From an uncultured virus (IMG/VR IMGVR_UViG_3300008266_000126) (Duplodnaviria > Heunggongvirae > Uroviricota > Caudoviricetes): a stretch of DNA of 64,000 nucleotides. The stretch lies in IMG/VR virus record IMGVR_UViG_3300008266_000126; one strand, written 5' to 3'. The position numbers and the translations under genes are program-made. The notes below the pieces were generated by a model. That model saw nothing but the letters and a program-made list of their open reading frames with translations, had not been told where the DNA came from and did not search any database. Positions 1 to 64,000 of the stretch are shown here, in pieces; position 1 is the stretch's first letter, and each line of letters opens with the position of its first letter.

Positions 1-1379
1 TTATAGTTACCAAAGAAACCAATATCAAGAAGATCTGTATCAGTATTATTAGCTGCAAGTTGTATTAACGGGTCAGTAACTACATATGATTCAACGTTTG
101 AATATACAGCATTACCAGTAATGTAAAGACTACCACCAATATAGAAGTCGTGATAAACCGTACCAGTATTTGCAATAAAGTTACTATTGACTGTTAAACC
201 ATAAACTGTAATAGTATTTGCAGAAGCAGTGATAGTAGAATCACTAGAAGAACCTAATTGTAGTTGTGTAAAGTAACCTTTATTATAAACTGCACCTATA
301 CCACCTACGTCATATGTGTTGGTAGTAGTAGGAAGTAATGATCCTACTAAAGTACCGTTAAGTGTAGTATTATCTTGAGATGAACTACCAAGTACTACGT
401 TACCGTTTAGAGTTGAAGTAGCATTAACCTGAATAGACTCAAATGTTTGTGCTGCAGCTGGATCAATATGAATACCTGTAGTATTTGCTTTAAGACCGCT
501 TCCTACTACTGCTGCAATAACTGGTTGCGCACTCTCACCTGACGTTACAGAAACACTAACACCGTTACCTGCAGTTATGTTCTGTACGTAATCACCAGTT
601 GTTTTAGTACCGAGAGCAATACCGTTATCTTTTACACGGATAGCACCACTAGAAAGTTCTAATGTGCTGTTATCTACGTTTGCAAATAGACCAGTAGTAT
701 TAGCTACTATACCATCAGCTGCTTTAACTATAATTGTAGGTGTTGAACCTTCACCAGTACCTGTAAATGATACTATACCGTTACCAGCATAGATATCTGC
801 AACATAATCACCTTCAGTATCAACACCAAGTGTTACACCGTTAGCATTATTAACTGTAACGTTAAGTACTGCATCACCTAGGTTAGTAAATGTAACGTTA
901 CCAGAAACGTCACCAGAAAGTGTCAGTTTTGGTGAACGGTTGATAGTAGTAACATTGAGATTTTCAATAGTAGTATTTGCTGCAGTAAAGTACAGATTAC
1001 CTGAGAGTGTTCTAGAATCTGTATTCTGAACATATGATGGATTTACTGCTGCAGTAGTTGACCAAAAAAGTTGACCAGAACTATTAACAGATAGAACTGA
1101 TCCATCAGAACCAGTAGTACCGTTTGCAGTAATAGTAGTTGTATAAAGATTTGCAGTTTTTACTTGATCTATATAACCTGTACTGTTAGCAACTAGTGCT
1201 TGGTTAGCAGTAAGGGTACCAGGTGTTCTTTGACCTGCAATAGGAAGAACTGAACCATAATTACCTATAAAGACAACATTACCAGCAGCTGTGAACGCCA
1301 ATTCACCATTCGCTAGCGAGGCTGGGGTACCTGTTGTCTGCGAGCGTTTAATCTGAATTAAATTTGGTGACGCAGCCAT
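1..1379 (-). CDS. Tail fibre / virion fibre protein (partial, runs off the left edge)
   Basis: Not in the ORF track. ATG at 1379 gives MAASPNLIQIKRSQTTGTPASLANGELAFTAAGNVVFIG. The IQIKRS..P.SL..GELA start is typical of phage fibre proteins. Thr/Asn/Gly-rich. Confidence 0.75.
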   Translation of the reverse strand, partial: MAASPNLIQIKRSQTTGTPASLANGELAFTAAGNVVFIGNYGSVLPIAGQRTPGTLTANQALVANSTGYIDQVKTANLYTTTITANGTTGSDGSVLSVNSSGQLFWSTTAAVNPSYVQNTDSRTLSGNLYFTAANTTIENLNVTTINRSPKLTLSGDVSGNVTFTNLGDAVLNVTVNNANGVTLGVDTEGDYVADIYAGNGIVSFTGTGEGSTPTIIVKAADGIVANTTGLFANVDNSTLELSSGAIRVKDNGIALGTKTTGDYVQNITAGNGVSVSVTSGESAQPVIAAVVGSGLKANTTGIHIDPAAAQTFESIQVNATSTLNGNVVLGSSSQDNTTLNGTLVGSLLPTTTNTYDVGGIGAVYNKGYFTQLQLGSSSDSTITASANTITVYGLTVNSNFIANTGTVYHDFYIGGSLYITGNAVYSNVESYVVTDPLIQLAANNTDTDLLDIGFFGNY

Positions 1380-1757
1380 TTAGAAATCTCCTCCATCGAG
1401 AACTGTATTTGATAATGTTGTATCTGAAACTGATAATGGTAGAACGTAATATTTATCCTCTCCCGCAACGTAAGTGACAATATGTCCGTTAGATGGCGGA
1501 TTAAGAGAAAGATCACCCTCTACCACGTCTTCTAAAACATCGAATCTATTGTTAGCCCAATATATTCCATATCCGTTAGATGTTAAAATTTGACCAGAAC
1601 TACCATTAGAACTATTAGCAGTTAGTGGTCCTGTAATTACTATATTGTTGGCAGTTATCTGTTGGGGAACCCACCTGGATCCATCCCATTTCCAAGGTCT
1701 ACCCCCTGTTGTAACTATGTCGTTCAAGGACGGGTTAGAAGGAAAACTGAGTGCCAT
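1380..1757 (-). CDS. Small virion fibre-associated protein
   Basis: MALSFPSNPSLND..T.GGRPWKWDGSRW N-terminus and LDGGDF C-terminus, both typical of fibre accessory proteins in T4-like phages. Confidence 0.6.
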   Translation of the reverse strand: MALSFPSNPSLNDIVTTGGRPWKWDGSRWVPQQITANNIVITGPLTANSSNGSSGQILTSNGYGIYWANNRFDVLEDVVEGDLSLNPPSNGHIVTYVAGEDKYYVLPLSVSDTTLSNTVLDGGDF

Positions 1758-1783
1758 ATCTTAGACTAATACCATTGTTTTTA

Positions 1784-1791
1784 TATTTATG
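1784..1791 (-). promoter_or_regulatory. T4-type late promoter variant CATAAATA
   Basis: Intergenic, 27 nt upstream of the 1757 start. The same variant recurs at 5965, 29713 and 59636. Confidence 0.6.
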
Positions 1792-1804
1792 ACATGTAAA
1801 ATCA

Positions 1805-4800
1805 TTAGAAAGACACCGCAATCCATACTGTATTGCTCTCATCACCTATATTTACACTTAGTATTCCATCATCAACATCTAACCATAATGCACCTAGTGC
1901 AGAATTTGCAGGAGCAGAACTATTTACATTAACTTGTGCAGTGTCGCCTTTTGATCCTGTATATCCAACTGAGCCGGTGTAACCTATAGAACCTGTGTAA
2001 CCAGTTGCACCAATATCACCAGTTCTTGCAAAAGTGATTACTATATTAGATGAATTGGTAAGAGTATTACTACCACTTAACCAAGATATTGGAACATCAA
2101 AATGATCATCATGAGTAGTAAGATTACCAATAATTGCAAACATAGCATATGTTTGATTATCATACTTGTTCTTTACTGAGAAGTGACCTTTAATATTACT
2201 AGTGCTATCATCGATAGTTGTGAGGAAACTATATGAATTAGAACCTAATATATCGATATAATCAATATAAAGAGTGTTAGCAAGATCTATGGAAGTATTA
2301 CTAAATGAGAAATAACCGTTAGTAGTTATAGTATGTTCTGTATTTGTAGTGTAAACATACTCAAATGCTGCACCACCGAAACCACCTTGAGATCCAACAT
2401 AACCAGTATCACCTTTTGATCCAGTATAGCCTAATGATCCTGTATAACCGTAAGAACCAGAATAGCCTAGTGAACCAGTATAACCAGCTGACCCGGTAAA
2501 TCCAGCAGACCCTGTATAACCAAATGAACCTGAGTAACCTAAATCACCCTGTGAACCGTTAAAGCCTACTGAACCAGTAAAACCAGAAACACCTCTAGAA
2601 CCTGTAAATCCTTTATCGCCTTGAGAGCCGATAAAACCAGTTGAACCAGTAAACCCTGCACCAGTAGAACCAGTAAAGCCTAAAGATCCAACAAAACCTA
2701 CAGAACCGGTAAACCCTGCACCAGTAGAACCTGTATAACCAAATGAACCAGTATAACCTAAATCACCCTGTGAGCCTGTATAACCCTGAGAACCATCAAA
2801 ACCTACTGGACCAATTAGTCCAATTGGACCTTCAGAACCTGTAAAACCAATAGAACCTGTATAGCCGATAGAACCTGTGTAACCTAGATCACCTTGTGAT
2901 CCCACATATCCTACCGATCCAGCATAACCGGTAGAACCATCATACCCAGTAACCCCGACAGAACCAGTGTAACCTATTGAACCGGTAAAGCCATATCCAC
3001 CAGTAGAACCTGAGAAACCTGTATCACCAACGTCACCTTGTCTTGCTATAGTGAACAGAGTTGAAGTAATGTTAGAGAAAGTATTAGAAGAACCTGACAA
3101 CCAAGAAATTGGTATACTTGCATAGTTAGAATATTCTTGAATACCACCATTGATAGCAAACAATGCATAACTAGCAGTATTAGTTACTTCAGCTACTTGA
3201 ATATAACCCTTAATACCTGAAGTAGAAGTATTTACGAAAGCAATAGTATTGTAAATATAATCTAAAAGAATAGTTACTTTACTTCCGTAAAGAGTGTTTG
3301 CTAGTTCAAAATCAGTATTAGAAATTCTAAAATATCCAGATCCCGGATCACCGTTCTCTGTATTTGAACTAAAGATGTATAACCAGTCTACACCACCAAA
3401 TGAACCAGTATCACCTTTTGATCCTACATAACCTGAACCTGTAGAACCTACAAAACCTATAGATCCTGTATAACCAAAAGAACCTGTATAACCTAAACTA
3501 CCTATAGAACCATCATAGCCAGTGTCACCTTTTGATCCAGTGTAACCTATAGACCCAGTGTAACCTAGATCACCTTGTGACCCATCATAACCTACTGATC
3601 CAGTAAAACCTATAGATCCTGTGTATCCAAGATCACCTTGAGAACCTGTGTAACCTTCTGATCCAGAATAACCAAAAGAGCCTGTAAAACCAATAGAACC
3701 AGAATAACCTAGATCACCGATAGAACCAACATAACCAGTAGTACCAATAGAACCTGTGTAGCCTATAGAACCTGTAAAACCTAAACTTCCAGTAAAACCG
3801 GAAGAACCAGTAAAACCAATTGAACCTGTAAAACCTAGAGGTCCAATATTACCTTGTGATCCAGAGTAACCTAGAGAACCAGTATAACCAGAACTTCCAG
3901 TATAGCCTATAGAACCTGCATAGCCTAGATCACCTTTTGAACCAGTGAATCCAATAGAACCAGTATAACCAAATGATCCTGTAAACCCGGTACTACCTCT
4001 TGAACCTGTATAACCTTCAGACCCAGAATAGCCTATTGAACCTGTAAATCCAAACGACCCGGTAAATCCTGTATCACCTTTCGATCCAGTAAATCCAATT
4101 GAACCGGTATAACCAAAGGACCCGGTAAATCCTGTATCACCTTTTGAGCCTGTATAACCAAAAGAACCAACAAATCCTGTACTACCAGTGTCACCTTTTG
4201 AACCTGTGTAGCCAAATGAACCGGTAAATCCTGTATCACCTTTAGAACCTACAAAACCAGTATCGCCTTTAGAACCAGTATAACCTGTTGAACCTAGGTA
4301 GCCTGCGTCACCTCTAGAACCAGTGTAACCTGTATCACCTCTATCACCTGTTCTAGCAAATGTAATATTAATATTAGCATTATTAGTATAATTATTTGAA
4401 CCAGAAACAAACGCAACTGGTACTATAAAATAGTTAGAGACAAAATTATGATAACCTACTATATTAAAGATAGAAGATAGATCAGTATTAGCAACGTCAG
4501 TAATAGTAAACTGACCTTTAATAGTAGACGTAGAGTCATCAATAGTTTGTAAGAACGAATAAGTTGAATCAAAGAAAATATCATTTTCATTGATATAGAG
4601 GGTGCTTATTGAACTAAATGAAGAATTATCAAATTTAAAATTACCATTACCAGGATCAGTATTAGCAGTATCGGTAAGATAACGGTAACTAAACGAAGCA
4701 CCACCAAAGTTGCCAGTATCGCCTTTAGAACCTGTATATCCTATTGAACCAGTATAACCGAGATCACCTTTAGATCCGGTATAACCCATAGAACCTTCAT

Positions 4801-5935
4801 AACCGGTTGCACCTCTTGATCCTTGATAACCTACAGGACCTTGATCACCTTCAGATCCTGCATATCCAGTACCACCTAACGCTAAACCAAAATATCTTAT
4901 TTCAATTTCAGCACCTTGTGGTGGTGCATATCCTAGCGTGAGAGTTGTTCCAGAAACAGTGTAGTCAGTTTCAGGTGTTTCTAAGAGACCATTAACGAAT
5001 ACGAAAATGTGTGAAGCGTTAGAAGTATAATCTGATAAGGTAAATATAGTATTACTACCATTACCAGTATATCTTGACGTCTTATAAGGATATCCTATAT
5101 CACCTATAGAACCAGTAAAACCTATAGAACCAGTAAAGCCTATTGAGCCTGTATAACCAGTGTTACCTCCTGGTGCACCAGCTGATCCTTGAAAACCTAT
5201 AGAACCTTGATAACCAACAGAACCTAGGTAACCAGCAGACCCTTGTGAGCCTACAGAACCTGTATAACCTACTGAACCAGAATAACCAACAGTACCTTGT
5301 ACGATATCAAAATATCTTACTTCTATATCTGAACCATTATTAGGTGCAGCAGAAAGTATAAGTGTAGAACCAGAGATAGTATAATCAGTAGTAGGTAGTT
5401 GTAGAAGACCGTTAACACTTACTATGATCTGAATAGGATCGCTAACAGATTCAGAAAGTGTAAATTGAGTATTACTTCCATTACCAGTGTATGTGCTGCT
5501 CTTAGAAGGCTTACCAGCAGCACCCACTGTACCTGCAGGTCCTGCAGACCCGGAGTAACCTATAGAACCGGTATAACCGGTTGATCCACCAGGAGCACCA
5601 GCTGATCCTTGATAACCAGCAGAACCTAAAGAACCAGAATATCCAGTCGCACCAGCTGAACCTGTGTAACCGGTAGATCCAGTTACACCTGCAGAACCTT
5701 GATAACCTGTATTGCTATCAAGTTCAATATATCTGATTTCTATGTCTGAACTAGTAAAAGGGGTTGTAGTTAAGTAAAGATTTGTGGAACTTACTGTGTA
5801 ATCCACATCTGGCACTTGAACCAGACCATTTATCGAAACTATTATACTATTTGCTTGATTTACTGCGCGATCTAATGTAAAATTATTAGCAGTACCGTTA
5901 GCAGACAGTGTCTGACTGTAAAAAGTAAGTGCCAT
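1805..5935 (-). CDS. Collagen-like (Gly-X-Y) fibre protein with G-Y/F-T-G-S-x repeats and repeated globular domains
   Basis: Long tracts with Gly at every third residue. Three N-terminal repeats of NG...FTL...V.VNGL.Q.P..DYT.SG and three internal repeats of a GG..F.Y...DDSTS.IKG...FARTGD domain. Confidence 0.85.
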   Translation of the reverse strand: MALTFYSQTLSANGTANNFTLDRAVNQANSIIVSINGLVQVPDVDYTVSSTNLYLTTTPFTSSDIEIRYIELDSNTGYQGSAGVTGSTGYTGSAGATGYSGSLGSAGYQGSAGAPGGSTGYTGSIGYSGSAGPAGTVGAAGKPSKSSTYTGNGSNTQFTLSESVSDPIQIIVSVNGLLQLPTTDYTISGSTLILSAAPNNGSDIEVRYFDIVQGTVGYSGSVGYTGSVGSQGSAGYLGSVGYQGSIGFQGSAGAPGGNTGYTGSIGFTGSIGFTGSIGDIGYPYKTSRYTGNGSNTIFTLSDYTSNASHIFVFVNGLLETPETDYTVSGTTLTLGYAPPQGAEIEIRYFGLALGGTGYAGSEGDQGPVGYQGSRGATGYEGSMGYTGSKGDLGYTGSIGYTGSKGDTGNFGGASFSYRYLTDTANTDPGNGNFKFDNSSFSSISTLYINENDIFFDSTYSFLQTIDDSTSTIKGQFTITDVANTDLSSIFNIVGYHNFVSNYFIVPVAFVSGSNNYTNNANINITFARTGDRGDTGYTGSRGDAGYLGSTGYTGSKGDTGFVGSKGDTGFTGSFGYTGSKGDTGSTGFVGSFGYTGSKGDTGFTGSFGYTGSIGFTGSKGDTGFTGSFGFTGSIGYSGSEGYTGSRGSTGFTGSFGYTGSIGFTGSKGDLGYAGSIGYTGSSGYTGSLGYSGSQGNIGPLGFTGSIGFTGSSGFTGSLGFTGSIGYTGSIGTTGYVGSIGDLGYSGSIGFTGSFGYSGSEGYTGSQGDLGYTGSIGFTGSVGYDGSQGDLGYTGSIGYTGSKGDTGYDGSIGSLGYTGSFGYTGSIGFVGSTGSGYVGSKGDTGSFGGVDWLYIFSSNTENGDPGSGYFRISNTDFELANTLYGSKVTILLDYIYNTIAFVNTSTSGIKGYIQVAEVTNTASYALFAINGGIQEYSNYASIPISWLSGSSNTFSNITSTLFTIARQGDVGDTGFSGSTGGYGFTGSIGYTGSVGVTGYDGSTGYAGSVGYVGSQGDLGYTGSIGYTGSIGFTGSEGPIGLIGPVGFDGSQGYTGSQGDLGYTGSFGYTGSTGAGFTGSVGFVGSLGFTGSTGAGFTGSTGFIGSQGDKGFTGSRGVSGFTGSVGFNGSQGDLGYSGSFGYTGSAGFTGSAGYTGSLGYSGSYGYTGSLGYTGSKGDTGYVGSQGGFGGAAFEYVYTTNTEHTITTNGYFSFSNTSIDLANTLYIDYIDILGSNSYSFLTTIDDSTSNIKGHFSVKNKYDNQTYAMFAIIGNLTTHDDHFDVPISWLSGSNTLTNSSNIVITFARTGDIGATGYTGSIGYTGSVGYTGSKGDTAQVNVNSSAPANSALGALWLDVDDGILSVNIGDESNTVWIAVSF
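2395..4345 (-). repeat. Degenerate 18-bp coding tandem repeats (GYTGSx hexapeptide), interrupted by one globular domain
   Basis: Recurrent gaacc(t/a)gt(a/g)taacc units on the + strand. Confidence 0.9.
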
Positions 5936-5943
5936 CTATTACC

Positions 5944-5972
5944 TATAAATAAAAGTATCCTTGATATTTATG
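5944..5972. promoter_or_regulatory. Opposed late promoter pair: TATAAATA (+, 5944-5951) and CATAAATA (-, 5965-5972)
   Basis: T4 late consensus in the short gap between divergent genes. Confidence 0.7.
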
Positions 5973-5990
5973 TTTTGTTATGAGGTTATT

Positions 5991-8717
5991 ATGAAATACC
6001 CAACTATTGCTTTTCTTGATTTGATCGGTCTTGTTTATGATGGCACTACGCTATCAAAAAGAGGACTTGGCGGTTCTGAATCAGCGGTAATCCTTATCTC
6101 TAAAGAACTTGCAAAATTAGGGTTCAACGTCACAGTATTCAATGCTTGTCAAGAAGATGATAGCATACCAGGTATTTATGATGGTGTAACTTATAGGCCT
6201 ATCACCAGCCTCAATCAAAACGATAAGTTTGATATTGTAATATCATCTAGAACAGTAGTACCATTCGTCCCAGATCATTATTATGATGCATATAAAAATG
6301 CAACTAGACATCATCCATCTCTATTTAAAACTATTAGAGATAATGCAAAGCTTAAAATCATGTGGATGCATGATACATTTGCAAACGGAGATCTTAATCT
6401 AGAAGATTTAGTAGTTAATGATTATATTGATTATATTTTCACACTCTCTGATTTTCATACTGCATATGTTACAAACTGCAATCACGGTAAAAGGCGTAAT
6501 TTTGAGGTATTAAAAAACAAAGTATTTCAAACTAGAAATGCAGTTGTTCAATATATCGATGAAGTTGATATCTCTAAAAAAGATAGAGATCTTTTTGTTT
6601 ATAATGCATCAGTAACAAAAGGTATGCTTCCTCTCATTGATAGAATTTGGCCGAGAATTAAACAATATATTCCTCAGGCTAAGTTGAAGATTGTTGGTGG
6701 TTACTATAAATTTAGAGATGATTCACCTTTGGATGCTCAGGGTGAAACTCTTATGAAGCTTGTTAAAGAACAAAAATATAAAGATTTAGATATTGAGTTT
6801 ACAGGTATTATTACTCAGAAAGAAATTGCAGAACTGCTTGCAAAAGCAAACATGTTTCTATTTCCAGGAGCATTCCCAGAAACATTTGGTATCTCTACTC
6901 TTGAATCACTAACATATAATACACCATTGGTTGCAACACGATTTGGTGCTTTAGAAGAAACTGCAGTAGATCTTGCATCATACTTTATTGATTATGCAAT
7001 TGAACCAAATAGCCTCTTTACAGAAATTAATATTGATCATCAGGTAGAAAAATTTGTAGAGAAAGTTATTAGAGCATACAAAGATCCTTACCTACATCAA
7101 CAAAAACAATACTACTGCAATATTATTAAAGATATTCATACATGGGATACAGTTGCATTGCAATGGAAGCAGTTATTCTTAAAGATGTTTGGGCAGTATA
7201 TGCCTGTAGAAGAATACCGTAAAGTATCTTATATTAATAGTAAGGTACATAAAGTATATGGTAGACGGTTTAGCAATCAAGTAGAATGGTCTGGATATAA
7301 GAGATCTGAAGAACAATCTATTGCAGTCATTACACCTTTTTACAATGCAAAAGACTATATCGTTCGTTGTATTGAATCTGTAGCATCACAAGACTATGAA
7401 AGTTGGTCATTATATCTAATAGATGATTGTAGTACAGATGATACTAAAAAAGTAATTGATGATTATGTTAATACTCTACCTATTCACATTAGATCCAAGA
7501 TAATCAGGTTGCAGAATAAAACAAATATGGGTGCACCTTGTAATCAAATTAATACTATTAGAAAATTCGTAGAAGGTGACGATACTATTGTAATGCTACT
7601 AGACGGTGATGATGCATTAGCAAATAATCCTAATATCTTTAATTATTACAATAATCTATTTGCAGATAACAAAACAGATTATGCTTATGGTTCTTGCTGG
7701 TCAGAAGCAGATGATATACCTCTTATTGCTCAACCTTACCCTAAGTCTGTGAGAGAAGCAAAGACTTATCGTAATCATAAATTTAACTGGGGTATGCCAT
7801 ATCCACATCTAAGAGTATGGAAGCGTAAACTTCTTAATAATGTGCTAGATAACGCATTTAAAGATGAGAGTGGCAATTGGTATAAAGCAGGTGGAGATAA
7901 TGCAACATTTTATAATATCTTAGAACAAGCAGATCCTAATAAAGTAGTTGCAGTTCAAGAAATATTTTATGTTTATAATGATAAAAACCCGCTTAATGAT
8001 TATAAAGTAAATGGTGAGCTACAAAATAAAAATGCTTCTGTGATTGCAGGTAATAAGATCGTCAAAGAAGATAAGCCAGTAGTACAAATTAAACAAAGTG
8101 TAGAAAGTAATATTATGAAAAAGAGAATCTTGATTGCTATTCCTACAGCAAAAAATATTGAACCATCAACATTTAAATCAATCTATGATCTAGAAGTCCC
8201 AGAGGGTTATGAAACAGTATTTCAATATTTTTATGGTTATAATGTAGATCAAGTACGTAATTTAATTGCAGACTGGGTTACTAAAACACCGTTTGATTAT
8301 CTCTTCTCAGTAGATTATGATATCTCTTTTGCACCAGATACTCTTAAGAAACTTCTTTCTCATGATAAAGATGTAGTAACTGGAATTTATAGACAAAGAA
8401 TACCTGACAGACAGACATTAGAGGTATTTGAAAGCAATGATAGAGGTGGTTACACACATATACCTTGGGATAAAATTAAAGGTAAGGGTTTAGTAGAGAT
8501 TGGCGCATGTGGGTTCGGTTGTGTTTTGGTTAAGAGAGAAGTGTTTGCTGCAATTGGTTATCCACAATTTGTATATAAGTCAGCAATTAACCATAACGAT
8601 ACTTTCTCAGAAGATCTTTACTTTGCTAAAATGGCTTCTCAAAAAGGATTTAAGATGTATGCAGATACTTCTATTATCTGCGATCATACTGGATCGTATG
8701 TGTTTAGAGTTCAGTAA
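5991..8717 (+). CDS. Three-domain glycosyltransferase (GT4-like GT-B + GT2 + GT2-like)
   Basis: GLGGSE, WMHD and FPETFGISTLE (GT-B); VITPFYN, LIDDCSTD and LLDGDD (GT2); IAIPT, YLFSVDYD and GACGFGCVLVKREVF (GT-A). GAGGT RBS before ATG 5991. Confidence 0.9.
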   Translation: MKYPTIAFLDLIGLVYDGTTLSKRGLGGSESAVILISKELAKLGFNVTVFNACQEDDSIPGIYDGVTYRPITSLNQNDKFDIVISSRTVVPFVPDHYYDAYKNATRHHPSLFKTIRDNAKLKIMWMHDTFANGDLNLEDLVVNDYIDYIFTLSDFHTAYVTNCNHGKRRNFEVLKNKVFQTRNAVVQYIDEVDISKKDRDLFVYNASVTKGMLPLIDRIWPRIKQYIPQAKLKIVGGYYKFRDDSPLDAQGETLMKLVKEQKYKDLDIEFTGIITQKEIAELLAKANMFLFPGAFPETFGISTLESLTYNTPLVATRFGALEETAVDLASYFIDYAIEPNSLFTEINIDHQVEKFVEKVIRAYKDPYLHQQKQYYCNIIKDIHTWDTVALQWKQLFLKMFGQYMPVEEYRKVSYINSKVHKVYGRRFSNQVEWSGYKRSEEQSIAVITPFYNAKDYIVRCIESVASQDYESWSLYLIDDCSTDDTKKVIDDYVNTLPIHIRSKIIRLQNKTNMGAPCNQINTIRKFVEGDDTIVMLLDGDDALANNPNIFNYYNNLFADNKTDYAYGSCWSEADDIPLIAQPYPKSVREAKTYRNHKFNWGMPYPHLRVWKRKLLNNVLDNAFKDESGNWYKAGGDNATFYNILEQADPNKVVAVQEIFYVYNDKNPLNDYKVNGELQNKNASVIAGNKIVKEDKPVVQIKQSVESNIMKKRILIAIPTAKNIEPSTFKSIYDLEVPEGYETVFQYFYGYNVDQVRNLIADWVTKTPFDYLFSVDYDISFAPDTLKKLLSHDKDVVTGIYRQRIPDRQTLEVFESNDRGGYTHIPWDKIKGKGLVEIGACGFGCVLVKREVFAAIGYPQFVYKSAINHNDTFSEDLYFAKMASQKGFKMYADTSIICDHTGSYVFRVQ

Positions 8718-8914
8718 TTAGTAACTGAAGGAGCTACTCTAGGAGTGGAAGGGGTTGTGCCTAGAAGATCGGTCTCTTCGTTTTTAAGAACAGAGAGAGG
8801 TTCTATTATATAACCGGTAGTTTTTACAATAATGGTAGATTCTACAGGTGCTGATCTGGCTATAGTAATAAGTGAATCACCAGATTTTTTTATTACTATA
8901 GTACCGTCACGCAT
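8711..8914 (-). CDS. Hypothetical protein
   Basis: Coupled (TAATG) to the upstream gene. Confidence 0.45.
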   Translation of the reverse strand: MRDGTIVIKKSGDSLITIARSAPVESTIIVKTTGYIIEPLSVLKNEETDLLGTTPSTPRVAPSVTNY

Positions 8915-9240
8915 TAGCGTGTAACTCCAGGATTTACAGTTATAACACCTTCTATAATTCTTGATACAACACTATTAGAAGACAATTCAAGATCATAAAC
9001 ATATCTTGTTGATGTCAAGTTAGCAGTAATTACAGAATTCATAGTTAATGAAATAAGACCAGAAGCACCAGTAATAGCAACATTCATAGTGTTATATGTT
9101 GTTGAAGTGTATGTTTTTCTTATTTGGCAATTGCCAGTATAACCAGAAATGTCTACTGACGTTCCATTAGCATCTACTAGATAAACATTATATAAAAAAT
9201 TTGCACCTTGATCGACAGTGAGATTAGTTTTAATTGCCAT
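8914..9240 (-). CDS. Conserved small virion structural protein
   Basis: NL.VDQGA.F...D..GYT...QIRK...L..T..L...RYVYD.....V.RIIEG.ITV.PGVTR pattern common in T4-like phages. Confidence 0.75.
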   Translation of the reverse strand: MAIKTNLTVDQGANFLYNVYLVDANGTSVDISGYTGNCQIRKTYTSTTYNTMNVAITGASGLISLTMNSVITANLTSTRYVYDLELSSNSVVSRIIEGVITVNPGVTR

Positions 9241-10657
9241 TTTTTAACTTGTCGACTTCTGCTTTGAGCTCTTTAATTGCTTCTACTAATAGAGGTATTA
9301 ATTTTTCATATTGAATAGTTAGATAGTTCTCATCAACAGGGGCTGGTACTACAACATAAGGTAGTACTTCTTGTACTTGTTGTGCTGATAGACCTACTTG
9401 TATTTTATTATCATCGTAACCAAGTTCTTTTGCTTTATCATTTGCCTTATAATAAAACCCTGTTAACTTCTCTACTTTATCAAGAGCTTCTGTTATATCA
9501 CCTAATCTAGTCTTTAATCTATCATCAGAGTAAAAAGCAGTAATATCGCCGGTTGCTCTAATCTGACCTGTAGTACCGGAAGCAGCTGTACCAACACCTA
9601 TTGACTTAACTTGAAAGTCAATAGTATTATTACCTGTTAACTTTTGAAGAGTAAGTTTACCAGCACCATCAGTACCAATATAGTCTTGATTTGTACCATC
9701 TACTGTTGGTAAAATAAATGTTGCAGAACCAGCAGCATTATTTGCTCTTAAAGTAGTAGAACCGCTTGTTACACCATTGAATTTAATATAGTCAGTAGTA
9801 TCTATACCAGCATATGCTACTACGTCACCAGTAAAGTAAGATATGTTAGCAGATGTAAAACCTCTAGTGAAGTAATTATTAGAACCTGTAAAATTTACAT
9901 TTGCAGTAAATACAACGTTGCCAAAGAATTCAGATTGACCATTTACAGTAACACCATATTGAAAGAAATTATTTTGTCCTAAGAATGTAGTGTTACCGGT
10001 AAACACTGAATTTGTACTTGCATTAGCAAGAGTAATAACATCTGCAAAAATATTTTTTACATAAAGAGAAGTAGATGTAAGTTTTGAATTTTGTACTAGA
10101 CTGCCTGTTGGGTTATCATAAACTTCCAACATACCTCTTGTAATATAAACGTTTGCCTGCACGTCACCAACAACATGGGTGTTAGATGTCCATGCATTAA
10201 GAGCATTTGCTTGATCTGCTCTTACTGTTGTTCTTGTAAAATAACTATTACCTACAGTTACTGAATCAGAGAATACCGCAACATTAGAAGTAATATTAGC
10301 ACCTCTGATAGTAGTATTACCCATTGACATAGACGTCTTAGTATAAGTAGTAACACCATCTATTGTCATACCTGCAGATGTTAAAACTGTATTAGCAGTT
10401 GAAGATGTTCTTATTACTACAGAAGTAGCATTAATGTAAGAATTAGAAGATGCAGTACCAAGTAATACAGAACCAGTGTTACTAGTAACTAAATTATTAG
10501 CTGTAAAATTACCTGTAATTGTTGCACTACCTACTGCAGTATTTGAACCTACAGTGACTGCTACATTAGACATAGCCTCAGCAAGCTGATTAGTTTTGGT
10601 GAGCCATTGACCAAAAGAATCAGCTGAAACATCTACATTAGCTACAAAAACAGTCAT
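9230..10657 (-). CDS. Tail fibre with C-terminal intramolecular chaperone (peptidase S74)
   Basis: GDITAFYSDDRLKT...GLSAQQVQEVLP...YEKLIPLLVEAIKEL. Confidence 0.85.
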   Translation of the reverse strand: MTVFVANVDVSADSFGQWLTKTNQLAEAMSNVAVTVGSNTAVGSATITGNFTANNLVTSNTGSVLLGTASSNSYINATSVVIRTSSTANTVLTSAGMTIDGVTTYTKTSMSMGNTTIRGANITSNVAVFSDSVTVGNSYFTRTTVRADQANALNAWTSNTHVVGDVQANVYITRGMLEVYDNPTGSLVQNSKLTSTSLYVKNIFADVITLANASTNSVFTGNTTFLGQNNFFQYGVTVNGQSEFFGNVVFTANVNFTGSNNYFTRGFTSANISYFTGDVVAYAGIDTTDYIKFNGVTSGSTTLRANNAAGSATFILPTVDGTNQDYIGTDGAGKLTLQKLTGNNTIDFQVKSIGVGTAASGTTGQIRATGDITAFYSDDRLKTRLGDITEALDKVEKLTGFYYKANDKAKELGYDDNKIQVGLSAQQVQEVLPYVVVPAPVDENYLTIQYEKLIPLLVEAIKELKAEVDKLKNGN

Positions 10658-10894
10658 TTACTTTCTTTCTAAAATCTCTTTTAGCATTAACTTGATATCA
10701 CTTATATCTGATTTCAAGTTATCTACATCTTGTTTAATAGTATTTATTTCGTTTAGCTTCTTTTGGTTTTCAAGTCTAGCCATTCTAGCATTAATATAAG
10801 CGTCTTTACCGCTAGTATCTATGTTTATAATAGCACCTGGGTTATCTTTTTGACCAATAAATTTATCTACTTCTTTTAGTTCAACTCTATTCAT
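10658..10894 (-). CDS. Conserved small coiled-coil protein
   Basis: GAIINID..AY...EINTIKQDVDNLKSDISDIKLML. Confidence 0.65.
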   Translation of the reverse strand: MNRVELKEVDKFIGQKDNPGAIINIDTSGKDAYINARMARLENQKKLNEINTIKQDVDNLKSDISDIKLMLKEILERK

Positions 10895-10895
10895 A

Positions 10896-13880
10896 TTACA
10901 TCTGTAGTGCTATTGCTCTGACGTCACGCATAGTAGGAATGTTTACTGGGTTGCTTGATGTAAGAACAATTTTGATTGCAAATTTATTATAACGAAGGTG
11001 TTGACTTCCAGCTACATTAGTATAAGTTAATACACCTGTAGGATCAGTTCCTGTGGTTGCAGAATTAGCAAATGCAGAAGTAGAGTAAGCATTAGTGGAA
11101 GGTAATACGTAAATATATTCTCTGTAATCTTTTTCTGATTCGTTTTTAGCAGGTGAACTATACGCTGCACCTGAACTAATACCTCTGATAGTATCAAAAC
11201 TCAATTTAGTCCAAGTTTTTGAATCGAAAGATTCTGCATCTGTTGCTTCATTTAAGAACTTACCGTATACGGATATATCAGTTCCTACCGGACGATAACC
11301 AGTTACATAAACTCTTAGATCTTCAGAAGGTTCTGCAAGTTGAACAATCTTTGAAATGTATTTTGCTTGTGCATTACCATATCTAGTATATTCGTTTGTC
11401 TCATCATTATTAATCTTGTTTTGGATGTAATTGAACGTTCTAGTACCAAGATCAATAACTGGTGAGAGGTAAGGATTGTTAGTAACCAGATTAAGAGTAA
11501 ATGTAGCAGAACCGTTAGCCCCATAAGATGCAGCAGCTACTTCATTAGAATAACTTCTAATTACTCTTTCATAATCTGTATAATCAATCAGTCTTTCATT
11601 TACTGTAGGTACTGCAGTTGAATCATAAGCATATGAATATGTGCTGTTAGCTGTACCTAGATAGGTTTGAGTTATTTCTGTGCCTGCAGGTTCAAAATAA
11701 CTAAACTTAGGAACAAATCCATGGTAAATAGGATCATCAATTGTTACTATCTCAGCATTAGCTATTAAGTAACTGTTAGTAATGTAAGATGTGTTACTTG
11801 AATCTGGAGTTCTAAAGAATCTTATATTTTTATATGTTGTATTGCTAAAGAGTCCGTTTGAATCTTCTAGAAAAAATACACCAGTTACTTCATCAACCTT
11901 TTTAACTCTTGCAAACGGGTATATAGAATTGTTTGATGATAAAAACTGTGAAAGGTTAGATGCATTAGCTGCATAAACTAGGTCACCTGTCTGAATAGGT
12001 ACACCTGAGTTTATTCTGTATATGTTAGTAAGAGATAGGTATTCTTCTCTTGCATTTCTAAAGACAGCTGTACCTGTTAATGGAGAAAATTTAGCTCTAT
12101 AAAGATTAAATTTCATATCTTGTGACTGATAAGGAGTCCAAGATGAACCATCAGATGAAGCATAAATTATACCTGCGTAAGGTTGACGGGTAACAGCATA
12201 ACCTGTTAATACATCAGTACCACCAACATCAGAAATCCAAACTTCATAATCTGGATTATCCATTTCAGGAATTATATAGAAAAAGTATGGTCTATCTGAT
12301 TGTAAAAGAATAGGATATTCAAAAGTAAATACAGTTTCAGATGATGAGTCGTTACTAGTAGTAATCTGTGAAGATAGAAGACGTGCTCTACCATGTATTC
12401 TACTTACATCAGGAACACCTGCTACTGTTTCACAAACAACACAGGTTGCACCTAGCGTAGGGTGTTTTTTCTTAAAATATACACCAATTTGTGTTAAGTA
12501 AATACCACCAATACCTTCACTCGATACACCTGGAACTAAAAATGTTTGTCCTACAGGATCAGGTGGTCTATCACCTGGTCTGGCTCTATCATTCTCAGGT
12601 TGCGGTTGAAATCTAGTATTTGATGTAGACCAAGATGTAGTAGTTGTATTAGATACTGTAGTAGGAGTAAATGTTGGCTCTATAACATTAAATGATAAAT
12701 TTTGTTTAGTAACTGAGAGAGAATTACCTGTATAAATTGCTTCCGCTTTAGCGTAAACAGCATTTACTGCTTCATAACTATCTGCATTAAGTAATGTAAA
12801 GATTCTATCACCTGATCTAAATGTATTAGCAGGTATAGTAAATAATACTGCTATTCTACCGTAACTATCTGTTACTAATTCTGAATTAAGCGCACCATTC
12901 TGTTCAAGAATAGATGCTTCATTACCAGCGGAAATACCAGTGCACTTAGATGGATCTAATTGACCATCAGTAGCATAAACTGCCTTGACTGTAGCAGGTG
13001 CACAATGTACACTCACACTAACTTTATCAAAATAAGGATACATTCTGGTATTAGGTTTAAGACCTGTTGCATAAATTGCAACTGTTCTAGATCTTAAATA
13101 CGGTAAAAATGAAACGTCTTTAACAAATTCACCTAAATCTTGTTTAGTGCTATTACTACCTACTTTAATATCAGTAATAGTAGTTGTAGTTTTTTGAGTA
13201 AATGTTGTTGTAGTTGTAATATTAGTACCACCACCAGTACGGTTAGATGATGTACTAGTAGTGCTTTCTGGATTACCTTGAATAGAAGATATATCTTTAA
13301 ATGCACCAGCTGCAGCTGCATCTTTAAATGCGCCTGCAATATCGATATTAACTACCTGAGGTGCTTGTAAAGTAGTATCATTACCACTATCGAAAGCGGG
13401 AAATATACTTAGTTTACCATTAAATTTATAGAATGACTCTGTACAATTTCTATAAGTTGTAGCATAAGGGTTACCTTCTGTCTTTTCACTCGTATAATCG
13501 AGCATAAGAAGTCTTCCAGCTAATCTAATATTAGAGCTTGTTGATGTTTGTAAATCAAACTTATGATAGAGTTCATTAAAGTTAGGTCGAGCAATAGACT
13601 TTGATGAGTCTACTGCAAGGTTAAACTCAATATCATTTGATCTTGCAATAGAATCATCATTAAAAGGATCAGCAAAAATACCATCTTTAAAACGTTCAAA
13701 GTTGCCTGAGATATCTCTAATAGAAAGAGTTTTAGCATCTAGAGCAAGAGCATTAAGAACAGTGTAATATTCAATCTTTGCAATTCTTTCTTCTAAGGCA
13801 CCTATGTCTTTCATAGTGTAGCCTTTAGTATTTTTAGCAAGATTTACTTTTACTGCAAGATCTCTTCTATTATAAGTCAT
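10896..13880 (-). CDS. DUF4815/VrlC-like virion protein, C-terminal part
   Basis: YTMKDIGALEERIAKIEYYT, RFKDGIFADPF, DPVGQTF, DMKFNLYRAKF, FAIKIVL...P.MRDVRAIAL. Confidence 0.8.
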   Translation of the reverse strand: MTYNRRDLAVKVNLAKNTKGYTMKDIGALEERIAKIEYYTVLNALALDAKTLSIRDISGNFERFKDGIFADPFNDDSIARSNDIEFNLAVDSSKSIARPNFNELYHKFDLQTSTSSNIRLAGRLLMLDYTSEKTEGNPYATTYRNCTESFYKFNGKLSIFPAFDSGNDTTLQAPQVVNIDIAGAFKDAAAAGAFKDISSIQGNPESTTSTSSNRTGGGTNITTTTTFTQKTTTTITDIKVGSNSTKQDLGEFVKDVSFLPYLRSRTVAIYATGLKPNTRMYPYFDKVSVSVHCAPATVKAVYATDGQLDPSKCTGISAGNEASILEQNGALNSELVTDSYGRIAVLFTIPANTFRSGDRIFTLLNADSYEAVNAVYAKAEAIYTGNSLSVTKQNLSFNVIEPTFTPTTVSNTTTTSWSTSNTRFQPQPENDRARPGDRPPDPVGQTFLVPGVSSEGIGGIYLTQIGVYFKKKHPTLGATCVVCETVAGVPDVSRIHGRARLLSSQITTSNDSSSETVFTFEYPILLQSDRPYFFYIIPEMDNPDYEVWISDVGGTDVLTGYAVTRQPYAGIIYASSDGSSWTPYQSQDMKFNLYRAKFSPLTGTAVFRNAREEYLSLTNIYRINSGVPIQTGDLVYAANASNLSQFLSSNNSIYPFARVKKVDEVTGVFFLEDSNGLFSNTTYKNIRFFRTPDSSNTSYITNSYLIANAEIVTIDDPIYHGFVPKFSYFEPAGTEITQTYLGTANSTYSYAYDSTAVPTVNERLIDYTDYERVIRSYSNEVAAASYGANGSATFTLNLVTNNPYLSPVIDLGTRTFNYIQNKINNDETNEYTRYGNAQAKYISKIVQLAEPSEDLRVYVTGYRPVGTDISVYGKFLNEATDAESFDSKTWTKLSFDTIRGISSGAAYSSPAKNESEKDYREYIYVLPSTNAYSTSAFANSATTGTDPTGVLTYTNVAGSQHLRYNKFAIKIVLTSSNPVNIPTMRDVRAIALQM

Positions 13881-13883
13881 ATT

Positions 13884-16800
13884 TTATTCTGCTTCTTGGA
13901 ATGTAAGTGAAGGATATGGAGGTACTATAACATCCGCTATTTTAATACCTGCATTATTTATTGATGGTAATTTAGGATCGTTAGAAGGTATACCCTGTTT
14001 AACCAGAACATTTTCTTCTTTAGTAATAATAATTGAATCTATTCTAGGCAGATAATTCTCAACATTATAAGAGAAATTTGAATCTGGCTCTATTGATATA
14101 CCTGATACACCCCCTGTAACAAATGTGCTAAAATTATTTACAGGGTTAATGGTATACTGTCCAAATGTTGTATTACCTGAATTACTTACTGCAGTATTAG
14201 CAAATACCGGTCTAATATCTATATGATTTCTTAGATCATAAGTGTTTGTGGTGTCAGATATGAATAATGGTATCTCTGCAGTTGCAATTGCTGATGTATT
14301 TGCAGTATTAGCATCATCTAGTGGATAAGAATCTACAGAGAAGAAACCAGCTTGCGAAGAAGTAATATTTGCCTGGAAGTGATTAAGACTTACAAATATT
14401 CTTGATGCAGATGTGATGTTATTTTTGTATGCAGGTTTTAATACTAATTGTGCATGTTGATAGTGACTGTCTCTCTGTCCGTTATCTAAAACGAACCAGC
14501 CAGTTCTATCTTGATTAGTATTAGCAAAATTTGACCCCACCCATACATTATTAATTTTATAAACATCCGGAAGACCTAAATTCCACGGTCCAGTAGAACT
14601 AGCCCAGTGTGAAGCACAGTTAATAGCAACATATACATCTTTCTTAACAACTTTTTGTATAGGTGTCGCAGATGTTCTGGTAACTGGAACTTGCGCGGCA
14701 AGTGAATAAGTTGCTGCAGTGTTAGGATCAAAAGAAAGACTTACTGTTGCAGTTAATCTATCTGATGAGATTGTTAATGTATTACCAGAACCAGTAAAGT
14801 CAACTGGTGTACCTCTCTTAAAGAATAGAGATACGTTTGCACTTGAACCGGTAAACGGTGCAACTGATGTTACGTTAGGAGTAAGAGTGATACTGTTTGC
14901 ACTATTGATTGCAGTAACTGTGCAATATGCAGGACCACCAGCTCCAGCTGATGCAGGCCATAATACATAAAGACCAGAACCTACTCTAAGTTTAGAACTA
15001 ATATTAACCGATGTAGATGTCCATACTAGATTGGAGTGTGTGCCGTTTGAAACCCCGCCTATTGCAGCTCCTGTTGCAATTTCACTTGACCAAGTATTAG
15101 AGTTAAAATACATCATTGGTACTAATTCATTAGCATCAGATAATGTGCCTGCACCATAGAAATATTTGTCAGGTCCTGCTAATGTGAAAGCTGCTGTACC
15201 TTTACCTGCAGAACGTGTAATATTTTGAGTCTGAGTTGTTCTGTAAGTAAATGTAGTGTCGTTAACACCTGTATTATTAGTTAATCTTTTGACACCGTTA
15301 TAACCAGTAAAGTATATAAGTTTATTATTATTTGTATCGTTAATTTGTACTTGATTTTGTCCGTTTGCAACAATATCAGCATACACTCTACCATATGTAC
15401 CGTTCACATAAATGCTTTTTGCATTTGCAGCTAAAGATGAAGAAACGCCTGGTTTTGGTCTGTAGTTAAATATATAAACTCTATATTGTGCACTTGGAGT
15501 TCCTGGTGTGCCAGTTGAATATCTTACCGCTCTTACGTTAGCATTAGCAATAGCAACCGCACTGTATGAAGGTGCTCCTGAATAGCTTTGGTTGTTAGAT
15601 AGTGAATATTGATTTGCACTATAAATTTCTACTTCTGGGTTGTTAGAAATGTCAATAACACCAGAGAGATCATCTACTAAGAAATAATTACCATAATTAA
15701 ATGTTAGCGCTTGACTGTTAGCTGATTCAGTTGTAATTGCTCTATCTGCAACTACTTTACGAATCATACTACCACCTTGACGTGGAACTCTATAACCGTC
15801 AATATATGCTGCACCAGAAGAAATATTGTAATACATTTGTTCTGTATTAGAAGCATGAGCAGTAACATCAACATTAAATGGCTTAATTACATAATTGCCA
15901 GACTCTTCAAATGTTCTTGAAGCAATCATGTCACCAATAATACTATATTCTGGTTGTGTTTTTTGCTCTACAGTTCTACCATCATTAGAATCAAATTCAA
16001 GCACAGTAAGGAAACTATCTGGAATAGTTATACTATTATTGGTTGAATCATAATAAATTGGTTCTGGTACAAGTTTCAATCTATGTGCACCTGGTGCACT
16101 ATAATTTGGTGACCCGATCGAATTGTCATAAAGAGATGGATCTTCTTCTGGCTTTACAATATATTCTTTTGTATTAAACCCAACTTTAATACCAGCAGCA
16201 TTTGAACTATGCTCTTTAATAATAAAGTTTGCTTCTGTTGTATTAAGAAAGAAACCTTTTTGATATATAACACCTGGGTTAATATGTAAACCGTATCCTT
16301 CACCAAGAGCATTAACTGTGCTGTTAGATGAAAGTGTATAAATTACACCAATTTTATTTGCTGAATTTAATGGTCCAAGTTTATCTTGTGCATATGTATA
16401 GACGTCTACCTGTTCACTAGATGTACTAAATGTATCAACTTGTACACCACCTGTATTACCAGATGCAACGTAAACTACATAAGCTCTATTTGTATTATCA
16501 CTACCAGTATCTACAGCAGCTTCAGCACCGGTAAATGCCTGAAAAAGTGCAGCTCTAACCCCTGTAGTATTAGAAACTAGAAGATAGTTATTACTTCTTG
16601 CAGTTGATGTGTTTGCTAATGATTCACTTCCAACTGCTAATATACCAAAGTCAAGAGTTGATGTGTTGCTATCTTTAAACTTTACTTGTGCAATATTAGG
16701 AAATCTAACAAAACCGCAGCCTTGTATAATAGTACCATCTTTATAGATACTATCACCAAAACGAGAAACCTGTTTCTGTAATATTGTTTGAAGCTGGGTT

Positions 16801-16916
16801 AATTCTCTTGCTTGTACAGCAGTAGATGGGCGGAAAAGAATACGATAGTATTGATTACTTTCGTTGTAATCATCATAATAAGGAGAAACATTTAAGTTTG
16901 TTTGTAATTCAGCCAT
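13884..16916 (-). CDS. DUF4815/VrlC-like virion protein, N-terminal part
   Basis: TNLNVSPYYDDY...YYRILFRP..AVQARELTQLQTILQ.Q; APGAHRLK; RTFEESGNY. Confidence 0.85.
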   Translation of the reverse strand: MAELQTNLNVSPYYDDYNESNQYYRILFRPSTAVQARELTQLQTILQKQVSRFGDSIYKDGTIIQGCGFVRFPNIAQVKFKDSNTSTLDFGILAVGSESLANTSTARSNNYLLVSNTTGVRAALFQAFTGAEAAVDTGSDNTNRAYVVYVASGNTGGVQVDTFSTSSEQVDVYTYAQDKLGPLNSANKIGVIYTLSSNSTVNALGEGYGLHINPGVIYQKGFFLNTTEANFIIKEHSSNAAGIKVGFNTKEYIVKPEEDPSLYDNSIGSPNYSAPGAHRLKLVPEPIYYDSTNNSITIPDSFLTVLEFDSNDGRTVEQKTQPEYSIIGDMIASRTFEESGNYVIKPFNVDVTAHASNTEQMYYNISSGAAYIDGYRVPRQGGSMIRKVVADRAITTESANSQALTFNYGNYFLVDDLSGVIDISNNPEVEIYSANQYSLSNNQSYSGAPSYSAVAIANANVRAVRYSTGTPGTPSAQYRVYIFNYRPKPGVSSSLAANAKSIYVNGTYGRVYADIVANGQNQVQINDTNNNKLIYFTGYNGVKRLTNNTGVNDTTFTYRTTQTQNITRSAGKGTAAFTLAGPDKYFYGAGTLSDANELVPMMYFNSNTWSSEIATGAAIGGVSNGTHSNLVWTSTSVNISSKLRVGSGLYVLWPASAGAGGPAYCTVTAINSANSITLTPNVTSVAPFTGSSANVSLFFKRGTPVDFTGSGNTLTISSDRLTATVSLSFDPNTAATYSLAAQVPVTRTSATPIQKVVKKDVYVAINCASHWASSTGPWNLGLPDVYKINNVWVGSNFANTNQDRTGWFVLDNGQRDSHYQHAQLVLKPAYKNNITSASRIFVSLNHFQANITSSQAGFFSVDSYPLDDANTANTSAIATAEIPLFISDTTNTYDLRNHIDIRPVFANTAVSNSGNTTFGQYTINPVNNFSTFVTGGVSGISIEPDSNFSYNVENYLPRIDSIIITKEENVLVKQGIPSNDPKLPSINNAGIKIADVIVPPYPSLTFQEAE

Positions 16917-16925
16917 CGTATTCCC

Positions 16926-18434
16926 TTAAAAATTAAAATATAGCTTTACTTCTTCTGAAGTTATACCTGTTCTGTTGATAGGCTCTATATTATTGTAATA
17001 GAAAATTTCCCCAGAAAATGGTACTAAATCTTTATTATTTATAGAGGAAATTACAGCAGTTTTACCTGTACCTAAAGATTGAACAGTTTCACCAGCTATA
17101 AACGTACCCGATTCATTTAAAACGTAAATGTGTGTAGTGTTTGAATATAGTACTGTAGCAGTACCCTGTCTACCTAAACCTAATAAAGAATCTCCAGAAT
17201 TAATATCGCCTGTTTTACTACCAGATGCAAGAACAAAATTAGTCATCTGGTTAAATGTAGCACCTGTGTATAATTGAAGATTAGAAGATGCTTTTGGATT
17301 GTACATCAACGATACTTGTCTATACTTTGCCCATGATGGGAAATTATCCGTACCAGTTGTTTTAACTGATATACCTAAGATATCACTACCTAATTCTGAT
17401 ATAGGATCTGAACCATGGCCGTTTTGAGGTGATATAATAGTATAAGCAGTTGCATTACTACCGAAGTAAGAGTTGGATATTATAGAAACGTTAGCGTATG
17501 AATAGCTTAAACCCCTGTTAATAACTTCAATAGATTCTATCTTTGTAGTTGCTGTATTAACATGTGCGATTGCTTTTGCATTATAACCATCACCGGAAAA
17601 ATAAACATATGGAGCAATATAATATACTGAAGTAGAATCTAGATTAGGAATACTATCAACTGTAGTAACATATCTACCAGTAGAGTTTACTGTATAATTG
17701 GATATTACCGAGTATCCACCAGAACCGTTACCAGAGTAAATATATATTGCAGAGTTATTATATGCACCGCTTGTTGACGATGATGTAGCATTTGTTAAAA
17801 TAAATTGTGTATTGCTAAGAATAGAAACAAATGTACCGTTAGAAGAAATGTAGTTATTGCCGCCATTATCAACTATTACTACATGAATTGCACCTGATTC
17901 AGCAAATTGCTGTACGCTAACTGAAGGTACTATCGGTGCATAGGTATCAGTGCTAAATCTCTTATCGTTTACACTGTTGATTGTAAACATGTATTTCCAC
18001 TTATAACCGTCAGCGGTATCAAAATCACCGTTATTAATAGTTAAAGTTGGTTCTACTGTTGATGCTGTACCGTAATTATTAAAGAGACACTTATATACAC
18101 GGTTAGTAGAATTAATTACATAGAAATCTTTAGTATAAAGATCTTTGTCTAAATGTGAGTAATAATCGTAAACTGTATTTGCTGTCCAATTTACTTTTCT
18201 AAAGATATAAGCAAAATTAGTAGTTGAGTCTAACTTTTTACCAAATAAAGTTTCTCTACTAACATCATAGAAAGACTCTTTAATTGAGGTGTTAGGAAGG
18301 GGTGGGTTATTATCATCTGGCCACTCAAAGAATTTACCGAATGAAACATAATAATGAGAGTTGTTGCTTGCAGCATCTGCAATCAATTCTTCAATAAATT
18401 TATTCTTTATATTTTGATTAAAAGTACCAGTCAT
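16926..18434 (-). CDS. gp8: Baseplate wedge subunit gp8-like
   Basis: FYVINSTNRVYKCLFN, DGYKWKYMFTI, GHGSDPISELG; synteny with gp7, gp6 and gp25. Confidence 0.85.
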   Translation of the reverse strand: MTGTFNQNIKNKFIEELIADAASNNSHYYVSFGKFFEWPDDNNPPLPNTSIKESFYDVSRETLFGKKLDSTTNFAYIFRKVNWTANTVYDYYSHLDKDLYTKDFYVINSTNRVYKCLFNNYGTASTVEPTLTINNGDFDTADGYKWKYMFTINSVNDKRFSTDTYAPIVPSVSVQQFAESGAIHVVIVDNGGNNYISSNGTFVSILSNTQFILTNATSSSTSGAYNNSAIYIYSGNGSGGYSVISNYTVNSTGRYVTTVDSIPNLDSTSVYYIAPYVYFSGDGYNAKAIAHVNTATTKIESIEVINRGLSYSYANVSIISNSYFGSNATAYTIISPQNGHGSDPISELGSDILGISVKTTGTDNFPSWAKYRQVSLMYNPKASSNLQLYTGATFNQMTNFVLASGSKTGDINSGDSLLGLGRQGTATVLYSNTTHIYVLNESGTFIAGETVQSLGTGKTAVISSINNKDLVPFSGEIFYYNNIEPINRTGITSEEVKLYFNF

Positions 18435-20035
18435 TAAGTAGCCGTTACAGTTTCAGTTTTAATTGAAGGATTGAGAACTGTACTATCTATGATGACAGGA
18501 CGTCCAAATACTTCATTTCCTACAGGGTGCATTACTTGTTTTAATATATCAATATATTTATCAAGAGATTTTTCAATTTGAACTTCGTATGAGAAGTTCT
18601 GATAGTAGTAACTATCAGTCAAATACATATCAGAATTTAAAAATCCTCTGGTATCTAACCAGTTACCTTCTTCTGTGCCTACTGCACCAATGTTAATACT
18701 TAGAGTAGCTATACATTGACCATTTGAATTATTAGTAAATTCTAATTCTTCACCTTGAGTATTATAACCAAAACCTGAATTATAAAGTCTCACAGTATCT
18801 ACTACGCCGTTTCCAGTTGAAAGAGTGCCAGTAATTACTGCATTATTACCCCATATATTTCCAGAAGAATCTTTATATCCGTAACCTGTAACTCTGCTTT
18901 CATAAACTCTAATAGAAAGATCACCGTTATAATTGTGATCTCCAGAAGTAACCGCAGTTAGTTCAGATATTGTTCCTATAACTACCGTGTTGTTTGTAAG
19001 TGCGTTAGCAATAACTGATTGCGAGTTTGCAGAGTTTAAATTAGCTCCATAAGTTGTTGCTCCTATAAGAACACTTGCCATAGGACCAATTAAATTAGTA
19101 TTGTAAGTAAAGTTTGTAGTATTAGCTAATCTACCTATTTTAAACGATGCGCCTGTACCTGTAGTAGATGTGCCATTTGCAATAGAAATATTAGAATCTA
19201 AAGCATAACCGTAACCACCGTTTATAATTTTAAATGTAATATACCCTTTAGATCTTTCTGGATCTTTAATAGTACTAACTGAAAACTTCAATCCTTCACC
19301 GGTAGCATTTGCAGTTGATAAAATATCACTAAGTGCATGATTTTCAGTAGAATCAACCGCAGTAGCTGATATTGCCGATCCTTTAATAAGAGTTGCTTCA
19401 CTTATATCTAAACCATCATAAACGAGATATTCACCTATCTGAAAAGGTTGACCTGTAGGGCCGTCTTTTATATCATTAAGATAAAAAATATGTGCAACCT
19501 GGGTACCGAGATATATCTTAGCTGCATTAGTCACGTATGCAGTTGCACCAGATGTAGTACCAGTTACAGTTTTGTTATTATATGAATAGTTAGAATCTCT
19601 ATCTTCTACTTCAAAATACTTGTTGCTTACCCATACCCCGCCTGAGGCAATAAGCATGTTCTCTTGAGGAAGATATATTTGTGCTTCTACATTATAAAGC
19701 AATTTAAATAATAACTTAAGACCTTCTATAGAACCTTTAGCTCTATAAACATCTAGAATATGCTTTTGAAGTAATCTTTTGTTTGATAAAACACTTCTAG
19801 GAATACCTCTCATATACTTTGTAAGAAAATGTTCTAGATAAGCTTCTGCTGCTTCATCTATATCATTTGTTTCTAGAAGATTTCTTACTTTGTAAAGAGG
19901 ACCTTTACCAGCCTGATCATCCATCCACTCATAATAAGCTTTAATAAATTGAATAAAGTTTTCACCTTCTTCTTGATAGAAGGCTGGAAACTGTCTGCTT
20001 ACAAGTGGTGCGATCTTTTGAAGTTCTGTTATCAT
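18434..20035 (-). CDS. Baseplate wedge subunit gp7-like
   Basis: QFP.FY.EE...FI.FIKAYYEW, YRAKGS, DSYYYQNFSY, HPVG. Confidence 0.75.
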   Translation of the reverse strand: MITELQKIAPLVSRQFPAFYQEEGENFIQFIKAYYEWMDDQAGKGPLYKVRNLLETNDIDEAAEAYLEHFLTKYMRGIPRSVLSNKRLLQKHILDVYRAKGSIEGLKLLFKLLYNVEAQIYLPQENMLIASGGVWVSNKYFEVEDRDSNYSYNNKTVTGTTSGATAYVTNAAKIYLGTQVAHIFYLNDIKDGPTGQPFQIGEYLVYDGLDISEATLIKGSAISATAVDSTENHALSDILSTANATGEGLKFSVSTIKDPERSKGYITFKIINGGYGYALDSNISIANGTSTTGTGASFKIGRLANTTNFTYNTNLIGPMASVLIGATTYGANLNSANSQSVIANALTNNTVVIGTISELTAVTSGDHNYNGDLSIRVYESRVTGYGYKDSSGNIWGNNAVITGTLSTGNGVVDTVRLYNSGFGYNTQGEELEFTNNSNGQCIATLSINIGAVGTEEGNWLDTRGFLNSDMYLTDSYYYQNFSYEVQIEKSLDKYIDILKQVMHPVGNEVFGRPVIIDSTVLNPSIKTETVTAT

Positions 20036-21825
20036 TATTGTCTATAGATATTAACAGATACGTATACTTTATCGAAGTCAATTACTAAGTACTTATTATT
20101 TTGTACTATAATATCATCACTGCTTAGTGTAGCGTATATGTCTATATTATTTGTATAATCCCATGCATTAATATCAAAAGTAAGTTCACCTGTATCATAG
20201 TTAACCGAACCTACGTTAGATTCAAGGATGATCTGTCTCGTATCTGCAGTAAGATAGTAGATTCTTAAATTACCTTCACCATCATCTGTAAGTCTAGCAT
20301 CATAGTAAGTACCATCTCTATAGTACGTAAATAAACTACTTCTGATAACTTCTGTCTCGTTAACAGCATATGGTGTAGAAAATGGTCTGTAAATTGCATT
20401 TTCAAACGAGAAGTTCACTCGTGTAGATGAACCTTTAGTAGGTGTAATTTTATATACTGCACGTATATCAGTTTGATTGCTAATAATAGAAGTATCAGTG
20501 TTGTCTATTGCACTTACTAGTTTAGATAATCTTAAATCGCTACCAAAATCAGTAAGATTTGTATTGCTAAATTCTCTAATTTTAGTTACAACATCTGACT
20601 TTATCTGTGTAGCAGTCTTACTAGTCAATGATGGATTATATCTTACATCTGAAGTAATTTCAACATAAAGATATTCAGGATCAACAACTACCGGTTTAGT
20701 AGTAATATTTTTATCATTTAAGAATGATATAATATCATTTTTAAGCTCTGTTGATACTAAAGGTGATGTACCGTAAGGTATCATAGAAATAATAACTTTA
20801 CCATATTGTGGTGGGTTTGCATCTTCACCACCGTAAATATTAACTGTCTTAATTTGTGGATAGTTACCTACAATAAGATTAGTATAATCTTCTTTTGTAA
20901 CTGCTCTGTTTTGAGAAGTAAAATGTCTTGGTGCATTTAACTTAATTGCTTCTACTGTTTCTCTTTCTGAACCATCTACAGCAGCAATATTAGTAGTAAC
21001 AGTAACATTGTACAACCCATCAATTTTTGTTGATGATGTAAACGAAGATGCTTTATTACCTAATTCACCGTTAGTTGATCTGTATTTTACTTTTACTATA
21101 TTACCGTTTGCAAGTGCTTTACCTGATATACCATCACCAAATACTATTTCATATTGATTAGCAGCATAACCTTGTAAGAAATAAACTTCTGAATTTGAAT
21201 TTAGACCATAAAGGTTTTCTGCAAAGTTGTATACTGTATTAGTAGAATCTGTAGATGACTTAATAACAGTAACTTTAATACTATTAGTATCTGCATTATC
21301 AGAATTTAAAATATAACGAGTAGAACCGTTAACAGTAAAATATTCTGTTACATTTTTACCTTCATAAACATATACTGGATCACTTTGATAAGTTCCACCG
21401 TTATTAAGAACTACTATTGATTCATCTGTAGAGAAATCCAATGTAGTATTATCTACAGTAGTTTTAATAGTATAGTTTTCTGGTATAACAACATACCCTG
21501 GAAGAGCAGTCCCGGTATTAATACTAAATGTTACTTTTGCTTTTGCAGAAGTTCTAGATCTAGGAAGATAGTTTAATTCTTTTGCATGTGATATGACTGA
21601 GTTTCTAATCTGTGCAGAATCAAGAAACATTTCACTCCCTACCATATTAAGATAGAAAGAGTTCATATAAGTGTTATATGAAAGTATATCTAACAATGCA
21701 TTAAGGTTAGAACCTTCAAAATCGTAATCTTGAAATTCTGTTTTTGCCTGTAAGAAAGATTTGAGGTTACTTTTAATACCATCAAAACTTATTTCAGAAA
21801 CATCAAGAAATCCTGTATTAGCCAT
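20035..21825 (-). CDS. gp6: Baseplate wedge subunit gp6
   Basis: FDGIK.NLK.FL...FQDYDFEGSNL..LLDILSYNTY; QNRAVTKEDY. Confidence 0.95.
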   Translation of the reverse strand: MANTGFLDVSEISFDGIKSNLKSFLQAKTEFQDYDFEGSNLNALLDILSYNTYMNSFYLNMVGSEMFLDSAQIRNSVISHAKELNYLPRSRTSAKAKVTFSINTGTALPGYVVIPENYTIKTTVDNTTLDFSTDESIVVLNNGGTYQSDPVYVYEGKNVTEYFTVNGSTRYILNSDNADTNSIKVTVIKSSTDSTNTVYNFAENLYGLNSNSEVYFLQGYAANQYEIVFGDGISGKALANGNIVKVKYRSTNGELGNKASSFTSSTKIDGLYNVTVTTNIAAVDGSERETVEAIKLNAPRHFTSQNRAVTKEDYTNLIVGNYPQIKTVNIYGGEDANPPQYGKVIISMIPYGTSPLVSTELKNDIISFLNDKNITTKPVVVDPEYLYVEITSDVRYNPSLTSKTATQIKSDVVTKIREFSNTNLTDFGSDLRLSKLVSAIDNTDTSIISNQTDIRAVYKITPTKGSSTRVNFSFENAIYRPFSTPYAVNETEVIRSSLFTYYRDGTYYDARLTDDGEGNLRIYYLTADTRQIILESNVGSVNYDTGELTFDINAWDYTNNIDIYATLSSDDIIVQNNKYLVIDFDKVYVSVNIYRQ

Positions 21826-22214
21826 TATCGTACTCTTCTTAAGACTAAATCTAGAGTTACTGGTTGAGTGCTATTTGATATAGCAAAAATAATAGAAGCA
21901 CTGTAAGCGTTCTCATCTGGTAATGCTTTTACACCTACACTAATGAGATCTGCACGAGGTTCATAGTTTACAATTGTTTCTGTTATTTTCTCTTTTAAAA
22001 AAAATTCAGTATCTTTACTAACATTTTCAAATAAAGTCTGTCTTATACCAGAACCAATAAGTGGATTGAAGAATCTCTCGTAAGGATCAGTAAGAAGAAG
22101 ATTACGTATAGATCTCTTAACTGCTGACTCGTTGGTAACCAGCACTAAGTCCTCCTTAACAGGATGGACATCAAAATTAGTAGGGATATCTGAGTAGTAT
22201 GTTGTTGTAGCCAT
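21825..22214 (-). CDS. gp25: Baseplate wedge subunit gp25
   Basis: AVKRSIRNLLLT..YERFFNP.IGS; YEPR. Confidence 0.95.
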   Translation of the reverse strand: MATTTYYSDIPTNFDVHPVKEDLVLVTNESAVKRSIRNLLLTDPYERFFNPLIGSGIRQTLFENVSKDTEFFLKEKITETIVNYEPRADLISVGVKALPDENAYSASIIFAISNSTQPVTLDLVLRRVR

Positions 22215-22219
22215 TTAAT

Positions 22220-22227
22220 TATTTATA
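22220..22227 (-). promoter_or_regulatory. T4 late promoter TATAAATA
   Basis: Exact consensus just upstream of gp25. Confidence 0.6.
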
Positions 22228-23704
22228 ATGATGTACGACATGCTTCTAGAAAACGAGGGTTGTATTTTTGAACGTCATTTCCAGTAGAAGAAGCAAGTCT
22301 CCAACCTTGTGAAAACGGAGTAGAACCGAAAGGTGAGAATGTTTCATCTACTATTACACTTGACATACCAATCATAAATGGAATAGCATTATCTGATCTT
22401 CTTAATTCTATAGAGGATGAAGTGGGTACATTAAGTGAATTGCATAGATTAGATGTAAGAGTGTTTACATGCTGGCCGTAATATGAGGTTGTAGGAGGAG
22501 GAGTTGCTGAACCAGTTACCATTCTTGATACTACTGATGCTATTGAAAGAGATCCGCCAAAAGAAGCAAAGTTTTGCATACCGAAACTCATTACACCGGT
22601 GCCACCTTGTGTAGAGCCATATGCTCCAACTCTTCTACAGAATATCTGATCTACTGCAGGTAGTGAGACAGGCGCTTCTCCAAAGAATGATTTGCCTGCG
22701 TATGAAGGTGCAACCAGCATAGGATTATTTGCCATCTTTGATGTAGAAAGTCTTTGTCCAGTAATAACTTCAGACATAAATCCACCAATTGCTTGTCCTC
22801 CTGTTTTACCTAATAATGCATTTAATGCAATTCCGCCTAGAGGACCTAATGCTGCAAGAGCACCTCCTAGCGGTGTTTGATTAAGAAGACCAGCAATAGC
22901 AGATGACCCTACTGTAGTGATTTCAGATTGCATAGTAGCAGTAGGATTAAGTATTGCACTTATAGTAGTAGGAGGTAACGTTGCACTTCTACCGTTAGCA
23001 ATTAAAGAATAAGAATTTATTGCAGAAGTAATAGCACCATCACTGAGAGAAGGAGCATTTCTGTATGCACCTGAATAACCGTCAAAGTATCTTGAAGTAG
23101 ATATAATTTGTGGACCAATAACACCTAAAGACATACCTATATCAGCTGCAGAAAAATTAGTACCATATGAACCACTATTATAATCGTTATATGTTTGAAT
23201 ATTATAGTAAGAAGAAGAATATCTCTGATTAACTGATGCAACACCGTTTGCAAGATATCCAACTTTCCATATATCTTGTATATCACAGATACCTCTAATA
23301 TTTCTAATATATCTTGGTTGTCCTAATTCAGGAATACCTATTGTATCTGCAATATAGTATAAATCATTTTCACTTTCATTTACTGCTAGAATATAAAAGA
23401 AATTCTCTAGCACGTCCACAGGTATAACCCCGTTAGAAGCTAACTCTTGTGATTTTCTTTCTATTGCTTGACGTTCTAATTCTGTTAGAATATAATTATT
23501 GTTAGTGCGTACATAATCTCTACCAGGCGCGGGTGTGTTCTTCATATTAAGAGCTAACCCTGCAAGATTAGCTCCAATATTTACTGCATTATTAAACTGA
23601 TCATTAGACGGTTTAATTTCTTGGCTTCCGTAGAAACCAGGCTGTTGAATTATCCCTCTTTGTAAAAGAGCCGCAACGTCTCTGTTAATAGTATAATTAG
23701 CCAA
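22223..23704 (-). CDS. Hypothetical baseplate-region protein (Gly/Ser-rich)
   Basis: 493-aa ORF between the gp5 C-terminal part and gp25; no family recognised. Confidence 0.6.
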   Translation of the reverse strand: MANYTINRDVAALLQRGIIQQPGFYGSQEIKPSNDQFNNAVNIGANLAGLALNMKNTPAPGRDYVRTNNNYILTELERQAIERKSQELASNGVIPVDVLENFFYILAVNESENDLYYIADTIGIPELGQPRYIRNIRGICDIQDIWKVGYLANGVASVNQRYSSSYYNIQTYNDYNSGSYGTNFSAADIGMSLGVIGPQIISTSRYFDGYSGAYRNAPSLSDGAITSAINSYSLIANGRSATLPPTTISAILNPTATMQSEITTVGSSAIAGLLNQTPLGGALAALGPLGGIALNALLGKTGGQAIGGFMSEVITGQRLSTSKMANNPMLVAPSYAGKSFFGEAPVSLPAVDQIFCRRVGAYGSTQGGTGVMSFGMQNFASFGGSLSIASVVSRMVTGSATPPPTTSYYGQHVNTLTSNLCNSLNVPTSSSIELRRSDNAIPFMIGMSSVIVDETFSPFGSTPFSQGWRLASSTGNDVQKYNPRFLEACRTSL

Positions 23705-25502
23705 CTGCTCTACCCTGTAATGCTGCTACAGCATAAGAAAGCTGTAATCCTGGTACTTGAGATCTACATTTAGGATCAGCACAAGTGATAACTGTTCCAC
23801 CACCTGGTTGTCCTGGTTGTGCTGATTCAAGATGAACATGAATTCCACCTTGATCGTTTTTTTCTAAAAGCACTTTACTATATGGAAGATTATCTCTTAC
23901 GAAAGCTGCTATTTCAGCAGTAAAAGCATAATCTGGTTTATTAATACATCTTACATCTACCGCACCACCCTTAACATGGTTTGCAGAGTTATCTCTATAC
24001 CAAGAAGAAATATAAACTCTTGAACCAAACTTCTCAATAAGCGGATCTAGAATATTCCATGCAACATTCATAGCTTCAGTTAAAATTTGTTTATGCTGAG
24101 AAGCTGATGCGTCTCTTATATTTCTTATCATACCTACAGTAACATATCTTGAAATCTTTTCATTAGAATTATAGATAGAATTTGGTATTGGTAGAGGGTT
24201 TTTCTCCGCTCTACCATTATTAGTAACGTTACCACCTGGTCTATCATAAGCTGTAGTTGATACTGGTTCTGCTTGATAACCATAGTCTTGAACTGTAGTT
24301 TGCAAACCACCACCTTTATTACCTGCAGCATATGCAGCTGCTTGAGGATTAGGTTCACCACCTTCATTCATATAAAGACTAAATTCTTCTGCAGACATAC
24401 GAGCAGCATTTTTAGGAAAGTCTGGTGCAACTCTAATTGACGTAATAGAGTCTATAACAGTATTAGCATCTGGGTATTGTGCAAGTTGTGCAGCATTAGC
24501 ATCTACTGCAGAATCTACTGAAGGTGATCCGCTTGTTTGAATATCAGTAGCAGAGCCTTTAATATTAATTTTTGCTGATCCTAAAATATCTATAGTAGAT
24601 GATGAGTGAATAGATGCTGCACTAGTAGAAGATAGTTTTGCAGTACCGTCAGCTTTCACTGCAAGATCATCTTTAGTGGATAATGTCATAGCACCTTCTG
24701 AAATTGCTTCTAAGGTATCTTTTGCATTAACACTTACTTTTTCTTTAGCATATACACCCACATTCTGCTGTGCATTTACTTCTACTGTCTTATCTGTTCT
24801 AATAGTAATATTTTGAGCTGCGTCAATATCTAGTGATCTTGGTGTTTGTATTCTCATTTTACCAGCAGATGTTAATCTATAATCACCTGCAACCATGTTA
24901 CTGGTATCTTTTGCTACTTCTGTAATTTTACTACCATCAATAGATTCATCTACTGAACCTTGTACAGTGGTGATCATGTTACCACCAACTGCAATATTAA
25001 AATCACCACCAACGTTTAAATCTAGATCACCTTGTGTCTCTAAAGTAATTTTACTTTCACCTTTTAGGATTAGATGTCCAGATGCATATACTACACCATC
25101 TCCTTTAGGTGCAACTATACCAACACCCTTTTTACCAGTAGAGATAAGATGTATAGAACCATCAGCATCAATCATAATAGTTGCACCTGAGTGATGTTGC
25201 AACGTAATAGTGTCTGCACCGAATGTATTATCAATAATTACTTTATTACCAGTTGCAGAAACAAAACCTTGCACATCTGTTGCTTCACTATGCCCAGATG
25301 AAACCCCTGCGCCTGGACCAGTATGTGTTATGCTTGAATCACTAGCTTGACCTGGTTTTTCACTAACAGATACTTCATAATATGGTGCAGGGTTACCTGC
25401 TGTCATACTTTGAGGAGCATTCGATTTTACTACACCATCACCTTCTGGGTTAGTGTAAGATTTTACTCTTTCTAGTTGAGTTGAAAATTGATCTACTGAC
25501 AT
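23697..25502 (-). CDS. gp5-like spike C-terminal part (beta-helix repeats) fused to a peptidase M15 domain
   Basis: LQHHSGATIMIDADGS and V.GD/V.GN repeats; C-terminal ISSWYR...HVKGGAVD...IHVH zinc motif. Confidence 0.8.
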   Translation of the reverse strand: MSVDQFSTQLERVKSYTNPEGDGVVKSNAPQSMTAGNPAPYYEVSVSEKPGQASDSSITHTGPGAGVSSGHSEATDVQGFVSATGNKVIIDNTFGADTITLQHHSGATIMIDADGSIHLISTGKKGVGIVAPKGDGVVYASGHLILKGESKITLETQGDLDLNVGGDFNIAVGGNMITTVQGSVDESIDGSKITEVAKDTSNMVAGDYRLTSAGKMRIQTPRSLDIDAAQNITIRTDKTVEVNAQQNVGVYAKEKVSVNAKDTLEAISEGAMTLSTKDDLAVKADGTAKLSSTSAASIHSSSTIDILGSAKINIKGSATDIQTSGSPSVDSAVDANAAQLAQYPDANTVIDSITSIRVAPDFPKNAARMSAEEFSLYMNEGGEPNPQAAAYAAGNKGGGLQTTVQDYGYQAEPVSTTAYDRPGGNVTNNGRAEKNPLPIPNSIYNSNEKISRYVTVGMIRNIRDASASQHKQILTEAMNVAWNILDPLIEKFGSRVYISSWYRDNSANHVKGGAVDVRCINKPDYAFTAEIAAFVRDNLPYSKVLLEKNDQGGIHVHLESAQPGQPGGGTVITCADPKCRSQVPGLQLSYAVAALQGRAVG

Positions 25503-25505
25503 TAA

Positions 25506-25886
25506 TTAACCGCAATAATTATTATATAATGCTGATATTGATTGTTCAAGTTTATCATTATTACTTGATATAGAAGCTGTATCTGTATATCTAGCAAGCT
25601 CTCTAATAGCTTTATAAAGAGTTACTTTTTGTTGTTCTGTAATATAGAAATTTGAATAAGCAGTAATGGATTTAGCATGTATGAATTTATTTAACCCGCC
25701 TATTAAACACACAGTTGCAGATTGTTCATCTGCATTAGCACCTTGATACACTCTACCATCTATATCAATAATAAAAGTAAAAGATGAATAATTTTGTAAG
25801 TTTACTTTTTCATCTCTCAAAGTATTAGAGAATGAAAAAGTTAAATTTTTACAATATGCAATTGCTTCTGGGCTTACTTCATTCAT
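25506..25886 (-). CDS. Degenerate T7-lysozyme/amidase_2-like protein
   Basis: FIIDIDGRVYQG...VCLIGG...TEQQKVTL resembles the amidase_2 core, but the metal-binding His residues are not evident. Confidence 0.5.
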   Translation of the reverse strand: MNEVSPEAIAYCKNLTFSFSNTLRDEKVNLQNYSSFTFIIDIDGRVYQGANADEQSATVCLIGGLNKFIHAKSITAYSNFYITEQQKVTLYKAIRELARYTDTASISSNNDKLEQSISALYNNYCG

Positions 25887-26854
25887 CTCTCACCTCCTAC
25901 ACCACCAGTATAGGAAAAACTAGAAAGAACATCTCTAGCTTTTTTAAGTTTTTTTAAATAAAAATTTGATTCTCTATTTACTGTCCACACACCATTTAAT
26001 TTTTGATAGGATGCATCTCTTTCATAGTAAATAATATTTGCTGCTGCATCTTGTATAGTAGTAGATGTAAGAAGTTTATTATAAGCGTTTCTTTCACTAC
26101 TATGAAACTCATGCCATACATAATCTAATTGATTTTCTAAAGGAGGTAGACTACCTTTTTTAGCTGTTGATAAATTGTATCCACAGAACTTTAAGAAACA
26201 TGTTGCTCTATCTGCTCTCCATTGAGCAATCCCTAAAGATGGCATACCTCTATCATTTGGGTTGTATGCTTGAGGGTCAATACTATCACCCGATTCGACC
26301 ATAAAGTTTCCTACTATTGCAGCAACTATACATTTTATATCACCGGTAAATGATCCCTCTTTAGATATTTTTTCCCAGAAGTAGTTGTATACTTTTTTAG
26401 CATTTGTAGATCCTACCAACATAGATGTAGAAGGTGTTCCTTCTGTTGCCTGATCTACACCACCACCATTGTATGCTGCATTAGGGTTAGATGAGTTATT
26501 ACCTGACGATTGAGGTGATGGTGTGCCCCCTGGTGAATTATTCATTGAGTTTTCACCACCATTAATAACACCCATAATAATAGGCTGCTGACTATCTTCT
26601 CCGTCAGCAAAAAAACCTACTACCCATGATCCTACTTTAAGACCATGACTAGCAACACCGCTTGATGTTTGTCCTCCTGTAGTAGGATATAATACCATAG
26701 CCCATGGAAGATCATCATTAGAAACCCTGGTAAGGTCTTCTGTATGATGTATACCAAATATTCTTACTCGCACTCGTGCACGATCATCTGCAATATCTTT
26801 TACTACACCGGTAAACCATCTAAAGCGATCGCCATAAAAATCATCTGCTATCAT
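25883..26854 (-). CDS. gp5: gp5 N-terminal OB-fold fused to a phage tail lysozyme domain
   Basis: WFTGVV...RVRVRIFG.H...DLPWA...GSWVVGFFADGEDSQQPIIMG; AAIVGNFMVES...GIAQWR...QLDYVWHE. Confidence 0.85.
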   Translation of the reverse strand: MIADDFYGDRFRWFTGVVKDIADDRARVRVRIFGIHHTEDLTRVSNDDLPWAMVLYPTTGGQTSSGVASHGLKVGSWVVGFFADGEDSQQPIIMGVINGGENSMNNSPGGTPSPQSSGNNSSNPNAAYNGGGVDQATEGTPSTSMLVGSTNAKKVYNYFWEKISKEGSFTGDIKCIVAAIVGNFMVESGDSIDPQAYNPNDRGMPSLGIAQWRADRATCFLKFCGYNLSTAKKGSLPPLENQLDYVWHEFHSSERNAYNKLLTSTTIQDAAANIIYYERDASYQKLNGVWTVNRESNFYLKKLKKARDVLSSFSYTGGVGGER

Positions 26855-28287
26855 TATGCACCACCACTGCCGATAGGACGACCAGTTTCAGGATCTATAA
26901 TTCTATCACTTCTGTTATTACCTTCATTATAGAGTGAAACATCTTGTAATCTGTTAAGATAACCGTCTTTGTATATACGAAGAGAAGTTGCAGCAATACT
27001 ACCTTGCGCTAGTACTTGTTTTACTTCTGAAATAATAAACAAACCGGAAATATACTTGTCGTTTTCTACTATATTGAAACCGTGATTTTCTGGTATATCA
27101 CAGTATATTACATCACCTGCTTTTAAAAACATATTAGCAGGAACTGTGATAGTAAGATCAACTTGATTTAAAGCGTGTAGATATTTTGTAGTGTTACCAA
27201 ACTTATCTCTGTATGATGGTTGTTTTCTATCTTCTATACTTTTATCTTCATAATTGTTAATAATATATCTGACTCTATTAGAAATTTCCGCTTCATCTCC
27301 TTTATTTTTAACATAGTTAATATAGTTAGGAGTATTCATAGGAAATTTTTCTAATGCATACTTGTCGTTTACATACTCATTTAATTCTGTTTTAGTACTG
27401 TTATAACTTTTTTGAAGTAGATTAATTTCAAATAATTCATTCTGAAAGTAACCACCAATAATTTTCTCTATTGAAGAAAATCTCTTATTATTAACTATAT
27501 TAGTTATTACTCTAAGATCTTGATCAGGGTCACCAGTAGGTGATGTCACGCTTATAGAAACATCGGACACATATACATACTTTTTCTTTCTTAAGAGCTC
27601 TCTTTTCTCTGGTGTATCTGCAGCATCTTGTATAAGCTGTTGTAGAGTAACAAAATTAAACTGGCTTAGATCTTCATAGAATAAAAACAAATAGTGATTA
27701 TTGTAGTCTTTAGCAATAGCATGTTTAGCAAACCACTGCATAGCTTTATATGGTCTAAGATTAGGTACTACTAGTTTTCTAACCTGCTGGGTTGTTTCTT
27801 TTCTAAAACTTTTTCTTATCTGAAATTTTTCATAAGTTGGTTCTTTTACATATTCATCAAATAGTTTTTCTGCTGATTCTTCTATTGGATATGCATATGC
27901 ATGTGATACGTATTTCTTTGTATTTTGCAGAAAGAAAGGACTTATAAGATCAACTACGTACATCAATGATCTGGCTCTATCACTAGCAATAATTTTTCTA
28001 ACACCCTTAATAATAAAACTTATTTTTCTTTCTGATGATCTAAAATCAGTCAAACCTGAAAGCTGTTCATAGTAAATAGTTATTAATTCTTCACCTACAA
28101 AAGGGTAGTTAACAAATAAACCAATTTGATCATTAACCAGCATTTCACCTTCGATAGCTGGTTTAAAGATCGACTGATAGATAGAAATTTCCACTATCTG
28201 AGGAGTAATATTTAACTCATCAGATCCGTTAAATTTAGTCATAGAGACTTTAGTAAGTCTAATGTCTAACGGATTTAAATTAGCCAT
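26854..28287 (-). CDS. Baseplate hub protein (gp27-like)
   Basis: ISIYQSIF, G.E.I.I, FLFYED, L.AGDVI...SGLFIISEVKQ; position between gp53 and gp5. Confidence 0.7.
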   Translation of the reverse strand: MANLNPLDIRLTKVSMTKFNGSDELNITPQIVEISIYQSIFKPAIEGEMLVNDQIGLFVNYPFVGEELITIYYEQLSGLTDFRSSERKISFIIKGVRKIIASDRARSLMYVVDLISPFFLQNTKKYVSHAYAYPIEESAEKLFDEYVKEPTYEKFQIRKSFRKETTQQVRKLVVPNLRPYKAMQWFAKHAIAKDYNNHYLFLFYEDLSQFNFVTLQQLIQDAADTPEKRELLRKKKYVYVSDVSISVTSPTGDPDQDLRVITNIVNNKRFSSIEKIIGGYFQNELFEINLLQKSYNSTKTELNEYVNDKYALEKFPMNTPNYINYVKNKGDEAEISNRVRYIINNYEDKSIEDRKQPSYRDKFGNTTKYLHALNQVDLTITVPANMFLKAGDVIYCDIPENHGFNIVENDKYISGLFIISEVKQVLAQGSIAATSLRIYKDGYLNRLQDVSLYNEGNNRSDRIIDPETGRPIGSGGA

Positions 28288-28843
28288 TATTTAAAAGATC
28301 TTTTAGTTGTTGTTTAAAATCAGTAATGAAGGCAGGTTTAAGAAGATTAATTTCTCTCTTCTCTTCATTCTTGTTATACTCATATTCCCATACACTAACT
28401 GGAGTCCAACCCGCAGGGTTTCCTAACTTAGTATATGTCTCATGAGTCATTTTGTAATTATAAGAGTTAATATCTGCTTGTGAATCAGAATTTAAACCTT
28501 CATAATAATAGTAAGCAATAGAAGTAGTTATATTTGTAGAGTTAAGTTTCTCTGCTGTTGTATTATATTTTGCTTCCATATATGCTTTAAACTGTTTATC
28601 ATCCATTAACCAATCTTTGTATGGATCGACAACTCTATTAACCATATAAATTAACCAATCTAAAGAAGAGTCACCATACACATCATAAGCAATAATATCT
28701 GCACGGTCACCTTCTCTTAAAGTATATTTAAAAAATGTATTATAATCACTAAGAAACTTTTGTACAACTTCTGTCTCTACTAGTAGATGAGTTGCTTTTA
28801 TATTATCGTAATTAATATAAGGATAATAGTTAAATAGTGACAT
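28280..28843 (-). CDS. gp53: Baseplate wedge gp53
   Basis: F.YYP.I.Y; Y..REGDRADIIAY..YGDS.LDWLI; NEEKREI.LLKP. Confidence 0.9.
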   Translation of the reverse strand: MSLFNYYPYINYDNIKATHLLVETEVVQKFLSDYNTFFKYTLREGDRADIIAYDVYGDSSLDWLIYMVNRVVDPYKDWLMDDKQFKAYMEAKYNTTAEKLNSTNITTSIAYYYYEGLNSDSQADINSYNYKMTHETYTKLGNPAGWTPVSVWEYEYNKNEEKREINLLKPAFITDFKQQLKDLLNNG

Positions 28844-29688
28844 TATCTTTCTCCAGGACCACTAGTTCTTAGAGAATTTAGACCAGCTTGTGCTGCTGAT
28901 GTTCCACTAGTTGCTATAAAATTATCTCTAGTAAGAATATCAATTTCTTGAAACCCTAGAGTAAATTCTACTGAAACAGGATTACCATCTCTAAAGAATG
29001 CTGGTGCTCCTGAACCTGCACTGTTAACATCTAATCTTGTAATAAAAGAGTCTCTTACATTAGGCATATTTACTTTACTAGCACCAGTAATAAAATCTAA
29101 AGTGGCAAGATAGGGATACTCTAATGCAAACCCACCTGCAATTATTTTAGGGTGCATAAGACCTTTTATTAGAGTGATCATACTCTGCATTCTGTTTGCT
29201 TCTCTTTCAGACTTAGCTGACATTTTCCAAGTAAAATTATAATTTTTTAATTTAACACCGTCAAATATTGTAGTTAAATGAGGGTTACGAACAACTCCAA
29301 ATTGTGATTGTGAAAATTTACCAATGCCAGTATCTGATATACCAGGTGCTAATGCTGCAGCATAACCTGCAATTTCTTTGATCTGATCTACACCAAAGTT
29401 ACCTGTATCTGCCATGGCTTTATAACGTTCCATCTGAGTAGCACCTGCTGTCATAACTTCAGATGGTGCATTACCAAGAAGTTCCATCTTCTCACCACTT
29501 ACATCCATATTAAAAGAATCAGTTATACCTTGAGGTATAGGCAGTCTAATAATAGTTTTTGCAGATGTTTTTGCAGCAGTACCTGGTCTCGGTCTACTAT
29601 ATTCTTTCAAAACTAGAACAGTGTAGAACTCTGGTACTTCTTCTGGAAAACCAAATTTTTGATAGTTATCAGCTCTTGTATCAGGCAT
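28843..29688 (-). CDS. gp48: Baseplate tail-tube cap gp48
   Basis: IRLPIP; NPHLTTIFDGV.L.NYNFTWKMS.KSEREA; P.SVE.TL.FQE. Confidence 0.8.
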   Translation of the reverse strand: MPDTRADNYQKFGFPEEVPEFYTVLVLKEYSRPRPGTAAKTSAKTIIRLPIPQGITDSFNMDVSGEKMELLGNAPSEVMTAGATQMERYKAMADTGNFGVDQIKEIAGYAAALAPGISDTGIGKFSQSQFGVVRNPHLTTIFDGVKLKNYNFTWKMSAKSEREANRMQSMITLIKGLMHPKIIAGGFALEYPYLATLDFITGASKVNMPNVRDSFITRLDVNSAGSGAPAFFRDGNPVSVEFTLGFQEIDILTRDNFIATSGTSAAQAGLNSLRTSGPGER

Positions 29689-29697
29689 TTTTACCCC

Positions 29698-29720
29698 TAT
29701 AAATATTCTTATTATTTATG
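29698..29720. promoter_or_regulatory. Opposed late promoter pair: TATAAATA (+, 29698-29705) and CATAAATA (-, 29713-29720)
   Basis: Between divergent gp48 and gp4. Confidence 0.75.
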
Positions 29721-29734
29721 GTAGTATTTTAAAC

Positions 29735-30178
29735 ATGGCGTATAAAGGCAAATTTAGACCTAAGAATCCGGAAAAGTATAAGGGTAACCCTACAAATATA
29801 ATCTATAGAAGTTTGTGGGAATTAAGATTTATGAGACACTTAGATACACACCCTTCTATATTACAATGGGCATCAGAAGAGATAACGATACCTTATGTAA
29901 GTCCTATTGATAATAGAATTCATAGATACTTTCCTGATTTTTGGGTAAAAATGAAAGATAAAACTGGTGCAATAAATACTATGTTAGTAGAAATAAAACC
30001 GTACAAACAAGTAAAAGAGCCAGTAAGGCAAGATAAGATTACACGTAGATATATCAACGAAGTAAAAACCTACGGTATTAATTCTGCAAAATGGAGAGCT
30101 GCAGAACAATTCTGTCTTGATAAAAAGTGGCAGTTTAAAATTTTAACTGAAAAAGATCTAGGATTAGATAAAGTATAA
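29735..30178 (+). CDS. gp4: Head completion nuclease gp4
   Basis: YKGKFRPKNPEKYKG.PTNIIYRSLWE; HRYFPDF; EIKP. Confidence 0.95.
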   Translation: MAYKGKFRPKNPEKYKGNPTNIIYRSLWELRFMRHLDTHPSILQWASEEITIPYVSPIDNRIHRYFPDFWVKMKDKTGAINTMLVEIKPYKQVKEPVRQDKITRRYINEVKTYGINSAKWRAAEQFCLDKKWQFKILTEKDLGLDKV

Positions 30179-30783
30179 TGCCAATCTTTACTGATATTCT
30201 CAATCAAGGTAGAACTAATGCAACTACAACTGGTATTATTAAACCAGGTTCTGTAGAAGCAAGAGATTGGTATAGAGAAAAAGCACGAGAAATCAGAAGT
30301 GTGAGAATTGAGACTCTTATAAGGCAGAACCCAAATTACACTAAAGCTAATATAAGACCTGGGTTTATGTATCTATTTCAATATGATCCAAAATATAAAG
30401 AATCACTACCTTTTTATGATAGATATCCTCTAGTGTTTCCTTTCGAAGATCAAGGTGATAGTTTTTTAGGAATGAATCTTCACTATTTACCACACATCTA
30501 TAGAGCACGATTAATGGATTTTCTATATGATATGGTAAGCAATCAAAAATATAATGATACTACCAGATTAAGAATTTCCTACCAACTACTTAATTCTGCT
30601 GCTCGTTATAAATATTTTAAACCTTGTGTTAAGAGATATCTTTATAGTCATGTACAAAGTAGATTTCTTTTAATACCTGCCAACGAATGGGACATAGCAT
30701 TATTTTTACCTCTTGAAAGATTTGATAAGAAAACTAAAAATGATGTGTTTAAAAGTACGAGAAAGATTATAAATGGCCTTTAA
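30178..30783 (+). CDS. gp2: DNA end protector gp2
   Basis: YDPKYKE.LPFYDRYPLVF; G.NLHYL; PCVKRYL. Confidence 0.92.
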   Translation: MPIFTDILNQGRTNATTTGIIKPGSVEARDWYREKAREIRSVRIETLIRQNPNYTKANIRPGFMYLFQYDPKYKESLPFYDRYPLVFPFEDQGDSFLGMNLHYLPHIYRARLMDFLYDMVSNQKYNDTTRLRISYQLLNSAARYKYFKPCVKRYLYSHVQSRFLLIPANEWDIALFLPLERFDKKTKNDVFKSTRKIINGL

Positions 30784-31513
30784 TGTAGATGACATGCTGG
30801 GGGTTATAAGCGGTTTAGGAGGTTTAACTAAATCTTCTAAATTCTTAGTACGTATTATACCACCTCGTTCGTTATTCGGGCTTGGAGGTAGATATTTAGA
30901 ATTTTTATGTGATAGTACTAACCTACCAGGTCTATCATGGCAAACTGATGAAATTAAAATGGCTGGTTATGGTAACATAGAAAAACGCCCTTATGGTTCA
31001 GTCTTTACTGATGTCCCGCTATCTTTCTTTAATGACTCAGATGGTAGAGTTCTTAAATTCTTTCATCAATGGATGCAATCTGTTTATAACTTTAACGAAA
31101 ATACTAACCCTAACGCTACAGCTAAAAATCTTTTCAACAATACGTTTGCCTACCCTCAAGAATATTACGGTAACGTAGAGATATATCATTTTGATGATTC
31201 TGGTATGAACATTATTAGTTATACATTAGTTGAAGCATACCCTATTGCTATAGGTGATATAGCAATGGATTGGAACCAAGATAGCACTCTTGTAAAAGTT
31301 CCAGTTAGTTTTACTTATACATACTGGTTTTCAGAGACATTAGATCAAGGCAATGTAAACTACAATTCATATTCGAGAGCTAATTCGCTAGGTAATTTTC
31401 AACCAAGAGTTGATGGATTTCTCGGTGGAGTACGAGAAATATTAAATATCACATCACCACTTCTTGTACAAAGACAGACGAATTTATTTGCAAGTGCAAT
31501 ACCACTTTTTTAA
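30773..31513 (+). CDS. Tail-tube initiator gp54 / gp19-family protein
   Basis: CDSTNLPG, KRPY, FFHQW, AYP.EY, L.EAYP; synteny. Confidence 0.75.
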   Translation: MAFNVDDMLGVISGLGGLTKSSKFLVRIIPPRSLFGLGGRYLEFLCDSTNLPGLSWQTDEIKMAGYGNIEKRPYGSVFTDVPLSFFNDSDGRVLKFFHQWMQSVYNFNENTNPNATAKNLFNNTFAYPQEYYGNVEIYHFDDSGMNIISYTLVEAYPIAIGDIAMDWNQDSTLVKVPVSFTYTYWFSETLDQGNVNYNSYSRANSLGNFQPRVDGFLGGVREILNITSPLLVQRQTNLFASAIPLF

Positions 31514-31529
31514 TTGAGGATTATTTGAT

Positions 31530-32219
31530 ATGGCATTACCAAAGATTAAACACCCAACATATACTATAACTATCCCTTCTACAAAGAAGCAAGTAAACTT
31601 TAGACCGTTTACAGTACAAGAAGAAAAATTACTTCTTATGGCCCGTGCTTCAGAAAAGTCTGACGATATAGTATCTACTATTAAACAGATTATTCAAAAT
31701 TGTATTATTGAGCCAGTAGATGTTGATAAACTTGCTACGTTTGATATTGAATTTATTTTCTTAAGACTGCGTGCTAAATCAGTAGGTGAGGTAGTAGAAT
31801 TAGAATATAAAGATGAAGAAGTGCCAGTTAAGTTTAAAGTAAATTTAGAAGAAGTGCAAGTTAAGTATAACCCAGATCATAAGAATAAATTTAACGTTCA
31901 TGAAGATATTGGTGTATTAATGAGATACCCAACACTTGATGAAATTATAGCAGTAGAATCTAGCGCAGATAAAGAAGAAGCTATTTTTAATGTTCTCTTT
32001 AAATGCGTCGATAAGATCTATGATAAAGAAACTGTATATAATGATTTCACTGAAAAAGAACTGCAAGAATTTATGGATAGCTTACCTATGGATGCACTAC
32101 TAAAAATTAAGGAGTTTTTTGATACTATGCCATCTGTAGAGCATACTGTATCACTGAAAAATTCTAAGGGTGAAACTAAAGATATCTTATTGAAGGGTCT
32201 CAACAGTTTTTTTTCGTAA
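31530..32219 (+). CDS. gp26: Baseplate hub assembly protein gp26
   Basis: MALPKI..P.Y...IPST...V.FRPF.V.EEK.LL; FDIE.IFL.LRAKSVGE; GLNSFF end. Confidence 0.92.
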   Translation: MALPKIKHPTYTITIPSTKKQVNFRPFTVQEEKLLLMARASEKSDDIVSTIKQIIQNCIIEPVDVDKLATFDIEFIFLRLRAKSVGEVVELEYKDEEVPVKFKVNLEEVQVKYNPDHKNKFNVHEDIGVLMRYPTLDEIIAVESSADKEEAIFNVLFKCVDKIYDKETVYNDFTEKELQEFMDSLPMDALLKIKEFFDTMPSVEHTVSLKNSKGETKDILLKGLNSFFS

Positions 32220-32392
32220 CGACCGGATATTCTAATATCGCGGTCTATTATCAAACACTCTTTTCACTAGTACAGCACCATAAATATAGTTTAACAGAGG
32301 TATACGAAATGTATCCTTACGAGAGAGATTTATTTGTAGATTTGCTTTTAAATCATCTTAAAAAATTAGAAGAAGAGAGTGCTAAAAAGTAA
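32216..32392 (+). CDS. gp51: gp51-like hub assembly catalyst; no canonical start codon, lies in the -1 frame of gp26
   Basis: Not in the ORF track. Frame reads VTTGYSNIAVYYQTLFSLVQHHKYSLTEVYEMYPYERDLFVDLLLNHLKKLEEESAKK*, with the QHHKYSL.E..M.P.ER motif. Confidence 0.8.
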   Translation, partial: VTTGYSNIAVYYQTLFSLVQHHKYSLTEVYEMYPYERDLFVDLLLNHLKKLEEESAKK

Positions 32393-34416
32393 TGGCTAAA
32401 AAATCTAGGCAGTTTTCTACCAGTGATTTTACACCTGAACAGGTTGCTAGTAATCCAGCTTTGAAAAAAGCCTATGAAGAAGCATTAGCAGAAGAAACAA
32501 AATTAGCTGCAGAGAAGAAGGCAGCTGCTGCAGAAAAAAGAAAAGAACAAAAAGCTATCAGAGATGCAGAAAAACAAGCTGCAAAACAAACTCTAGATGA
32601 AGTAAAAGAAACTAAGAAAGCATCAACTGCATCTACTACTGCTGCTAGAGATAAGCAAAAGAGAGTAGAAAAGCAAAATCGATTAGAAAATGTTACTAGA
32701 AGACTCCCAGGTGCTGACCGTATAGAAGGTGTAGTATCAGGTACAGCTAGAAATATTGCACGCACTGTTACATCTAGTATAACTGGTAGTACAGGATTAA
32801 GAAACTTAGCACCAAGAGCAGTTGCAGCTAACACATTACAGGCTGCTGGTTTAGGAAGTCTTATTGCTTTGAGTCCTCTTTTTAGTGGTGGTAGAAGAGA
32901 TAGTAAACCAGATTCTCGACCACCTGTAGGTATAGATATTGCACCTCTTATTATCGGGTTTAAACTCTTAGAAGTAAAATTAGATAATATTAATAATAGT
33001 ATAGTTAATACAAATGAATATTTACAAGATCTAATTGCAGGTCAATCTCAAGCTGCAAGAGCAAGAATAGAAGAAGACAGAGAAAAGAGAGCACAAAGAG
33101 CACCGAGAGGAGAAGGTGTTACTGCTGTTCCTACTGCTGATGGTAAAGGTGGTATACTAAGTGCATTGAGCGGTCTTCTTCCTTCTATCGGTAGTTTGTT
33201 ACCAAATATTGGTTCAATTACTAAAGTATTTACACCTTTACTTACTGGTTTAAGTAATATTTTTAAAGGTCTATTAAGATTCTCTACTACTGTAGCACTA
33301 CCAATAGCTGCATTAGTTGCTATTTTTACATCACTAGAACAGAAAGACTGGTCAGAGATATTTGGTAATTTAAGCAAAGTATTTGATGATCTTTCTAAAG
33401 GTAAATTCTTAGATGCTTTTGTAAGATTAATAGGTACTATATCTGATACTTTAATCACTGGCGCTGGTAGACTAGTAGCTGATATTTTAGATTTTTTCGG
33501 TTTAGAAAGTGTAGCTAAATCTATAAATGATTTTTTAGATACTGTAGATATTGGTACCACTTATGTAAATGCTGTACAAGCTATAACTGATTATGTGGTA
33601 AATGCTTTTTATGCTGCAAAAGATACTGTAAGTGGATGGATTAATACTGCATTTGATGTTGGTCAAAAATTAATTGATTGGGCAGTTGGTTTAAAAGATA
33701 GTATTGTAAATAAATTTAGCAATGCTAAAGATGAGATTATAGCTTGGTGGGAAAGTTTCTCATTAAGTGCTCTACTAACTGAAAAATTTGAAGAGATAAA
33801 AAATAAAATAATTAATTTTGTAGGTCAAGACAATCTTCAAAAAGTATTTGATGTATTAGATTTCAATGTTGGTGGTTATATTTCTGAAAAGCTAGGTGAA
33901 GTGGTAGATAAAATTAAAAATATGTTTGCTGGTATTACAGATACTATAGGTAATTTCTTATATGAAAAAGGTAAGTTATTTGAAAAAATAGGGTTATCTA
34001 ATCCGTTCGAAGGATTTAAATCACAGGCAACTGCTGCCACTGCAGGTGCTACACCACAATCTAGTTTCTCTGCTATGGCTGCTGCTGGTCCTTCTGTACC
34101 CCTGACAGCTCAAACTTCATATAGAGAAGTACCTATTGATATGGGTGAAGGTGTTACTAGTACAACTACCGAAGCTATTACTACTTTTAAACCTACTGTG
34201 AATACTAAAAATCTTGCTATGGTAGCTCAATCTGGATTTGCTGCAATGGCGGCTGCTGGGCCACCTCAAGTAGTAGTATTACCTGGCTCAGGTACAATGA
34301 ATAGTTCAAGAGAACCTAGCACACCTCCTAGAATAAGTTCAGGGGCAGTATCGACCGCCCCTGCACCATCTCTTATGGATCAATCATTATATGGCTTTGG
34401 TGCTAACTATTATTAA
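32392..34416 (+). CDS. Probable tape measure / gp29-like hub protein
   Basis: Long, helical, Ala/Leu/Gly-rich with periodic W/F; follows gp26-gp51. Confidence 0.65.
   Translation: MAKKSRQFSTSDFTPEQVASNPALKKAYEEALAEETKLAAEKKAAAAEKRKEQKAIRDAEKQAAKQTLDEVKETKKASTASTTAARDKQKRVEKQNRLENVTRRLPGADRIEGVVSGTARNIARTVTSSITGSTGLRNLAPRAVAANTLQAAGLGSLIALSPLFSGGRRDSKPDSRPPVGIDIAPLIIGFKLLEVKLDNINNSIVNTNEYLQDLIAGQSQAARARIEEDREKRAQRAPRGEGVTAVPTADGKGGILSALSGLLPSIGSLLPNIGSITKVFTPLLTGLSNIFKGLLRFSTTVALPIAALVAIFTSLEQKDWSEIFGNLSKVFDDLSKGKFLDAFVRLIGTISDTLITGAGRLVADILDFFGLESVAKSINDFLDTVDIGTTYVNAVQAITDYVVNAFYAAKDTVSGWINTAFDVGQKLIDWAVGLKDSIVNKFSNAKDEIIAWWESFSLSALLTEKFEEIKNKIINFVGQDNLQKVFDVLDFNVGGYISEKLGEVVDKIKNMFAGITDTIGNFLYEKGKLFEKIGLSNPFEGFKSQATAATAGATPQSSFSAMAAAGPSVPLTAQTSYREVPIDMGEGVTSTTTEAITTFKPTVNTKNLAMVAQSGFAAMAAAGPPQVVVLPGSGTMNSSREPSTPPRISSGAVSTAPAPSLMDQSLYGFGANYY
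34340..34363 (-). terminator. Hairpin downstream of gp32, inside the end of the tape-measure gene
   Basis: CAGGGGCGGT-CGAT-ACTGCCCCTG pairs fully (one G-U) only on the - strand. Confidence 0.5.
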
Positions 34417-35330
34417 TCGTTAGCAAGCTTCTTAAAGAAACTCAAATCATCATCATCCTCATCCCAAGGTGCTGAAGACTCTTGCTTAGCTGCTGGAATT
34501 GCAGGTGCAGGAGCTGCACGTTGTGGTGTCGGGAATGCTTCATCTTCATCGATAGCAGGTGCCATGCGTTGAGCTGAGTCACCAGCAACACCGAGAGCTT
34601 TTTCCAAACGCATCTTAAGTTCTTCATATGACTTAAAGTGCTTAGGATCAAGAAGTTCTTGAAGTGAATGTTCTTTAGACCAGATAGCTTTGATCTGTTC
34701 ATCGTCACCAGCAATAGGTGCAGGTGATTCAAACTCTGACTTATCGTAGTTACGATAGCCTTCTACCTGACGAATCTTGAGCTTGAAGTTAGCACCATCC
34801 CAGAAGTCAAATGGGTTAATTGCCTTCTCATCAGCAAATTGTGGATGCATTGCTTCATTAAGCTTATCAAAGATCTTCTTACCATATTTGAACAAAAATA
34901 CCTTACCGTTGTTTTCAGGACGGGTAGGATCATTGACAACAAGGATATTAGAGAAGTAAGAGAGACGACGCTTCTGCTTACGAACGAGATCTTTGTTTGA
35001 CTCGATACCAGAGTTCCAGAGCTTTGTATTCATTTCTGAAACAGGATCTGGCTTATTGAAAGTAGTTAGACTCTTCTCGATATACCAACCACCAGGACCT
35101 TGGAACCCATGATCCCAAATGCGTACGAACGGCATGTCTTCACCAGCTGGGGCGGGAAGGAAACGAATGATCGCATAACCGTTTCCGGCTTTGTCAACGT
35201 CTGGCTTCCAGTAGCGGTCGTCGTTGGTATTGTCTTGGGGAACTGTAGAATTGAGCTTGTTGAGCTCGGATGTGAGTTTGTCAAAGTTAGACTTACGATT
35301 TTGTTTAAGTGCTTCGAAATTAATAGTCAT
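34413..35330 (-). CDS. gp32: Single-stranded DNA-binding protein gp32
   Basis: DDRYWKP..DKAGNGYAIIRFLPAP; YGKKIFDK; NYDKSEF; acidic tail DDDDLSFF. Confidence 0.98.
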   Translation of the reverse strand: MTINFEALKQNRKSNFDKLTSELNKLNSTVPQDNTNDDRYWKPDVDKAGNGYAIIRFLPAPAGEDMPFVRIWDHGFQGPGGWYIEKSLTTFNKPDPVSEMNTKLWNSGIESNKDLVRKQKRRLSYFSNILVVNDPTRPENNGKVFLFKYGKKIFDKLNEAMHPQFADEKAINPFDFWDGANFKLKIRQVEGYRNYDKSEFESPAPIAGDDEQIKAIWSKEHSLQELLDPKHFKSYEELKMRLEKALGVAGDSAQRMAPAIDEDEAFPTPQRAAPAPAIPAAKQESSAPWDEDDDDLSFFKKLAND

Positions 35331-35384
35331 AATATTCTCCGTTGTGTTTCGATGTATTAATTATATGCGACGATGTATAATACT

Positions 35385-35957
35385 TCAACTAAATTTATTG
35401 CGAAGTATTGCACAGTATTTATCTTTCTCGTAAGAAAGAAATGGATGTAGCTTTTTACAATTCAAAGCTATTTGTGGCCATAAGACAGGGTCTGTAATTT
35501 CTTTATTCCACTTACTAAAGAAACGAACACAGTCTTGTATGATAATGAAAGTCTCTTTTGAGATCTTTTTGCGTGTGAGTAGAGTGAGAAGGTAGGGATA
35601 GTCACCTGGTTTTACTTCAAAGTTAGCATCGAAGTTTTCAAGAAGATTGTCTATATCACCCTCAAACATATATGTAAGAGTTTGTTTACGTCTTAGAAAC
35701 TCATTATACTTCATCTGCTGATCTAAACCAAATAGATCACCTACCCATAGTTTCTGATTTTCTGAGAGATTAGCAACCAAGAATGTAAGAGGATCTTCAT
35801 GCTTAGATAGTTTATAAAACATATATTTGTCTTTACGAGTTTCAAATGTATGTTCAGATGCTCTCACCTTACCGTTGTATTTAAAGAAGTCATATGACTC
35901 TGTTGTAAAGTGATTCTTGATTGCCGTATAAAGCTTATATGCTTCAAAAGGACTCAT
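35385..35957 (-). CDS. gp59: Helicase loader gp59
   Basis: FEAYKLY.AIKNHFT...YDFFKYNGK...F..RKDKY.F.KL. Confidence 0.92.
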   Translation of the reverse strand: MSPFEAYKLYTAIKNHFTTESYDFFKYNGKVRASEHTFETRKDKYMFYKLSKHEDPLTFLVANLSENQKLWVGDLFGLDQQMKYNEFLRRKQTLTYMFEGDIDNLLENFDANFEVKPGDYPYLLTLLTRKKISKETFIIIQDCVRFFSKWNKEITDPVLWPQIALNCKKLHPFLSYEKDKYCAILRNKFS

Positions 35958-36187
35958 ATAGGAAGTCGACTCGTCTTTCTTACCATGTTAAGATTTTCTG
36001 CTTCTACTTGTATCCTAGCTTTTAATAGAGCACTTTGTTTAATAAGTGAAGCAGCTGTCTCTACCTCAACATTATTTGTTTCACAATAATACATTACAGC
36101 GTCAAAAAAAGTTAAATTTTTACTTAAAACTAATTTATCTATTTCTTTAACGAAGTCGGCAGAAGATTTAACGTTGGCTATTTTCAT
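35954..36187 (-). CDS. gp33: Late transcription coactivator gp33
   Basis: F..EI..LV....FDAV.YYCE.N..E.E.AA.LI...LKA.I..EA..LN...TSRLPI. Confidence 0.92.
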   Translation of the reverse strand: MKIANVKSSADFVKEIDKLVLSKNLTFFDAVMYYCETNNVEVETAASLIKQSALLKARIQVEAENLNMVRKTSRLPI

Positions 36188-36197
36188 ATTGTACCAT

Positions 36198-36971
36198 TCA
36201 CTGATTTACATTTATTATTTTATTATATTTTAAAAAAGAAATAAACGATCCTATAAGATCAAACTCTTTTTTATTAGTAGAGAAATAAGGGTTTCTAGGA
36301 TCACCATGATGATTATTATGCCATGCTTCTCCTAGAGAAACATAAGCAAGAAAAGGTAAGTTTACACTATTATCTTTTGTTTCGTAGTTTCTATAACCAA
36401 TATTTTTCATGTGTGAAAATATGTTTACCATACCAGTTACAAACCAGACATAAGCACCTGGTACTAAAAATCCTACTATTGGTCCCATAAACCCGAATAT
36501 TAAATATAAAATTACTATTAGAGAGATGTTAATTAACCAATGATATTTGTATAAGAATACTAGCTCTTTATGCTTTACGTAATCTTTAACAAATGCAACC
36601 TTTTGCTCATGCATAACAAATCCAAAATATGAATTTATAAATCCATGATGAGGACCGTGAGGATCTTTTTCTCTGTCTGTATATGCATGATGCTCTCTGT
36701 GAATAGCAACCCAAGAAAGAGATGGTCCTTGTAATGTAAAAACTGCAATAAAAAGAAAAATATTACGCACCCAATCACTATTAAACTTAAATGCTTTATG
36801 TGTTAAGTAGCGATGGTTGATCATACCTATTCCGATACCACCCATTATAACTGCTATACCATAAGCAATCAACCAATGATACCATGATGCATACATTATC
36901 ATAGGTATAAAGGAAAGATGAGCAATTAATTGAGTTATTAATACAATATAGGAATCTAAAGTATATTTCAT
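36198..36971 (-). CDS. Membrane-bound fatty acid desaturase (delta-9/OLE1-DesC type)
   Basis: Three His boxes HRYLTH, HREHH and HNNHH; DPHGP; GEAWHNNHH; hydrophobic segments. Confidence 0.93.
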   Translation of the reverse strand: MKYTLDSYIVLITQLIAHLSFIPMIMYASWYHWLIAYGIAVIMGGIGIGMINHRYLTHKAFKFNSDWVRNIFLFIAVFTLQGPSLSWVAIHREHHAYTDREKDPHGPHHGFINSYFGFVMHEQKVAFVKDYVKHKELVFLYKYHWLINISLIVILYLIFGFMGPIVGFLVPGAYVWFVTGMVNIFSHMKNIGYRNYETKDNSVNLPFLAYVSLGEAWHNNHHGDPRNPYFSTNKKEFDLIGSFISFLKYNKIINVNQ

Positions 36972-36979
36972 TAGTTTAT

Positions 36980-38137
36980 TTATAGACTTGAAAAAGCTAA
37001 TGTAATATTAGTACCACCAAAACCAAACGAGTTGTTTAAGGTTACTTTTTGTTTGCTATTGTAGATTTCCGTAGGCAGATTAATATCTTTTTTAGATATA
37101 GAATTATCTAATTCGTCTAAATTCCAATTAGGTATTACCACATCATGTTTTAATGCTAAAAGACATGCAAGTGTCTCTATTGCACCTGCTGCACCAAAAA
37201 GATGTCCATGTAAACTCTTTGTAGAACTGACTGGTATATATTTTGCTTTATCACCAAACAAACTAATTATACTCTGCAATTCAACTATATCACCTGTTGG
37301 TGTGCCTGTACCATGTGCGTTAATATAGGTAATATCGTCAAACAAAATATTTTTAGTTGCAATTTGCATTGCTTTTATTTGTCCTGGTGTGTTAGGTTTA
37401 GTAACGGATTCAGAACCATTAGTAGCACCATACCCTACTATTTCACCGTAAATATTAGCATTTCTTTTCAATGCGTGATCAAGCTCTTCTAATATAAAAA
37501 TTACTGAACCCTCAGACATAGTAATACCGTTTCTGTTTTTTGAGAACGGTTTGCAGTCATCACTTAATGCATTCATTGCTTTCCAGAATGCAAATTGTAA
37601 TTCATTAATACAAGCTTCCGCACCACCAGCTGCAAGACAATCATACTCCCCATATGCAATTTTTTTATATGCTTCACCGATTGCAGTTGATGCAGATGCA
37701 CATGCTGTAGAATATGTAAAAGCTGGACCTGTTATATTCTCTTTTAAAGCAATAAAGTTAGCACCCATATTAACCACTGAGCAAACTAATGCGGTAGGTT
37801 TTACTTTATTCTTAGCAAATAAACTTCTATAAGATTCTTCGTATGTTAATGCACCACCACCATAACCAACACCTAAAAATATACCTTCTGGTTGTACGGA
37901 GCTATCATTTTTTGCATCTAAGAAAGAAAGGTATGCCAGTCGTGTAAATCTATCAGTGACGTTTAAATCAAATCTATCAAAATGTGAATCTATATTATCT
38001 TTAACTATATAAGCAGCCGATCCAAATATATACTCTTTGGTACCCTGCTTACCAGTAAAGAGTGATTCTTTAATTTCTGATAAATTATTACCAATAGGTG
38101 TTCTACTACCTACACCCGTAACTACAACACGTCTCAT
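36980..38137 (-). CDS. fabF: 3-oxoacyl-ACP synthase II (FabF-type ketosynthase)
   Basis: MRRVVVTG.G; TACASAS (catalytic Cys); YINAHGTGT; KSLHGHLFGAAG; NSFGFGGTN. Confidence 0.95.
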   Translation of the reverse strand: MRRVVVTGVGSRTPIGNNLSEIKESLFTGKQGTKEYIFGSAAYIVKDNIDSHFDRFDLNVTDRFTRLAYLSFLDAKNDSSVQPEGIFLGVGYGGGALTYEESYRSLFAKNKVKPTALVCSVVNMGANFIALKENITGPAFTYSTACASASTAIGEAYKKIAYGEYDCLAAGGAEACINELQFAFWKAMNALSDDCKPFSKNRNGITMSEGSVIFILEELDHALKRNANIYGEIVGYGATNGSESVTKPNTPGQIKAMQIATKNILFDDITYINAHGTGTPTGDIVELQSIISLFGDKAKYIPVSSTKSLHGHLFGAAGAIETLACLLALKHDVVIPNWNLDELDNSISKKDINLPTEIYNSKQKVTLNNSFGFGGTNITLAFSSL

Positions 38138-38391
38138 TCTTTATCGATATTTTCGTAGAGGTAATCGATCAATTCTTCAATAGTTGTAGCACCACTTTCA
38201 ATAGTAATAGTATTAATTTTAAAGATATCTTCTAATTCAGACATAAAAGTTATTACTTCTAGTGAGTCTAGCTTTTCATTTAATTCTTTAAGACGGGATA
38301 ACGGATAGCTTCTATCAAATGTGCTAAGATCAATACCGTAACTTTTATTAAAGTGATCAAAAACTACTTTTGCGATCTCTTCTTTGGTCAT
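38134..38391 (-). CDS. acpP: Acyl carrier protein
   Basis: 85 aa, acidic, LDSLEVITFMSELEDIF (DSL Ppant site). GGAG RBS before ATG 38391. Confidence 0.8.
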   Translation of the reverse strand: MTKEEIAKVVFDHFNKSYGIDLSTFDRSYPLSRLKELNEKLDSLEVITFMSELEDIFKINTITIESGATTIEELIDYLYENIDKE

Positions 38392-38407
38392 TATAATCTC
38401 CATAATA

Positions 38408-38750
38408 TAGTGTGAGGTGTTTCTGTTTCCAAGCACACCTCACGAAGCTCATGTGACTCAGGCTGCTAGAGCGTAAGCACCATATGCATTGTTATCGTTT
38501 GCATTTACGAGTTTGCATCAGTCTCAGGTTAGCCTTTACTACACCTGTCGATCCTGTTTCGCCCCCATCAAAGATACACTGTGAGACACCGCTTTGCTCA
38601 GTGCGAACAGTTATATACTAGTCTCTTCCGCCTTACCCTCTTTATAATAGGAGGACTGTTGCACCCAACGACCAGTGTATCCGTGGTGGAGGCGGCGGGT
38701 ACTGCCCCCGCGTCCAGAATGTCTATTCTACTTCCGTCAACGACATCAGC
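38408..38750 (-). ncRNA. ssrA: Circularly permuted two-piece tmRNA, tag ANDNNAYGAYALAA
   Basis: The acceptor piece ...GACGCGGGGGCAGTACCCGCCGCCTCCACCA (ends 38684) lies upstream of the coding piece GGGGGCGAAACAGGATCGAC (starts 38566). G3-U pair in the acceptor stem. Tag ORF 38502-38458. Terminal hairpin GTGAGGTGT...ACACCTCAC. Outer ends approximate. Confidence 0.93.
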
Positions 38751-38754
38751 TCTT

Positions 38755-38785
38755 TATTTATAGTATAGTTAAAAATTAAAATCAA
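38755..38785 (-). promoter_or_regulatory. Composite tmRNA promoter: TTGATT-17 nt-TATAAA overlapping the late box TATAAATA
   Basis: Read directly upstream of the acceptor piece. Confidence 0.6.
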
Positions 38786-38788
38786 CTG

Positions 38789-38992
38789 TTAAATCTTACC
38801 CCAATCGATCTTATTCCATATTCTCTCATTAATAAAATAAGACAAAGTCCATAAACAGTTAATAATAATAGTAGGTATAATTGCATCAGCCATATTCTGA
38901 CCAGTAACAAGAAGCATGATATAAGTTGTCATAATTACAAACAACCTGTAAATTAACGACTTAACAATCGTTCTTTTAAGAGTAGCTTTCAT
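38789..38992 (-). CDS. DUF2061-like small membrane protein
   Basis: KRTIVKSLIYR...Y.INERIWNKIDWG. Confidence 0.75.
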   Translation of the reverse strand: MKATLKRTIVKSLIYRLFVIMTTYIMLLVTGQNMADAIIPTIIINCLWTLSYFINERIWNKIDWGKI

Positions 38993-39687
38993 ACGTTATA
39001 CTTCTCTTTATACTCTTGTCTTACTTGCATTAGTTTATTAACATATACATCTCTACGATCTTCAAATATCTGCGGCACTTCATTATCAACAGAAATTAAA
39101 ATAACTATTCTACTTACTGGTATATTATATCTCTCTTCAAACATAATAGCATATGCAGAGGCTTGACAAAAGTAATTAAGAATATAATCTCTGTTTTTAT
39201 GTTTACGAGCTGTCTTAAAATCAATAATAGAAAGTTTACCTTTCCATTCTGCAACACAGTCTACAGTACCTGCCATCTGAAGATGATCGGAATACATTCT
39301 TGTTTCTTGCAATCTTACATTATCAATATGATTATCTAAGAGAGGTTTTAACTCTTTAAAATTTAAAGAGTCGTTATAGTTATACTTAGAATAATCTATC
39401 TCATCATTGTTAATGTAATCTTCACATAATTGATGAATACGAGTACCTCTAGTAGCAGCTTGTGTGCTGATACGAGTAGCTTCTTCTTCACCTACTTTTC
39501 TTCTCCATTCCTGAATAGCTTTCTGATTCATAATACCTGTAACTGTAGTAACAGACGGATATAATAAACCTTCTGGCGTTTTATAATATCTACCAGAGTC
39601 TGTATTAACCTGTTCAAGTATATTATTTACTTCAGGAATCTCGATATGATTAAAAGTTTTTCTTTGTTTTAAAATATTTTCTAGCAT
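38989..39687 (-). CDS. PD-(D/E)XK exonuclease (phage Cas4-like/MGME1-like)
   Basis: YPSVTTV, RGT.IH, AGTVDC.AE..G.LSIIDFKT, Q..AYA. Confidence 0.9.
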   Translation of the reverse strand: MLENILKQRKTFNHIEIPEVNNILEQVNTDSGRYYKTPEGLLYPSVTTVTGIMNQKAIQEWRRKVGEEEATRISTQAATRGTRIHQLCEDYINNDEIDYSKYNYNDSLNFKELKPLLDNHIDNVRLQETRMYSDHLQMAGTVDCVAEWKGKLSIIDFKTARKHKNRDYILNYFCQASAYAIMFEERYNIPVSRIVILISVDNEVPQIFEDRRDVYVNKLMQVRQEYKEKYNV

Positions 39688-39688
39688 G

Positions 39689-40378
39689 TTACTTTATAAA
39701 ATGATAATCACCATCAGGTCCATTATCACTAAAAGCATTATCGTCAACTAAAATAAATCCCTTAGAACGTATATAATCAATAATAATATCTTTATGTGGT
39801 GCACCTTTGTTGTATTCTACTTTTTGTAATTCCATAATAAGATGTTTTGTATGCTGTAAACAGATATCAGCACCTTTAAGTACGTCTAGTTCTGCACCTT
39901 GTACATCTATCTTAATCAGATCTGGTAAAGGAAAGTTTTTATTTTTAACTACATTATCTAAAGTAGATGTAGTATATTCTTTAATATGAGATTCGTTAAA
40001 ATAATGTTCTGCACCAGAATTAAATTTAGGGTTTTCTCTGTAGTAAGAATTTCCACCAGGAAAAAAATTGTTCTGATAGAATTTAACTATATTACCAGTA
40101 GCGTCTGATAGTACACCGATGTTATAACCAGCAATATCAGAATCTTTAAAAATAAATTCTACTTCAGGCATTGCTTCAAAGCAGTAGAAGTTAGATGTAG
40201 GCCATATTTGTTTTGCTTCATTTGTCCAGTGAAGTACACAAGCACCTATATCGTAAACTACCTCAGGTACAAACTTATAGTAGTTTTTAATTCTACTAAG
40301 ATAGTTAGAATGCACCTGAGGTAGTAATTTTTTTTCGCTTAATTCTTTAAGATGTTTTTCAATTTCATTCATAATCAA
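39689..40378 (-). CDS. FkbM-family methyltransferase
   Basis: YDIGAC, FEA.P, TLD, DLIKIDVQGAEL.VLKG. Confidence 0.88.
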   Translation of the reverse strand: MIMNEIEKHLKELSEKKLLPQVHSNYLSRIKNYYKFVPEVVYDIGACVLHWTNEAKQIWPTSNFYCFEAMPEVEFIFKDSDIAGYNIGVLSDATGNIVKFYQNNFFPGGNSYYRENPKFNSGAEHYFNESHIKEYTTSTLDNVVKNKNFPLPDLIKIDVQGAELDVLKGADICLQHTKHLIMELQKVEYNKGAPHKDIIIDYIRSKGFILVDDNAFSDNGPDGDYHFIK

Positions 40379-41151
40379 TTTAAGTAAGTAGATACTGTAT
40401 CAGTCTCCTTATTAATATATCTTCTATTTTCCATAGCAGTCTTTTTAATAATAAAGTCTTTTACTAGTCCTGATCTTACAATATCCTCTTCTACAAATTC
40501 TACTGAACTAAAATATTTATTCATTCTCTCTAGTATTTTCATAAATTTAAGAATACCAGATCTTTCATCATCATATACTAGATCAGTTTGTCTATAATCT
40601 CCACAGAAAATTATTCTTGAATTTTTACCTACACGTGTTATAACAGTGCATAGTTCACTATAGGTCATATTTTGACATTCATCTACTATAATTATAGTAT
40701 TATCTAAAGTTGTTCCTCTTAGAAATGATGTTGTCTGGAAGTCTATTATACCTTTACCTTTAAGTATCTCATATGCATCACCTCTACCGTAAAGTTCTGA
40801 GCATATTGATTGATAAGGTAGTTCAAATATTTTTGATTTTTCTTTTATTGAACCGGGAAGAAATCCCATATCTCGGGAAGGCACCACTGATCGTATCAGT
40901 GTAATATTATTGTAGTCTTTATACTGTTCTATTTCTGAAAGAGCAAGGTAGAGTGAAATGAATGATTTGCCGGTACCAGGCAATCCATGTATTAAAATGT
41001 TTCTACCATTTGAAAAGTCTTTGAACACACACTCCTGATTTTTTGTTTTGGGGATAATCGATTTGAGTATTAGGTTATTTTTTACTTGTTTAGCCTCTTG
41101 ACGCTTTTGTTGTTTAATTAATCTCTTTTCAGCGCGTGTGAGTCTTTCCAT
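40375..41151 (-). CDS. phoH: PhoH-family ATPase
   Basis: GLPGTGKS; GFLPG; FLRG.T; VDECQN; GD..QTDL; DIVRSGLV. Confidence 0.95.
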   Translation of the reverse strand: MERLTRAEKRLIKQQKRQEAKQVKNNLILKSIIPKTKNQECVFKDFSNGRNILIHGLPGTGKSFISLYLALSEIEQYKDYNNITLIRSVVPSRDMGFLPGSIKEKSKIFELPYQSICSELYGRGDAYEILKGKGIIDFQTTSFLRGTTLDNTIIIVDECQNMTYSELCTVITRVGKNSRIIFCGDYRQTDLVYDDERSGILKFMKILERMNKYFSSVEFVEEDIVRSGLVKDFIIKKTAMENRRYINKETDTVSTYLN

Positions 41152-41166
41152 GTGGTACCTCTTTTT

Positions 41167-41400
41167 TTACCAGGTGTTGACGGTACTCCCTCTATGTGCT
41201 CTTTTCACTTTCTTTAAAACATCACGAAAACCTCCATCAGGTTTTCTCAAACCTAATCGAGTTGGATCTGCAATAGCAGGAGCCGATAATACTTGTTGAA
41301 GATGTGGGTTGTTTTCTACGTAGGCATCGTATTCAGAGATCGGCATGGATATGTCGAACTCTTTACCAGTTTTAGTATCATAAAACGTATAATTAGCCAT
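41167..41400 (-). CDS. FmdB-like small protein lacking the Cys ligands
   Basis: M..Y.F.D..TG.EF...M.ISE...Y...NP...KPD.GF.DVL pattern found next to phoH in T4-like phages. Confidence 0.6.
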   Translation of the reverse strand: MANYTFYDTKTGKEFDISMPISEYDAYVENNPHLQQVLSAPAIADPTRLGLRKPDGGFRDVLKKVKRAHRGSTVNTW

Positions 41401-41590
41401 TAACTAAAATGCCTTTCGACTTCCAATAATCCTGGATGTCTTTTTTATTTAGGGGATCTAACCCTTTAGAAAGCATTTCTTCTTCAACTAAATCTTGTAA
41501 ATATGCTTTTTCATTAAGATTTCTAGGATTATAATACTCATCTATCAACTTATCTACTGTTACTTTAGTACTGTTAAGAATCTGAGACAC
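41393..41590 (-). CDS. Hypothetical protein
   Basis: Overlapping-operon context. Confidence 0.6.
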   Translation of the reverse strand: MSQILNSTKVTVDKLIDEYYNPRNLNEKAYLQDLVEEEMLSKGLDPLNKKDIQDYWKSKGILVNG

Positions 41591-41759
41591 CTAACATCTC
41601 CCTAAGTTTGTGTTGAACTCTTTTAAGAGCAGCTGGTTCGTGTTCATTGAATACTATGAGGGTCTCTTGAACACCTTTTTTGCGACCCTCAAGCCAATAA
41701 TAGAATGCTACCACTGCAATAAGCAGAGTATATAAAACTGCGCTTGTTATATTATCCAT
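41574..41759 (-). CDS. Hypothetical membrane-anchored protein
   Basis: N-terminal hydrophobic helix. Confidence 0.6.
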   Translation of the reverse strand: MDNITSAVLYTLLIAVVAFYYWLEGRKKGVQETLIVFNEHEPAALKRVQHKLREMLGVSDS

Positions 41760-41912
41760 TAGTCGTCTTCGTATGATAAGAGTTTATCAAGATCTTTTGA
41801 GCGTAAAGACTTCTCTAAAACTGAGATTTTCTTCTTCTGTAATGTAACTGTTATTAAAAGTCTTTTTTTTATTTTTAAATTCTGTTTTATGGAATTTAGT
41901 AGAGTTGTTCAT
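41759..41912 (-). pseudogene. Small gene apparently broken by a frameshift
   Basis: The coupled ATG at 41912 stops at 41787. The +1 frame carries LEKSLRSKDLDKLLSYEDD* coupled (TAATG) to the next gene. Confidence 0.45.
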
Positions 41913-42337
41913 TCTGGAATAAGCCCTGGAAATGCTAGGTTAACTACTTCTTTTGTAATGCCCTTAAAAGGACATTTTTTATCTTTCATGCTTAAAAGAA
42001 GCTTAGCATCATCTGCACTTACATTTTCAAGCATCTGGATAAAAATCTGTTCTCGCCTCATCGGCTTAAGATTCGGATTTCCACCTTCTACTAACAAATA
42101 AAAGCGAGGCACTTCGTTAATAAATGCCTTAGGTTCATCAAATTTATTTGGAATATAAGGTGGTACACCTTCTGGTAAAAGAAATTTAACATTAGGATCG
42201 AACCAGCCTGCAAGCACAGTTCGCACTGCTAAATTATTATTAAGTTTAAGCGCTTGCACTCGTTCTTCTTTTTTCTTCAATTCATTAATTTTAGCAAATA
42301 ACTTTGCTACACCATCAATCTTATATTGAAATGACAT
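41909..42337 (-). CDS. Conserved T4-like hypothetical protein (rnh-adjacent)
   Basis: FDP..KF.LPEG.PPY; RREQIFIQMLE....DA.LL..MKDK. Confidence 0.8.
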   Translation of the reverse strand: MSFQYKIDGVAKLFAKINELKKKEERVQALKLNNNLAVRTVLAGWFDPNVKFLLPEGVPPYIPNKFDEPKAFINEVPRFYLLVEGGNPNLKPMRREQIFIQMLENVSADDAKLLLSMKDKKCPFKGITKEVVNLAFPGLIPE

Positions 42338-43197
42338 TAGAAATCACCTATATTTTCCATCATATTTTTAAGTTTATAATTAATAAAATAGTTAAACAGT
42401 TTACTCTTATCCTTACCTTGTTCGCTGAGATATTTATTAATAACTTCGGTTCGAATACTATCTGGTACCATTGATAGATCCACCATATGCTTATTACGCA
42501 TAAAGTTTCTATCTGTAGTACTATCTAAGAGCACTGCACCATCATTGTAGATCTTATTAATCTTTTTCTGAGTAAGAGGTTTCTGACGTTTATCAGCTAC
42601 AAAAGTATCATCATCAGATAATACATTTGGTATACCATCACCAACATCACCTTTAAGAATATGCTCTACAAGAAAGCGCTCTGGATTATCATGTGTAATC
42701 CATTTCTTTCTTACTGGGTCATATTGCTTAACGTTAGACTGTGTTTGTAATTGAACGAAGTCTTTATCACCAGAAAGGATAATAATCTTATGTACATCGT
42801 TAGTATGTTTGACTAGTGATGCAATAATATCATCAGCTTCAGCTGTATCGACCTGAATGACAGGATAGGGCAAATTATCTTTTATTTCTTGTTTAATTTT
42901 ATTAAAGATATCAAATATATTAGTCCAATTTAATTCAGACTCTTCACGATTCTTTTTACGGTTGGCTTTGTAGTAAGGGAAGATCTGCTTACGCCAATAG
43001 TTCTTATCATCACATGCTATAATCATCTCACCATATTCTTCACCAAACTTCTGTTTGTATGAACGAAGTGAGTTGATCACCATATGACGAAACAATCCTT
43101 CTTCGATAGGAATGTTCGTATGATTTCCAATCTGCATCATCAGATTAGATATCATGACTTGGTTAAAATCAACGATAATCATTTTAAATGTTTCCAC
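42337..43197 (-). CDS. rnh: T4-type RNase H (5'-3' exonuclease, FEN family)
   Basis: YWRK..FPYYK.NR; EADDIIA; LSGDKDFVQL; GD.GDGIPN. Confidence 0.95.
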   Translation of the reverse strand: METFKMIIVDFNQVMISNLMMQIGNHTNIPIEEGLFRHMVINSLRSYKQKFGEEYGEMIIACDDKNYWRKQIFPYYKANRKKNREESELNWTNIFDIFNKIKQEIKDNLPYPVIQVDTAEADDIIASLVKHTNDVHKIIILSGDKDFVQLQTQSNVKQYDPVRKKWITHDNPERFLVEHILKGDVGDGIPNVLSDDDTFVADKRQKPLTQKKINKIYNDGAVLLDSTTDRNFMRNKHMVDLSMVPDSIRTEVINKYLSEQGKDKSKLFNYFINYKLKNMMENIGDF

Positions 43198-43234
43198 ATA
43201 AATCTGTACTATAATATATTATATAGTTATTAAT

Positions 43235-43585
43235 TTATGTGTGCAAGTTATTTTCTTCAATTATTCTATCCAATTCTTTCTTAGCATCTGCTTCTAGTGT
43301 GATTGTAGCTTCTGCTAAGTCTTGAAACGAATGATTCAGATCTTTTGTTGTATAAACCATAGCACGGATTGCTTCTTCTAAGAAAACTACCGATTTTACT
43401 ACACTTTCATCTGGTTTAATTGTGAGACCATAAGATGTAAGTACTGCAAAGACTGCTTCGAAAGCATCTGCTGTTACTTCATCACAATATGTACGTCTCA
43501 CTTGTTCAACATGATCTATAGTCTGTTCAAGATTATTTGGAAAAGGACTGTTAGATTTTGTTGGAAATTGTATAATGTTGTCCAT
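43235..43585 (-). CDS. Hypothetical protein
   Basis: Likely start MDNIIQFP. Confidence 0.65.
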   Translation of the reverse strand: MDNIIQFPTKSNSPFPNNLEQTIDHVEQVRRTYCDEVTADAFEAVFAVLTSYGLTIKPDESVVKSVVFLEEAIRAMVYTTKDLNHSFQDLAEATITLEADAKKELDRIIEENNLHT

Positions 43586-43613
43586 ATTTCTGCCATATAG
43601 TATGGTGACATTA

Positions 43614-44012
43614 TTATTTATCATACTTTATAGCTTGTATGATTACTGCAGCTGCCACCGTTTTTTTATCTTTAGTAATAGAAGCAATAATAGATGGTCT
43701 ATAATTATTTGGTACTATAGCACTCAATCTATTTGATGCTCCACCAAAGAGTTTTATTTCGGGTGCACCTGATGTGTTATAAAACAAAACTATATCTTTA
43801 GGTCTTACGTTATTATCAAATCCAGTACCTAAAGCTTTTGCGCACGCTTCTTTAATTGCAAAACGTTTAGCATAATAAACAGCTTCGTTTGTATCTTCAG
43901 TAATTTCTTCTTGAGAAAAATTATTTTTGATAAATCTTTCTCTGATTGATCTCTTTAATATATCTTTAATTCTAGATACATTACAGAGATCAATTCCAAT
44001 TCCTATAATCAT
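43614..44012 (-). CDS. acpS: Holo-ACP synthase (4'-phosphopantetheinyl transferase)
   Basis: MIIGIGIDL...RI; YAKRFAIKEACAKALGTG; SGAP.I.L.GGA..RL. Confidence 0.93.
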   Translation of the reverse strand: MIIGIGIDLCNVSRIKDILKRSIRERFIKNNFSQEEITEDTNEAVYYAKRFAIKEACAKALGTGFDNNVRPKDIVLFYNTSGAPEIKLFGGASNRLSAIVPNNYRPSIIASITKDKKTVAAAVIIQAIKYDK

Positions 44013-45130
44013 TTAACTACTTTAAGTAGAATTACATTGTTGTTAATTCTATCTGAAAATGTGATAGGATCTGATGAGATATCATCCATAAGTTTACGAA
44101 GTACTATCTTACCTCCAGAAAGTACTTTCTTGATATACTCTTCTGGTTTACGACCGATACGTTTAGTTACGGAAGAATCGCTATCAAAGCCATCAATAGA
44201 AGTGCGCCGTACACTGAGACCAGCAGGCCCACGAGCCCTAAACACGCTAAGAGTTTTGTACTTAGTATTAAAGGTCCAAAGTTCTTGAGAGCCGATAACC
44301 GTTGCGGGGTCACACGATTGTAATTTATACTCATTGCTTTCTTTCTGATATTGGAAATGTTTCAAGAGTTTTTCTGTGGTAGGAGCTTTCTTCTTACGAG
44401 GAGCACGAGCTTTCTTTACATTACCTGCAAAGCGCTCGCAGTCCTCGATAAGCTTAGCGACATATGCTAACTTAGCTTTTAATTGAGGCTTCGTATAGTG
44501 AGTGTAGCCCTCATTGTCTTCGACAACAGCGTAAGCATACTCATCACGAAGAGGCCTATAAAATTCAGCAATTCTGTTCGCATGTTGAGCCGGTATCTCA
44601 TTTTTCTGTAACCACTCATAAATGTTGACCTGTTCACCTGAATCAAGAATAGCTTCTACATCACCAATAATATCTGAAACGCGTTCTTTGATACGTTCCT
44701 GAATAGACGGTTTAACTTTAAGTTCAGCAGGTTTTACTTCTACCTCCTCACCTATGTTAGTCATATTTCTAATATCATCTATAACACGTTTATATTCAAA
44801 GTCTTTAAGATGTGCTTTATTATTAGATGCAATACGGCACATCCATGCAGACGTCAAGGGTAAACGCTTCTCAGGTATACGATCAATAGCCTTAATCATA
44901 TCCTTATCAGTCTTAAAATATTCTTTGAGGTAAGCACGAGCTTCCTCATTCTCACACATAGTATTATACCATGTGAATGCTCGGATTAACTCAACGGTAC
45001 CTGGATTAATACCTACCTTAGGTTCATCACCAAGATACTTCCAGTTAACCAGATAGGTTTCTGACTTAGTAGTACGTTTAGTCTTTTTCGTTTTGACTTT
45101 AAGTAATGACTTAGCCATTGTACCTCTCAC
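44009..45130 (-). CDS. Conserved T4-like hypothetical protein
   Basis: PSIQERIKE; LQS.DP..VIG..ELW.FNTKYK.L; K..RKPEE. Confidence 0.75.
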   Translation of the reverse strand: MRGTMAKSLLKVKTKKTKRTTKSETYLVNWKYLGDEPKVGINPGTVELIRAFTWYNTMCENEEARAYLKEYFKTDKDMIKAIDRIPEKRLPLTSAWMCRIASNNKAHLKDFEYKRVIDDIRNMTNIGEEVEVKPAELKVKPSIQERIKERVSDIIGDVEAILDSGEQVNIYEWLQKNEIPAQHANRIAEFYRPLRDEYAYAVVEDNEGYTHYTKPQLKAKLAYVAKLIEDCERFAGNVKKARAPRKKKAPTTEKLLKHFQYQKESNEYKLQSCDPATVIGSQELWTFNTKYKTLSVFRARGPAGLSVRRTSIDGFDSDSSVTKRIGRKPEEYIKKVLSGGKIVLRKLMDDISSDPITFSDRINNNVILLKVVK

Positions 45131-45145
45131 GTTACAGTAAGATAG

Positions 45146-45165
45146 GGGGCCGGTTTCCCGGCCCC
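45146..45165 (-). terminator. GC-rich hairpin with GAAA loop
   Basis: GGGGCCGG-GAAA-CCGGCCCC just after the stop of the 75-aa ORF; weak U tract. Confidence 0.6.
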
Positions 45166-45175
45166 TTTATGTATA

Positions 45176-45403
45176 TTAAGCGGCTACTTGCTGTGAAGCA
45201 GTCTTACGAGTCTTTGCGACACCAGAAACTACTTCCATAGCAAACTGAGCCTTTGCCTTCTTGATATGAAGCTTGGCATTACCAGGCTTCAAACCCATCT
45301 GCCCAGTAAGATCAGAGAAGATAGTCTTCTCATCTGAACCAAGCTTCAGAGCACCAAGAATAAAAGAACGAACCGAACCTTTAGCATTACGAATGTTACG
45401 CAT
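45176..45403 (-). CDS. Small basic early protein, possibly DNA-binding
   Basis: Strong AAGGAG RBS, own promoter, downstream hairpin. Confidence 0.75.
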   Translation of the reverse strand: MRNIRNAKGSVRSFILGALKLGSDEKTIFSDLTGQMGLKPGNAKLHIKKAKAQFAMEVVSGVAKTRKTASQQVAA

Positions 45404-45519
45404 GTCAATTTCTCCTTTGTTATGCGTTTCTCACTACATTGTTATAGTCGCATCTTTTCCTTATTAGTGCAACTATTCTTTGCCACTTGGCAAAGCCTTG
45501 GATGCTCATAGAGCAAAAC

Positions 45520-45687
45520 TCACTCACACACAATATAAGATCTCTTACAAGATGATGGGTACCAATCAAAATTGCCTAGTTTTCTTTTTATAAAAAACAT
45601 AGCTTGAGATTCATTAGAAGCAAGAATTTTATGACTCTTATACACTTTTAAATCTCTATTTCTAAATTTAAAACGGTACACAAACAT
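45520..45687 (-). CDS. Small early protein (55 aa)
   Basis: Not in the track. MFVYRFKFRN...SYIVCE, with GGAG RBS and promoter. Confidence 0.6.
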   Translation of the reverse strand: MFVYRFKFRNRDLKVYKSHKILASNESQAMFFIKRKLGNFDWYPSSCKRSYIVCE

Positions 45688-45743
45688 TTGTATCTCCATC
45701 TCATCATATTACTAATGTAACGGTATTTGGAAATAATTGCAAC

Positions 45744-45887
45744 TTATTTTTTTCCGACATATTCCATTACATAAGTCTCAGATCCATCAGGGTGTCTATG
45801 TGAACGGATAATAACCCATCCGTTTCCCTGCAACTCACGAAGGCGCTTTACACAATAGCGCGGCTGACCTGTAAATGTCTTAGTCAT
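45744..45887 (-). CDS. Small early protein (47 aa)
   Basis: Not in the track. MTKTFTGQPRYCVKRLRELQGNGW..., with GGAG RBS and promoter. Confidence 0.65.
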   Translation of the reverse strand: MTKTFTGQPRYCVKRLRELQGNGWVIIRSHRHPDGSETYVMEYVGKK

Positions 45888-45956
45888 TATCATATCTCCA
45901 TTTCTCATATTATTATCATAGTATTTTTCTGAAAATAATGCAACTTATATTTTCTT

Positions 45957-46082
45957 CAATGATTTCAATGAGTTAGCGTTTATCCAGTAAATCCTTGAAA
46001 TCATTGAGTTTTTTTGGATCTGAAATTATCCAATGATTTCAATGAATATGTCACGGATTCGCTAAGTCCTTGAAAAACAAGG
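45957..46082. repeat. Four ~21-bp motif copies (TAAnTC(A/C)TTGAAATCATTG) forming two inverted pairs
   Basis: Copies at 45957-45977 (-), 45987-46006 (+), 46031-46050 (-) and 46061-46082 (+, degenerate). Confidence 0.85.
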
Positions 46083-46153
46083 CGTTTTTTTAGGAAAAAA
46101 ACAGTTGACTTATTTACTAAAATATACGAATATTAATTATAAGGAGAAATGAG

Positions 46154-46246
46154 ATGAACGCAATTTTAGCCTATCTTCCCTGGATATCATTAGGATTTGG
46201 TATACTTGCTATTACTGCAATTTATGAGTATCTTACAGAAAAATAA
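46154..46246 (+). CDS. 30-aa single-pass membrane peptide
   Basis: Not in the track. MNAILAYLPWISLGFGILAITAIYEYLTEK, with AAGGAG RBS and promoter. Confidence 0.55.
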   Translation: MNAILAYLPWISLGFGILAITAIYEYLTEK

Positions 46247-46282
46247 GTTGCATTAATTTCCTAAAACCGCTACATTAATAAT

Positions 46283-46564
46283 ATGATGAATGAGAGGAAA
46301 GAAAAGATGTCGACTTTTGAAAATGTTCGTGAATGGGAAATGCAATGCTACGGTATGCTTTCATCAGATATTGAAAAGAATATCTTGAATTCACCGATGG
46401 CAAAATTGATGTCGATGGAAATGATTGCAATGTCGATGCTTTCAGATGCTCAGGAATTGCTTGAGCGTAATCAGAATAACCGTGCTCGTCAGCATATCAA
46501 TATTGCAAAATACATTCTTGGCGAGATCATGGACCGTAATTATCGTAAATCAGAGGTTGCTTAA
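46283..46564 (+). CDS. Early hypothetical protein (start may be at MSTF)
   Basis: Behind an early promoter; Met-rich, SMLSDAQE..RQ.IN.AKY. Confidence 0.7.
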   Translation: MMNERKEKMSTFENVREWEMQCYGMLSSDIEKNILNSPMAKLMSMEMIAMSMLSDAQELLERNQNNRARQHINIAKYILGEIMDRNYRKSEVA

Positions 46565-46565
46565 T

Positions 46566-46856
46566 ATGTATCGTGAATCTGAGAAAGAAGTTCATCAATA
46601 CCTTGATGAGTACTTTGCTACTCATGATGTATGGACTCATGACGATGATCATCTAAGTCGTTTTCATCGTTCATGGGTTCGTAAAAACTCAGACAAATTT
46701 TATATCAACAAGGTATCTGAAATTATGACTGGTCAGCCTATTTACCGTTATGGTAACAAGACTGGTACTCAGTATGGTTCTCGTGGTAAACACATTGGTT
46801 GGGGTGGATCCTATTGGTCTCACACCTGGCAAATTAGAAAGCGTAATGGAGCCTAA
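46566..46856 (+). CDS. Early hypothetical protein
   Basis: GAGGT RBS before ATG 46566. Confidence 0.65.
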   Translation: MYRESEKEVHQYLDEYFATHDVWTHDDDHLSRFHRSWVRKNSDKFYINKVSEIMTGQPIYRYGNKTGTQYGSRGKHIGWGGSYWSHTWQIRKRNGA

Positions 46857-46857
46857 T

Positions 46858-47046
46858 ATGACAATACTAGCCCTATCAGAAGACTACTTCCGTATGCAGC
46901 AGAACTACATCGACCAATACGTGGTTACGAGCCAGAATAGGAACTATGTTAAGAAGCGTATAGACCTATTGGTTAAGGATGGCTGGAAACTTAAATCTCA
47001 GTCTGTAGATAAAGATGGTTTTATTCGTTCAGTAATGGTGAAGTGA
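46858..47046 (+). CDS. Early hypothetical protein
   Basis: GGAG RBS before ATG 46858. Confidence 0.6.
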   Translation: MTILALSEDYFRMQQNYIDQYVVTSQNRNYVKKRIDLLVKDGWKLKSQSVDKDGFIRSVMVK

Positions 47047-47288
47047 TGCTTCAGTTAAATTATAAGAGAACGCTTTCCAACGGTAAAGAAGTTGGTGTGT
47101 ATAATGAAAAGGTATCAGGTGGTATACTAGACTATTACATTGGACCATTTGATACATTAGAAGAGTGTAAACAGTATTGTGAAGACTATACTGAAGCTAC
47201 ACGTATGGGTTATAACGGACGTGCTAGCTTTGTTTACATAGATGGTAAACATTATGCTGCATGCTCACGCTGGTTATCTTGTGATTAG
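47043..47288 (+). CDS. Early hypothetical protein
   Basis: YYIGPFDTLEEC motif; coupled start. Confidence 0.6.
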   Translation: MMLQLNYKRTLSNGKEVGVYNEKVSGGILDYYIGPFDTLEECKQYCEDYTEATRMGYNGRASFVYIDGKHYAACSRWLSCD

Positions 47289-47296
47289 GAGTTATT

Positions 47297-47494
47297 ATGG
47301 TAGACAATATCACTGAGTTAAAAGAGTATCTTTACTTACGTATTGATGCTGCAAAAGTGCTAGCAGAAGAACCGATGCCTGACTGGTATAATATGCATGA
47401 TTATTCATCAGGGTTTTATAATGGGCGGAAAATAGCTGCACAAGATAAAATAGATCTTATTCAAGAAATTCTCGACCGGTTAGAAAAACTCTAA
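47297..47494 (+). CDS. Early hypothetical protein
   Basis: AGGAG RBS. Confidence 0.65.
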   Translation: MVDNITELKEYLYLRIDAAKVLAEEPMPDWYNMHDYSSGFYNGRKIAAQDKIDLIQEILDRLEKL

Positions 47495-47504
47495 CCGGTT
47501 TTTT
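47475..47504 (+). terminator. Rho-independent terminator
   Basis: ACCGGTTAGA-AAAAC-TCTAACCGGT followed by a T tract. Confidence 0.75.
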
Positions 47505-47535
47505 ATTATCTAAATAATAAAAAAGGAGATAATTA

Positions 47536-47715
47536 ATGGAAGTTAAAACTAATAAAAATGGTGATAGAGTTTTTACTTTAACAGCTGCGAAAGAAGCTGC
47601 AGGTAATATTATACCTAATCATAAAATTAAAGGTTGGATATTAGAAAGTCTTACAGAAGAAAATAACATGGTAACTTTTACTATGAGATTACCGTTTAAA
47701 TTAATTAAAAAGTAA
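47536..47715 (+). CDS. Hypothetical protein (59 aa)
   Basis: Not in the track. AAGGAG RBS; MEVKTNKNGDRVF... Confidence 0.55.
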   Translation: MEVKTNKNGDRVFTLTAAKEAAGNIIPNHKIKGWILESLTEENNMVTFTMRLPFKLIKK

Positions 47716-48645
47716 TTATAGAAGCGTTCTTAAAAACGTTTCCCATTCATTCTTTCTTTTATCCCATCCGTAGAAATAGTCAAAATACTCTTTTTGAAAA
47801 TCTAAGTATGGTGTATCACCATCTGCATTGTTTTTAATTGCTTCAATAGCATTATTTAATGTGTGTGCAAATTGTACTGCATGCATATTTTTATTTTCAT
47901 TCCACTGATACATCATAGCAAAATTACCACATGTTTCAGGTAATGCACCATAATTTGGACATACTACTAAATTTTTAGCAGACATTGCTTCTATAACTGA
48001 TATACCAGAAGTTTCTAACCATATACATGGATATGCATATATGTGAGACTTCTTTAATGCTTTTCTAACTTCTTCATTAGAAACACCACCATGATATGTT
48101 ATTTTTGGATTACTTCGACAGCGATCAAAAAGTTCTTTATATCTAATGTCTTGATCTTTCCAACCATACACACTAAAAGAAGAATAAACGTCTAAATGTA
48201 TATTGTCATGAATTTTACACAGTTCTTCGAATACTGGTACTAATATTTCTAAACCACGATGAGGTGTAGTGTGGTAAATAAGATTAACAGTACCATTATA
48301 TTCTTTTTTACCTACTTCAATAGGTTCAATTGCATTTTTTAAAACAATACATTGACTGTAAGGTACGTTAGATGCAAGATTATATAACTGCATTTGCCAG
48401 TCAGAAACGCAAACTATTTTATCAAATCTTTTAAGCTTTTCTGGATCTTTTAAATGTTCTGACTCTGGATCAAAAGGGAGATCATGCAACCAGAGAATAC
48501 GTTTTTTATCTGGATTAATATCTCTCACACGTGATAAAATAATCTGAAATTTATCGAGTAGATCTTTTGGTAGGTCGCGATAGAGGCGCTCTTGCATTAG
48601 CTCAGAGCCGCCTCTTGCGTTCTTACTTAATTCATTTCTTTCCAT
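47716..48645 (-). CDS. GT4-like (GT-B) glycosyltransferase
   Basis: GGSE, LWLHD, CVSDWQ, YHTTPHRGL, ETSGISVIEAM, GALPET. Confidence 0.88.
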   Translation of the reverse strand: MERNELSKNARGGSELMQERLYRDLPKDLLDKFQIILSRVRDINPDKKRILWLHDLPFDPESEHLKDPEKLKRFDKIVCVSDWQMQLYNLASNVPYSQCIVLKNAIEPIEVGKKEYNGTVNLIYHTTPHRGLEILVPVFEELCKIHDNIHLDVYSSFSVYGWKDQDIRYKELFDRCRSNPKITYHGGVSNEEVRKALKKSHIYAYPCIWLETSGISVIEAMSAKNLVVCPNYGALPETCGNFAMMYQWNENKNMHAVQFAHTLNNAIEAIKNNADGDTPYLDFQKEYFDYFYGWDKRKNEWETFLRTLL

Positions 48646-48666
48646 AACAAACCTATAATAAAAGAA

Positions 48667-49026
48667 TCAATCTTGTTTTTTAAATACCGATTTTGGTAAC
48701 TTCAATTCAACTTTTTCGTCTTGTAATCCAACCAATGTATGAGCAGTGAATGATAAGATGCTCCATGCTCCAAATCCAACAACTACAGATGCTGCAATCA
48801 TGTTATCTGAAGTAGGATTCCAATTTAACCATTCTATAAGAACTGGAGAGAACACGATAGCTGTCATAACACTAAGGCCTGATCTAACAGCAGCATCCCA
48901 AACGTTACAAGGTTTATAAAATGCCATGAATGACACTCCGCCGATAAGACCGCCAAGACCAGTCATAAGTTTAGCCATTAGCGGTGTAGATATTGGATCT
49001 GACATCGTTATTCCTATTATTAGCAA
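48667..49026 (-). CDS. Three-TM membrane protein (holin-like)
   Basis: Three hydrophobic segments and a basic C-tail. Confidence 0.45.
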   Translation of the reverse strand: MLIIGITMSDPISTPLMAKLMTGLGGLIGGVSFMAFYKPCNVWDAAVRSGLSVMTAIVFSPVLIEWLNWNPTSDNMIAASVVVGFGAWSILSFTAHTLVGLQDEKVELKLPKSVFKKQD

Positions 49027-49047
49027 TTTAAGAAAATGCTTATAATA

Positions 49048-49293
49048 TTATTTATTAATGCTAATAATTGAGTCAAATCTAAAAGAACGCCAACCTTCTT
49101 TATCTACATCCCATACTGAAATAATATTTTCATTTATTTTTTTATCACGATCTGTTTTCTTTTCATGAGGTTTAATAAATGCATCCATAAGCGTGCATTT
49201 CATATCACGCTCAGAACCATCAGTTTTTGTAAATTTAATATTTACAATACCTGAATGTAGCATATTCATAACGTTAGTTTTAGATAGCTCCAT
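49048..49293 (-). CDS. WYL_2/SH3-like (DUF2693) protein
   Basis: V...FTK.DGSER.M.CTL...VWDV.K.GWRSFR.D. Confidence 0.85.
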   Translation of the reverse strand: MELSKTNVMNMLHSGIVNIKFTKTDGSERDMKCTLMDAFIKPHEKKTDRDKKINENIISVWDVDKEGWRSFRFDSIISINK

Positions 49294-49531
49294 CACCGTA
49301 TCCACCGGCTGTCTCCTCAAGATATTCTTTCAATTCTTCATAACCACCAATACGTTTGCCATCAATTGTAATGATCGGTACCGTTCTCACTCCTGGAAAC
49401 ATTTCAGTTATTTCTGTGAGACCTACATCCTCACCTACTGAATAGTATTTGTAATTGATACCTTTACTGTTAAGTAATTCTTTAGCTTTCACACACCAAT
49501 TACAATTCTGTTTACCATATACCTCAATCAT
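49280..49531 (-). CDS. Glutaredoxin
   Basis: CNWC, RTVP.I.IDG..IGGY.EL. Confidence 0.93.
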   Translation of the reverse strand: MIEVYGKQNCNWCVKAKELLNSKGINYKYYSVGEDVGLTEITEMFPGVRTVPIITIDGKRIGGYEELKEYLEETAGGYGDGAI

Positions 49532-49811
49532 TTGACATCCTTATTCCCATATCTTTATCTGATCTTTTCCATGGTCCAAAAGCTGCAGGATGATTGCCTT
49601 CAACTCTAATAAAAGGTTTATTGGTTTCATTTTTATTAGGGTTAGGAATAGTTACCATTGTCTTTCTTCCTCTTGCCCATTGCTTAAGCTGAGCAGATAA
49701 CTTATCAGTATATGTACGATCGCGTCTCATAGCTTTAACTGTTTCTCTAGAAACACTTCCATACTTTCCTTTTGAAACGTATGTCTTTCTTTTACTAGCT
49801 GCCATAATCAA
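49524..49811 (-). CDS. Conserved phage hypothetical protein
   Basis: YVSKG; W..G....VTIPNPNKNETNKPFIRV. Confidence 0.75.
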   Translation of the reverse strand: MIMAASKRKTYVSKGKYGSVSRETVKAMRRDRTYTDKLSAQLKQWARGRKTMVTIPNPNKNETNKPFIRVEGNHPAAFGPWKRSDKDMGIRMSND

Positions 49812-50032
49812 TCATCCTCTGAAACTTCGGTTATTAATTTTTCTATAACACTCATACAAGCAATACACTTAAAGTATACCATACTTGCAGAAGGGTTTCT
49901 ACCGTTTAAAGCAAAGTTTGTGAGAACTAAGGATCTGTTACCTGAACCGCATTTAGGACAGTTACCAACCACTACAGGTACATTACTACCTGCCTCAGCA
50001 CAGACCCTTATTTGTTCATCACTTCTTTGCAT
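49808..50032 (-). CDS. Small zinc-ribbon protein
   Basis: CPKC...CIAC. Confidence 0.65.
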   Translation of the reverse strand: MQRSDEQIRVCAEAGSNVPVVVGNCPKCGSGNRSLVLTNFALNGRNPSASMVYFKCIACMSVIEKLITEVSEDD

Positions 50033-50255
50033 TCTTCTTTGTATTCTTTACTTTTGCCTTTGGAGCAGCTGCTTTTGCTTTTTTAGCTGGTTTTGCTTCA
50101 GCCTTGATAGCTTCTGCAATCTTTGTTTCTACTTCCTTAAGTTCTGGTGTAGAAGCAGTTGTAGTTTTTGCTTCTACCTTTGCGATTGTAGGAGGAGTAA
50201 CCTGTTCATCATTAGTTAAACCTATACCTAACAATTCTTTAATAAATGTCCACAT
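50019..50255 (-). CDS. Lys/Ala-rich small protein
   Basis: AGGAG RBS before MWTFIKELLG; histone-like tail. Confidence 0.6.
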   Translation of the reverse strand: MWTFIKELLGIGLTNDEQVTPPTIAKVEAKTTTASTPELKEVETKIAEAIKAEAKPAKKAKAAAPKAKVKNTKKNAKK

Positions 50256-50796
50256 TTTTAGTCTCCTGTTCATATCCATATTTACAAATAAAATAACTAT
50301 CAATTATATCAGAAGAAGGATTCCATTGCTTATCTGTTAATGCTAACTTCTTCTTGATATTATATCCAGTGTTTTCTTCAAACACGTCTTGTAGAAGTTG
50401 CTTGTTAGCGTTTCCTTTACCAGTAGCATACTTCTTTATCACTGTAGGAGGGACTATAGTATAATCATAGCACCTTCTAAACAGAAAGTGTTTAAGTAAA
50501 CCTGCATTCTCGGCTATATTAAACACCCTACCTGTCGATCCCATTGAGTATCCTTCCATGTACACTTTGGCATCTTCAGGAATCTTATTAATTGCCCACT
50601 TAGCAATATTAAAATATCTTTGCTCGTCACTGTAATGGTCATCATGTAACTCACCTTGTATATTATCAAAATCTATACTTAGTTTTTTATTATCCGTTAA
50701 ATAATAAAATTTGCACTTTGAGAAACCAAAATTTTTAGAATCACAAACACATACACATGGTGAAGTTAAACTATAATCAATCCCTACTATTATCAT
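50239..50796 (-). CDS. RuvC-like nuclease/resolvase
   Basis: GIDYSLTSP; EGYS; IAEN.G.LK; P..IKK.ATGKGNA.K; DIIDS. Confidence 0.8.
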   Translation of the reverse strand: MIIVGIDYSLTSPCVCVCDSKNFGFSKCKFYYLTDNKKLSIDFDNIQGELHDDHYSDEQRYFNIAKWAINKIPEDAKVYMEGYSMGSTGRVFNIAENAGLLKHFLFRRCYDYTIVPPTVIKKYATGKGNANKQLLQDVFEENTGYNIKKKLALTDKQWNPSSDIIDSYFICKYGYEQETKNVDIY

Positions 50797-51020
50797 TCAT
50801 CATCTTCATAATCATAATTATAATCGTCTTCGTCTTCTACACCCTCATCTTCTATATAGTTAGCTGCGACCTCATCAAAAATAAGATCAATATCTAATGC
50901 CTGTCTAAGATCTTCTTCACTGTAGGAGAGGCTTTCTAACATTCTATCGTACAAAATTCTACGGATATCGGTATTCTGTACAGTGCTGGAGATTATATCA
51001 ACAATTTGCTCCCAATCCAT
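50793..51020 (-). CDS. Acidic hypothetical protein
   Basis: Operon context. Confidence 0.65.
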   Translation of the reverse strand: MDWEQIVDIISSTVQNTDIRRILYDRMLESLSYSEEDLRQALDIDLIFDEVAANYIEDEGVEDEDDYNYDYEDDE

Positions 51021-51195
51021 TTCTCTTATCCTTTAGTTGTTCTATGATCGATTTTTTCTGATCATCTGTATATATACGCCATTCTTTTATTTGTTTTTTT
51101 GTCCTACCGCAGCCTATACAAAACTCTGCGGTAGGATCTAATTTACATATTTTTATGCAAGGTGTTAGAATAGTTCGCATCCGCCACCCACACAA
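50998..51195 (-). CDS. DUF1289-like Cys-rich protein (start uncertain)
   Basis: TPCIKICKLD....CIGCGRT..I..W. Confidence 0.8.
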   Translation of the reverse strand: MCGWRMRTILTPCIKICKLDPTAEFCIGCGRTKKQIKEWRIYTDDQKKSIIEQLKDKRNGLGANC

Positions 51196-53378
51196 GCAGC
51201 AGATCCAATAGTATCAACATCAATATACTTAACTTCTTTCAATTCATCTTCCCATTTAATATCTAGAATAGTCTGTTGGATCTTTTCCCACTTATGGAGT
51301 AGATATACATCCTTAAAGCAGTATTCAGCCTTCTTGATATCACCATTAAAGTAATTGGTAGCAAACTTTTTAAATCTACGAATCCAATCTTTCTTAAGAG
51401 TATTCTGATGATTATCTGCAGATAGATCTTCACCCCAGCCGTTTGCAGTCATACATGCAAGCCAAAGATTGTCAAATGACTTTAATGCTTCAACAATAAG
51501 ACCAGATGCCATGATTGCCCCTGCACCATATTTTTCAGTAAGCTGGGCTGCATTTAACACCTGAGTGTTTGGTGCTTGGAAGTAATCCTTATCACCTGTC
51601 ATTGGTAGAAATGAAATACCAGCAAAATAATCGCGATTTTTATATACATAATCTTCGATCTCATCCCAGTTGTCAACAATGACAGTATTAGAAACATTAT
51701 GACGTATGCCGGGATGAGCGCATCTTTCAATATTTGTTCCAGCATTGACCCAGAACTCCTGTGCTCTCTTAATCAAATCTAAATGCTTAATACCAATAAG
51801 ATCATCCTTGAAGATAGAACCTTCTTTAGCAACAACAGGGAAAGAAACTACGTAGTCAGTCTTACCTGCTGACCATGCAGACTCTTCTACCATGTTAGGA
51901 TTTATTCTCTTGATAAGCTTTGCAACTTCAGTATCTTTGTTTAACTGAATATTACGGATATACATTGGTGCATGATCAGCATGAATACCAGAAGCAGTCA
52001 TCAATAGGACAGAGGCATTCCCGGAAGGCTTAACACAAGTAGTACGAGCAGCAGGGTTAATCCCAAGTAATCCAGCCACTTCTCTATTTGTTTCTTTGAC
52101 AATTTCAGCTCCTTTTTGTAAAATCTTTTCATCAAAAAGTGTCTTTGGGTTATTCATCCAACCTGTAACTGATACTCCTAATAGTGCTTCACGATCAAAG
52201 ATAGCCTTTGATGTAGGTGAGAGGAATTTAAAGTCTGTATAACCTGCTTGTAGCGTACCTAGGATAGCAGCTGCACGACATGCCTTGTAGAATGTTTCTT
52301 CATTATCACATTGACCGCCATTGATCTCAGTTAGGTTACAGCCTTGCCAGCCTGACTTACCCTCAATCTGAGGATACATTCCGATTTCAACACATGGATT
52401 AGTTGTAATATCTTTATCGTCAACAAAGAAGAAGCCTGGTTCACCAAACTGCTTAATTGATGTCATAAGAGATGCAAATTGTTCTTTAGTTATTTCGTTG
52501 CGAACAATAACAGCACTATTGTTAGAACGACCACGCTGTGGATTATCAATATACCAATTACCAGTCTTAGCAGATGCCATCTCTTGATCGTCTGCAGAGA
52601 AAAGACAGATAGTAGCAGAACGGCGGACCCCGCCAGAGAGAACTGCATCAGCAGCATGCATAACAATATCGTAAACATGGATTGGTCTCAGTGTTGTTGA
52701 TTTTTCGTTAAGAGTGAGTCCGGTTAAAATATATTCAATACGGTCTAGTGAACGACGTAAAGGTTCTGAACCTGGCGCTTTAAACCCACCAGAGATCTTC
52801 GCACCCTTTGGACGAATCATAGAGAGGTCAAATGCTACCTTACGACCTGCATACTCTGGATATTTACCACCATTCTCAAAGAATGAAGACATAAGAACGT
52901 CTAGTGCAGTTGCCCATCCTTCAATACTATCTTCTACTGTGTGAAGCTTTGGTGCTTTTGTGCGGTTGACAATCTTAGGTAGTTTACCAACGTGATGTGA
53001 TTGAACTGAGAAACCAGCACCTGCACCACAAAGAAGAATATAGAATACTTCACCGAAGAACTCTGGACGATCAGCATATGAAGAAGTACAATTATACATT
53101 TTCATCTGATGACGAATAAGTTGTTCACCACCGAACTGCAATGCACGTTGTGCACCTAGAACGAGTTTTTGTTTATATGCAGCTGCAGCCTCATCCATAA
53201 ATGCCATTAACTTAGATGACATTTTATCTGCATAGAAACCAGAATGCATTTTCATAACACGGTCAACAGCCTCTGACCAAGTTTCGTATCTACCTTCATC
53301 TTCTTTAAAACGAGCATACCCCTCGTAGAACTTAGCATCTGAAAGTAATTTTTTAGTATCTTTATAAGCTGCGACCAT
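51165..53378 (-). CDS. nrdJ: Ribonucleotide reductase, class II (adenosylcobalamin, monomeric RTPR-like)
   Basis: YNC, GGVRRSA, TNPCVEI, CNLTE, CVKPSG, GISFLP...YFQAP, C-terminal CVGGGC; no nrdB in the window. Confidence 0.8.
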   Translation of the reverse strand: MVAAYKDTKKLLSDAKFYEGYARFKEDEGRYETWSEAVDRVMKMHSGFYADKMSSKLMAFMDEAAAAYKQKLVLGAQRALQFGGEQLIRHQMKMYNCTSSYADRPEFFGEVFYILLCGAGAGFSVQSHHVGKLPKIVNRTKAPKLHTVEDSIEGWATALDVLMSSFFENGGKYPEYAGRKVAFDLSMIRPKGAKISGGFKAPGSEPLRRSLDRIEYILTGLTLNEKSTTLRPIHVYDIVMHAADAVLSGGVRRSATICLFSADDQEMASAKTGNWYIDNPQRGRSNNSAVIVRNEITKEQFASLMTSIKQFGEPGFFFVDDKDITTNPCVEIGMYPQIEGKSGWQGCNLTEINGGQCDNEETFYKACRAAAILGTLQAGYTDFKFLSPTSKAIFDREALLGVSVTGWMNNPKTLFDEKILQKGAEIVKETNREVAGLLGINPAARTTCVKPSGNASVLLMTASGIHADHAPMYIRNIQLNKDTEVAKLIKRINPNMVEESAWSAGKTDYVVSFPVVAKEGSIFKDDLIGIKHLDLIKRAQEFWVNAGTNIERCAHPGIRHNVSNTVIVDNWDEIEDYVYKNRDYFAGISFLPMTGDKDYFQAPNTQVLNAAQLTEKYGAGAIMASGLIVEALKSFDNLWLACMTANGWGEDLSADNHQNTLKKDWIRRFKKFATNYFNGDIKKAEYCFKDVYLLHKWEKIQQTILDIKWEDELKEVKYIDVDTIGSAACVGGGCELF

Positions 53379-53379
53379 T

Positions 53380-53544
53380 TTAGACCTCTTTTTGTTCTTC
53401 TTTTTTCTTTAAAATAACTCTACCTTCTTCAATAATCCATTCAAGCTTAGTCTCAAGATTCCAACCAAGCTCGTTAATTAATTCTTCTGGTAATTCTATA
53501 TACAATTCGTTATCAATATCTTGTTTGATTTCTCTAATATACAT
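53380..53544 (-). CDS. AbrB/MazE/SpoVT-like small DNA-binding protein
   Basis: Not in the track. MYIREIKQDIDNELYIELPEELINELGWNLETKLEWIIEEGRVILKK. Confidence 0.7.
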   Translation of the reverse strand: MYIREIKQDIDNELYIELPEELINELGWNLETKLEWIIEEGRVILKKKEEQKEV

Positions 53545-53546
53545 GA

Positions 53547-54131
53547 TTAAGCTCTTTTGTAAAAAGCTGTATTAAATGCAATTGAGATTCTATCTTCACC
53601 TGATAGATTTTGTGTTACTTCATGTTCAATCCAGCTAGGAAATATTACAAGCTGACCTACCTGTGGTGATATATTCCATTTAGAGCAATTTTGCTCATTA
53701 TACGATTTTAATACATCTCTAGGTGTAAACAAGGGTTGTAGATTAGATGGATGCTTAAGTACTAAATCACCTGAATATTCCGGTACCTTGATATAATACA
53801 CACCTGACATGTAAGAATCTGGGTGAATATGTGGTGCATTATAACTATATTGATGATTAATATTAACCCACATACTTTCTATTTTAAGATCTAGTTCATC
53901 TTTATAGTTTATATTAATTCGTAAAGCATCTAATCTCGAATTAATTTCCTCAACCAAGAGTTGCACTTCTGGCATTTCATCTATAAAATCACTTTGCCAT
54001 CCACCTCTATTAGTATATTTTCTGCCATCGGTTGTTCTTTGCAATTCTTGTGCAAATATTTCTAAACCAGTATTATCAATTTCTAATGTATCTACACACA
54101 GCAGACTAGAAAATATATTATGAAGATACAT
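53547..54131 (-). CDS. 2OG-Fe(II) oxygenase (TIGR02466-like)
   Basis: GGWQS; WVNIN; HIH...SGVYY; FPSW..HEV; RISIAFN. Confidence 0.88.
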   Translation of the reverse strand: MYLHNIFSSLLCVDTLEIDNTGLEIFAQELQRTTDGRKYTNRGGWQSDFIDEMPEVQLLVEEINSRLDALRININYKDELDLKIESMWVNINHQYSYNAPHIHPDSYMSGVYYIKVPEYSGDLVLKHPSNLQPLFTPRDVLKSYNEQNCSKWNISPQVGQLVIFPSWIEHEVTQNLSGEDRISIAFNTAFYKRA

Positions 54132-55177
54132 TAGACTTTACTCCACTGTTGTAGTCTCATCTTTGCAGCAAGACCTGAAAACGTATTAGAATCAATAATA
54201 GATTGAATAGCAGGACCAGATAGACCCTGCTTTAAAACCATATCATTTATATCTTTGTATTCAATAAATTCTGGCCAGATACAGACATTATAGCCTTGAT
54301 CCACGGCTTTTGAAATCTTCTTAACAATTTCTTTGTTTCGTGGTTCATTATCATATACTACTACTATTTTATCTCTATCTGTTATATTATTCAAGTTAAT
54401 ATCAGAGCCTGCCATTGCAATACAATTATCTAAGAAAAGACTATCAATTGGACCTTCAACTACGTAGACCTTTTTAGTCTTATCGATAGAATCTAGTCCA
54501 AATACCTTTTCTTTTGTCTCGTCTAAGATAATTGTAGAATAACGCATGTTCGTGGTCTTACTAAGCGATCTACCAGTAAAACCGAAAACATAACCCTTTG
54601 AATCAATGAATGGGAAAACTATACGTGGCTCATCAAGTGCTAATGCTTTTTCGCTAAACTTGCCTGGCAGTATCGAGTTTACCCAGTAGTAGTATGTAGG
54701 CGAGTAGTAAATTCGATAATGAGTATTCGGAGGAATTTTTCTCTCTTGTACATAGATTTTTGCTGGGTGATTAGGTTTTAACTGTGAAATCTTAGATAAT
54801 TCTTTAAAAGGATCAAAAGAATCTATACGCCTGCTAGAGAATTTCTCGATAGCAGGTACGAAAAAATTATCTATGTTGTTATTTGCACCACCCGTCTCTT
54901 TTAAAACTTCCAACCGGTATTCGGTATGTAAGGTGGTATTCTGAGATTTCATAAAGTTATTTAAAGTGGTACTAGCACCACAGTTAAAACACTTGAAGTT
55001 AATATGACCTTTATGTTCATAGAAATGTCCACGTGTTTTAAAACGATTAGTGGCAGAATCACCACATAACGGACATCTAAACTGTGCAATATAAGGTTTA
55101 GTTTTCTTTACTTTAAACTGCTGTAATTGCGTTCCAAGTAATGAAGCGTATTTTTGATCAATCCACAATGTACTCAT
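54131..55177 (-). CDS. gp61: DNA primase gp61
   Basis: FRCPLCGDS...KCFNCG; VVEGPIDS; DNEPRN; KDINDM. Confidence 0.96.
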   Translation of the reverse strand: MSTLWIDQKYASLLGTQLQQFKVKKTKPYIAQFRCPLCGDSATNRFKTRGHFYEHKGHINFKCFNCGASTTLNNFMKSQNTTLHTEYRLEVLKETGGANNNIDNFFVPAIEKFSSRRIDSFDPFKELSKISQLKPNHPAKIYVQERKIPPNTHYRIYYSPTYYYWVNSILPGKFSEKALALDEPRIVFPFIDSKGYVFGFTGRSLSKTTNMRYSTIILDETKEKVFGLDSIDKTKKVYVVEGPIDSLFLDNCIAMAGSDINLNNITDRDKIVVVYDNEPRNKEIVKKISKAVDQGYNVCIWPEFIEYKDINDMVLKQGLSGPAIQSIIDSNTFSGLAAKMRLQQWSKV

Positions 55178-55206
55178 TATTACTATTCCTTTGATGGGAC
55201 AGTAGT

Positions 55207-55234
55207 ATTATAGAGTAACTATAGAGAAATGCAA
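55207..55234 (-). promoter_or_regulatory. Sigma70-like promoter for the primase operon
   Basis: TTGCAT-16-TATAAT. Confidence 0.6.
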
Positions 55235-55237
55235 CTG

Positions 55238-55516
55238 TTATTTTTGTTCGTTGACAGTTTTTTCTGCATCATCGTAAAACTGCTTAACTGCATCAAGTTT
55301 TTGTTTGCAGGTTACATTATTCTTTTGCAGTTTTAGGATAAGAGCTCCAACTTGTTTATTAGTCAAAGTATCAGCTTTAGGAAACTTAGTTTCTACCGGG
55401 CATGTATACATATCATCTGGTGCTTTAACAATTTTATATTCTGGTGCTAGTAATTGTACAGCTGTCTGTGAACATCCGGTTAATAATAATGGAAATAATA
55501 AAATTAATCTTTTCAT
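55238..55516 (-). CDS. o-spanin-like outer-membrane lipoprotein
   Basis: Signal peptide with LTGC lipobox; P...M..CP; N..C. Confidence 0.75.
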   Translation of the reverse strand: MKRLILLFPLLLTGCSQTAVQLLAPEYKIVKAPDDMYTCPVETKFPKADTLTNKQVGALILKLQKNNVTCKQKLDAVKQFYDDAEKTVNEQK

Positions 55517-55917
55517 TTCTTTTTCTCACCATAAGCTGCATCTAGCTGTTTTACAATACTCTTAAGGTATGGAACTGCATCATCTGATACTGGTGCAGTT
55601 GTAGGAGTCTTTGGTTTTGACTCTTCATCTGCTTTCTTTTCAATTTCATCTAGTTGTTTCTTTGCATCAGCTTCTTGCTGTGCAATAATTTCTCTTATAC
55701 GATCAGCATTAGTTTTGATAGTTTCTGTCTTTTCCTTGAACTCTTCTTCTTTTTTGTTGAAGAGTTCTTGCTGCATCATATTAAACTTCTCGGTAGCCTC
55801 ATTCCATAAATTATGATCATGAATTGCTAACCAGGTAAAGAAAGAGCTGGATAGTAAAACTACTATACCAATTATCTGCCCTATTCTATTACCCATAAAG
55901 AAACTTAAGAATGCCAT
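55513..55917 (-). CDS. i-spanin-like protein
   Basis: N-terminal TM plus coiled coil; overlaps the lipoprotein gene. Confidence 0.7.
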   Translation of the reverse strand: MAFLSFFMGNRIGQIIGIVVLLSSSFFTWLAIHDHNLWNEATEKFNMMQQELFNKKEEEFKEKTETIKTNADRIREIIAQQEADAKKQLDEIEKKADEESKPKTPTTAPVSDDAVPYLKSIVKQLDAAYGEKKK

Positions 55918-56678
55918 TATTTTTCCTTAGATATTTTCTCGATATAATTTGCATATTCTGTTATACTATGATCAGCAAAGTTATCAATCTTACCTTTTTT
56001 AAGACCATCTCTCATTCCTCTAAAACGATCTTTTATTCTTTGCCATCCAGTAGGATTTCTTAACTTACCATATGCATTAAGATAATGTTCAGTACCGTGG
56101 TGCTTGTAACCCATAATGGTAAATGGCACTCTTGTAACGATATCGTTATTATTAACCCATCTATGATGTTTTACACCCAATGAGTTAGCATATTTTGGCC
56201 AACCAACTCTTGGTGAACCATATGTGTAGAGTTCTTCCGGGTCTGCTAATGACTTATCAAATAGACATCTGCTCGCCATAATAGTTGCCATTGCAGCACC
56301 TAGTGAATGACCACAGAACCAAAGTGTAGTGGATGAATCAAGACTTTGAATATCTTCTTTTACCAGTGGCCAAAGATCATCAACTTCCTTCTTAAATCCT
56401 TTATGAACTCTTGAAACTGTTTCTGATATTACAGGCCATGCACGAAGATCTGCTTTAATATCGTTCCATTGAGTAGGTTGTGTACCACGGCAGGATATTA
56501 CACAATCTGTTTTGTTTTGAAATCTATAACTTTGTGCACCATCTACATCATAATATTCTACTTGATCGAATCCAAGCTTCTTAGCTTCTTTAGTAACCTT
56601 CTTTTGATCTAAGTAAGATATTTCGGAAAGACGTGCAAACAATAAACTACGTTGAATAAAGTCTAGATCTTTTATCAT
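55917..56678 (-). CDS. Lipase class 3 (alpha/beta hydrolase)
   Basis: RGT, VHKGF, GHSLGAA, YTYGSPRVG, NNDIVTRVP, DH. Confidence 0.92.
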   Translation of the reverse strand: MIKDLDFIQRSLLFARLSEISYLDQKKVTKEAKKLGFDQVEYYDVDGAQSYRFQNKTDCVISCRGTQPTQWNDIKADLRAWPVISETVSRVHKGFKKEVDDLWPLVKEDIQSLDSSTTLWFCGHSLGAAMATIMASRCLFDKSLADPEELYTYGSPRVGWPKYANSLGVKHHRWVNNNDIVTRVPFTIMGYKHHGTEHYLNAYGKLRNPTGWQRIKDRFRGMRDGLKKGKIDNFADHSITEYANYIEKISKEK

Positions 56679-56684
56679 AGTGTA

Positions 56685-57182
56685 TTACCTACGTAATATT
56701 GGCGCCAATATAATATTTCTTCTTTTATACTTTCTAGCCGCTTTTACAGGAACACCTAGTGTGTCTGGTGTAAGCCCAGCAATACCTGCTACTGTATTGA
56801 CTGGAGCATGATCTTCTGCAAGTTCTGCTAATCTTAATTCTTCCATAGTAGTCTTAAGTTGATCTTCTAAACCAAACATACCATTAATAAATGTTTCTTC
56901 ATTCATTTTCTTAATAGGAGCAGTTCTGAGAAGTAACAAAGCTGCTGCCATAGTAGCTATTCTTGTACTACCACCTGGGACTTTAGCAATAAGTTTTTTT
57001 AAATTAATTACCATAGTATCAAAAAATCCCAATGCTTTCTTATCATCAGGAGAAAAATACTTTCTATCTCTTAGAAAATTACCCTTGTCATCAATAAGAC
57101 CTCTGTCATATGCTGGCATCTTATCAAAAGGTGTAATAAGTTTTTTAATGAATTGATATACTAAAAATGTATCAACTACCAT
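56685..57182 (-). CDS. Conserved T4-like hypothetical protein
   Basis: D....Y.FIK.L.TPF....AY..G.ID..G..L; NLKK....PGG...AAAL.L. Confidence 0.75.
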   Translation of the reverse strand: MVVDTFLVYQFIKKLITPFDKMPAYDRGLIDDKGNFLRDRKYFSPDDKKALGFFDTMVINLKKLIAKVPGGSTRIATMAAALLLLRTAPIKKMNEETFINGMFGLEDQLKTTMEELRLAELAEDHAPVNTVAGIAGLTPDTLGVPVKAARKYKRRNIILAPILRR

Positions 57183-57574
57183 CAGATTTTCCTTAGTTCG
57201 TTTAGTATTCTTTCATCTACTACAATATCTTTAGTATTTATTGTTCTATTTTCAACACCAATATTCTGTATAGTTTCTGGTAAAAGGTTTAGAAAAACTA
57301 GAAAGGATTTAAGTTGAGATTCCATTCCTTTACACTTTAAAAAGAGCATTTTTACTGTGGCTTGTGGACCAAAAACGTTGCATAATATAGTAATATGGTT
57401 TAAAATAAGACGTTCTTTCAAATCACCTTCTTCAACGTATCTATTAAGAAGTCTCTTAATATACTTAATTCTCTTTAGATCATCATAGAATTCTACAGTA
57501 TCATAGCACTGTGGATTATCGTAGTGTCTAGCAGCAAATAATAAAAAATTAAATTCGTCAAGTTTATCAATCAT
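57182..57574 (-). CDS. Conserved T4-like hypothetical protein
   Basis: NFLLFA..HYDNPQC...EF.DDLKR.KYIKRL..RY...G.LKERLILNH. Confidence 0.85.
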   Translation of the reverse strand: MIDKLDEFNFLLFAARHYDNPQCYDTVEFYDDLKRIKYIKRLLNRYVEEGDLKERLILNHITILCNVFGPQATVKMLFLKCKGMESQLKSFLVFLNLLPETIQNIGVENRTINTKDIVVDERILNELRKI

Positions 57575-57577
57575 ATA

Positions 57578-58729
57578 TTAGAAATCGCTTAATGCTACTT
57601 TTTTCCAACTATTAGTTCCAACACATATGTAAATATTATTACTATCCCAGCTGGCTTGACCTGCAATACCTACAGAGTTATTAGCTTTAGTAGCTAAGGG
57701 TAGTATAAACGATATAGAAGTATTAACAGATACAGCAGTAGAATTAATTACCATTTTAGAATCTACATTGGTAGTACCACCAGCATGTAATATTAATGAA
57801 GTACCTGTATTTGCAGTACCGATAGTTAGATCACCACCTTTATTATAAACATAAGAATCATTAGGACCACCTATGCTATAACTGGAATTACTATAATTAC
57901 TACTATTAATACCTATATCAATATAAGGACCTGCATCACCATCTATATCACCTATATCATTATACATAACTACATCTGTAGATGCATTATTACTTGCACT
58001 AGCATTTTTAACTGCTACTTGCGCGTAAGTGTCAACTGATGTATAAAATATAGGTACAGCTCTTTGTGTGTTAATATGACGCCATACTGACCCATCAAAA
58101 ATCCACTCATCGCCAGCACCCTTTCCAATTAAATCATATGTAGAAACAAAAGTGCCTGTTACTGGGTTTTCAATATAATTGCTACCGTATGCGTTACCGG
58201 AAAAAGTAGTAACTTTTACTTTATATTGACCACCATCATTAATATTTTTTATAAAATAACTTTTACCGGAGATTGCAGCAGGTGAAGATGCACTATCTGG
58301 TAAAATTATTCTTATATCTTGACTTATATTATTAGGGTCAGCAAATACAATATAATCATGTTTTTCTGCAAGATAAGTGTTAGAGGAATTAACAAGAGTA
58401 TAGTCTTGCACACCAGAAAAAGCTGACCATATTGCACTATTGACTTGATCATCCCAACTTAACAAGTAACCTTCATTTGTGTTTGAAGAAGGTAAAATAG
58501 AAAGTGTGTTTGCAGATAAAACACCGTTAGAGATAGTTAATCCATCACCAACTTTTATAGTACCTCTAACTGTACTGTTAGCGTAATTTAAACTATTAGT
58601 TACACTGGTAGCAAAATTAGTAAGTGTAACTTTATTAGTAGAGGGTGACCCACCTGGATCATGAACTACCATTAGTAGGTCTGTATTAGCAACGCTTGTT
58701 ATAGCGTTTAGTTCTGAAATCTTAGGCAT
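57578..58729 (-). CDS. Virion fibre/decoration protein
   Basis: KISEL.A......DL..V N-terminus; G..GQ..WD.N.IY.C...N.WKKVAL C-terminus. Confidence 0.7.
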   Translation of the reverse strand: MPKISELNAITSVANTDLLMVVHDPGGSPSTNKVTLTNFATSVTNSLNYANSTVRGTIKVGDGLTISNGVLSANTLSILPSSNTNEGYLLSWDDQVNSAIWSAFSGVQDYTLVNSSNTYLAEKHDYIVFADPNNISQDIRIILPDSASSPAAISGKSYFIKNINDGGQYKVKVTTFSGNAYGSNYIENPVTGTFVSTYDLIGKGAGDEWIFDGSVWRHINTQRAVPIFYTSVDTYAQVAVKNASASNNASTDVVMYNDIGDIDGDAGPYIDIGINSSNYSNSSYSIGGPNDSYVYNKGGDLTIGTANTGTSLILHAGGTTNVDSKMVINSTAVSVNTSISFILPLATKANNSVGIAGQASWDSNNIYICVGTNSWKKVALSDF

Positions 58730-58751
58730 TAGTCACCCTCTATATTAGTTA

Positions 58752-59594
58752 TCAAGAATCAGGAAGTACTGAATCTTCGCCGTCACCAGACATTGAGCCC
58801 ATTGCAACTAGTGTTTCATACTGAACACGTCCAGCACGGTTACCAGAACCTACTGTACGTACTACCCAACCAGCGTGTGCAATACCCTTATTGCTACCAC
58901 CACCAACAACGGCTGCACCTGTTGCTGTATCACCTTGTAGAGTGTGACCAGTTTCTGTTAGACCCTTTGTAAGCGTGATTCTTGAACCACCTGAAGTAGT
59001 AGCAAGTGCTACAACAGTTGAATTTGCAAACTGAATGTAGTACTTAGTGCCTGATGTAAGACCACCAACTGCTGTATTACCAGATGCTACAGTATAAGTT
59101 ACAGGATCGCCTGCAACAAATGCACCAGCAGAACCTAATGCAATAGTACTATTTGCACCACCACCAGTACCACCAGTTACTGCAGAGTTAGCATTAAAAG
59201 TATTTGCAGTTGGAGCAGCAAAAGTAATAGAAGGATTAGTTTCATAAGATGAACCAGCATTGCTGATATTTGATCCACCAATCTTACCAGTATTGTTTGC
59301 TGTACCAGTAGCTGCAGCACTTGAACCGCCACCACCTGTGAAAGTAACAGTAGAGTTAGAAGTATAACCAGAACCTGCATTAGTTACAATAATCTGAATA
59401 ACACCACCAGAACCAACACCAATTTCTGTAGTATCAACACCAAATTGACCTACTGTTAATCCGCTAACAATAGCATCGGCTGTTACGTTACCAAATAGAG
59501 CAGTTCTATTTGAAGAATTAGGTGCAAGATTAAATCCTGTACCTGCCCACAGCACTGAATTTGCTGCTGAGTCGTCGTTTTTCCATTGTGACAT
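58752..59594 (-). CDS. Virion structural protein
   Basis: Gly/Thr-rich; NAGSGYT repeats; AHAGWV...RVQYETLVAM; AAGGAG RBS and late promoter. Confidence 0.75.
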   Translation of the reverse strand: MSQWKNDDSAANSVLWAGTGFNLAPNSSNRTALFGNVTADAIVSGLTVGQFGVDTTEIGVGSGGVIQIIVTNAGSGYTSNSTVTFTGGGGSSAAATGTANNTGKIGGSNISNAGSSYETNPSITFAAPTANTFNANSAVTGGTGGGANSTIALGSAGAFVAGDPVTYTVASGNTAVGGLTSGTKYYIQFANSTVVALATTSGGSRITLTKGLTETGHTLQGDTATGAAVVGGGSNKGIAHAGWVVRTVGSGNRAGRVQYETLVAMGSMSGDGEDSVLPDS

Positions 59595-59635
59595 TTGATT
59601 TTCTCCTTTGAGTAGAATTACAGACTTCTACCCAG

Positions 59636-59643
59636 TATTTATG
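59636..59643 (-). promoter_or_regulatory. Late promoter variant CATAAATA
   Basis: Intergenic, upstream of a structural gene. Confidence 0.6.
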
Positions 59644-59668
59644 GATTCTATAGTATCTAATGTACTAA

Positions 59669-60106
59669 TTATTGTTTAGATGTTGCTCTTAACATCCATT
59701 GGTGTTTTCTATGAATTTCCATACGACCTTGAAGGAAATTGGAAAGACCTATCTCACCTGCTTCATTAGCAAGTTTATCTAATTCACCAATTAAAAACAT
59801 CACTTTAGTATTATCTTCCATAGCAACTCTTATCATCTGACTAGCAGGGAGTGTTTCAAATTGATCACTTACTACACTGAGTGCTGAAAATCTACCTAGA
59901 GAACCAGGTGCATATGCTTGTAATGCTCTAAGATGCTCTGCATAATTATCTACACTACCATGAACATCTGAATAAAGATCACCAAATAATTCATGATATT
60001 GAGGGAAGTTTGGACCCTCTACATTCCAATGAAAGAAATGCAATTTAAGATAGAATGAAAAATTAGATGCATGTAATATTTTTAGTTTTTCAATAAGCTG
60101 TTCCAT
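59669..60106 (-). CDS. dps: Dps (DNA starvation/stationary phase protection) ferritin-like protein
   Basis: HFFHWNVEGPNFPQYHELF...Y...D.YAE.LR; H.KH.WML. Confidence 0.93.
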   Translation of the reverse strand: MEQLIEKLKILHASNFSFYLKLHFFHWNVEGPNFPQYHELFGDLYSDVHGSVDNYAEHLRALQAYAPGSLGRFSALSVVSDQFETLPASQMIRVAMEDNTKVMFLIGELDKLANEAGEIGLSNFLQGRMEIHRKHQWMLRATSKQ

Positions 60107-60288
60107 TAAGTTCCTCCGTTGCCACCGCCGTTCCCGCCTCCGGAGCTTGAACTTTTACCTGGTGGGTGTCTTTCTATTTTACCTGATGCCATACGAATTC
60201 CTACCATAGGAGGATTCCATGTTTTTCTTTTTCCTGTAGTTCCAGCTGGAACTGATAATTCTGATATAAATTGTTTAAACGTTACCAC
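60106..60288 (-). CDS. Putative internal head protein
   Basis: N-terminal MVTFKQFISE resembles the T4 capsid-targeting sequence. Confidence 0.55.
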   Translation of the reverse strand: MVTFKQFISELSVPAGTTGKRKTWNPPMVGIRMASGKIERHPPGKSSSSGGGNGGGNGGT

Positions 60289-60662
60289 GCTTTACAACTC
60301 CAATATCTAGCTTTATGTCTAGGACCTGGACTATCACAATTATGTCTTGCACGGAATGATCTTCTACGTGCAGGTATATTCTTTTTAATTCTCATATTAG
60401 GATCACCAAAGTTAACCTTAACTACGTTACCTTTATCATTTCTAACGTAAACAGCTCTCTTTTTTGGTCCATCTGGTGTAAGGAATGGTTTACCTAATTT
60501 AACTTTACGTCCACCGTGTTCTGCTTCTTCTTCTATTTCGTTCCAGTCTTCGTAAAGCTCATCACCTGATACAACAAAATCTTCTTCGATGAGTTCATGA
60601 ATTTCCATTTCCTCATCTAATAGACAGCCATTTTCTTCTGAATGTTCTTTAAAGGTTTTCAT
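60282..60662 (-). CDS. Putative internal head protein (conserved SFRARH.C...ARYWSC family)
   Basis: MKTFKEH start; acidic leader then basic domain KK..VYV...V.FGD. Confidence 0.7.
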   Translation of the reverse strand: MKTFKEHSEENGCLLDEEMEIHELIEEDFVVSGDELYEDWNEIEEEAEHGGRKVKLGKPFLTPDGPKKRAVYVRNDKGNVVKVNFGDPNMRIKKNIPARRRSFRARHNCDSPGPRHKARYWSCKAW

Positions 60663-60963
60663 TTTTATTTTTCTCTTTTACTATACCTTTATGAGATACA
60701 TCATGCACTTTATATCCCATTTTATGGTATTTCATTTGTGTTTTAAAAATTGCATCGTGTTTATTTTTAGCACGTATTTTATCTTTAAAGTATTCTTTAT
60801 TACCATCTTTAGAAGCAGTAGTGTGTACCTTATGCTCTGGTTCTTGAAAGTTGGATATATCTTTAACCAGAACATTCTTTCTTTTTACTTTAAGTTCAGC
60901 AGTCTTCTGTCTTAAAGTAAGAGCTTCATTTAATTGATCTAAAAATTCTCTAAAAGTAATCAT
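60649..60963 (-). CDS. Putative internal head protein
   Basis: MITFREFLDQLNE start. Confidence 0.55.
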   Translation of the reverse strand: MITFREFLDQLNEALTLRQKTAELKVKRKNVLVKDISNFQEPEHKVHTTASKDGNKEYFKDKIRAKNKHDAIFKTQMKYHKMGYKVHDVSHKGIVKEKNKNENL

Positions 60964-63900
60964 TTTACCTTACCCACATCAGTTCTTCTTCTTACTTTTT
61001 CTACTGCTTTATTTAATGTTTCGGATGCAACAGGTGTTTTACTTTTAATACCAGTAAGTGTTCTAATTTTGTTAACTTTACCAATCAGTTCATTAGATAG
61101 TTCATTGAGAGTTTCTTCATTTGTACTTTTCCAACCACCACCTTTTGATTTATACCATTTTGCAGCCCAGCCGTTAGCATATGCAGAAGGATATACATCA
61201 AACTTACTTTTTGCTAAAGCTTTAGCTCTTGACCATAATTCAGGGTTGGTAGGTTTATTTTTCTCGTTTATTATTTCTTCAGATACAGGGGGTATTTTGC
61301 TACGCAGTTTATCTAGAGGATCAGAACGAAGCATCTTTCCTCCGCTACCATCTAGATCTGCATCACCTTTTTTTAATTTACCTGATCTTGTAAAATGAAA
61401 ACCTTTAGGAGCACTCTTAGTTTCCTTTATATTATTTTCTTCTTTTTGAGGACCAGGATTTTTACCTTTTTTCTTACCTGCTTTAATTAGAGCAATTGCA
61501 ATAGCAGCTTGTTGTGCAGGATTTGCTGCTTCAGATTGTGTTTTATTGAGATCTCTAATTGTTTTAAGATGAGGATCTTCAATATAAGAATGTTCTTTTT
61601 CTAAACCCATACGTTTAGCATTAGTCATAATAAGATCAGCGATATGCTCTGCTTTTTCTATATCGTCTTTATCTGAGTGACCAATTGCTACCACTTGTTT
61701 TTCTAATCTAAACAGAAGATCATGTAACATCATATTCTCAACTGCAAGATGAGACATCTGTGTTTTATTTTCTATACCTGTGTACAATTTTACTGCACTT
61801 GGACATATATCAAAGTGCTTAGTAGTATAACTACCAAATGTAACCTGACCTGAAGGAGTCATTTCTACTTCTTCTGTTCTTACGTTGATAGGTGCACCAC
61901 CTTTACCAGGGCGGTCAGCTACTGGATCTTCTCTTCTTTTTCTACGTGCAGCTAATGCACGATCATCTTTATCCATTGCTCTTGCTTTTGCAATAGGAAG
62001 ACATTTTGGTTTACCTTCACCTGGTTCTCTTGCACAATCACCTTTAATATTACCTTTAGTGTCCATGCGGACCCATTTATCTTTAAACCACTGGCGGAGA
62101 TCTTCTTTTACTTCTTTTTTTTTATTTTCTTTATCAATAATAGCCTGATAGTCTGCAGCGTTTTGCTTTAAAGCAGCTGCTGCAGTATCTATTTTCTTAC
62201 CAATACCTGGTCTTGCTTTCTCTATTTTTTCCCACGGTGATTTATAACCTTTACCATATGCTTCTGATTTAAACATATCTGGAGTATAATCATTTACATT
62301 AGGTAACTTTAAAGGTATTTTTGATTTAAAATCTGGTATAGTAGCTTTTGGTAATTTTAAAGCCTGTTTAGCAGTATCATTTGAAGGTGATGACATGTTG
62401 CTAGGTGGACCTTTACCAAAAGATGCTTCTGGTTGTTCATCAATTATTTGCTTTTTAATAGCTTGATGACGATAAGGTCTATCATCTGTTTTACGATCTT
62501 CACCTTTTCTAACTACTAGATCTATATCTTTACGTTCTTGACCAGAACGAGGAACTGCTTCTCTATTTTTACCAAATTGCTCATCAAAAACATTATCTAG
62601 ATCTTCTTTTACATTCTCTTTTGCAGCCATTTCTATTTCTTTATCTAACGCATCTTTTTCACGCATTCTTTTAAAGAAATCAGGATTATATCTATTCTTT
62701 ACTGCATTGACTGCAAGAGTAACATCATCTTCAACTGCTATTTCTTTTTTTGCTTCTTCTATTTCTTTTTCACCGGGTGTATCGTTTTTGTATATTTTAG
62801 TCAAAGATGATGTACCCCATTCTCTTTTATGGGTGTTACTACGGTCTATATCTTCTATTACTACATCATAAATTGCATTTAGAAATTCGTATGACTCTAA
62901 TAGATTTGATATATCAAGATCTTCTTTTGTAAATCTTCTTGATTCTTTTTTTCTAACCTGAGGTACTAGTCTCATTGCTAGTCTACGGATTGCTGCTTTT
63001 CTCTTTGAAACAATGTTTTCTATTCTCTGTTTTTCTGCAGCAGAAAGAGATTCAGGATCACGACCACCTGCTAGTTTTGATTTCATCTTTTTAATTGCAA
63101 GTTTACGTGCTCTGTTTGTAATAACTTTTGTATTTGCTCTTCTTAACATAGAGCGTTTTCTAGCTAATTCAATACGGCTTTGGTAGCGGCGCATAATCAT
63201 TGCTCTCTTCATTCTTTGTTGAAGAGTAATTTCGTCTAGTTGTTCTTCTTCTGTAAACAACTCATCAAATAAATCGTCTAGATCTTCTTTAATGGATTTA
63301 ATGTGATCAGCAATTTCTTCAGCATGTGAATGCAATGCTTTCGGAAGACCTGATTTAAATGCTTTCATATTACCTGATCTTGCATGTTCACGCATCTTAG
63401 TACCAGACATACCTTCAGTACCTTCTGCATCTGGATCTCTATGACCTGCAGAAACCACTTTAATTGACTTAAAATTATAATGACCTTCTTTGCCGTTATA
63501 CTGATGAAGTTTCTTATGATAATCATCTACACGGTCTGAACCCGCTACCATTACTAAATGATGGTAACCAGCATCATGCAGTTTCTTAGCCTGATGTAAG
63601 AAGGATGGGTGTTCTTTATCAGAAGAAGATACAGAAGTAGTTGGTTTAACTACCTTCTTAAGATAACCTACTTTTTTCTCTTTAGGAAGAGGATTCTTAC
63701 CATTACCTTCAGAATGTGATGCAATAATATGTGCATCACCTTTATGTTCTGAAGCTACCGATTCTACTTTATGAATAAGCTTTTCGTGTCCAACAGTAGG
63801 AGGGTTATAACGGCCAAATGCCATAACTGCTGTTTTCTCTTTTTCTTCTTGAATAGGATTAATAGTGATTTGATCAGGTTTAGAACCAGTCATAGTTCTT

Positions 63901-63992
63901 GACTTGGAAATAACGTCTTTAACAACAGTAGTTTTAAGCTTTTTTGAGCTAACCTGTGTGTTTTGATTGTTGTCTTTATTCTGATCTGACAT
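60960..63992 (-). CDS. Multi-module protein with an N-terminal cytidyltransferase-like (HIGH family) domain
   Basis: FGRYNPPTVGHEKL, NPL, MVAGSDRV, SAG.RDPDAEG..GMS.TKMR, followed by several basic modules joined by acidic linkers. Confidence 0.85.
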   Translation of the reverse strand: MSDQNKDNNQNTQVSSKKLKTTVVKDVISKSRTMTGSKPDQITINPIQEEKEKTAVMAFGRYNPPTVGHEKLIHKVESVASEHKGDAHIIASHSEGNGKNPLPKEKKVGYLKKVVKPTTSVSSSDKEHPSFLHQAKKLHDAGYHHLVMVAGSDRVDDYHKKLHQYNGKEGHYNFKSIKVVSAGHRDPDAEGTEGMSGTKMREHARSGNMKAFKSGLPKALHSHAEEIADHIKSIKEDLDDLFDELFTEEEQLDEITLQQRMKRAMIMRRYQSRIELARKRSMLRRANTKVITNRARKLAIKKMKSKLAGGRDPESLSAAEKQRIENIVSKRKAAIRRLAMRLVPQVRKKESRRFTKEDLDISNLLESYEFLNAIYDVVIEDIDRSNTHKREWGTSSLTKIYKNDTPGEKEIEEAKKEIAVEDDVTLAVNAVKNRYNPDFFKRMREKDALDKEIEMAAKENVKEDLDNVFDEQFGKNREAVPRSGQERKDIDLVVRKGEDRKTDDRPYRHQAIKKQIIDEQPEASFGKGPPSNMSSPSNDTAKQALKLPKATIPDFKSKIPLKLPNVNDYTPDMFKSEAYGKGYKSPWEKIEKARPGIGKKIDTAAAALKQNAADYQAIIDKENKKKEVKEDLRQWFKDKWVRMDTKGNIKGDCAREPGEGKPKCLPIAKARAMDKDDRALAARRKRREDPVADRPGKGGAPINVRTEEVEMTPSGQVTFGSYTTKHFDICPSAVKLYTGIENKTQMSHLAVENMMLHDLLFRLEKQVVAIGHSDKDDIEKAEHIADLIMTNAKRMGLEKEHSYIEDPHLKTIRDLNKTQSEAANPAQQAAIAIALIKAGKKKGKNPGPQKEENNIKETKSAPKGFHFTRSGKLKKGDADLDGSGGKMLRSDPLDKLRSKIPPVSEEIINEKNKPTNPELWSRAKALAKSKFDVYPSAYANGWAAKWYKSKGGGWKSTNEETLNELSNELIGKVNKIRTLTGIKSKTPVASETLNKAVEKVRRRTDVGKVK

Positions 63993-64000
63993 TATATTTC

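Follow-up and report, generated by a model that had tools for sequence, protein, structure and literature searches.

A candidate lipid module around a conserved acyl carrier protein–ketosynthase pair in an uncultured freshwater T4-like phage

The window, a stretch of 64,000 nucleotides from an uncultured virus (IMG/VR record IMGVR_UViG_3300008266_000126), encodes an acyl carrier protein (ACP), a FabF-like beta-ketoacyl-ACP synthase (KS), a membrane desaturase and an AcpS-type 4'-phosphopantetheinyl transferase, all four with intact motifs for catalysis. We see about an even chance that these genes provide a phage-owned lipid module, in which a private carrier and condensing enzyme, together with a separate desaturase, would shift the fatty-acid supply of the host. 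Judged by its sequences, the carrier–extender pair is an old, phage-specific unit. An initial annotation of the window had read the four genes as one acyl-chain module; the intact genes and the coupled pair speak for a real lipid module, but the four genes were not inherited together.

Four lipid genes in the window

The ACP, KS and desaturase genes form a head-to-tail trio on the minus strand (ORF list of the window). Its upstream boundary is an alpha-type two-piece (permuted) tmRNA gene (38411-38789, minus strand), and its downstream boundary is the gene of the late-transcription coactivator gp33 (35954-36187, minus strand; Pfam PF16805), followed by gp59 (35385-35957; PF08993/PF08994) and gp32 (34413-35330; PF08804). 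The tmRNA gene was recognized by Rfam (alpha_tmRNA RF01849, 121.4 bits against a cut-off of 50; RF04321, 106.3 bits), whereas ARAGORN, run on the window, found none; it lies 5' of the ACP gene in all five loci scanned (three relatives and two window-identical contigs). The AcpS gene lies 5.2 kb upstream of the trio, also on the minus strand, and overlaps its upstream neighbour by 4 nt and its downstream neighbour by 11 nt. ORFs, Pfam and Rfam thereby bear out what the initial annotation had described, namely the four genes with their motifs and strand, the order of the trio between the tmRNA and gp33-59-32, and an AcpS about 5 kb upstream that overlaps its neighbours.

The ACP (85 aa; 38134-38391, minus strand) starts with MTKEE and carries Ser43 in the motif KLDSL (D42-S43-L44); it resembles FAS ACPs in its acidic helix II and its pI of 4.4. 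On its own it reaches 17.7 bits with Pfam PP-binding, under the cut-off of 20.8, and a profile of 11 phage homologues aligns along its whole length with ACPs of known structure (2n50, E 2.9e-9). K40, D42, S43 and E54 are invariant. In an AlphaFold model (pLDDT 85.3) S43 begins a helix, and the 50 Foldseek matches listed for this model are all ACPs or carrier-protein domains (TM 0.60-0.78), every one with an E-value above 1e-3.

The KS (385 aa; 36980-38137, minus strand), whose start overlaps the ACP stop, matches PF00109 (124 bits) and PF02801 (106.9 bits). Its catalytic residues Cys146-His275-His312 align with the Cys and both His motifs of the solved FabF 1j3n (E 7.6e-70), and C146, H275, H312 and K307 are invariant across 19 relatives. 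The protein stays under the NCBIfam FabF cut-offs (fabF, 316 bits against the equivalog cut-off of 493.75; also 310 against 387). The third gene of the trio encodes a delta-9/SCD1-type membrane desaturase (257 aa; 36198-36971, minus strand; PF00487, 77.8 bits against a cut-off of 29.7) with three His boxes (HRYLTH at 53, HREHH at 91, HNNHH at 218) plus N183 and H187, and with hydrophobic stretches at 7-28, 32-52, 71-90 and 137-182. Across 26 relatives H53, H58, H91, H94, H95, H187, H218, H221 and H222 do not vary and N183 hardly varies; the SCD1 structure 4zyo is matched with an E-value of 1.8e-9. AcpS (132 aa; 43614-44012, minus strand) passes the cut-offs of PF01648 (43.8 bits against 25) and TIGR00516 (74.7 against 59.8), and its D8, E55 and K59 are invariant in four phage homologues.

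Gene packing and assembly

An ATGA overlap joins the ACP stop to the KS start, the KS and desaturase genes lie 8 nt apart, and 10 nt separate the desaturase gene from gp33. These junctions point to a single transcription unit of the trio with gp33-gp59; no minus-strand terminator-like site was found between ACP and gp33. The sole RNA-level matches, three short metatranscriptome contigs that all fall inside the KS gene, do not prove transcription.

The objection that the cassette might be a chimeric assembly fails. Contigs from three other studies, with 4-7 differences from the window, bridge the junctions: X9 (35665-38447) and X16 (35461-38555) each span gp59-gp33-desaturase-KS-ACP, and X11 does so in two pieces. 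Because of these bridging contigs and a G+C content of the module (30-34%) like that of its flanks, we do not regard it as a chimera. With phage core genes on both sides and the same gene order in IMG/VR contigs, the probability that the module is an artefact of host contamination or misassembly seems negligible. Eleven runs that carry no mark as a possible source, almost all with a freshwater or lake label, contain at least 93% of the sampled words of the stretch.

Conservation of the ACP–KS pair

A KS clade confined to phages occurs in 17 IMG/VR contigs at 44-100% identity. Among 82 KS-bearing locus rows, 19 (from these 17 contigs) score above 460 bits with the phage KS profile and the other 63 at most 291 bits. 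A phage-type ACP lies just 5' of the KS in 18 of the 19 high-scoring rows versus none of the 63 low-scoring ones; in the 19th (L030) the contig ends upstream of the KS, where the ACP would be. In a quick tree a branch with an SH-aLRT of 100 and a length of 1.26 sets the clade apart. The protein database has 34 KS clusters, with identities of 47-98% and lengths of 380-396 aa, the next proteins listed, outside the phage clade, reaching at most 43%; the best cellular KS locus has 40% identity among the matches listed in a pattern-limited genome search. Sequence conservation thus supports the ACP–KS pair as the conserved, translationally coupled core of the phage cassette.

The nearest cellular KS in the quick tree belong to dedicated ACP–KS pairs, which are nearer than the Bacillales-type FabF rows and adjoin LpxD or a serine-palmitoyltransferase-like enzyme. 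This position hints at a dedicated product of the phage KS rather than bulk fatty acid. The cellular pairs, in which a private ACP lies directly 5' of a FabF-like KS, are on the phage clade's side of the tree, and their KS also fall just under the FabF equivalog cut-off. They comprise LpxD-ACP-KS sets in Rhodobacterales (L189, L215), serine-palmitoyltransferase-like-ACP-KS sets in Nitrospirota (L185) and alpha/beta-hydrolase-ACP-KS sets in Methylophilaceae/Nitrosomonadales (L180, L195). They share 33-40% identity with the phage pair and have an acyltransferase that names the destination of the product, whereas the phages have none.

Origins of the desaturase and AcpS

A desaturase gene adjoins the pair in 12 of the 17 related contigs, so that the genes do co-occur in relatives; five contigs have no adjacent desaturase. 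In 10 of the 17, which are distant relatives, the desaturase gene is interposed between ACP and KS so that stop and start codons overlap, and L043 has three tandem desaturase-like genes and a PF10118 metal protein at the cassette. The window desaturase clusters with stand-alone viral desaturases, a family very common on its own (at least 620 stretches), whereas the interposed ones form another clade; of the 80 loci closest to the window desaturase, 77 have no KS and no ACP in the vicinity. Since it is not orthologous to the interposed desaturases, a desaturase was recruited to the ACP–KS locus twice, from two clades. Three large records scanned (G002, G003, G005) lack a desaturase altogether. 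The overlapping ACP-desaturase-KS genes of the distant relatives argue for a tighter coupling than that of a membrane-lipid desaturase.

AcpS is patchy, being found in four lineages only and missing in most relatives; it was not found in G002, G003, G006, G007, G009 and G010, all of which are incomplete records. It occupies the same p373|p129 slot in the relatives L004 and L017 and lies directly 5' of the ACP gene in L013. Among 13 viral loci with AcpS, 8 also encode a KS, ACP or desaturase no more than 8 kb away. The viral contigs L272 and L273, which have no KS, show a desaturase stop that overlaps the AcpS start; nearby are genes for ACPs, two further desaturases, PP-loop ATPases and radical SAM enzymes, as well as for an Asp/Arg hydroxylase and an FkbM methyltransferase. 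Such a combination of AcpS, ACPs and several desaturases keeps an ACP-tethered line of desaturation in play. The co-occurrence of all four genes, which the initial annotation had proposed to look for, holds for ACP, KS and desaturase in the 12 contigs but not for the patchy AcpS or the five contigs without an adjacent desaturase. As AcpS and desaturase are each missing from some relatives, neither gene would be obligatory.

Relation to known systems

The full set had initially been thought undescribed for a T4-like phage; however, the available text of Zaragoza-Solas et al (2020; PMC7029224) already gives fabF and a stearoyl-CoA (delta-9) desaturase, and its Table S5 acpP, as auxiliary genes of pelagimyophages, in a listing centred on freshwater "fonsimyophages" (PMP-D). 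The window shares with these phages the T4-like, SAR11/LD12 type, the freshwater habitat and the same three gene names. Likened by phage kind and gene names, it very probably belongs to the PMP-D group or a near relative; it has no match in GenBank phage records. The available text of PMC7029224 devotes one sentence and one table row to each gene, leaving aside gene order, phylogeny and the view of a unit, and lists no phosphopantetheinyl transferase. The gene list of fabF, delta-9 desaturase and ACP in freshwater pelagimyophages is therefore not new; AcpS, the conservation of the unit in a phage-only KS/ACP clade, its ACP-desaturase-KS form and the double recruitment from two desaturase origins are what our sequence comparisons appear to add.

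Roitman et al (PMC5776448) describe the viral desaturases of this class from cyanophages as delta-9 C16 lipid desaturases, and two cryopeg viruses carry them in five copies (PMC7300359). The window desaturase is likewise small, SCD1-like, phage-carried and of the three-His-box type, and multiple copies per phage are known, but it is packed in an operon with ACP and KS, as far as a comparison by description goes. In the available texts "acyl carrier" and "ACP" (PMC5776448) and "acyl carrier", "ketoacyl" and "fabF" (PMC7300359) have no occurrences. Also by description, predicted roseobacter prophages have fabG-acpP-fabF, with ACP and FabF as phage-associated lipid genes, but in host gene order, with fabG and, in the available text, without desaturase or AcpS (PMC8224337).

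Bacterial type II FAS shares with the phage genes the folds and motifs, an ACP directly 5' of the KS and a single-domain AcpS-type transferase, whereas the window KS is about 25 residues shorter than bacterial FabF (385 aa versus 408-413) and has no fabD, fabG or fabH alongside. JamB/polyyne-type systems, to our knowledge the only precedent for this desaturase superfamily on ACP-bound chains, resemble the phage sets by description in that a dedicated ACP gene stands beside one to three membrane desaturases; where they have an acyl-ACP ligase/FAAL, the phage sets have a KS, and the phage sets contain no thioesterase.

Proposed function and alternatives

We infer each biochemical step, the substrates used and what the phage would gain as follows. 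The phage AcpS would convert the phage ACP to its holo form, a task that would fall to host AcpS in relatives without one. The KS would load Cys146 with an acyl chain drawn from the host pool and condense it with malonyl-ACP, leaving the chain, longer by two carbons, as 3-oxoacyl on ACP. The malonyl group would come from host FabD; host FabG, FabZ and FabI would complete each cycle, and host acyltransferases would unload the product into membrane lipid. Since Pfam scans of the window showed no FabD, FabG, FabZ or FabI, the earlier suggestion that these are borrowed from the host is reasonable, but full cycles on the phage ACP are unsupported. The window desaturase would be a second, separately acquired lipid gene that most likely introduces a cis-delta-9 bond into C16/C18 membrane-lipid chains. 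Because it is of the acyl-lipid/acyl-CoA membrane class, its family does not imply a direct pipeline from ACP over KS to desaturase, and the self-activating route of carrier, elongation and desaturation first envisaged is weakened. Jointly, the genes may sustain the fatty-acid supply and shift it to longer or unsaturated chains in infection.

A thiotemplated line, in which the KS loads a host acyl chain onto the phage ACP and one or more desaturases act on the ACP-bound chain in the manner of JamB and the polyyne desaturase triad, is a possibility that we entertain tentatively; its output would be a special unsaturated product (signal, toxin, surface or virion modification) and not bulk membrane fatty acid. 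The desaturases overlapping ACP and KS in 10 of the 17 contigs and in tandem in L043, the recruitment, in the lineage of the window, of a second-clade desaturase to this locus, the desaturase–AcpS overlap beside ACPs and extra desaturases in L272 and L273, and the dedicated pairs as nearest cellular KS are consistent with such a line, and ACP-dependent membrane desaturases are known (available text of 10.1101/291195 and PMC9828172). However, Pfam scans of the window found no acyl-ACP ligase/FAAL or thioesterase, the clade of the window desaturase normally stands alone, and the His boxes are all of the plain delta-9 type.

That ACP–KS, desaturase and AcpS are independent cargo, gathered in the variable slots tmRNA|gp33 and p373|p129, appears unlikely. 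The gaps in the distribution of desaturase and AcpS and the abundance of stand-alone viral desaturases would suit it, as would an FkbM methyltransferase found in the window type alone and a DUF2061 gene found in the window type and L017 alone among the relatives compared; Melnitz, too, has a tmRNA gene directly upstream of gp33 (available text of PMC9004378). Yet within the phage clade ACP and KS were never found separated, desaturases from two clades arrived at this single locus, and AcpS abuts ACP in L013 and desaturases in L272 and L273, with lipid genes near most viral AcpS loci. A role of the phage ACP and KS as decoys, which would sequester host FAS partners and so halt host lipid synthesis, is very improbable. 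The many partners of ACP in general and the strong divergence of the phage pair from its cellular counterparts would suit such a role, but a decoy would have no use for a dedicated AcpS, and the invariance of Cys-His-His, Lys307 and the carrier Ser across the clade's range of identity fits selection for activity.

Layout of the acyl-chain genes

The window covers part of the genome of a T4-like phage. Baseplate, tail and tail-fibre genes occupy 1-34 kb of the window, and after them come gp32, gp59, gp33, RNase H, PhoH, a class II ribonucleotide reductase and a primase (Pfam). Its gp32 is 52.8-54.5% identical to gp32 of Sinorhizobium phage phiN3, Pelagibacter phage HTVC008M and cyanomyophages. 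All genes of the proposed acyl-chain module were called on the minus strand. In transcription order, p373 (44009-45130, -) comes first, and AcpS, the phosphopantetheinyl transferase gene (43614-44012, -), lies between p373 and p129. From AcpS to the tmRNA gene follow p129, RNase H, DUF6433, three small ORFs, PhoH, an FkbM methyltransferase, a PD-(D/E)XK nuclease and DUF2061, all on the minus strand. The tmRNA gene (38411-38789, -), of the alpha-type two-piece kind, was found by Rfam (121.4 bits), missed by ARAGORN and present at the same position in all five loci scanned. Directly after it come the acyl carrier protein (ACP; 38134-38391, -), the FabF-like ketosynthase (KS; 36980-38137, -), whose start overlaps the ACP stop (ATGA), and the desaturase (36198-36971, -), separated by 8 nt from KS and by 10 nt from gp33; gp33, gp59 and gp32 then follow in that order (-). 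The initial annotation had placed a contiguous, co-oriented trio between the tmRNA gene and gp33-59-32, with a phosphopantetheinyl transferase upstream on the same strand, and this layout holds. Promoter-like sites are not above chance (52 versus 50.2 expected).

The genes between PhoH and the tmRNA gene include the FkbM methyltransferase (39689-40378, -) and the DUF2061 membrane protein (38789-38992, -). Among the compared loci (L numbers, mostly IMG/VR viral contigs), FkbM is restricted to the window type and DUF2061 to the window type and L017.

Presence of the trio in other samples

The trio is not an artefact. Its G+C content (30-34%) is the same as that of its flanks, and single contigs from three further studies bridge gp59 to ACP with 4-7 differences, both of which speak against a chimeric assembly, one of the outcomes that, according to the initial annotation, would refute its reading. 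Of the words sampled from the trio (2.2 kb), 93-100% were present in 19 DNA runs, eight of which are possible sources of the window DNA. These 19 runs and one RNA run represent 13 studies, with labels that are nearly all freshwater or lake. One contig of metagenome run X9 joins 35839 to 38416 and thereby skips 2576 nt; it was set aside as unreliable because its shorter side comprises only 24 letters. The metatranscriptome run X20 contained 15% of the sampled words, and three RNA contigs (151-187 nt, 0-2 differences) map to 37383-37867, inside KS. DNA carry-over is possible and these contigs show no strand, so they do not count as evidence of KS expression.

Assignment of the four proteins

KS contains both ketoacyl-synthase domains (Pfam; PF00109, 124 bits; PF02801, 106.9 bits), and its best solved relatives are FabF enzymes (1j3n, E 7.6e-70). 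C146, H275 and H312 align to the Cys/His motifs of 1j3n and are invariant in 19 relatives, so that the intact Cys-His-His triad described initially is borne out; with both domains and this triad, KS groups with the KAS I/II enzymes. It scores below the cut-offs of the FabF equivalog TIGR03150 (NCBIfam; 316.2 versus 493.75 bits) and the subfamily model PRK07314 (310.3 versus 387), as does the KS of the related viral contig L014 (287.8 and 279.3). At 385 aa, the phage protein is shorter than FabF (408-413 aa).

Taken alone, ACP stays below the cut-offs of Pfam (PF00550, 17.7 versus 20.8 bits) and NCBIfam (23.3 versus 66); orthologues from L010 (21.8), L014 (26.4) and L019 (24.3) exceed the Pfam cut-off. 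A profile of the 11-member ACP family matches PDB ACPs end to end (E 2.9e-9), and D42-S43-L44, the DSL serine motif already noticed, is invariant or conserved. The AlphaFold model (pLDDT 85.3) predicts a small helical bundle in which helix 43-56 begins with S43, the carrier serine of the D-S-L motif thus opening helix II, and the Foldseek matches listed for this model are all ACP or carrier domains (TM 0.60-0.78). Because of the family profile, the predicted position of S43 and the Foldseek matches, we take this protein to be an ACP.

The desaturase exceeds its Pfam cut-off (PF00487, 77.8 versus 29.7 bits) and, as noted in the initial annotation, has three His boxes; they are HX4H at 53 and HX2HH at 91 and 218. 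H187 is invariant and N183 nearly invariant among its relatives; going by SCD1 structures, we take the three boxes together with H187/N183 to be the metal-binding residues. Pfam score, His boxes and the additional Asn/His assign it to the delta-9/SCD1/DesA class. SCD1 is its best solved relative, and it has four or so hydrophobic stretches. The protein is much shorter than DesA-family proteins and does not reach the DesA equivalog cut-off (83.4 versus 400 bits, in an alignment to positions 1-239 of the 385-position profile).

AcpS passes both PF01648 (43.8 versus 25 bits) and TIGR00516 (74.7 versus 59.8) as a single domain of the AcpS-type length of ~120-130 aa. Its D8, E55 and K59, presumably the catalytic residues, are the conserved Asp, Glu and Lys of this type and are invariant among the phage homologues.

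Conservation of the ACP-KS pair

Among the 120 matches listed from a KS protein search (8000 candidates scored), 34 clusters of 380-396 aa share 47-98% identity with KS; the next matches are at most 43% identical, and the named ones are bacterial FabF or "synthase family" proteins. An IMG/VR scan with the KS alignment confirmed 161 loci, of which the best 80 were taken and, with three further loci, scored as 82 rows with the phage KS, ACP and desaturase profiles. With the KS profile, 19 of the 82 rows (17 contigs) score above 460 bits and the other 63 at most 291. Phage-type ACP lies just upstream of KS in 18 of the 19 high-scoring rows, the exception (L030) being a contig that begins inside the desaturase, and neither phage-type ACP nor desaturase occurs in any of the 63 low-scoring rows. 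The 17 contigs represent about ten lineages: two have the same sequence as the window, one sequence type is shared by L014, L015, L016 and L021, and a second one by L030 and L043. An ACP-profile scan of viral contigs, limited to a single search pattern, yielded eight loci, all previously found and each beside KS.

In a quick maximum-likelihood tree of 58 KS, the 20 phage-clade rows form one side of a branch of length 1.26 (SH-aLRT 100), so that trees against cellular copies, one of the checks proposed initially, set the phage KS apart. No cellular KS above 40% identity was among the matches listed from a pattern-limited scan covering one genome per prokaryote species, and the phage KS and ACP lineages were met only in viral or unassigned metagenome sequence. 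By sequence comparison, the conserved core is the ACP-KS pair.

Against GenBank phages, a collection from which close records of the window phage may be missing, blastn of the trio gave no match and tblastn of KS 28 records, all at most 42.3% identical. Most of these records are fragments without annotation that were deposited as phages of Listeria, Enterococcus, Staphylococcus, Acinetobacter and E. coli, and their matching sequences look like host FabF/FabB.

Recruitment of the desaturase

A desaturase adjoins ACP-KS in 12 of the 17 contigs. The window type has the order ACP-KS-desaturase. An in-cassette desaturase, encoded between ACP and KS in an array where stops overlap starts, is found in L013, L014 (and its three copies), L018, L019, L020 and L043/L030, and ACP directly precedes it in the first five of these. 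L043 encodes ACP, three tandem desaturase-like genes, KS and a PF10118 protein. ACP-KS is followed directly by gp33, with no desaturase in between, in L004, L005, L006 and L017, and likewise in L010 after a 71-aa ORF. PF00487 was not found in the records of L005, L006 and L017 (118, 76 and 110 kb; 69, 47 and 68% complete).

The window desaturase is 24-29% identical to the in-cassette copies and about 40% to others. Its family is very common in viral contigs, where at least 620 of 634 matched stretches were confirmed as members. Among the 80 loci listed as closest to the window desaturase, KS and ACP lie within 5 kb only in the two window-identical ones; 77 are without KS and ACP, and the remaining one shows a weakly KS-like ORF. 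A quick tree built from 96 rows unites seven of the eight in-cassette copies (SH-aLRT 99), the eighth forming a long branch elsewhere, and places the window desaturase with two 78-82% identical relatives in a different clade (99), beside stand-alone copies. These two desaturases and two KS of 72-73% identity probably belong to the same contigs (longest 2649 and 2623 nt for both). In a second tree of 38 rows, from which the two long L043 copies and the majority of stand-alone rows had been omitted, the AU test rejects a single clade for the two desaturase groups (lnL difference 34.6, p 0.012), the grouping tested having been named after the 96-row tree had been seen. As judged from these trees, a desaturase appears to have been recruited to the ACP-KS locus twice. 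Given the KS tree, the simplest history would be an ancestral ACP-desaturase-KS cassette, loss of the in-cassette desaturase in the window/L005 group and gain of a new one downstream of KS in the window line.

The sole desaturase match among GenBank phages is Pelagibacter phage Mosig (27.7%). This gene (L087, 5923-6573) is the only desaturase-domain gene of Mosig and lies in a large modification cluster beside tail-fibre genes, unrelated to the trio, together with hydroxylases, an aminotransferase, MoaA-like radical SAM enzymes, a nitroreductase, a methylase and an acetyltransferase. The 286-kb viral record that holds L014 (G006) contains four separate PF00487 genes, one in the ACP-desaturase-KS cassette and three elsewhere.

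Distribution of AcpS

Homologues of AcpS occupy the same slot between p373 and p129 in L004 (37.5% identity) and L017 (45.9 bits), and in L013 a weak homologue (21.8 bits) immediately precedes ACP. None was found in this slot or in the whole, incomplete records of L005 and L006, nor in the likewise incomplete records of L014, L019, L020 and L043. A four-member AcpS alignment retrieved 13 loci from viral contigs, three of them ACP-KS phages. In L272 and L273 a desaturase stop overlaps the AcpS start, in L270 a desaturase lies 4 kb from AcpS, and five short contigs carry AcpS partnerless within their span. Matches in GenBank phages (six) are all host-like fragments. AcpS is therefore patchy among the relatives, yet tied to acyl-chain chemistry.

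The clusters of L273 (3251-11554) and L272 (3567-9845) comprise two ACPs, up to three desaturases, AcpS, PP-loop ATPases, radical SAM enzymes and an Asp/Arg hydroxylase, with no KS; that of L273 also includes an FkbM methyltransferase. L271 (1692-8057) and L274 (8007-12884), the last two of the 13 AcpS loci, come from a different phage type with a D5-like primase and an SNF2 helicase, and combine AcpS with a very diverged 369-aa KS.

The initial annotation had regarded carrier, ketosynthase, desaturase and AcpS as one module. Its observation is confirmed and its interpretation partly supported: the proposed check for co-occurrence in phage databases bears out a recurrent ACP-KS pair with an adjoining desaturase in most contigs, whereas the twofold recruitment of the desaturase and the patchiness of AcpS argue against a fixed set of four.

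Cellular relatives

An ORF matching the phage ACP profile is present in 65 of the 80 best cellular KS loci. In six annotated cellular loci, ACP lies directly upstream of KS and the pair is outside the fabD-fabG-acpP-fabF cluster; an alpha/beta hydrolase accompanies ACP-KS in Methylophilaceae and Nitrosomonadales. Rhodobacterales have LpxD-ACP-KS (L189, 2587-5212; L215, 2558-5212) with a bona fide LpxD (270.6 versus 242.5), and Nitrospirota have serine-palmitoyltransferase-like-ACP-KS (L185, 2458-5233; 555 versus 640). These two units are dedicated pairs outside the housekeeping fab cluster. In the quick, unrooted KS tree the phage clade joins 11 rows of the dedicated-pair kind (91), within a 43-row group (100) that is without the seven Bacillales-type FabF rows. 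This position hints, without proving it, that the phage pair may descend from a dedicated ACP-KS pair.

Possible functions

Acting alone, the ACP-KS pair would condense an acyl chain with malonyl-ACP to a 3-oxoacyl chain on ACP. Malonyl loading and the three reductive steps would fall to host enzymes, since Pfam scans found none of the enzymes for these steps in the window. In our preferred reading, to which we give about even odds, this private carrier and elongation pair feeds host lipid synthesis and the separately acquired delta-9 desaturase acts on membrane lipid. Action on membrane lipid has been shown for cyanophage vFADs (viral fatty-acid desaturases; PMC5776448).

The main alternative, that the desaturases work on an ACP-bound chain and a dedicated product is made, is, in our view, less likely. 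JamB and the polyyne desaturase triad desaturate ACP-bound chains (10.1101/291195, PMC9828172), and in the JamABC and polyyne systems a dedicated ACP is encoded beside the desaturase(s), as in the phage sets, although KS intervenes in the window. The in-cassette arrangement, the tandem desaturases, the AcpS-desaturase-ACP clusters and the dedicated ACP-KS pairs of cells all point in this direction. However, JamABC and polyyne clusters include an acyl-ACP ligase or fatty acyl-AMP ligase and a thioesterase, and the phage sets are without both: no AMP-binding or thioesterase family was found among the 64 window ORFs or the 119 ORFs of relatives scanned. The window's own desaturase, moreover, is akin to stand-alone copies. 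Complex predictions for a cassette-type desaturase and its ACP, made without controls, scored 0.02 and 0.15 versus a mark of 0.32 and count neither way. Extended to a joint scheme, which we consider unlikely, aquatic phages would own a ligase-free thiotemplated line: KS would extend host chains by two carbons onto the private ACP, AcpS would keep ACP holo, and desaturases of ~250 aa, singly or as tandem sets of two to three, would act on the ACP-bound chain during infection to give a dedicated unsaturated, polyunsaturated or acetylenic product, the window line having swapped its in-cassette desaturase for one of the stand-alone clade.

Relation to published phages

Two of the trio genes, fabF and a stearoyl-CoA desaturase, have been named as unique genes of freshwater pelagimyophages, and acpP is listed for pelagi- and cyanomyophages (PMC7029224); a phosphopantetheinyl transferase is not listed in the accessible part of that paper. 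The initial impression that the full set had not been described for a T4-like phage thus holds for AcpS but not for the other three genes. From the gene list, the freshwater labels and the similarity of gp32 to that of HTVC008M (52.8%), we infer that the window is kin to the PMP-D "fonsimyophages", the freshwater group of the same study. In Melnitz the tmRNA gene lies directly upstream of gp33, and alpha two-piece tmRNAs are reported for this phage and pelagimyophages (PMC9004378); the terms acyl, fatty acid and desaturase are absent from the accessible part of that report. Five desaturase copies are described in each of two viruses (PMC7300359). For a full set in phages, our literature search yielded only fabG-acpP-fabF in predicted roseobacter prophages (PMC8224337), and searches by title or abstract found no phage-encoded phosphopantetheinyl transferase. 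The gene list is therefore known; what is new, as variation on it, is its reading as a module, AcpS and the twofold recruitment of desaturases.

Phage lipid genes have so far been read singly, as genes that help to adjust membrane fluidity. In the T4-like phages compared here, which are aquatic and deeply diverged, a packed unit recurs that comprises a carrier, the enzyme activating it, a condensing enzyme and at least one desaturase. Abundant phages of fresh and marine waters would accordingly go beyond small changes to host fatty acids and supply both components that determine the chain made and the carrier on which it is made. Should the phage ACP be the carrier on which the desaturases work, the unit would add to the few cases of ACP-dependent membrane desaturation, with KS replacing the ligase of known systems, and engineering could draw on it for very small desaturases and orthogonal ACP/AcpS/KS sets. 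Otherwise it would still be a well-documented auxiliary pathway of several genes, carried by phages whose hosts are among the most abundant freshwater bacteria.

Other genes of the window phage

A class-3 lipase (55917-56678, -; PF01764, 77 bits, without NCBIfam match) is a fifth lipid-related gene of the window phage. A ferritin-like protein (59669-60106, -), a 2OG-Fe(II) oxygenase (53547-54131, -) and a glutaredoxin (49280-49531, -) are also encoded; that iron or redox supply from these genes could matter to a di-iron desaturase is speculation. In the tail region, a tail-fibre-like protein of 1376 aa (1805-5935, -) combines 11 collagen triple-helix repeat stretches (302 bits) with a T7 tail-fibre N-terminal domain, and a protein with a TnsA-like endonuclease domain (29735-30178, +; 82 bits) is encoded amid the baseplate and tail genes.
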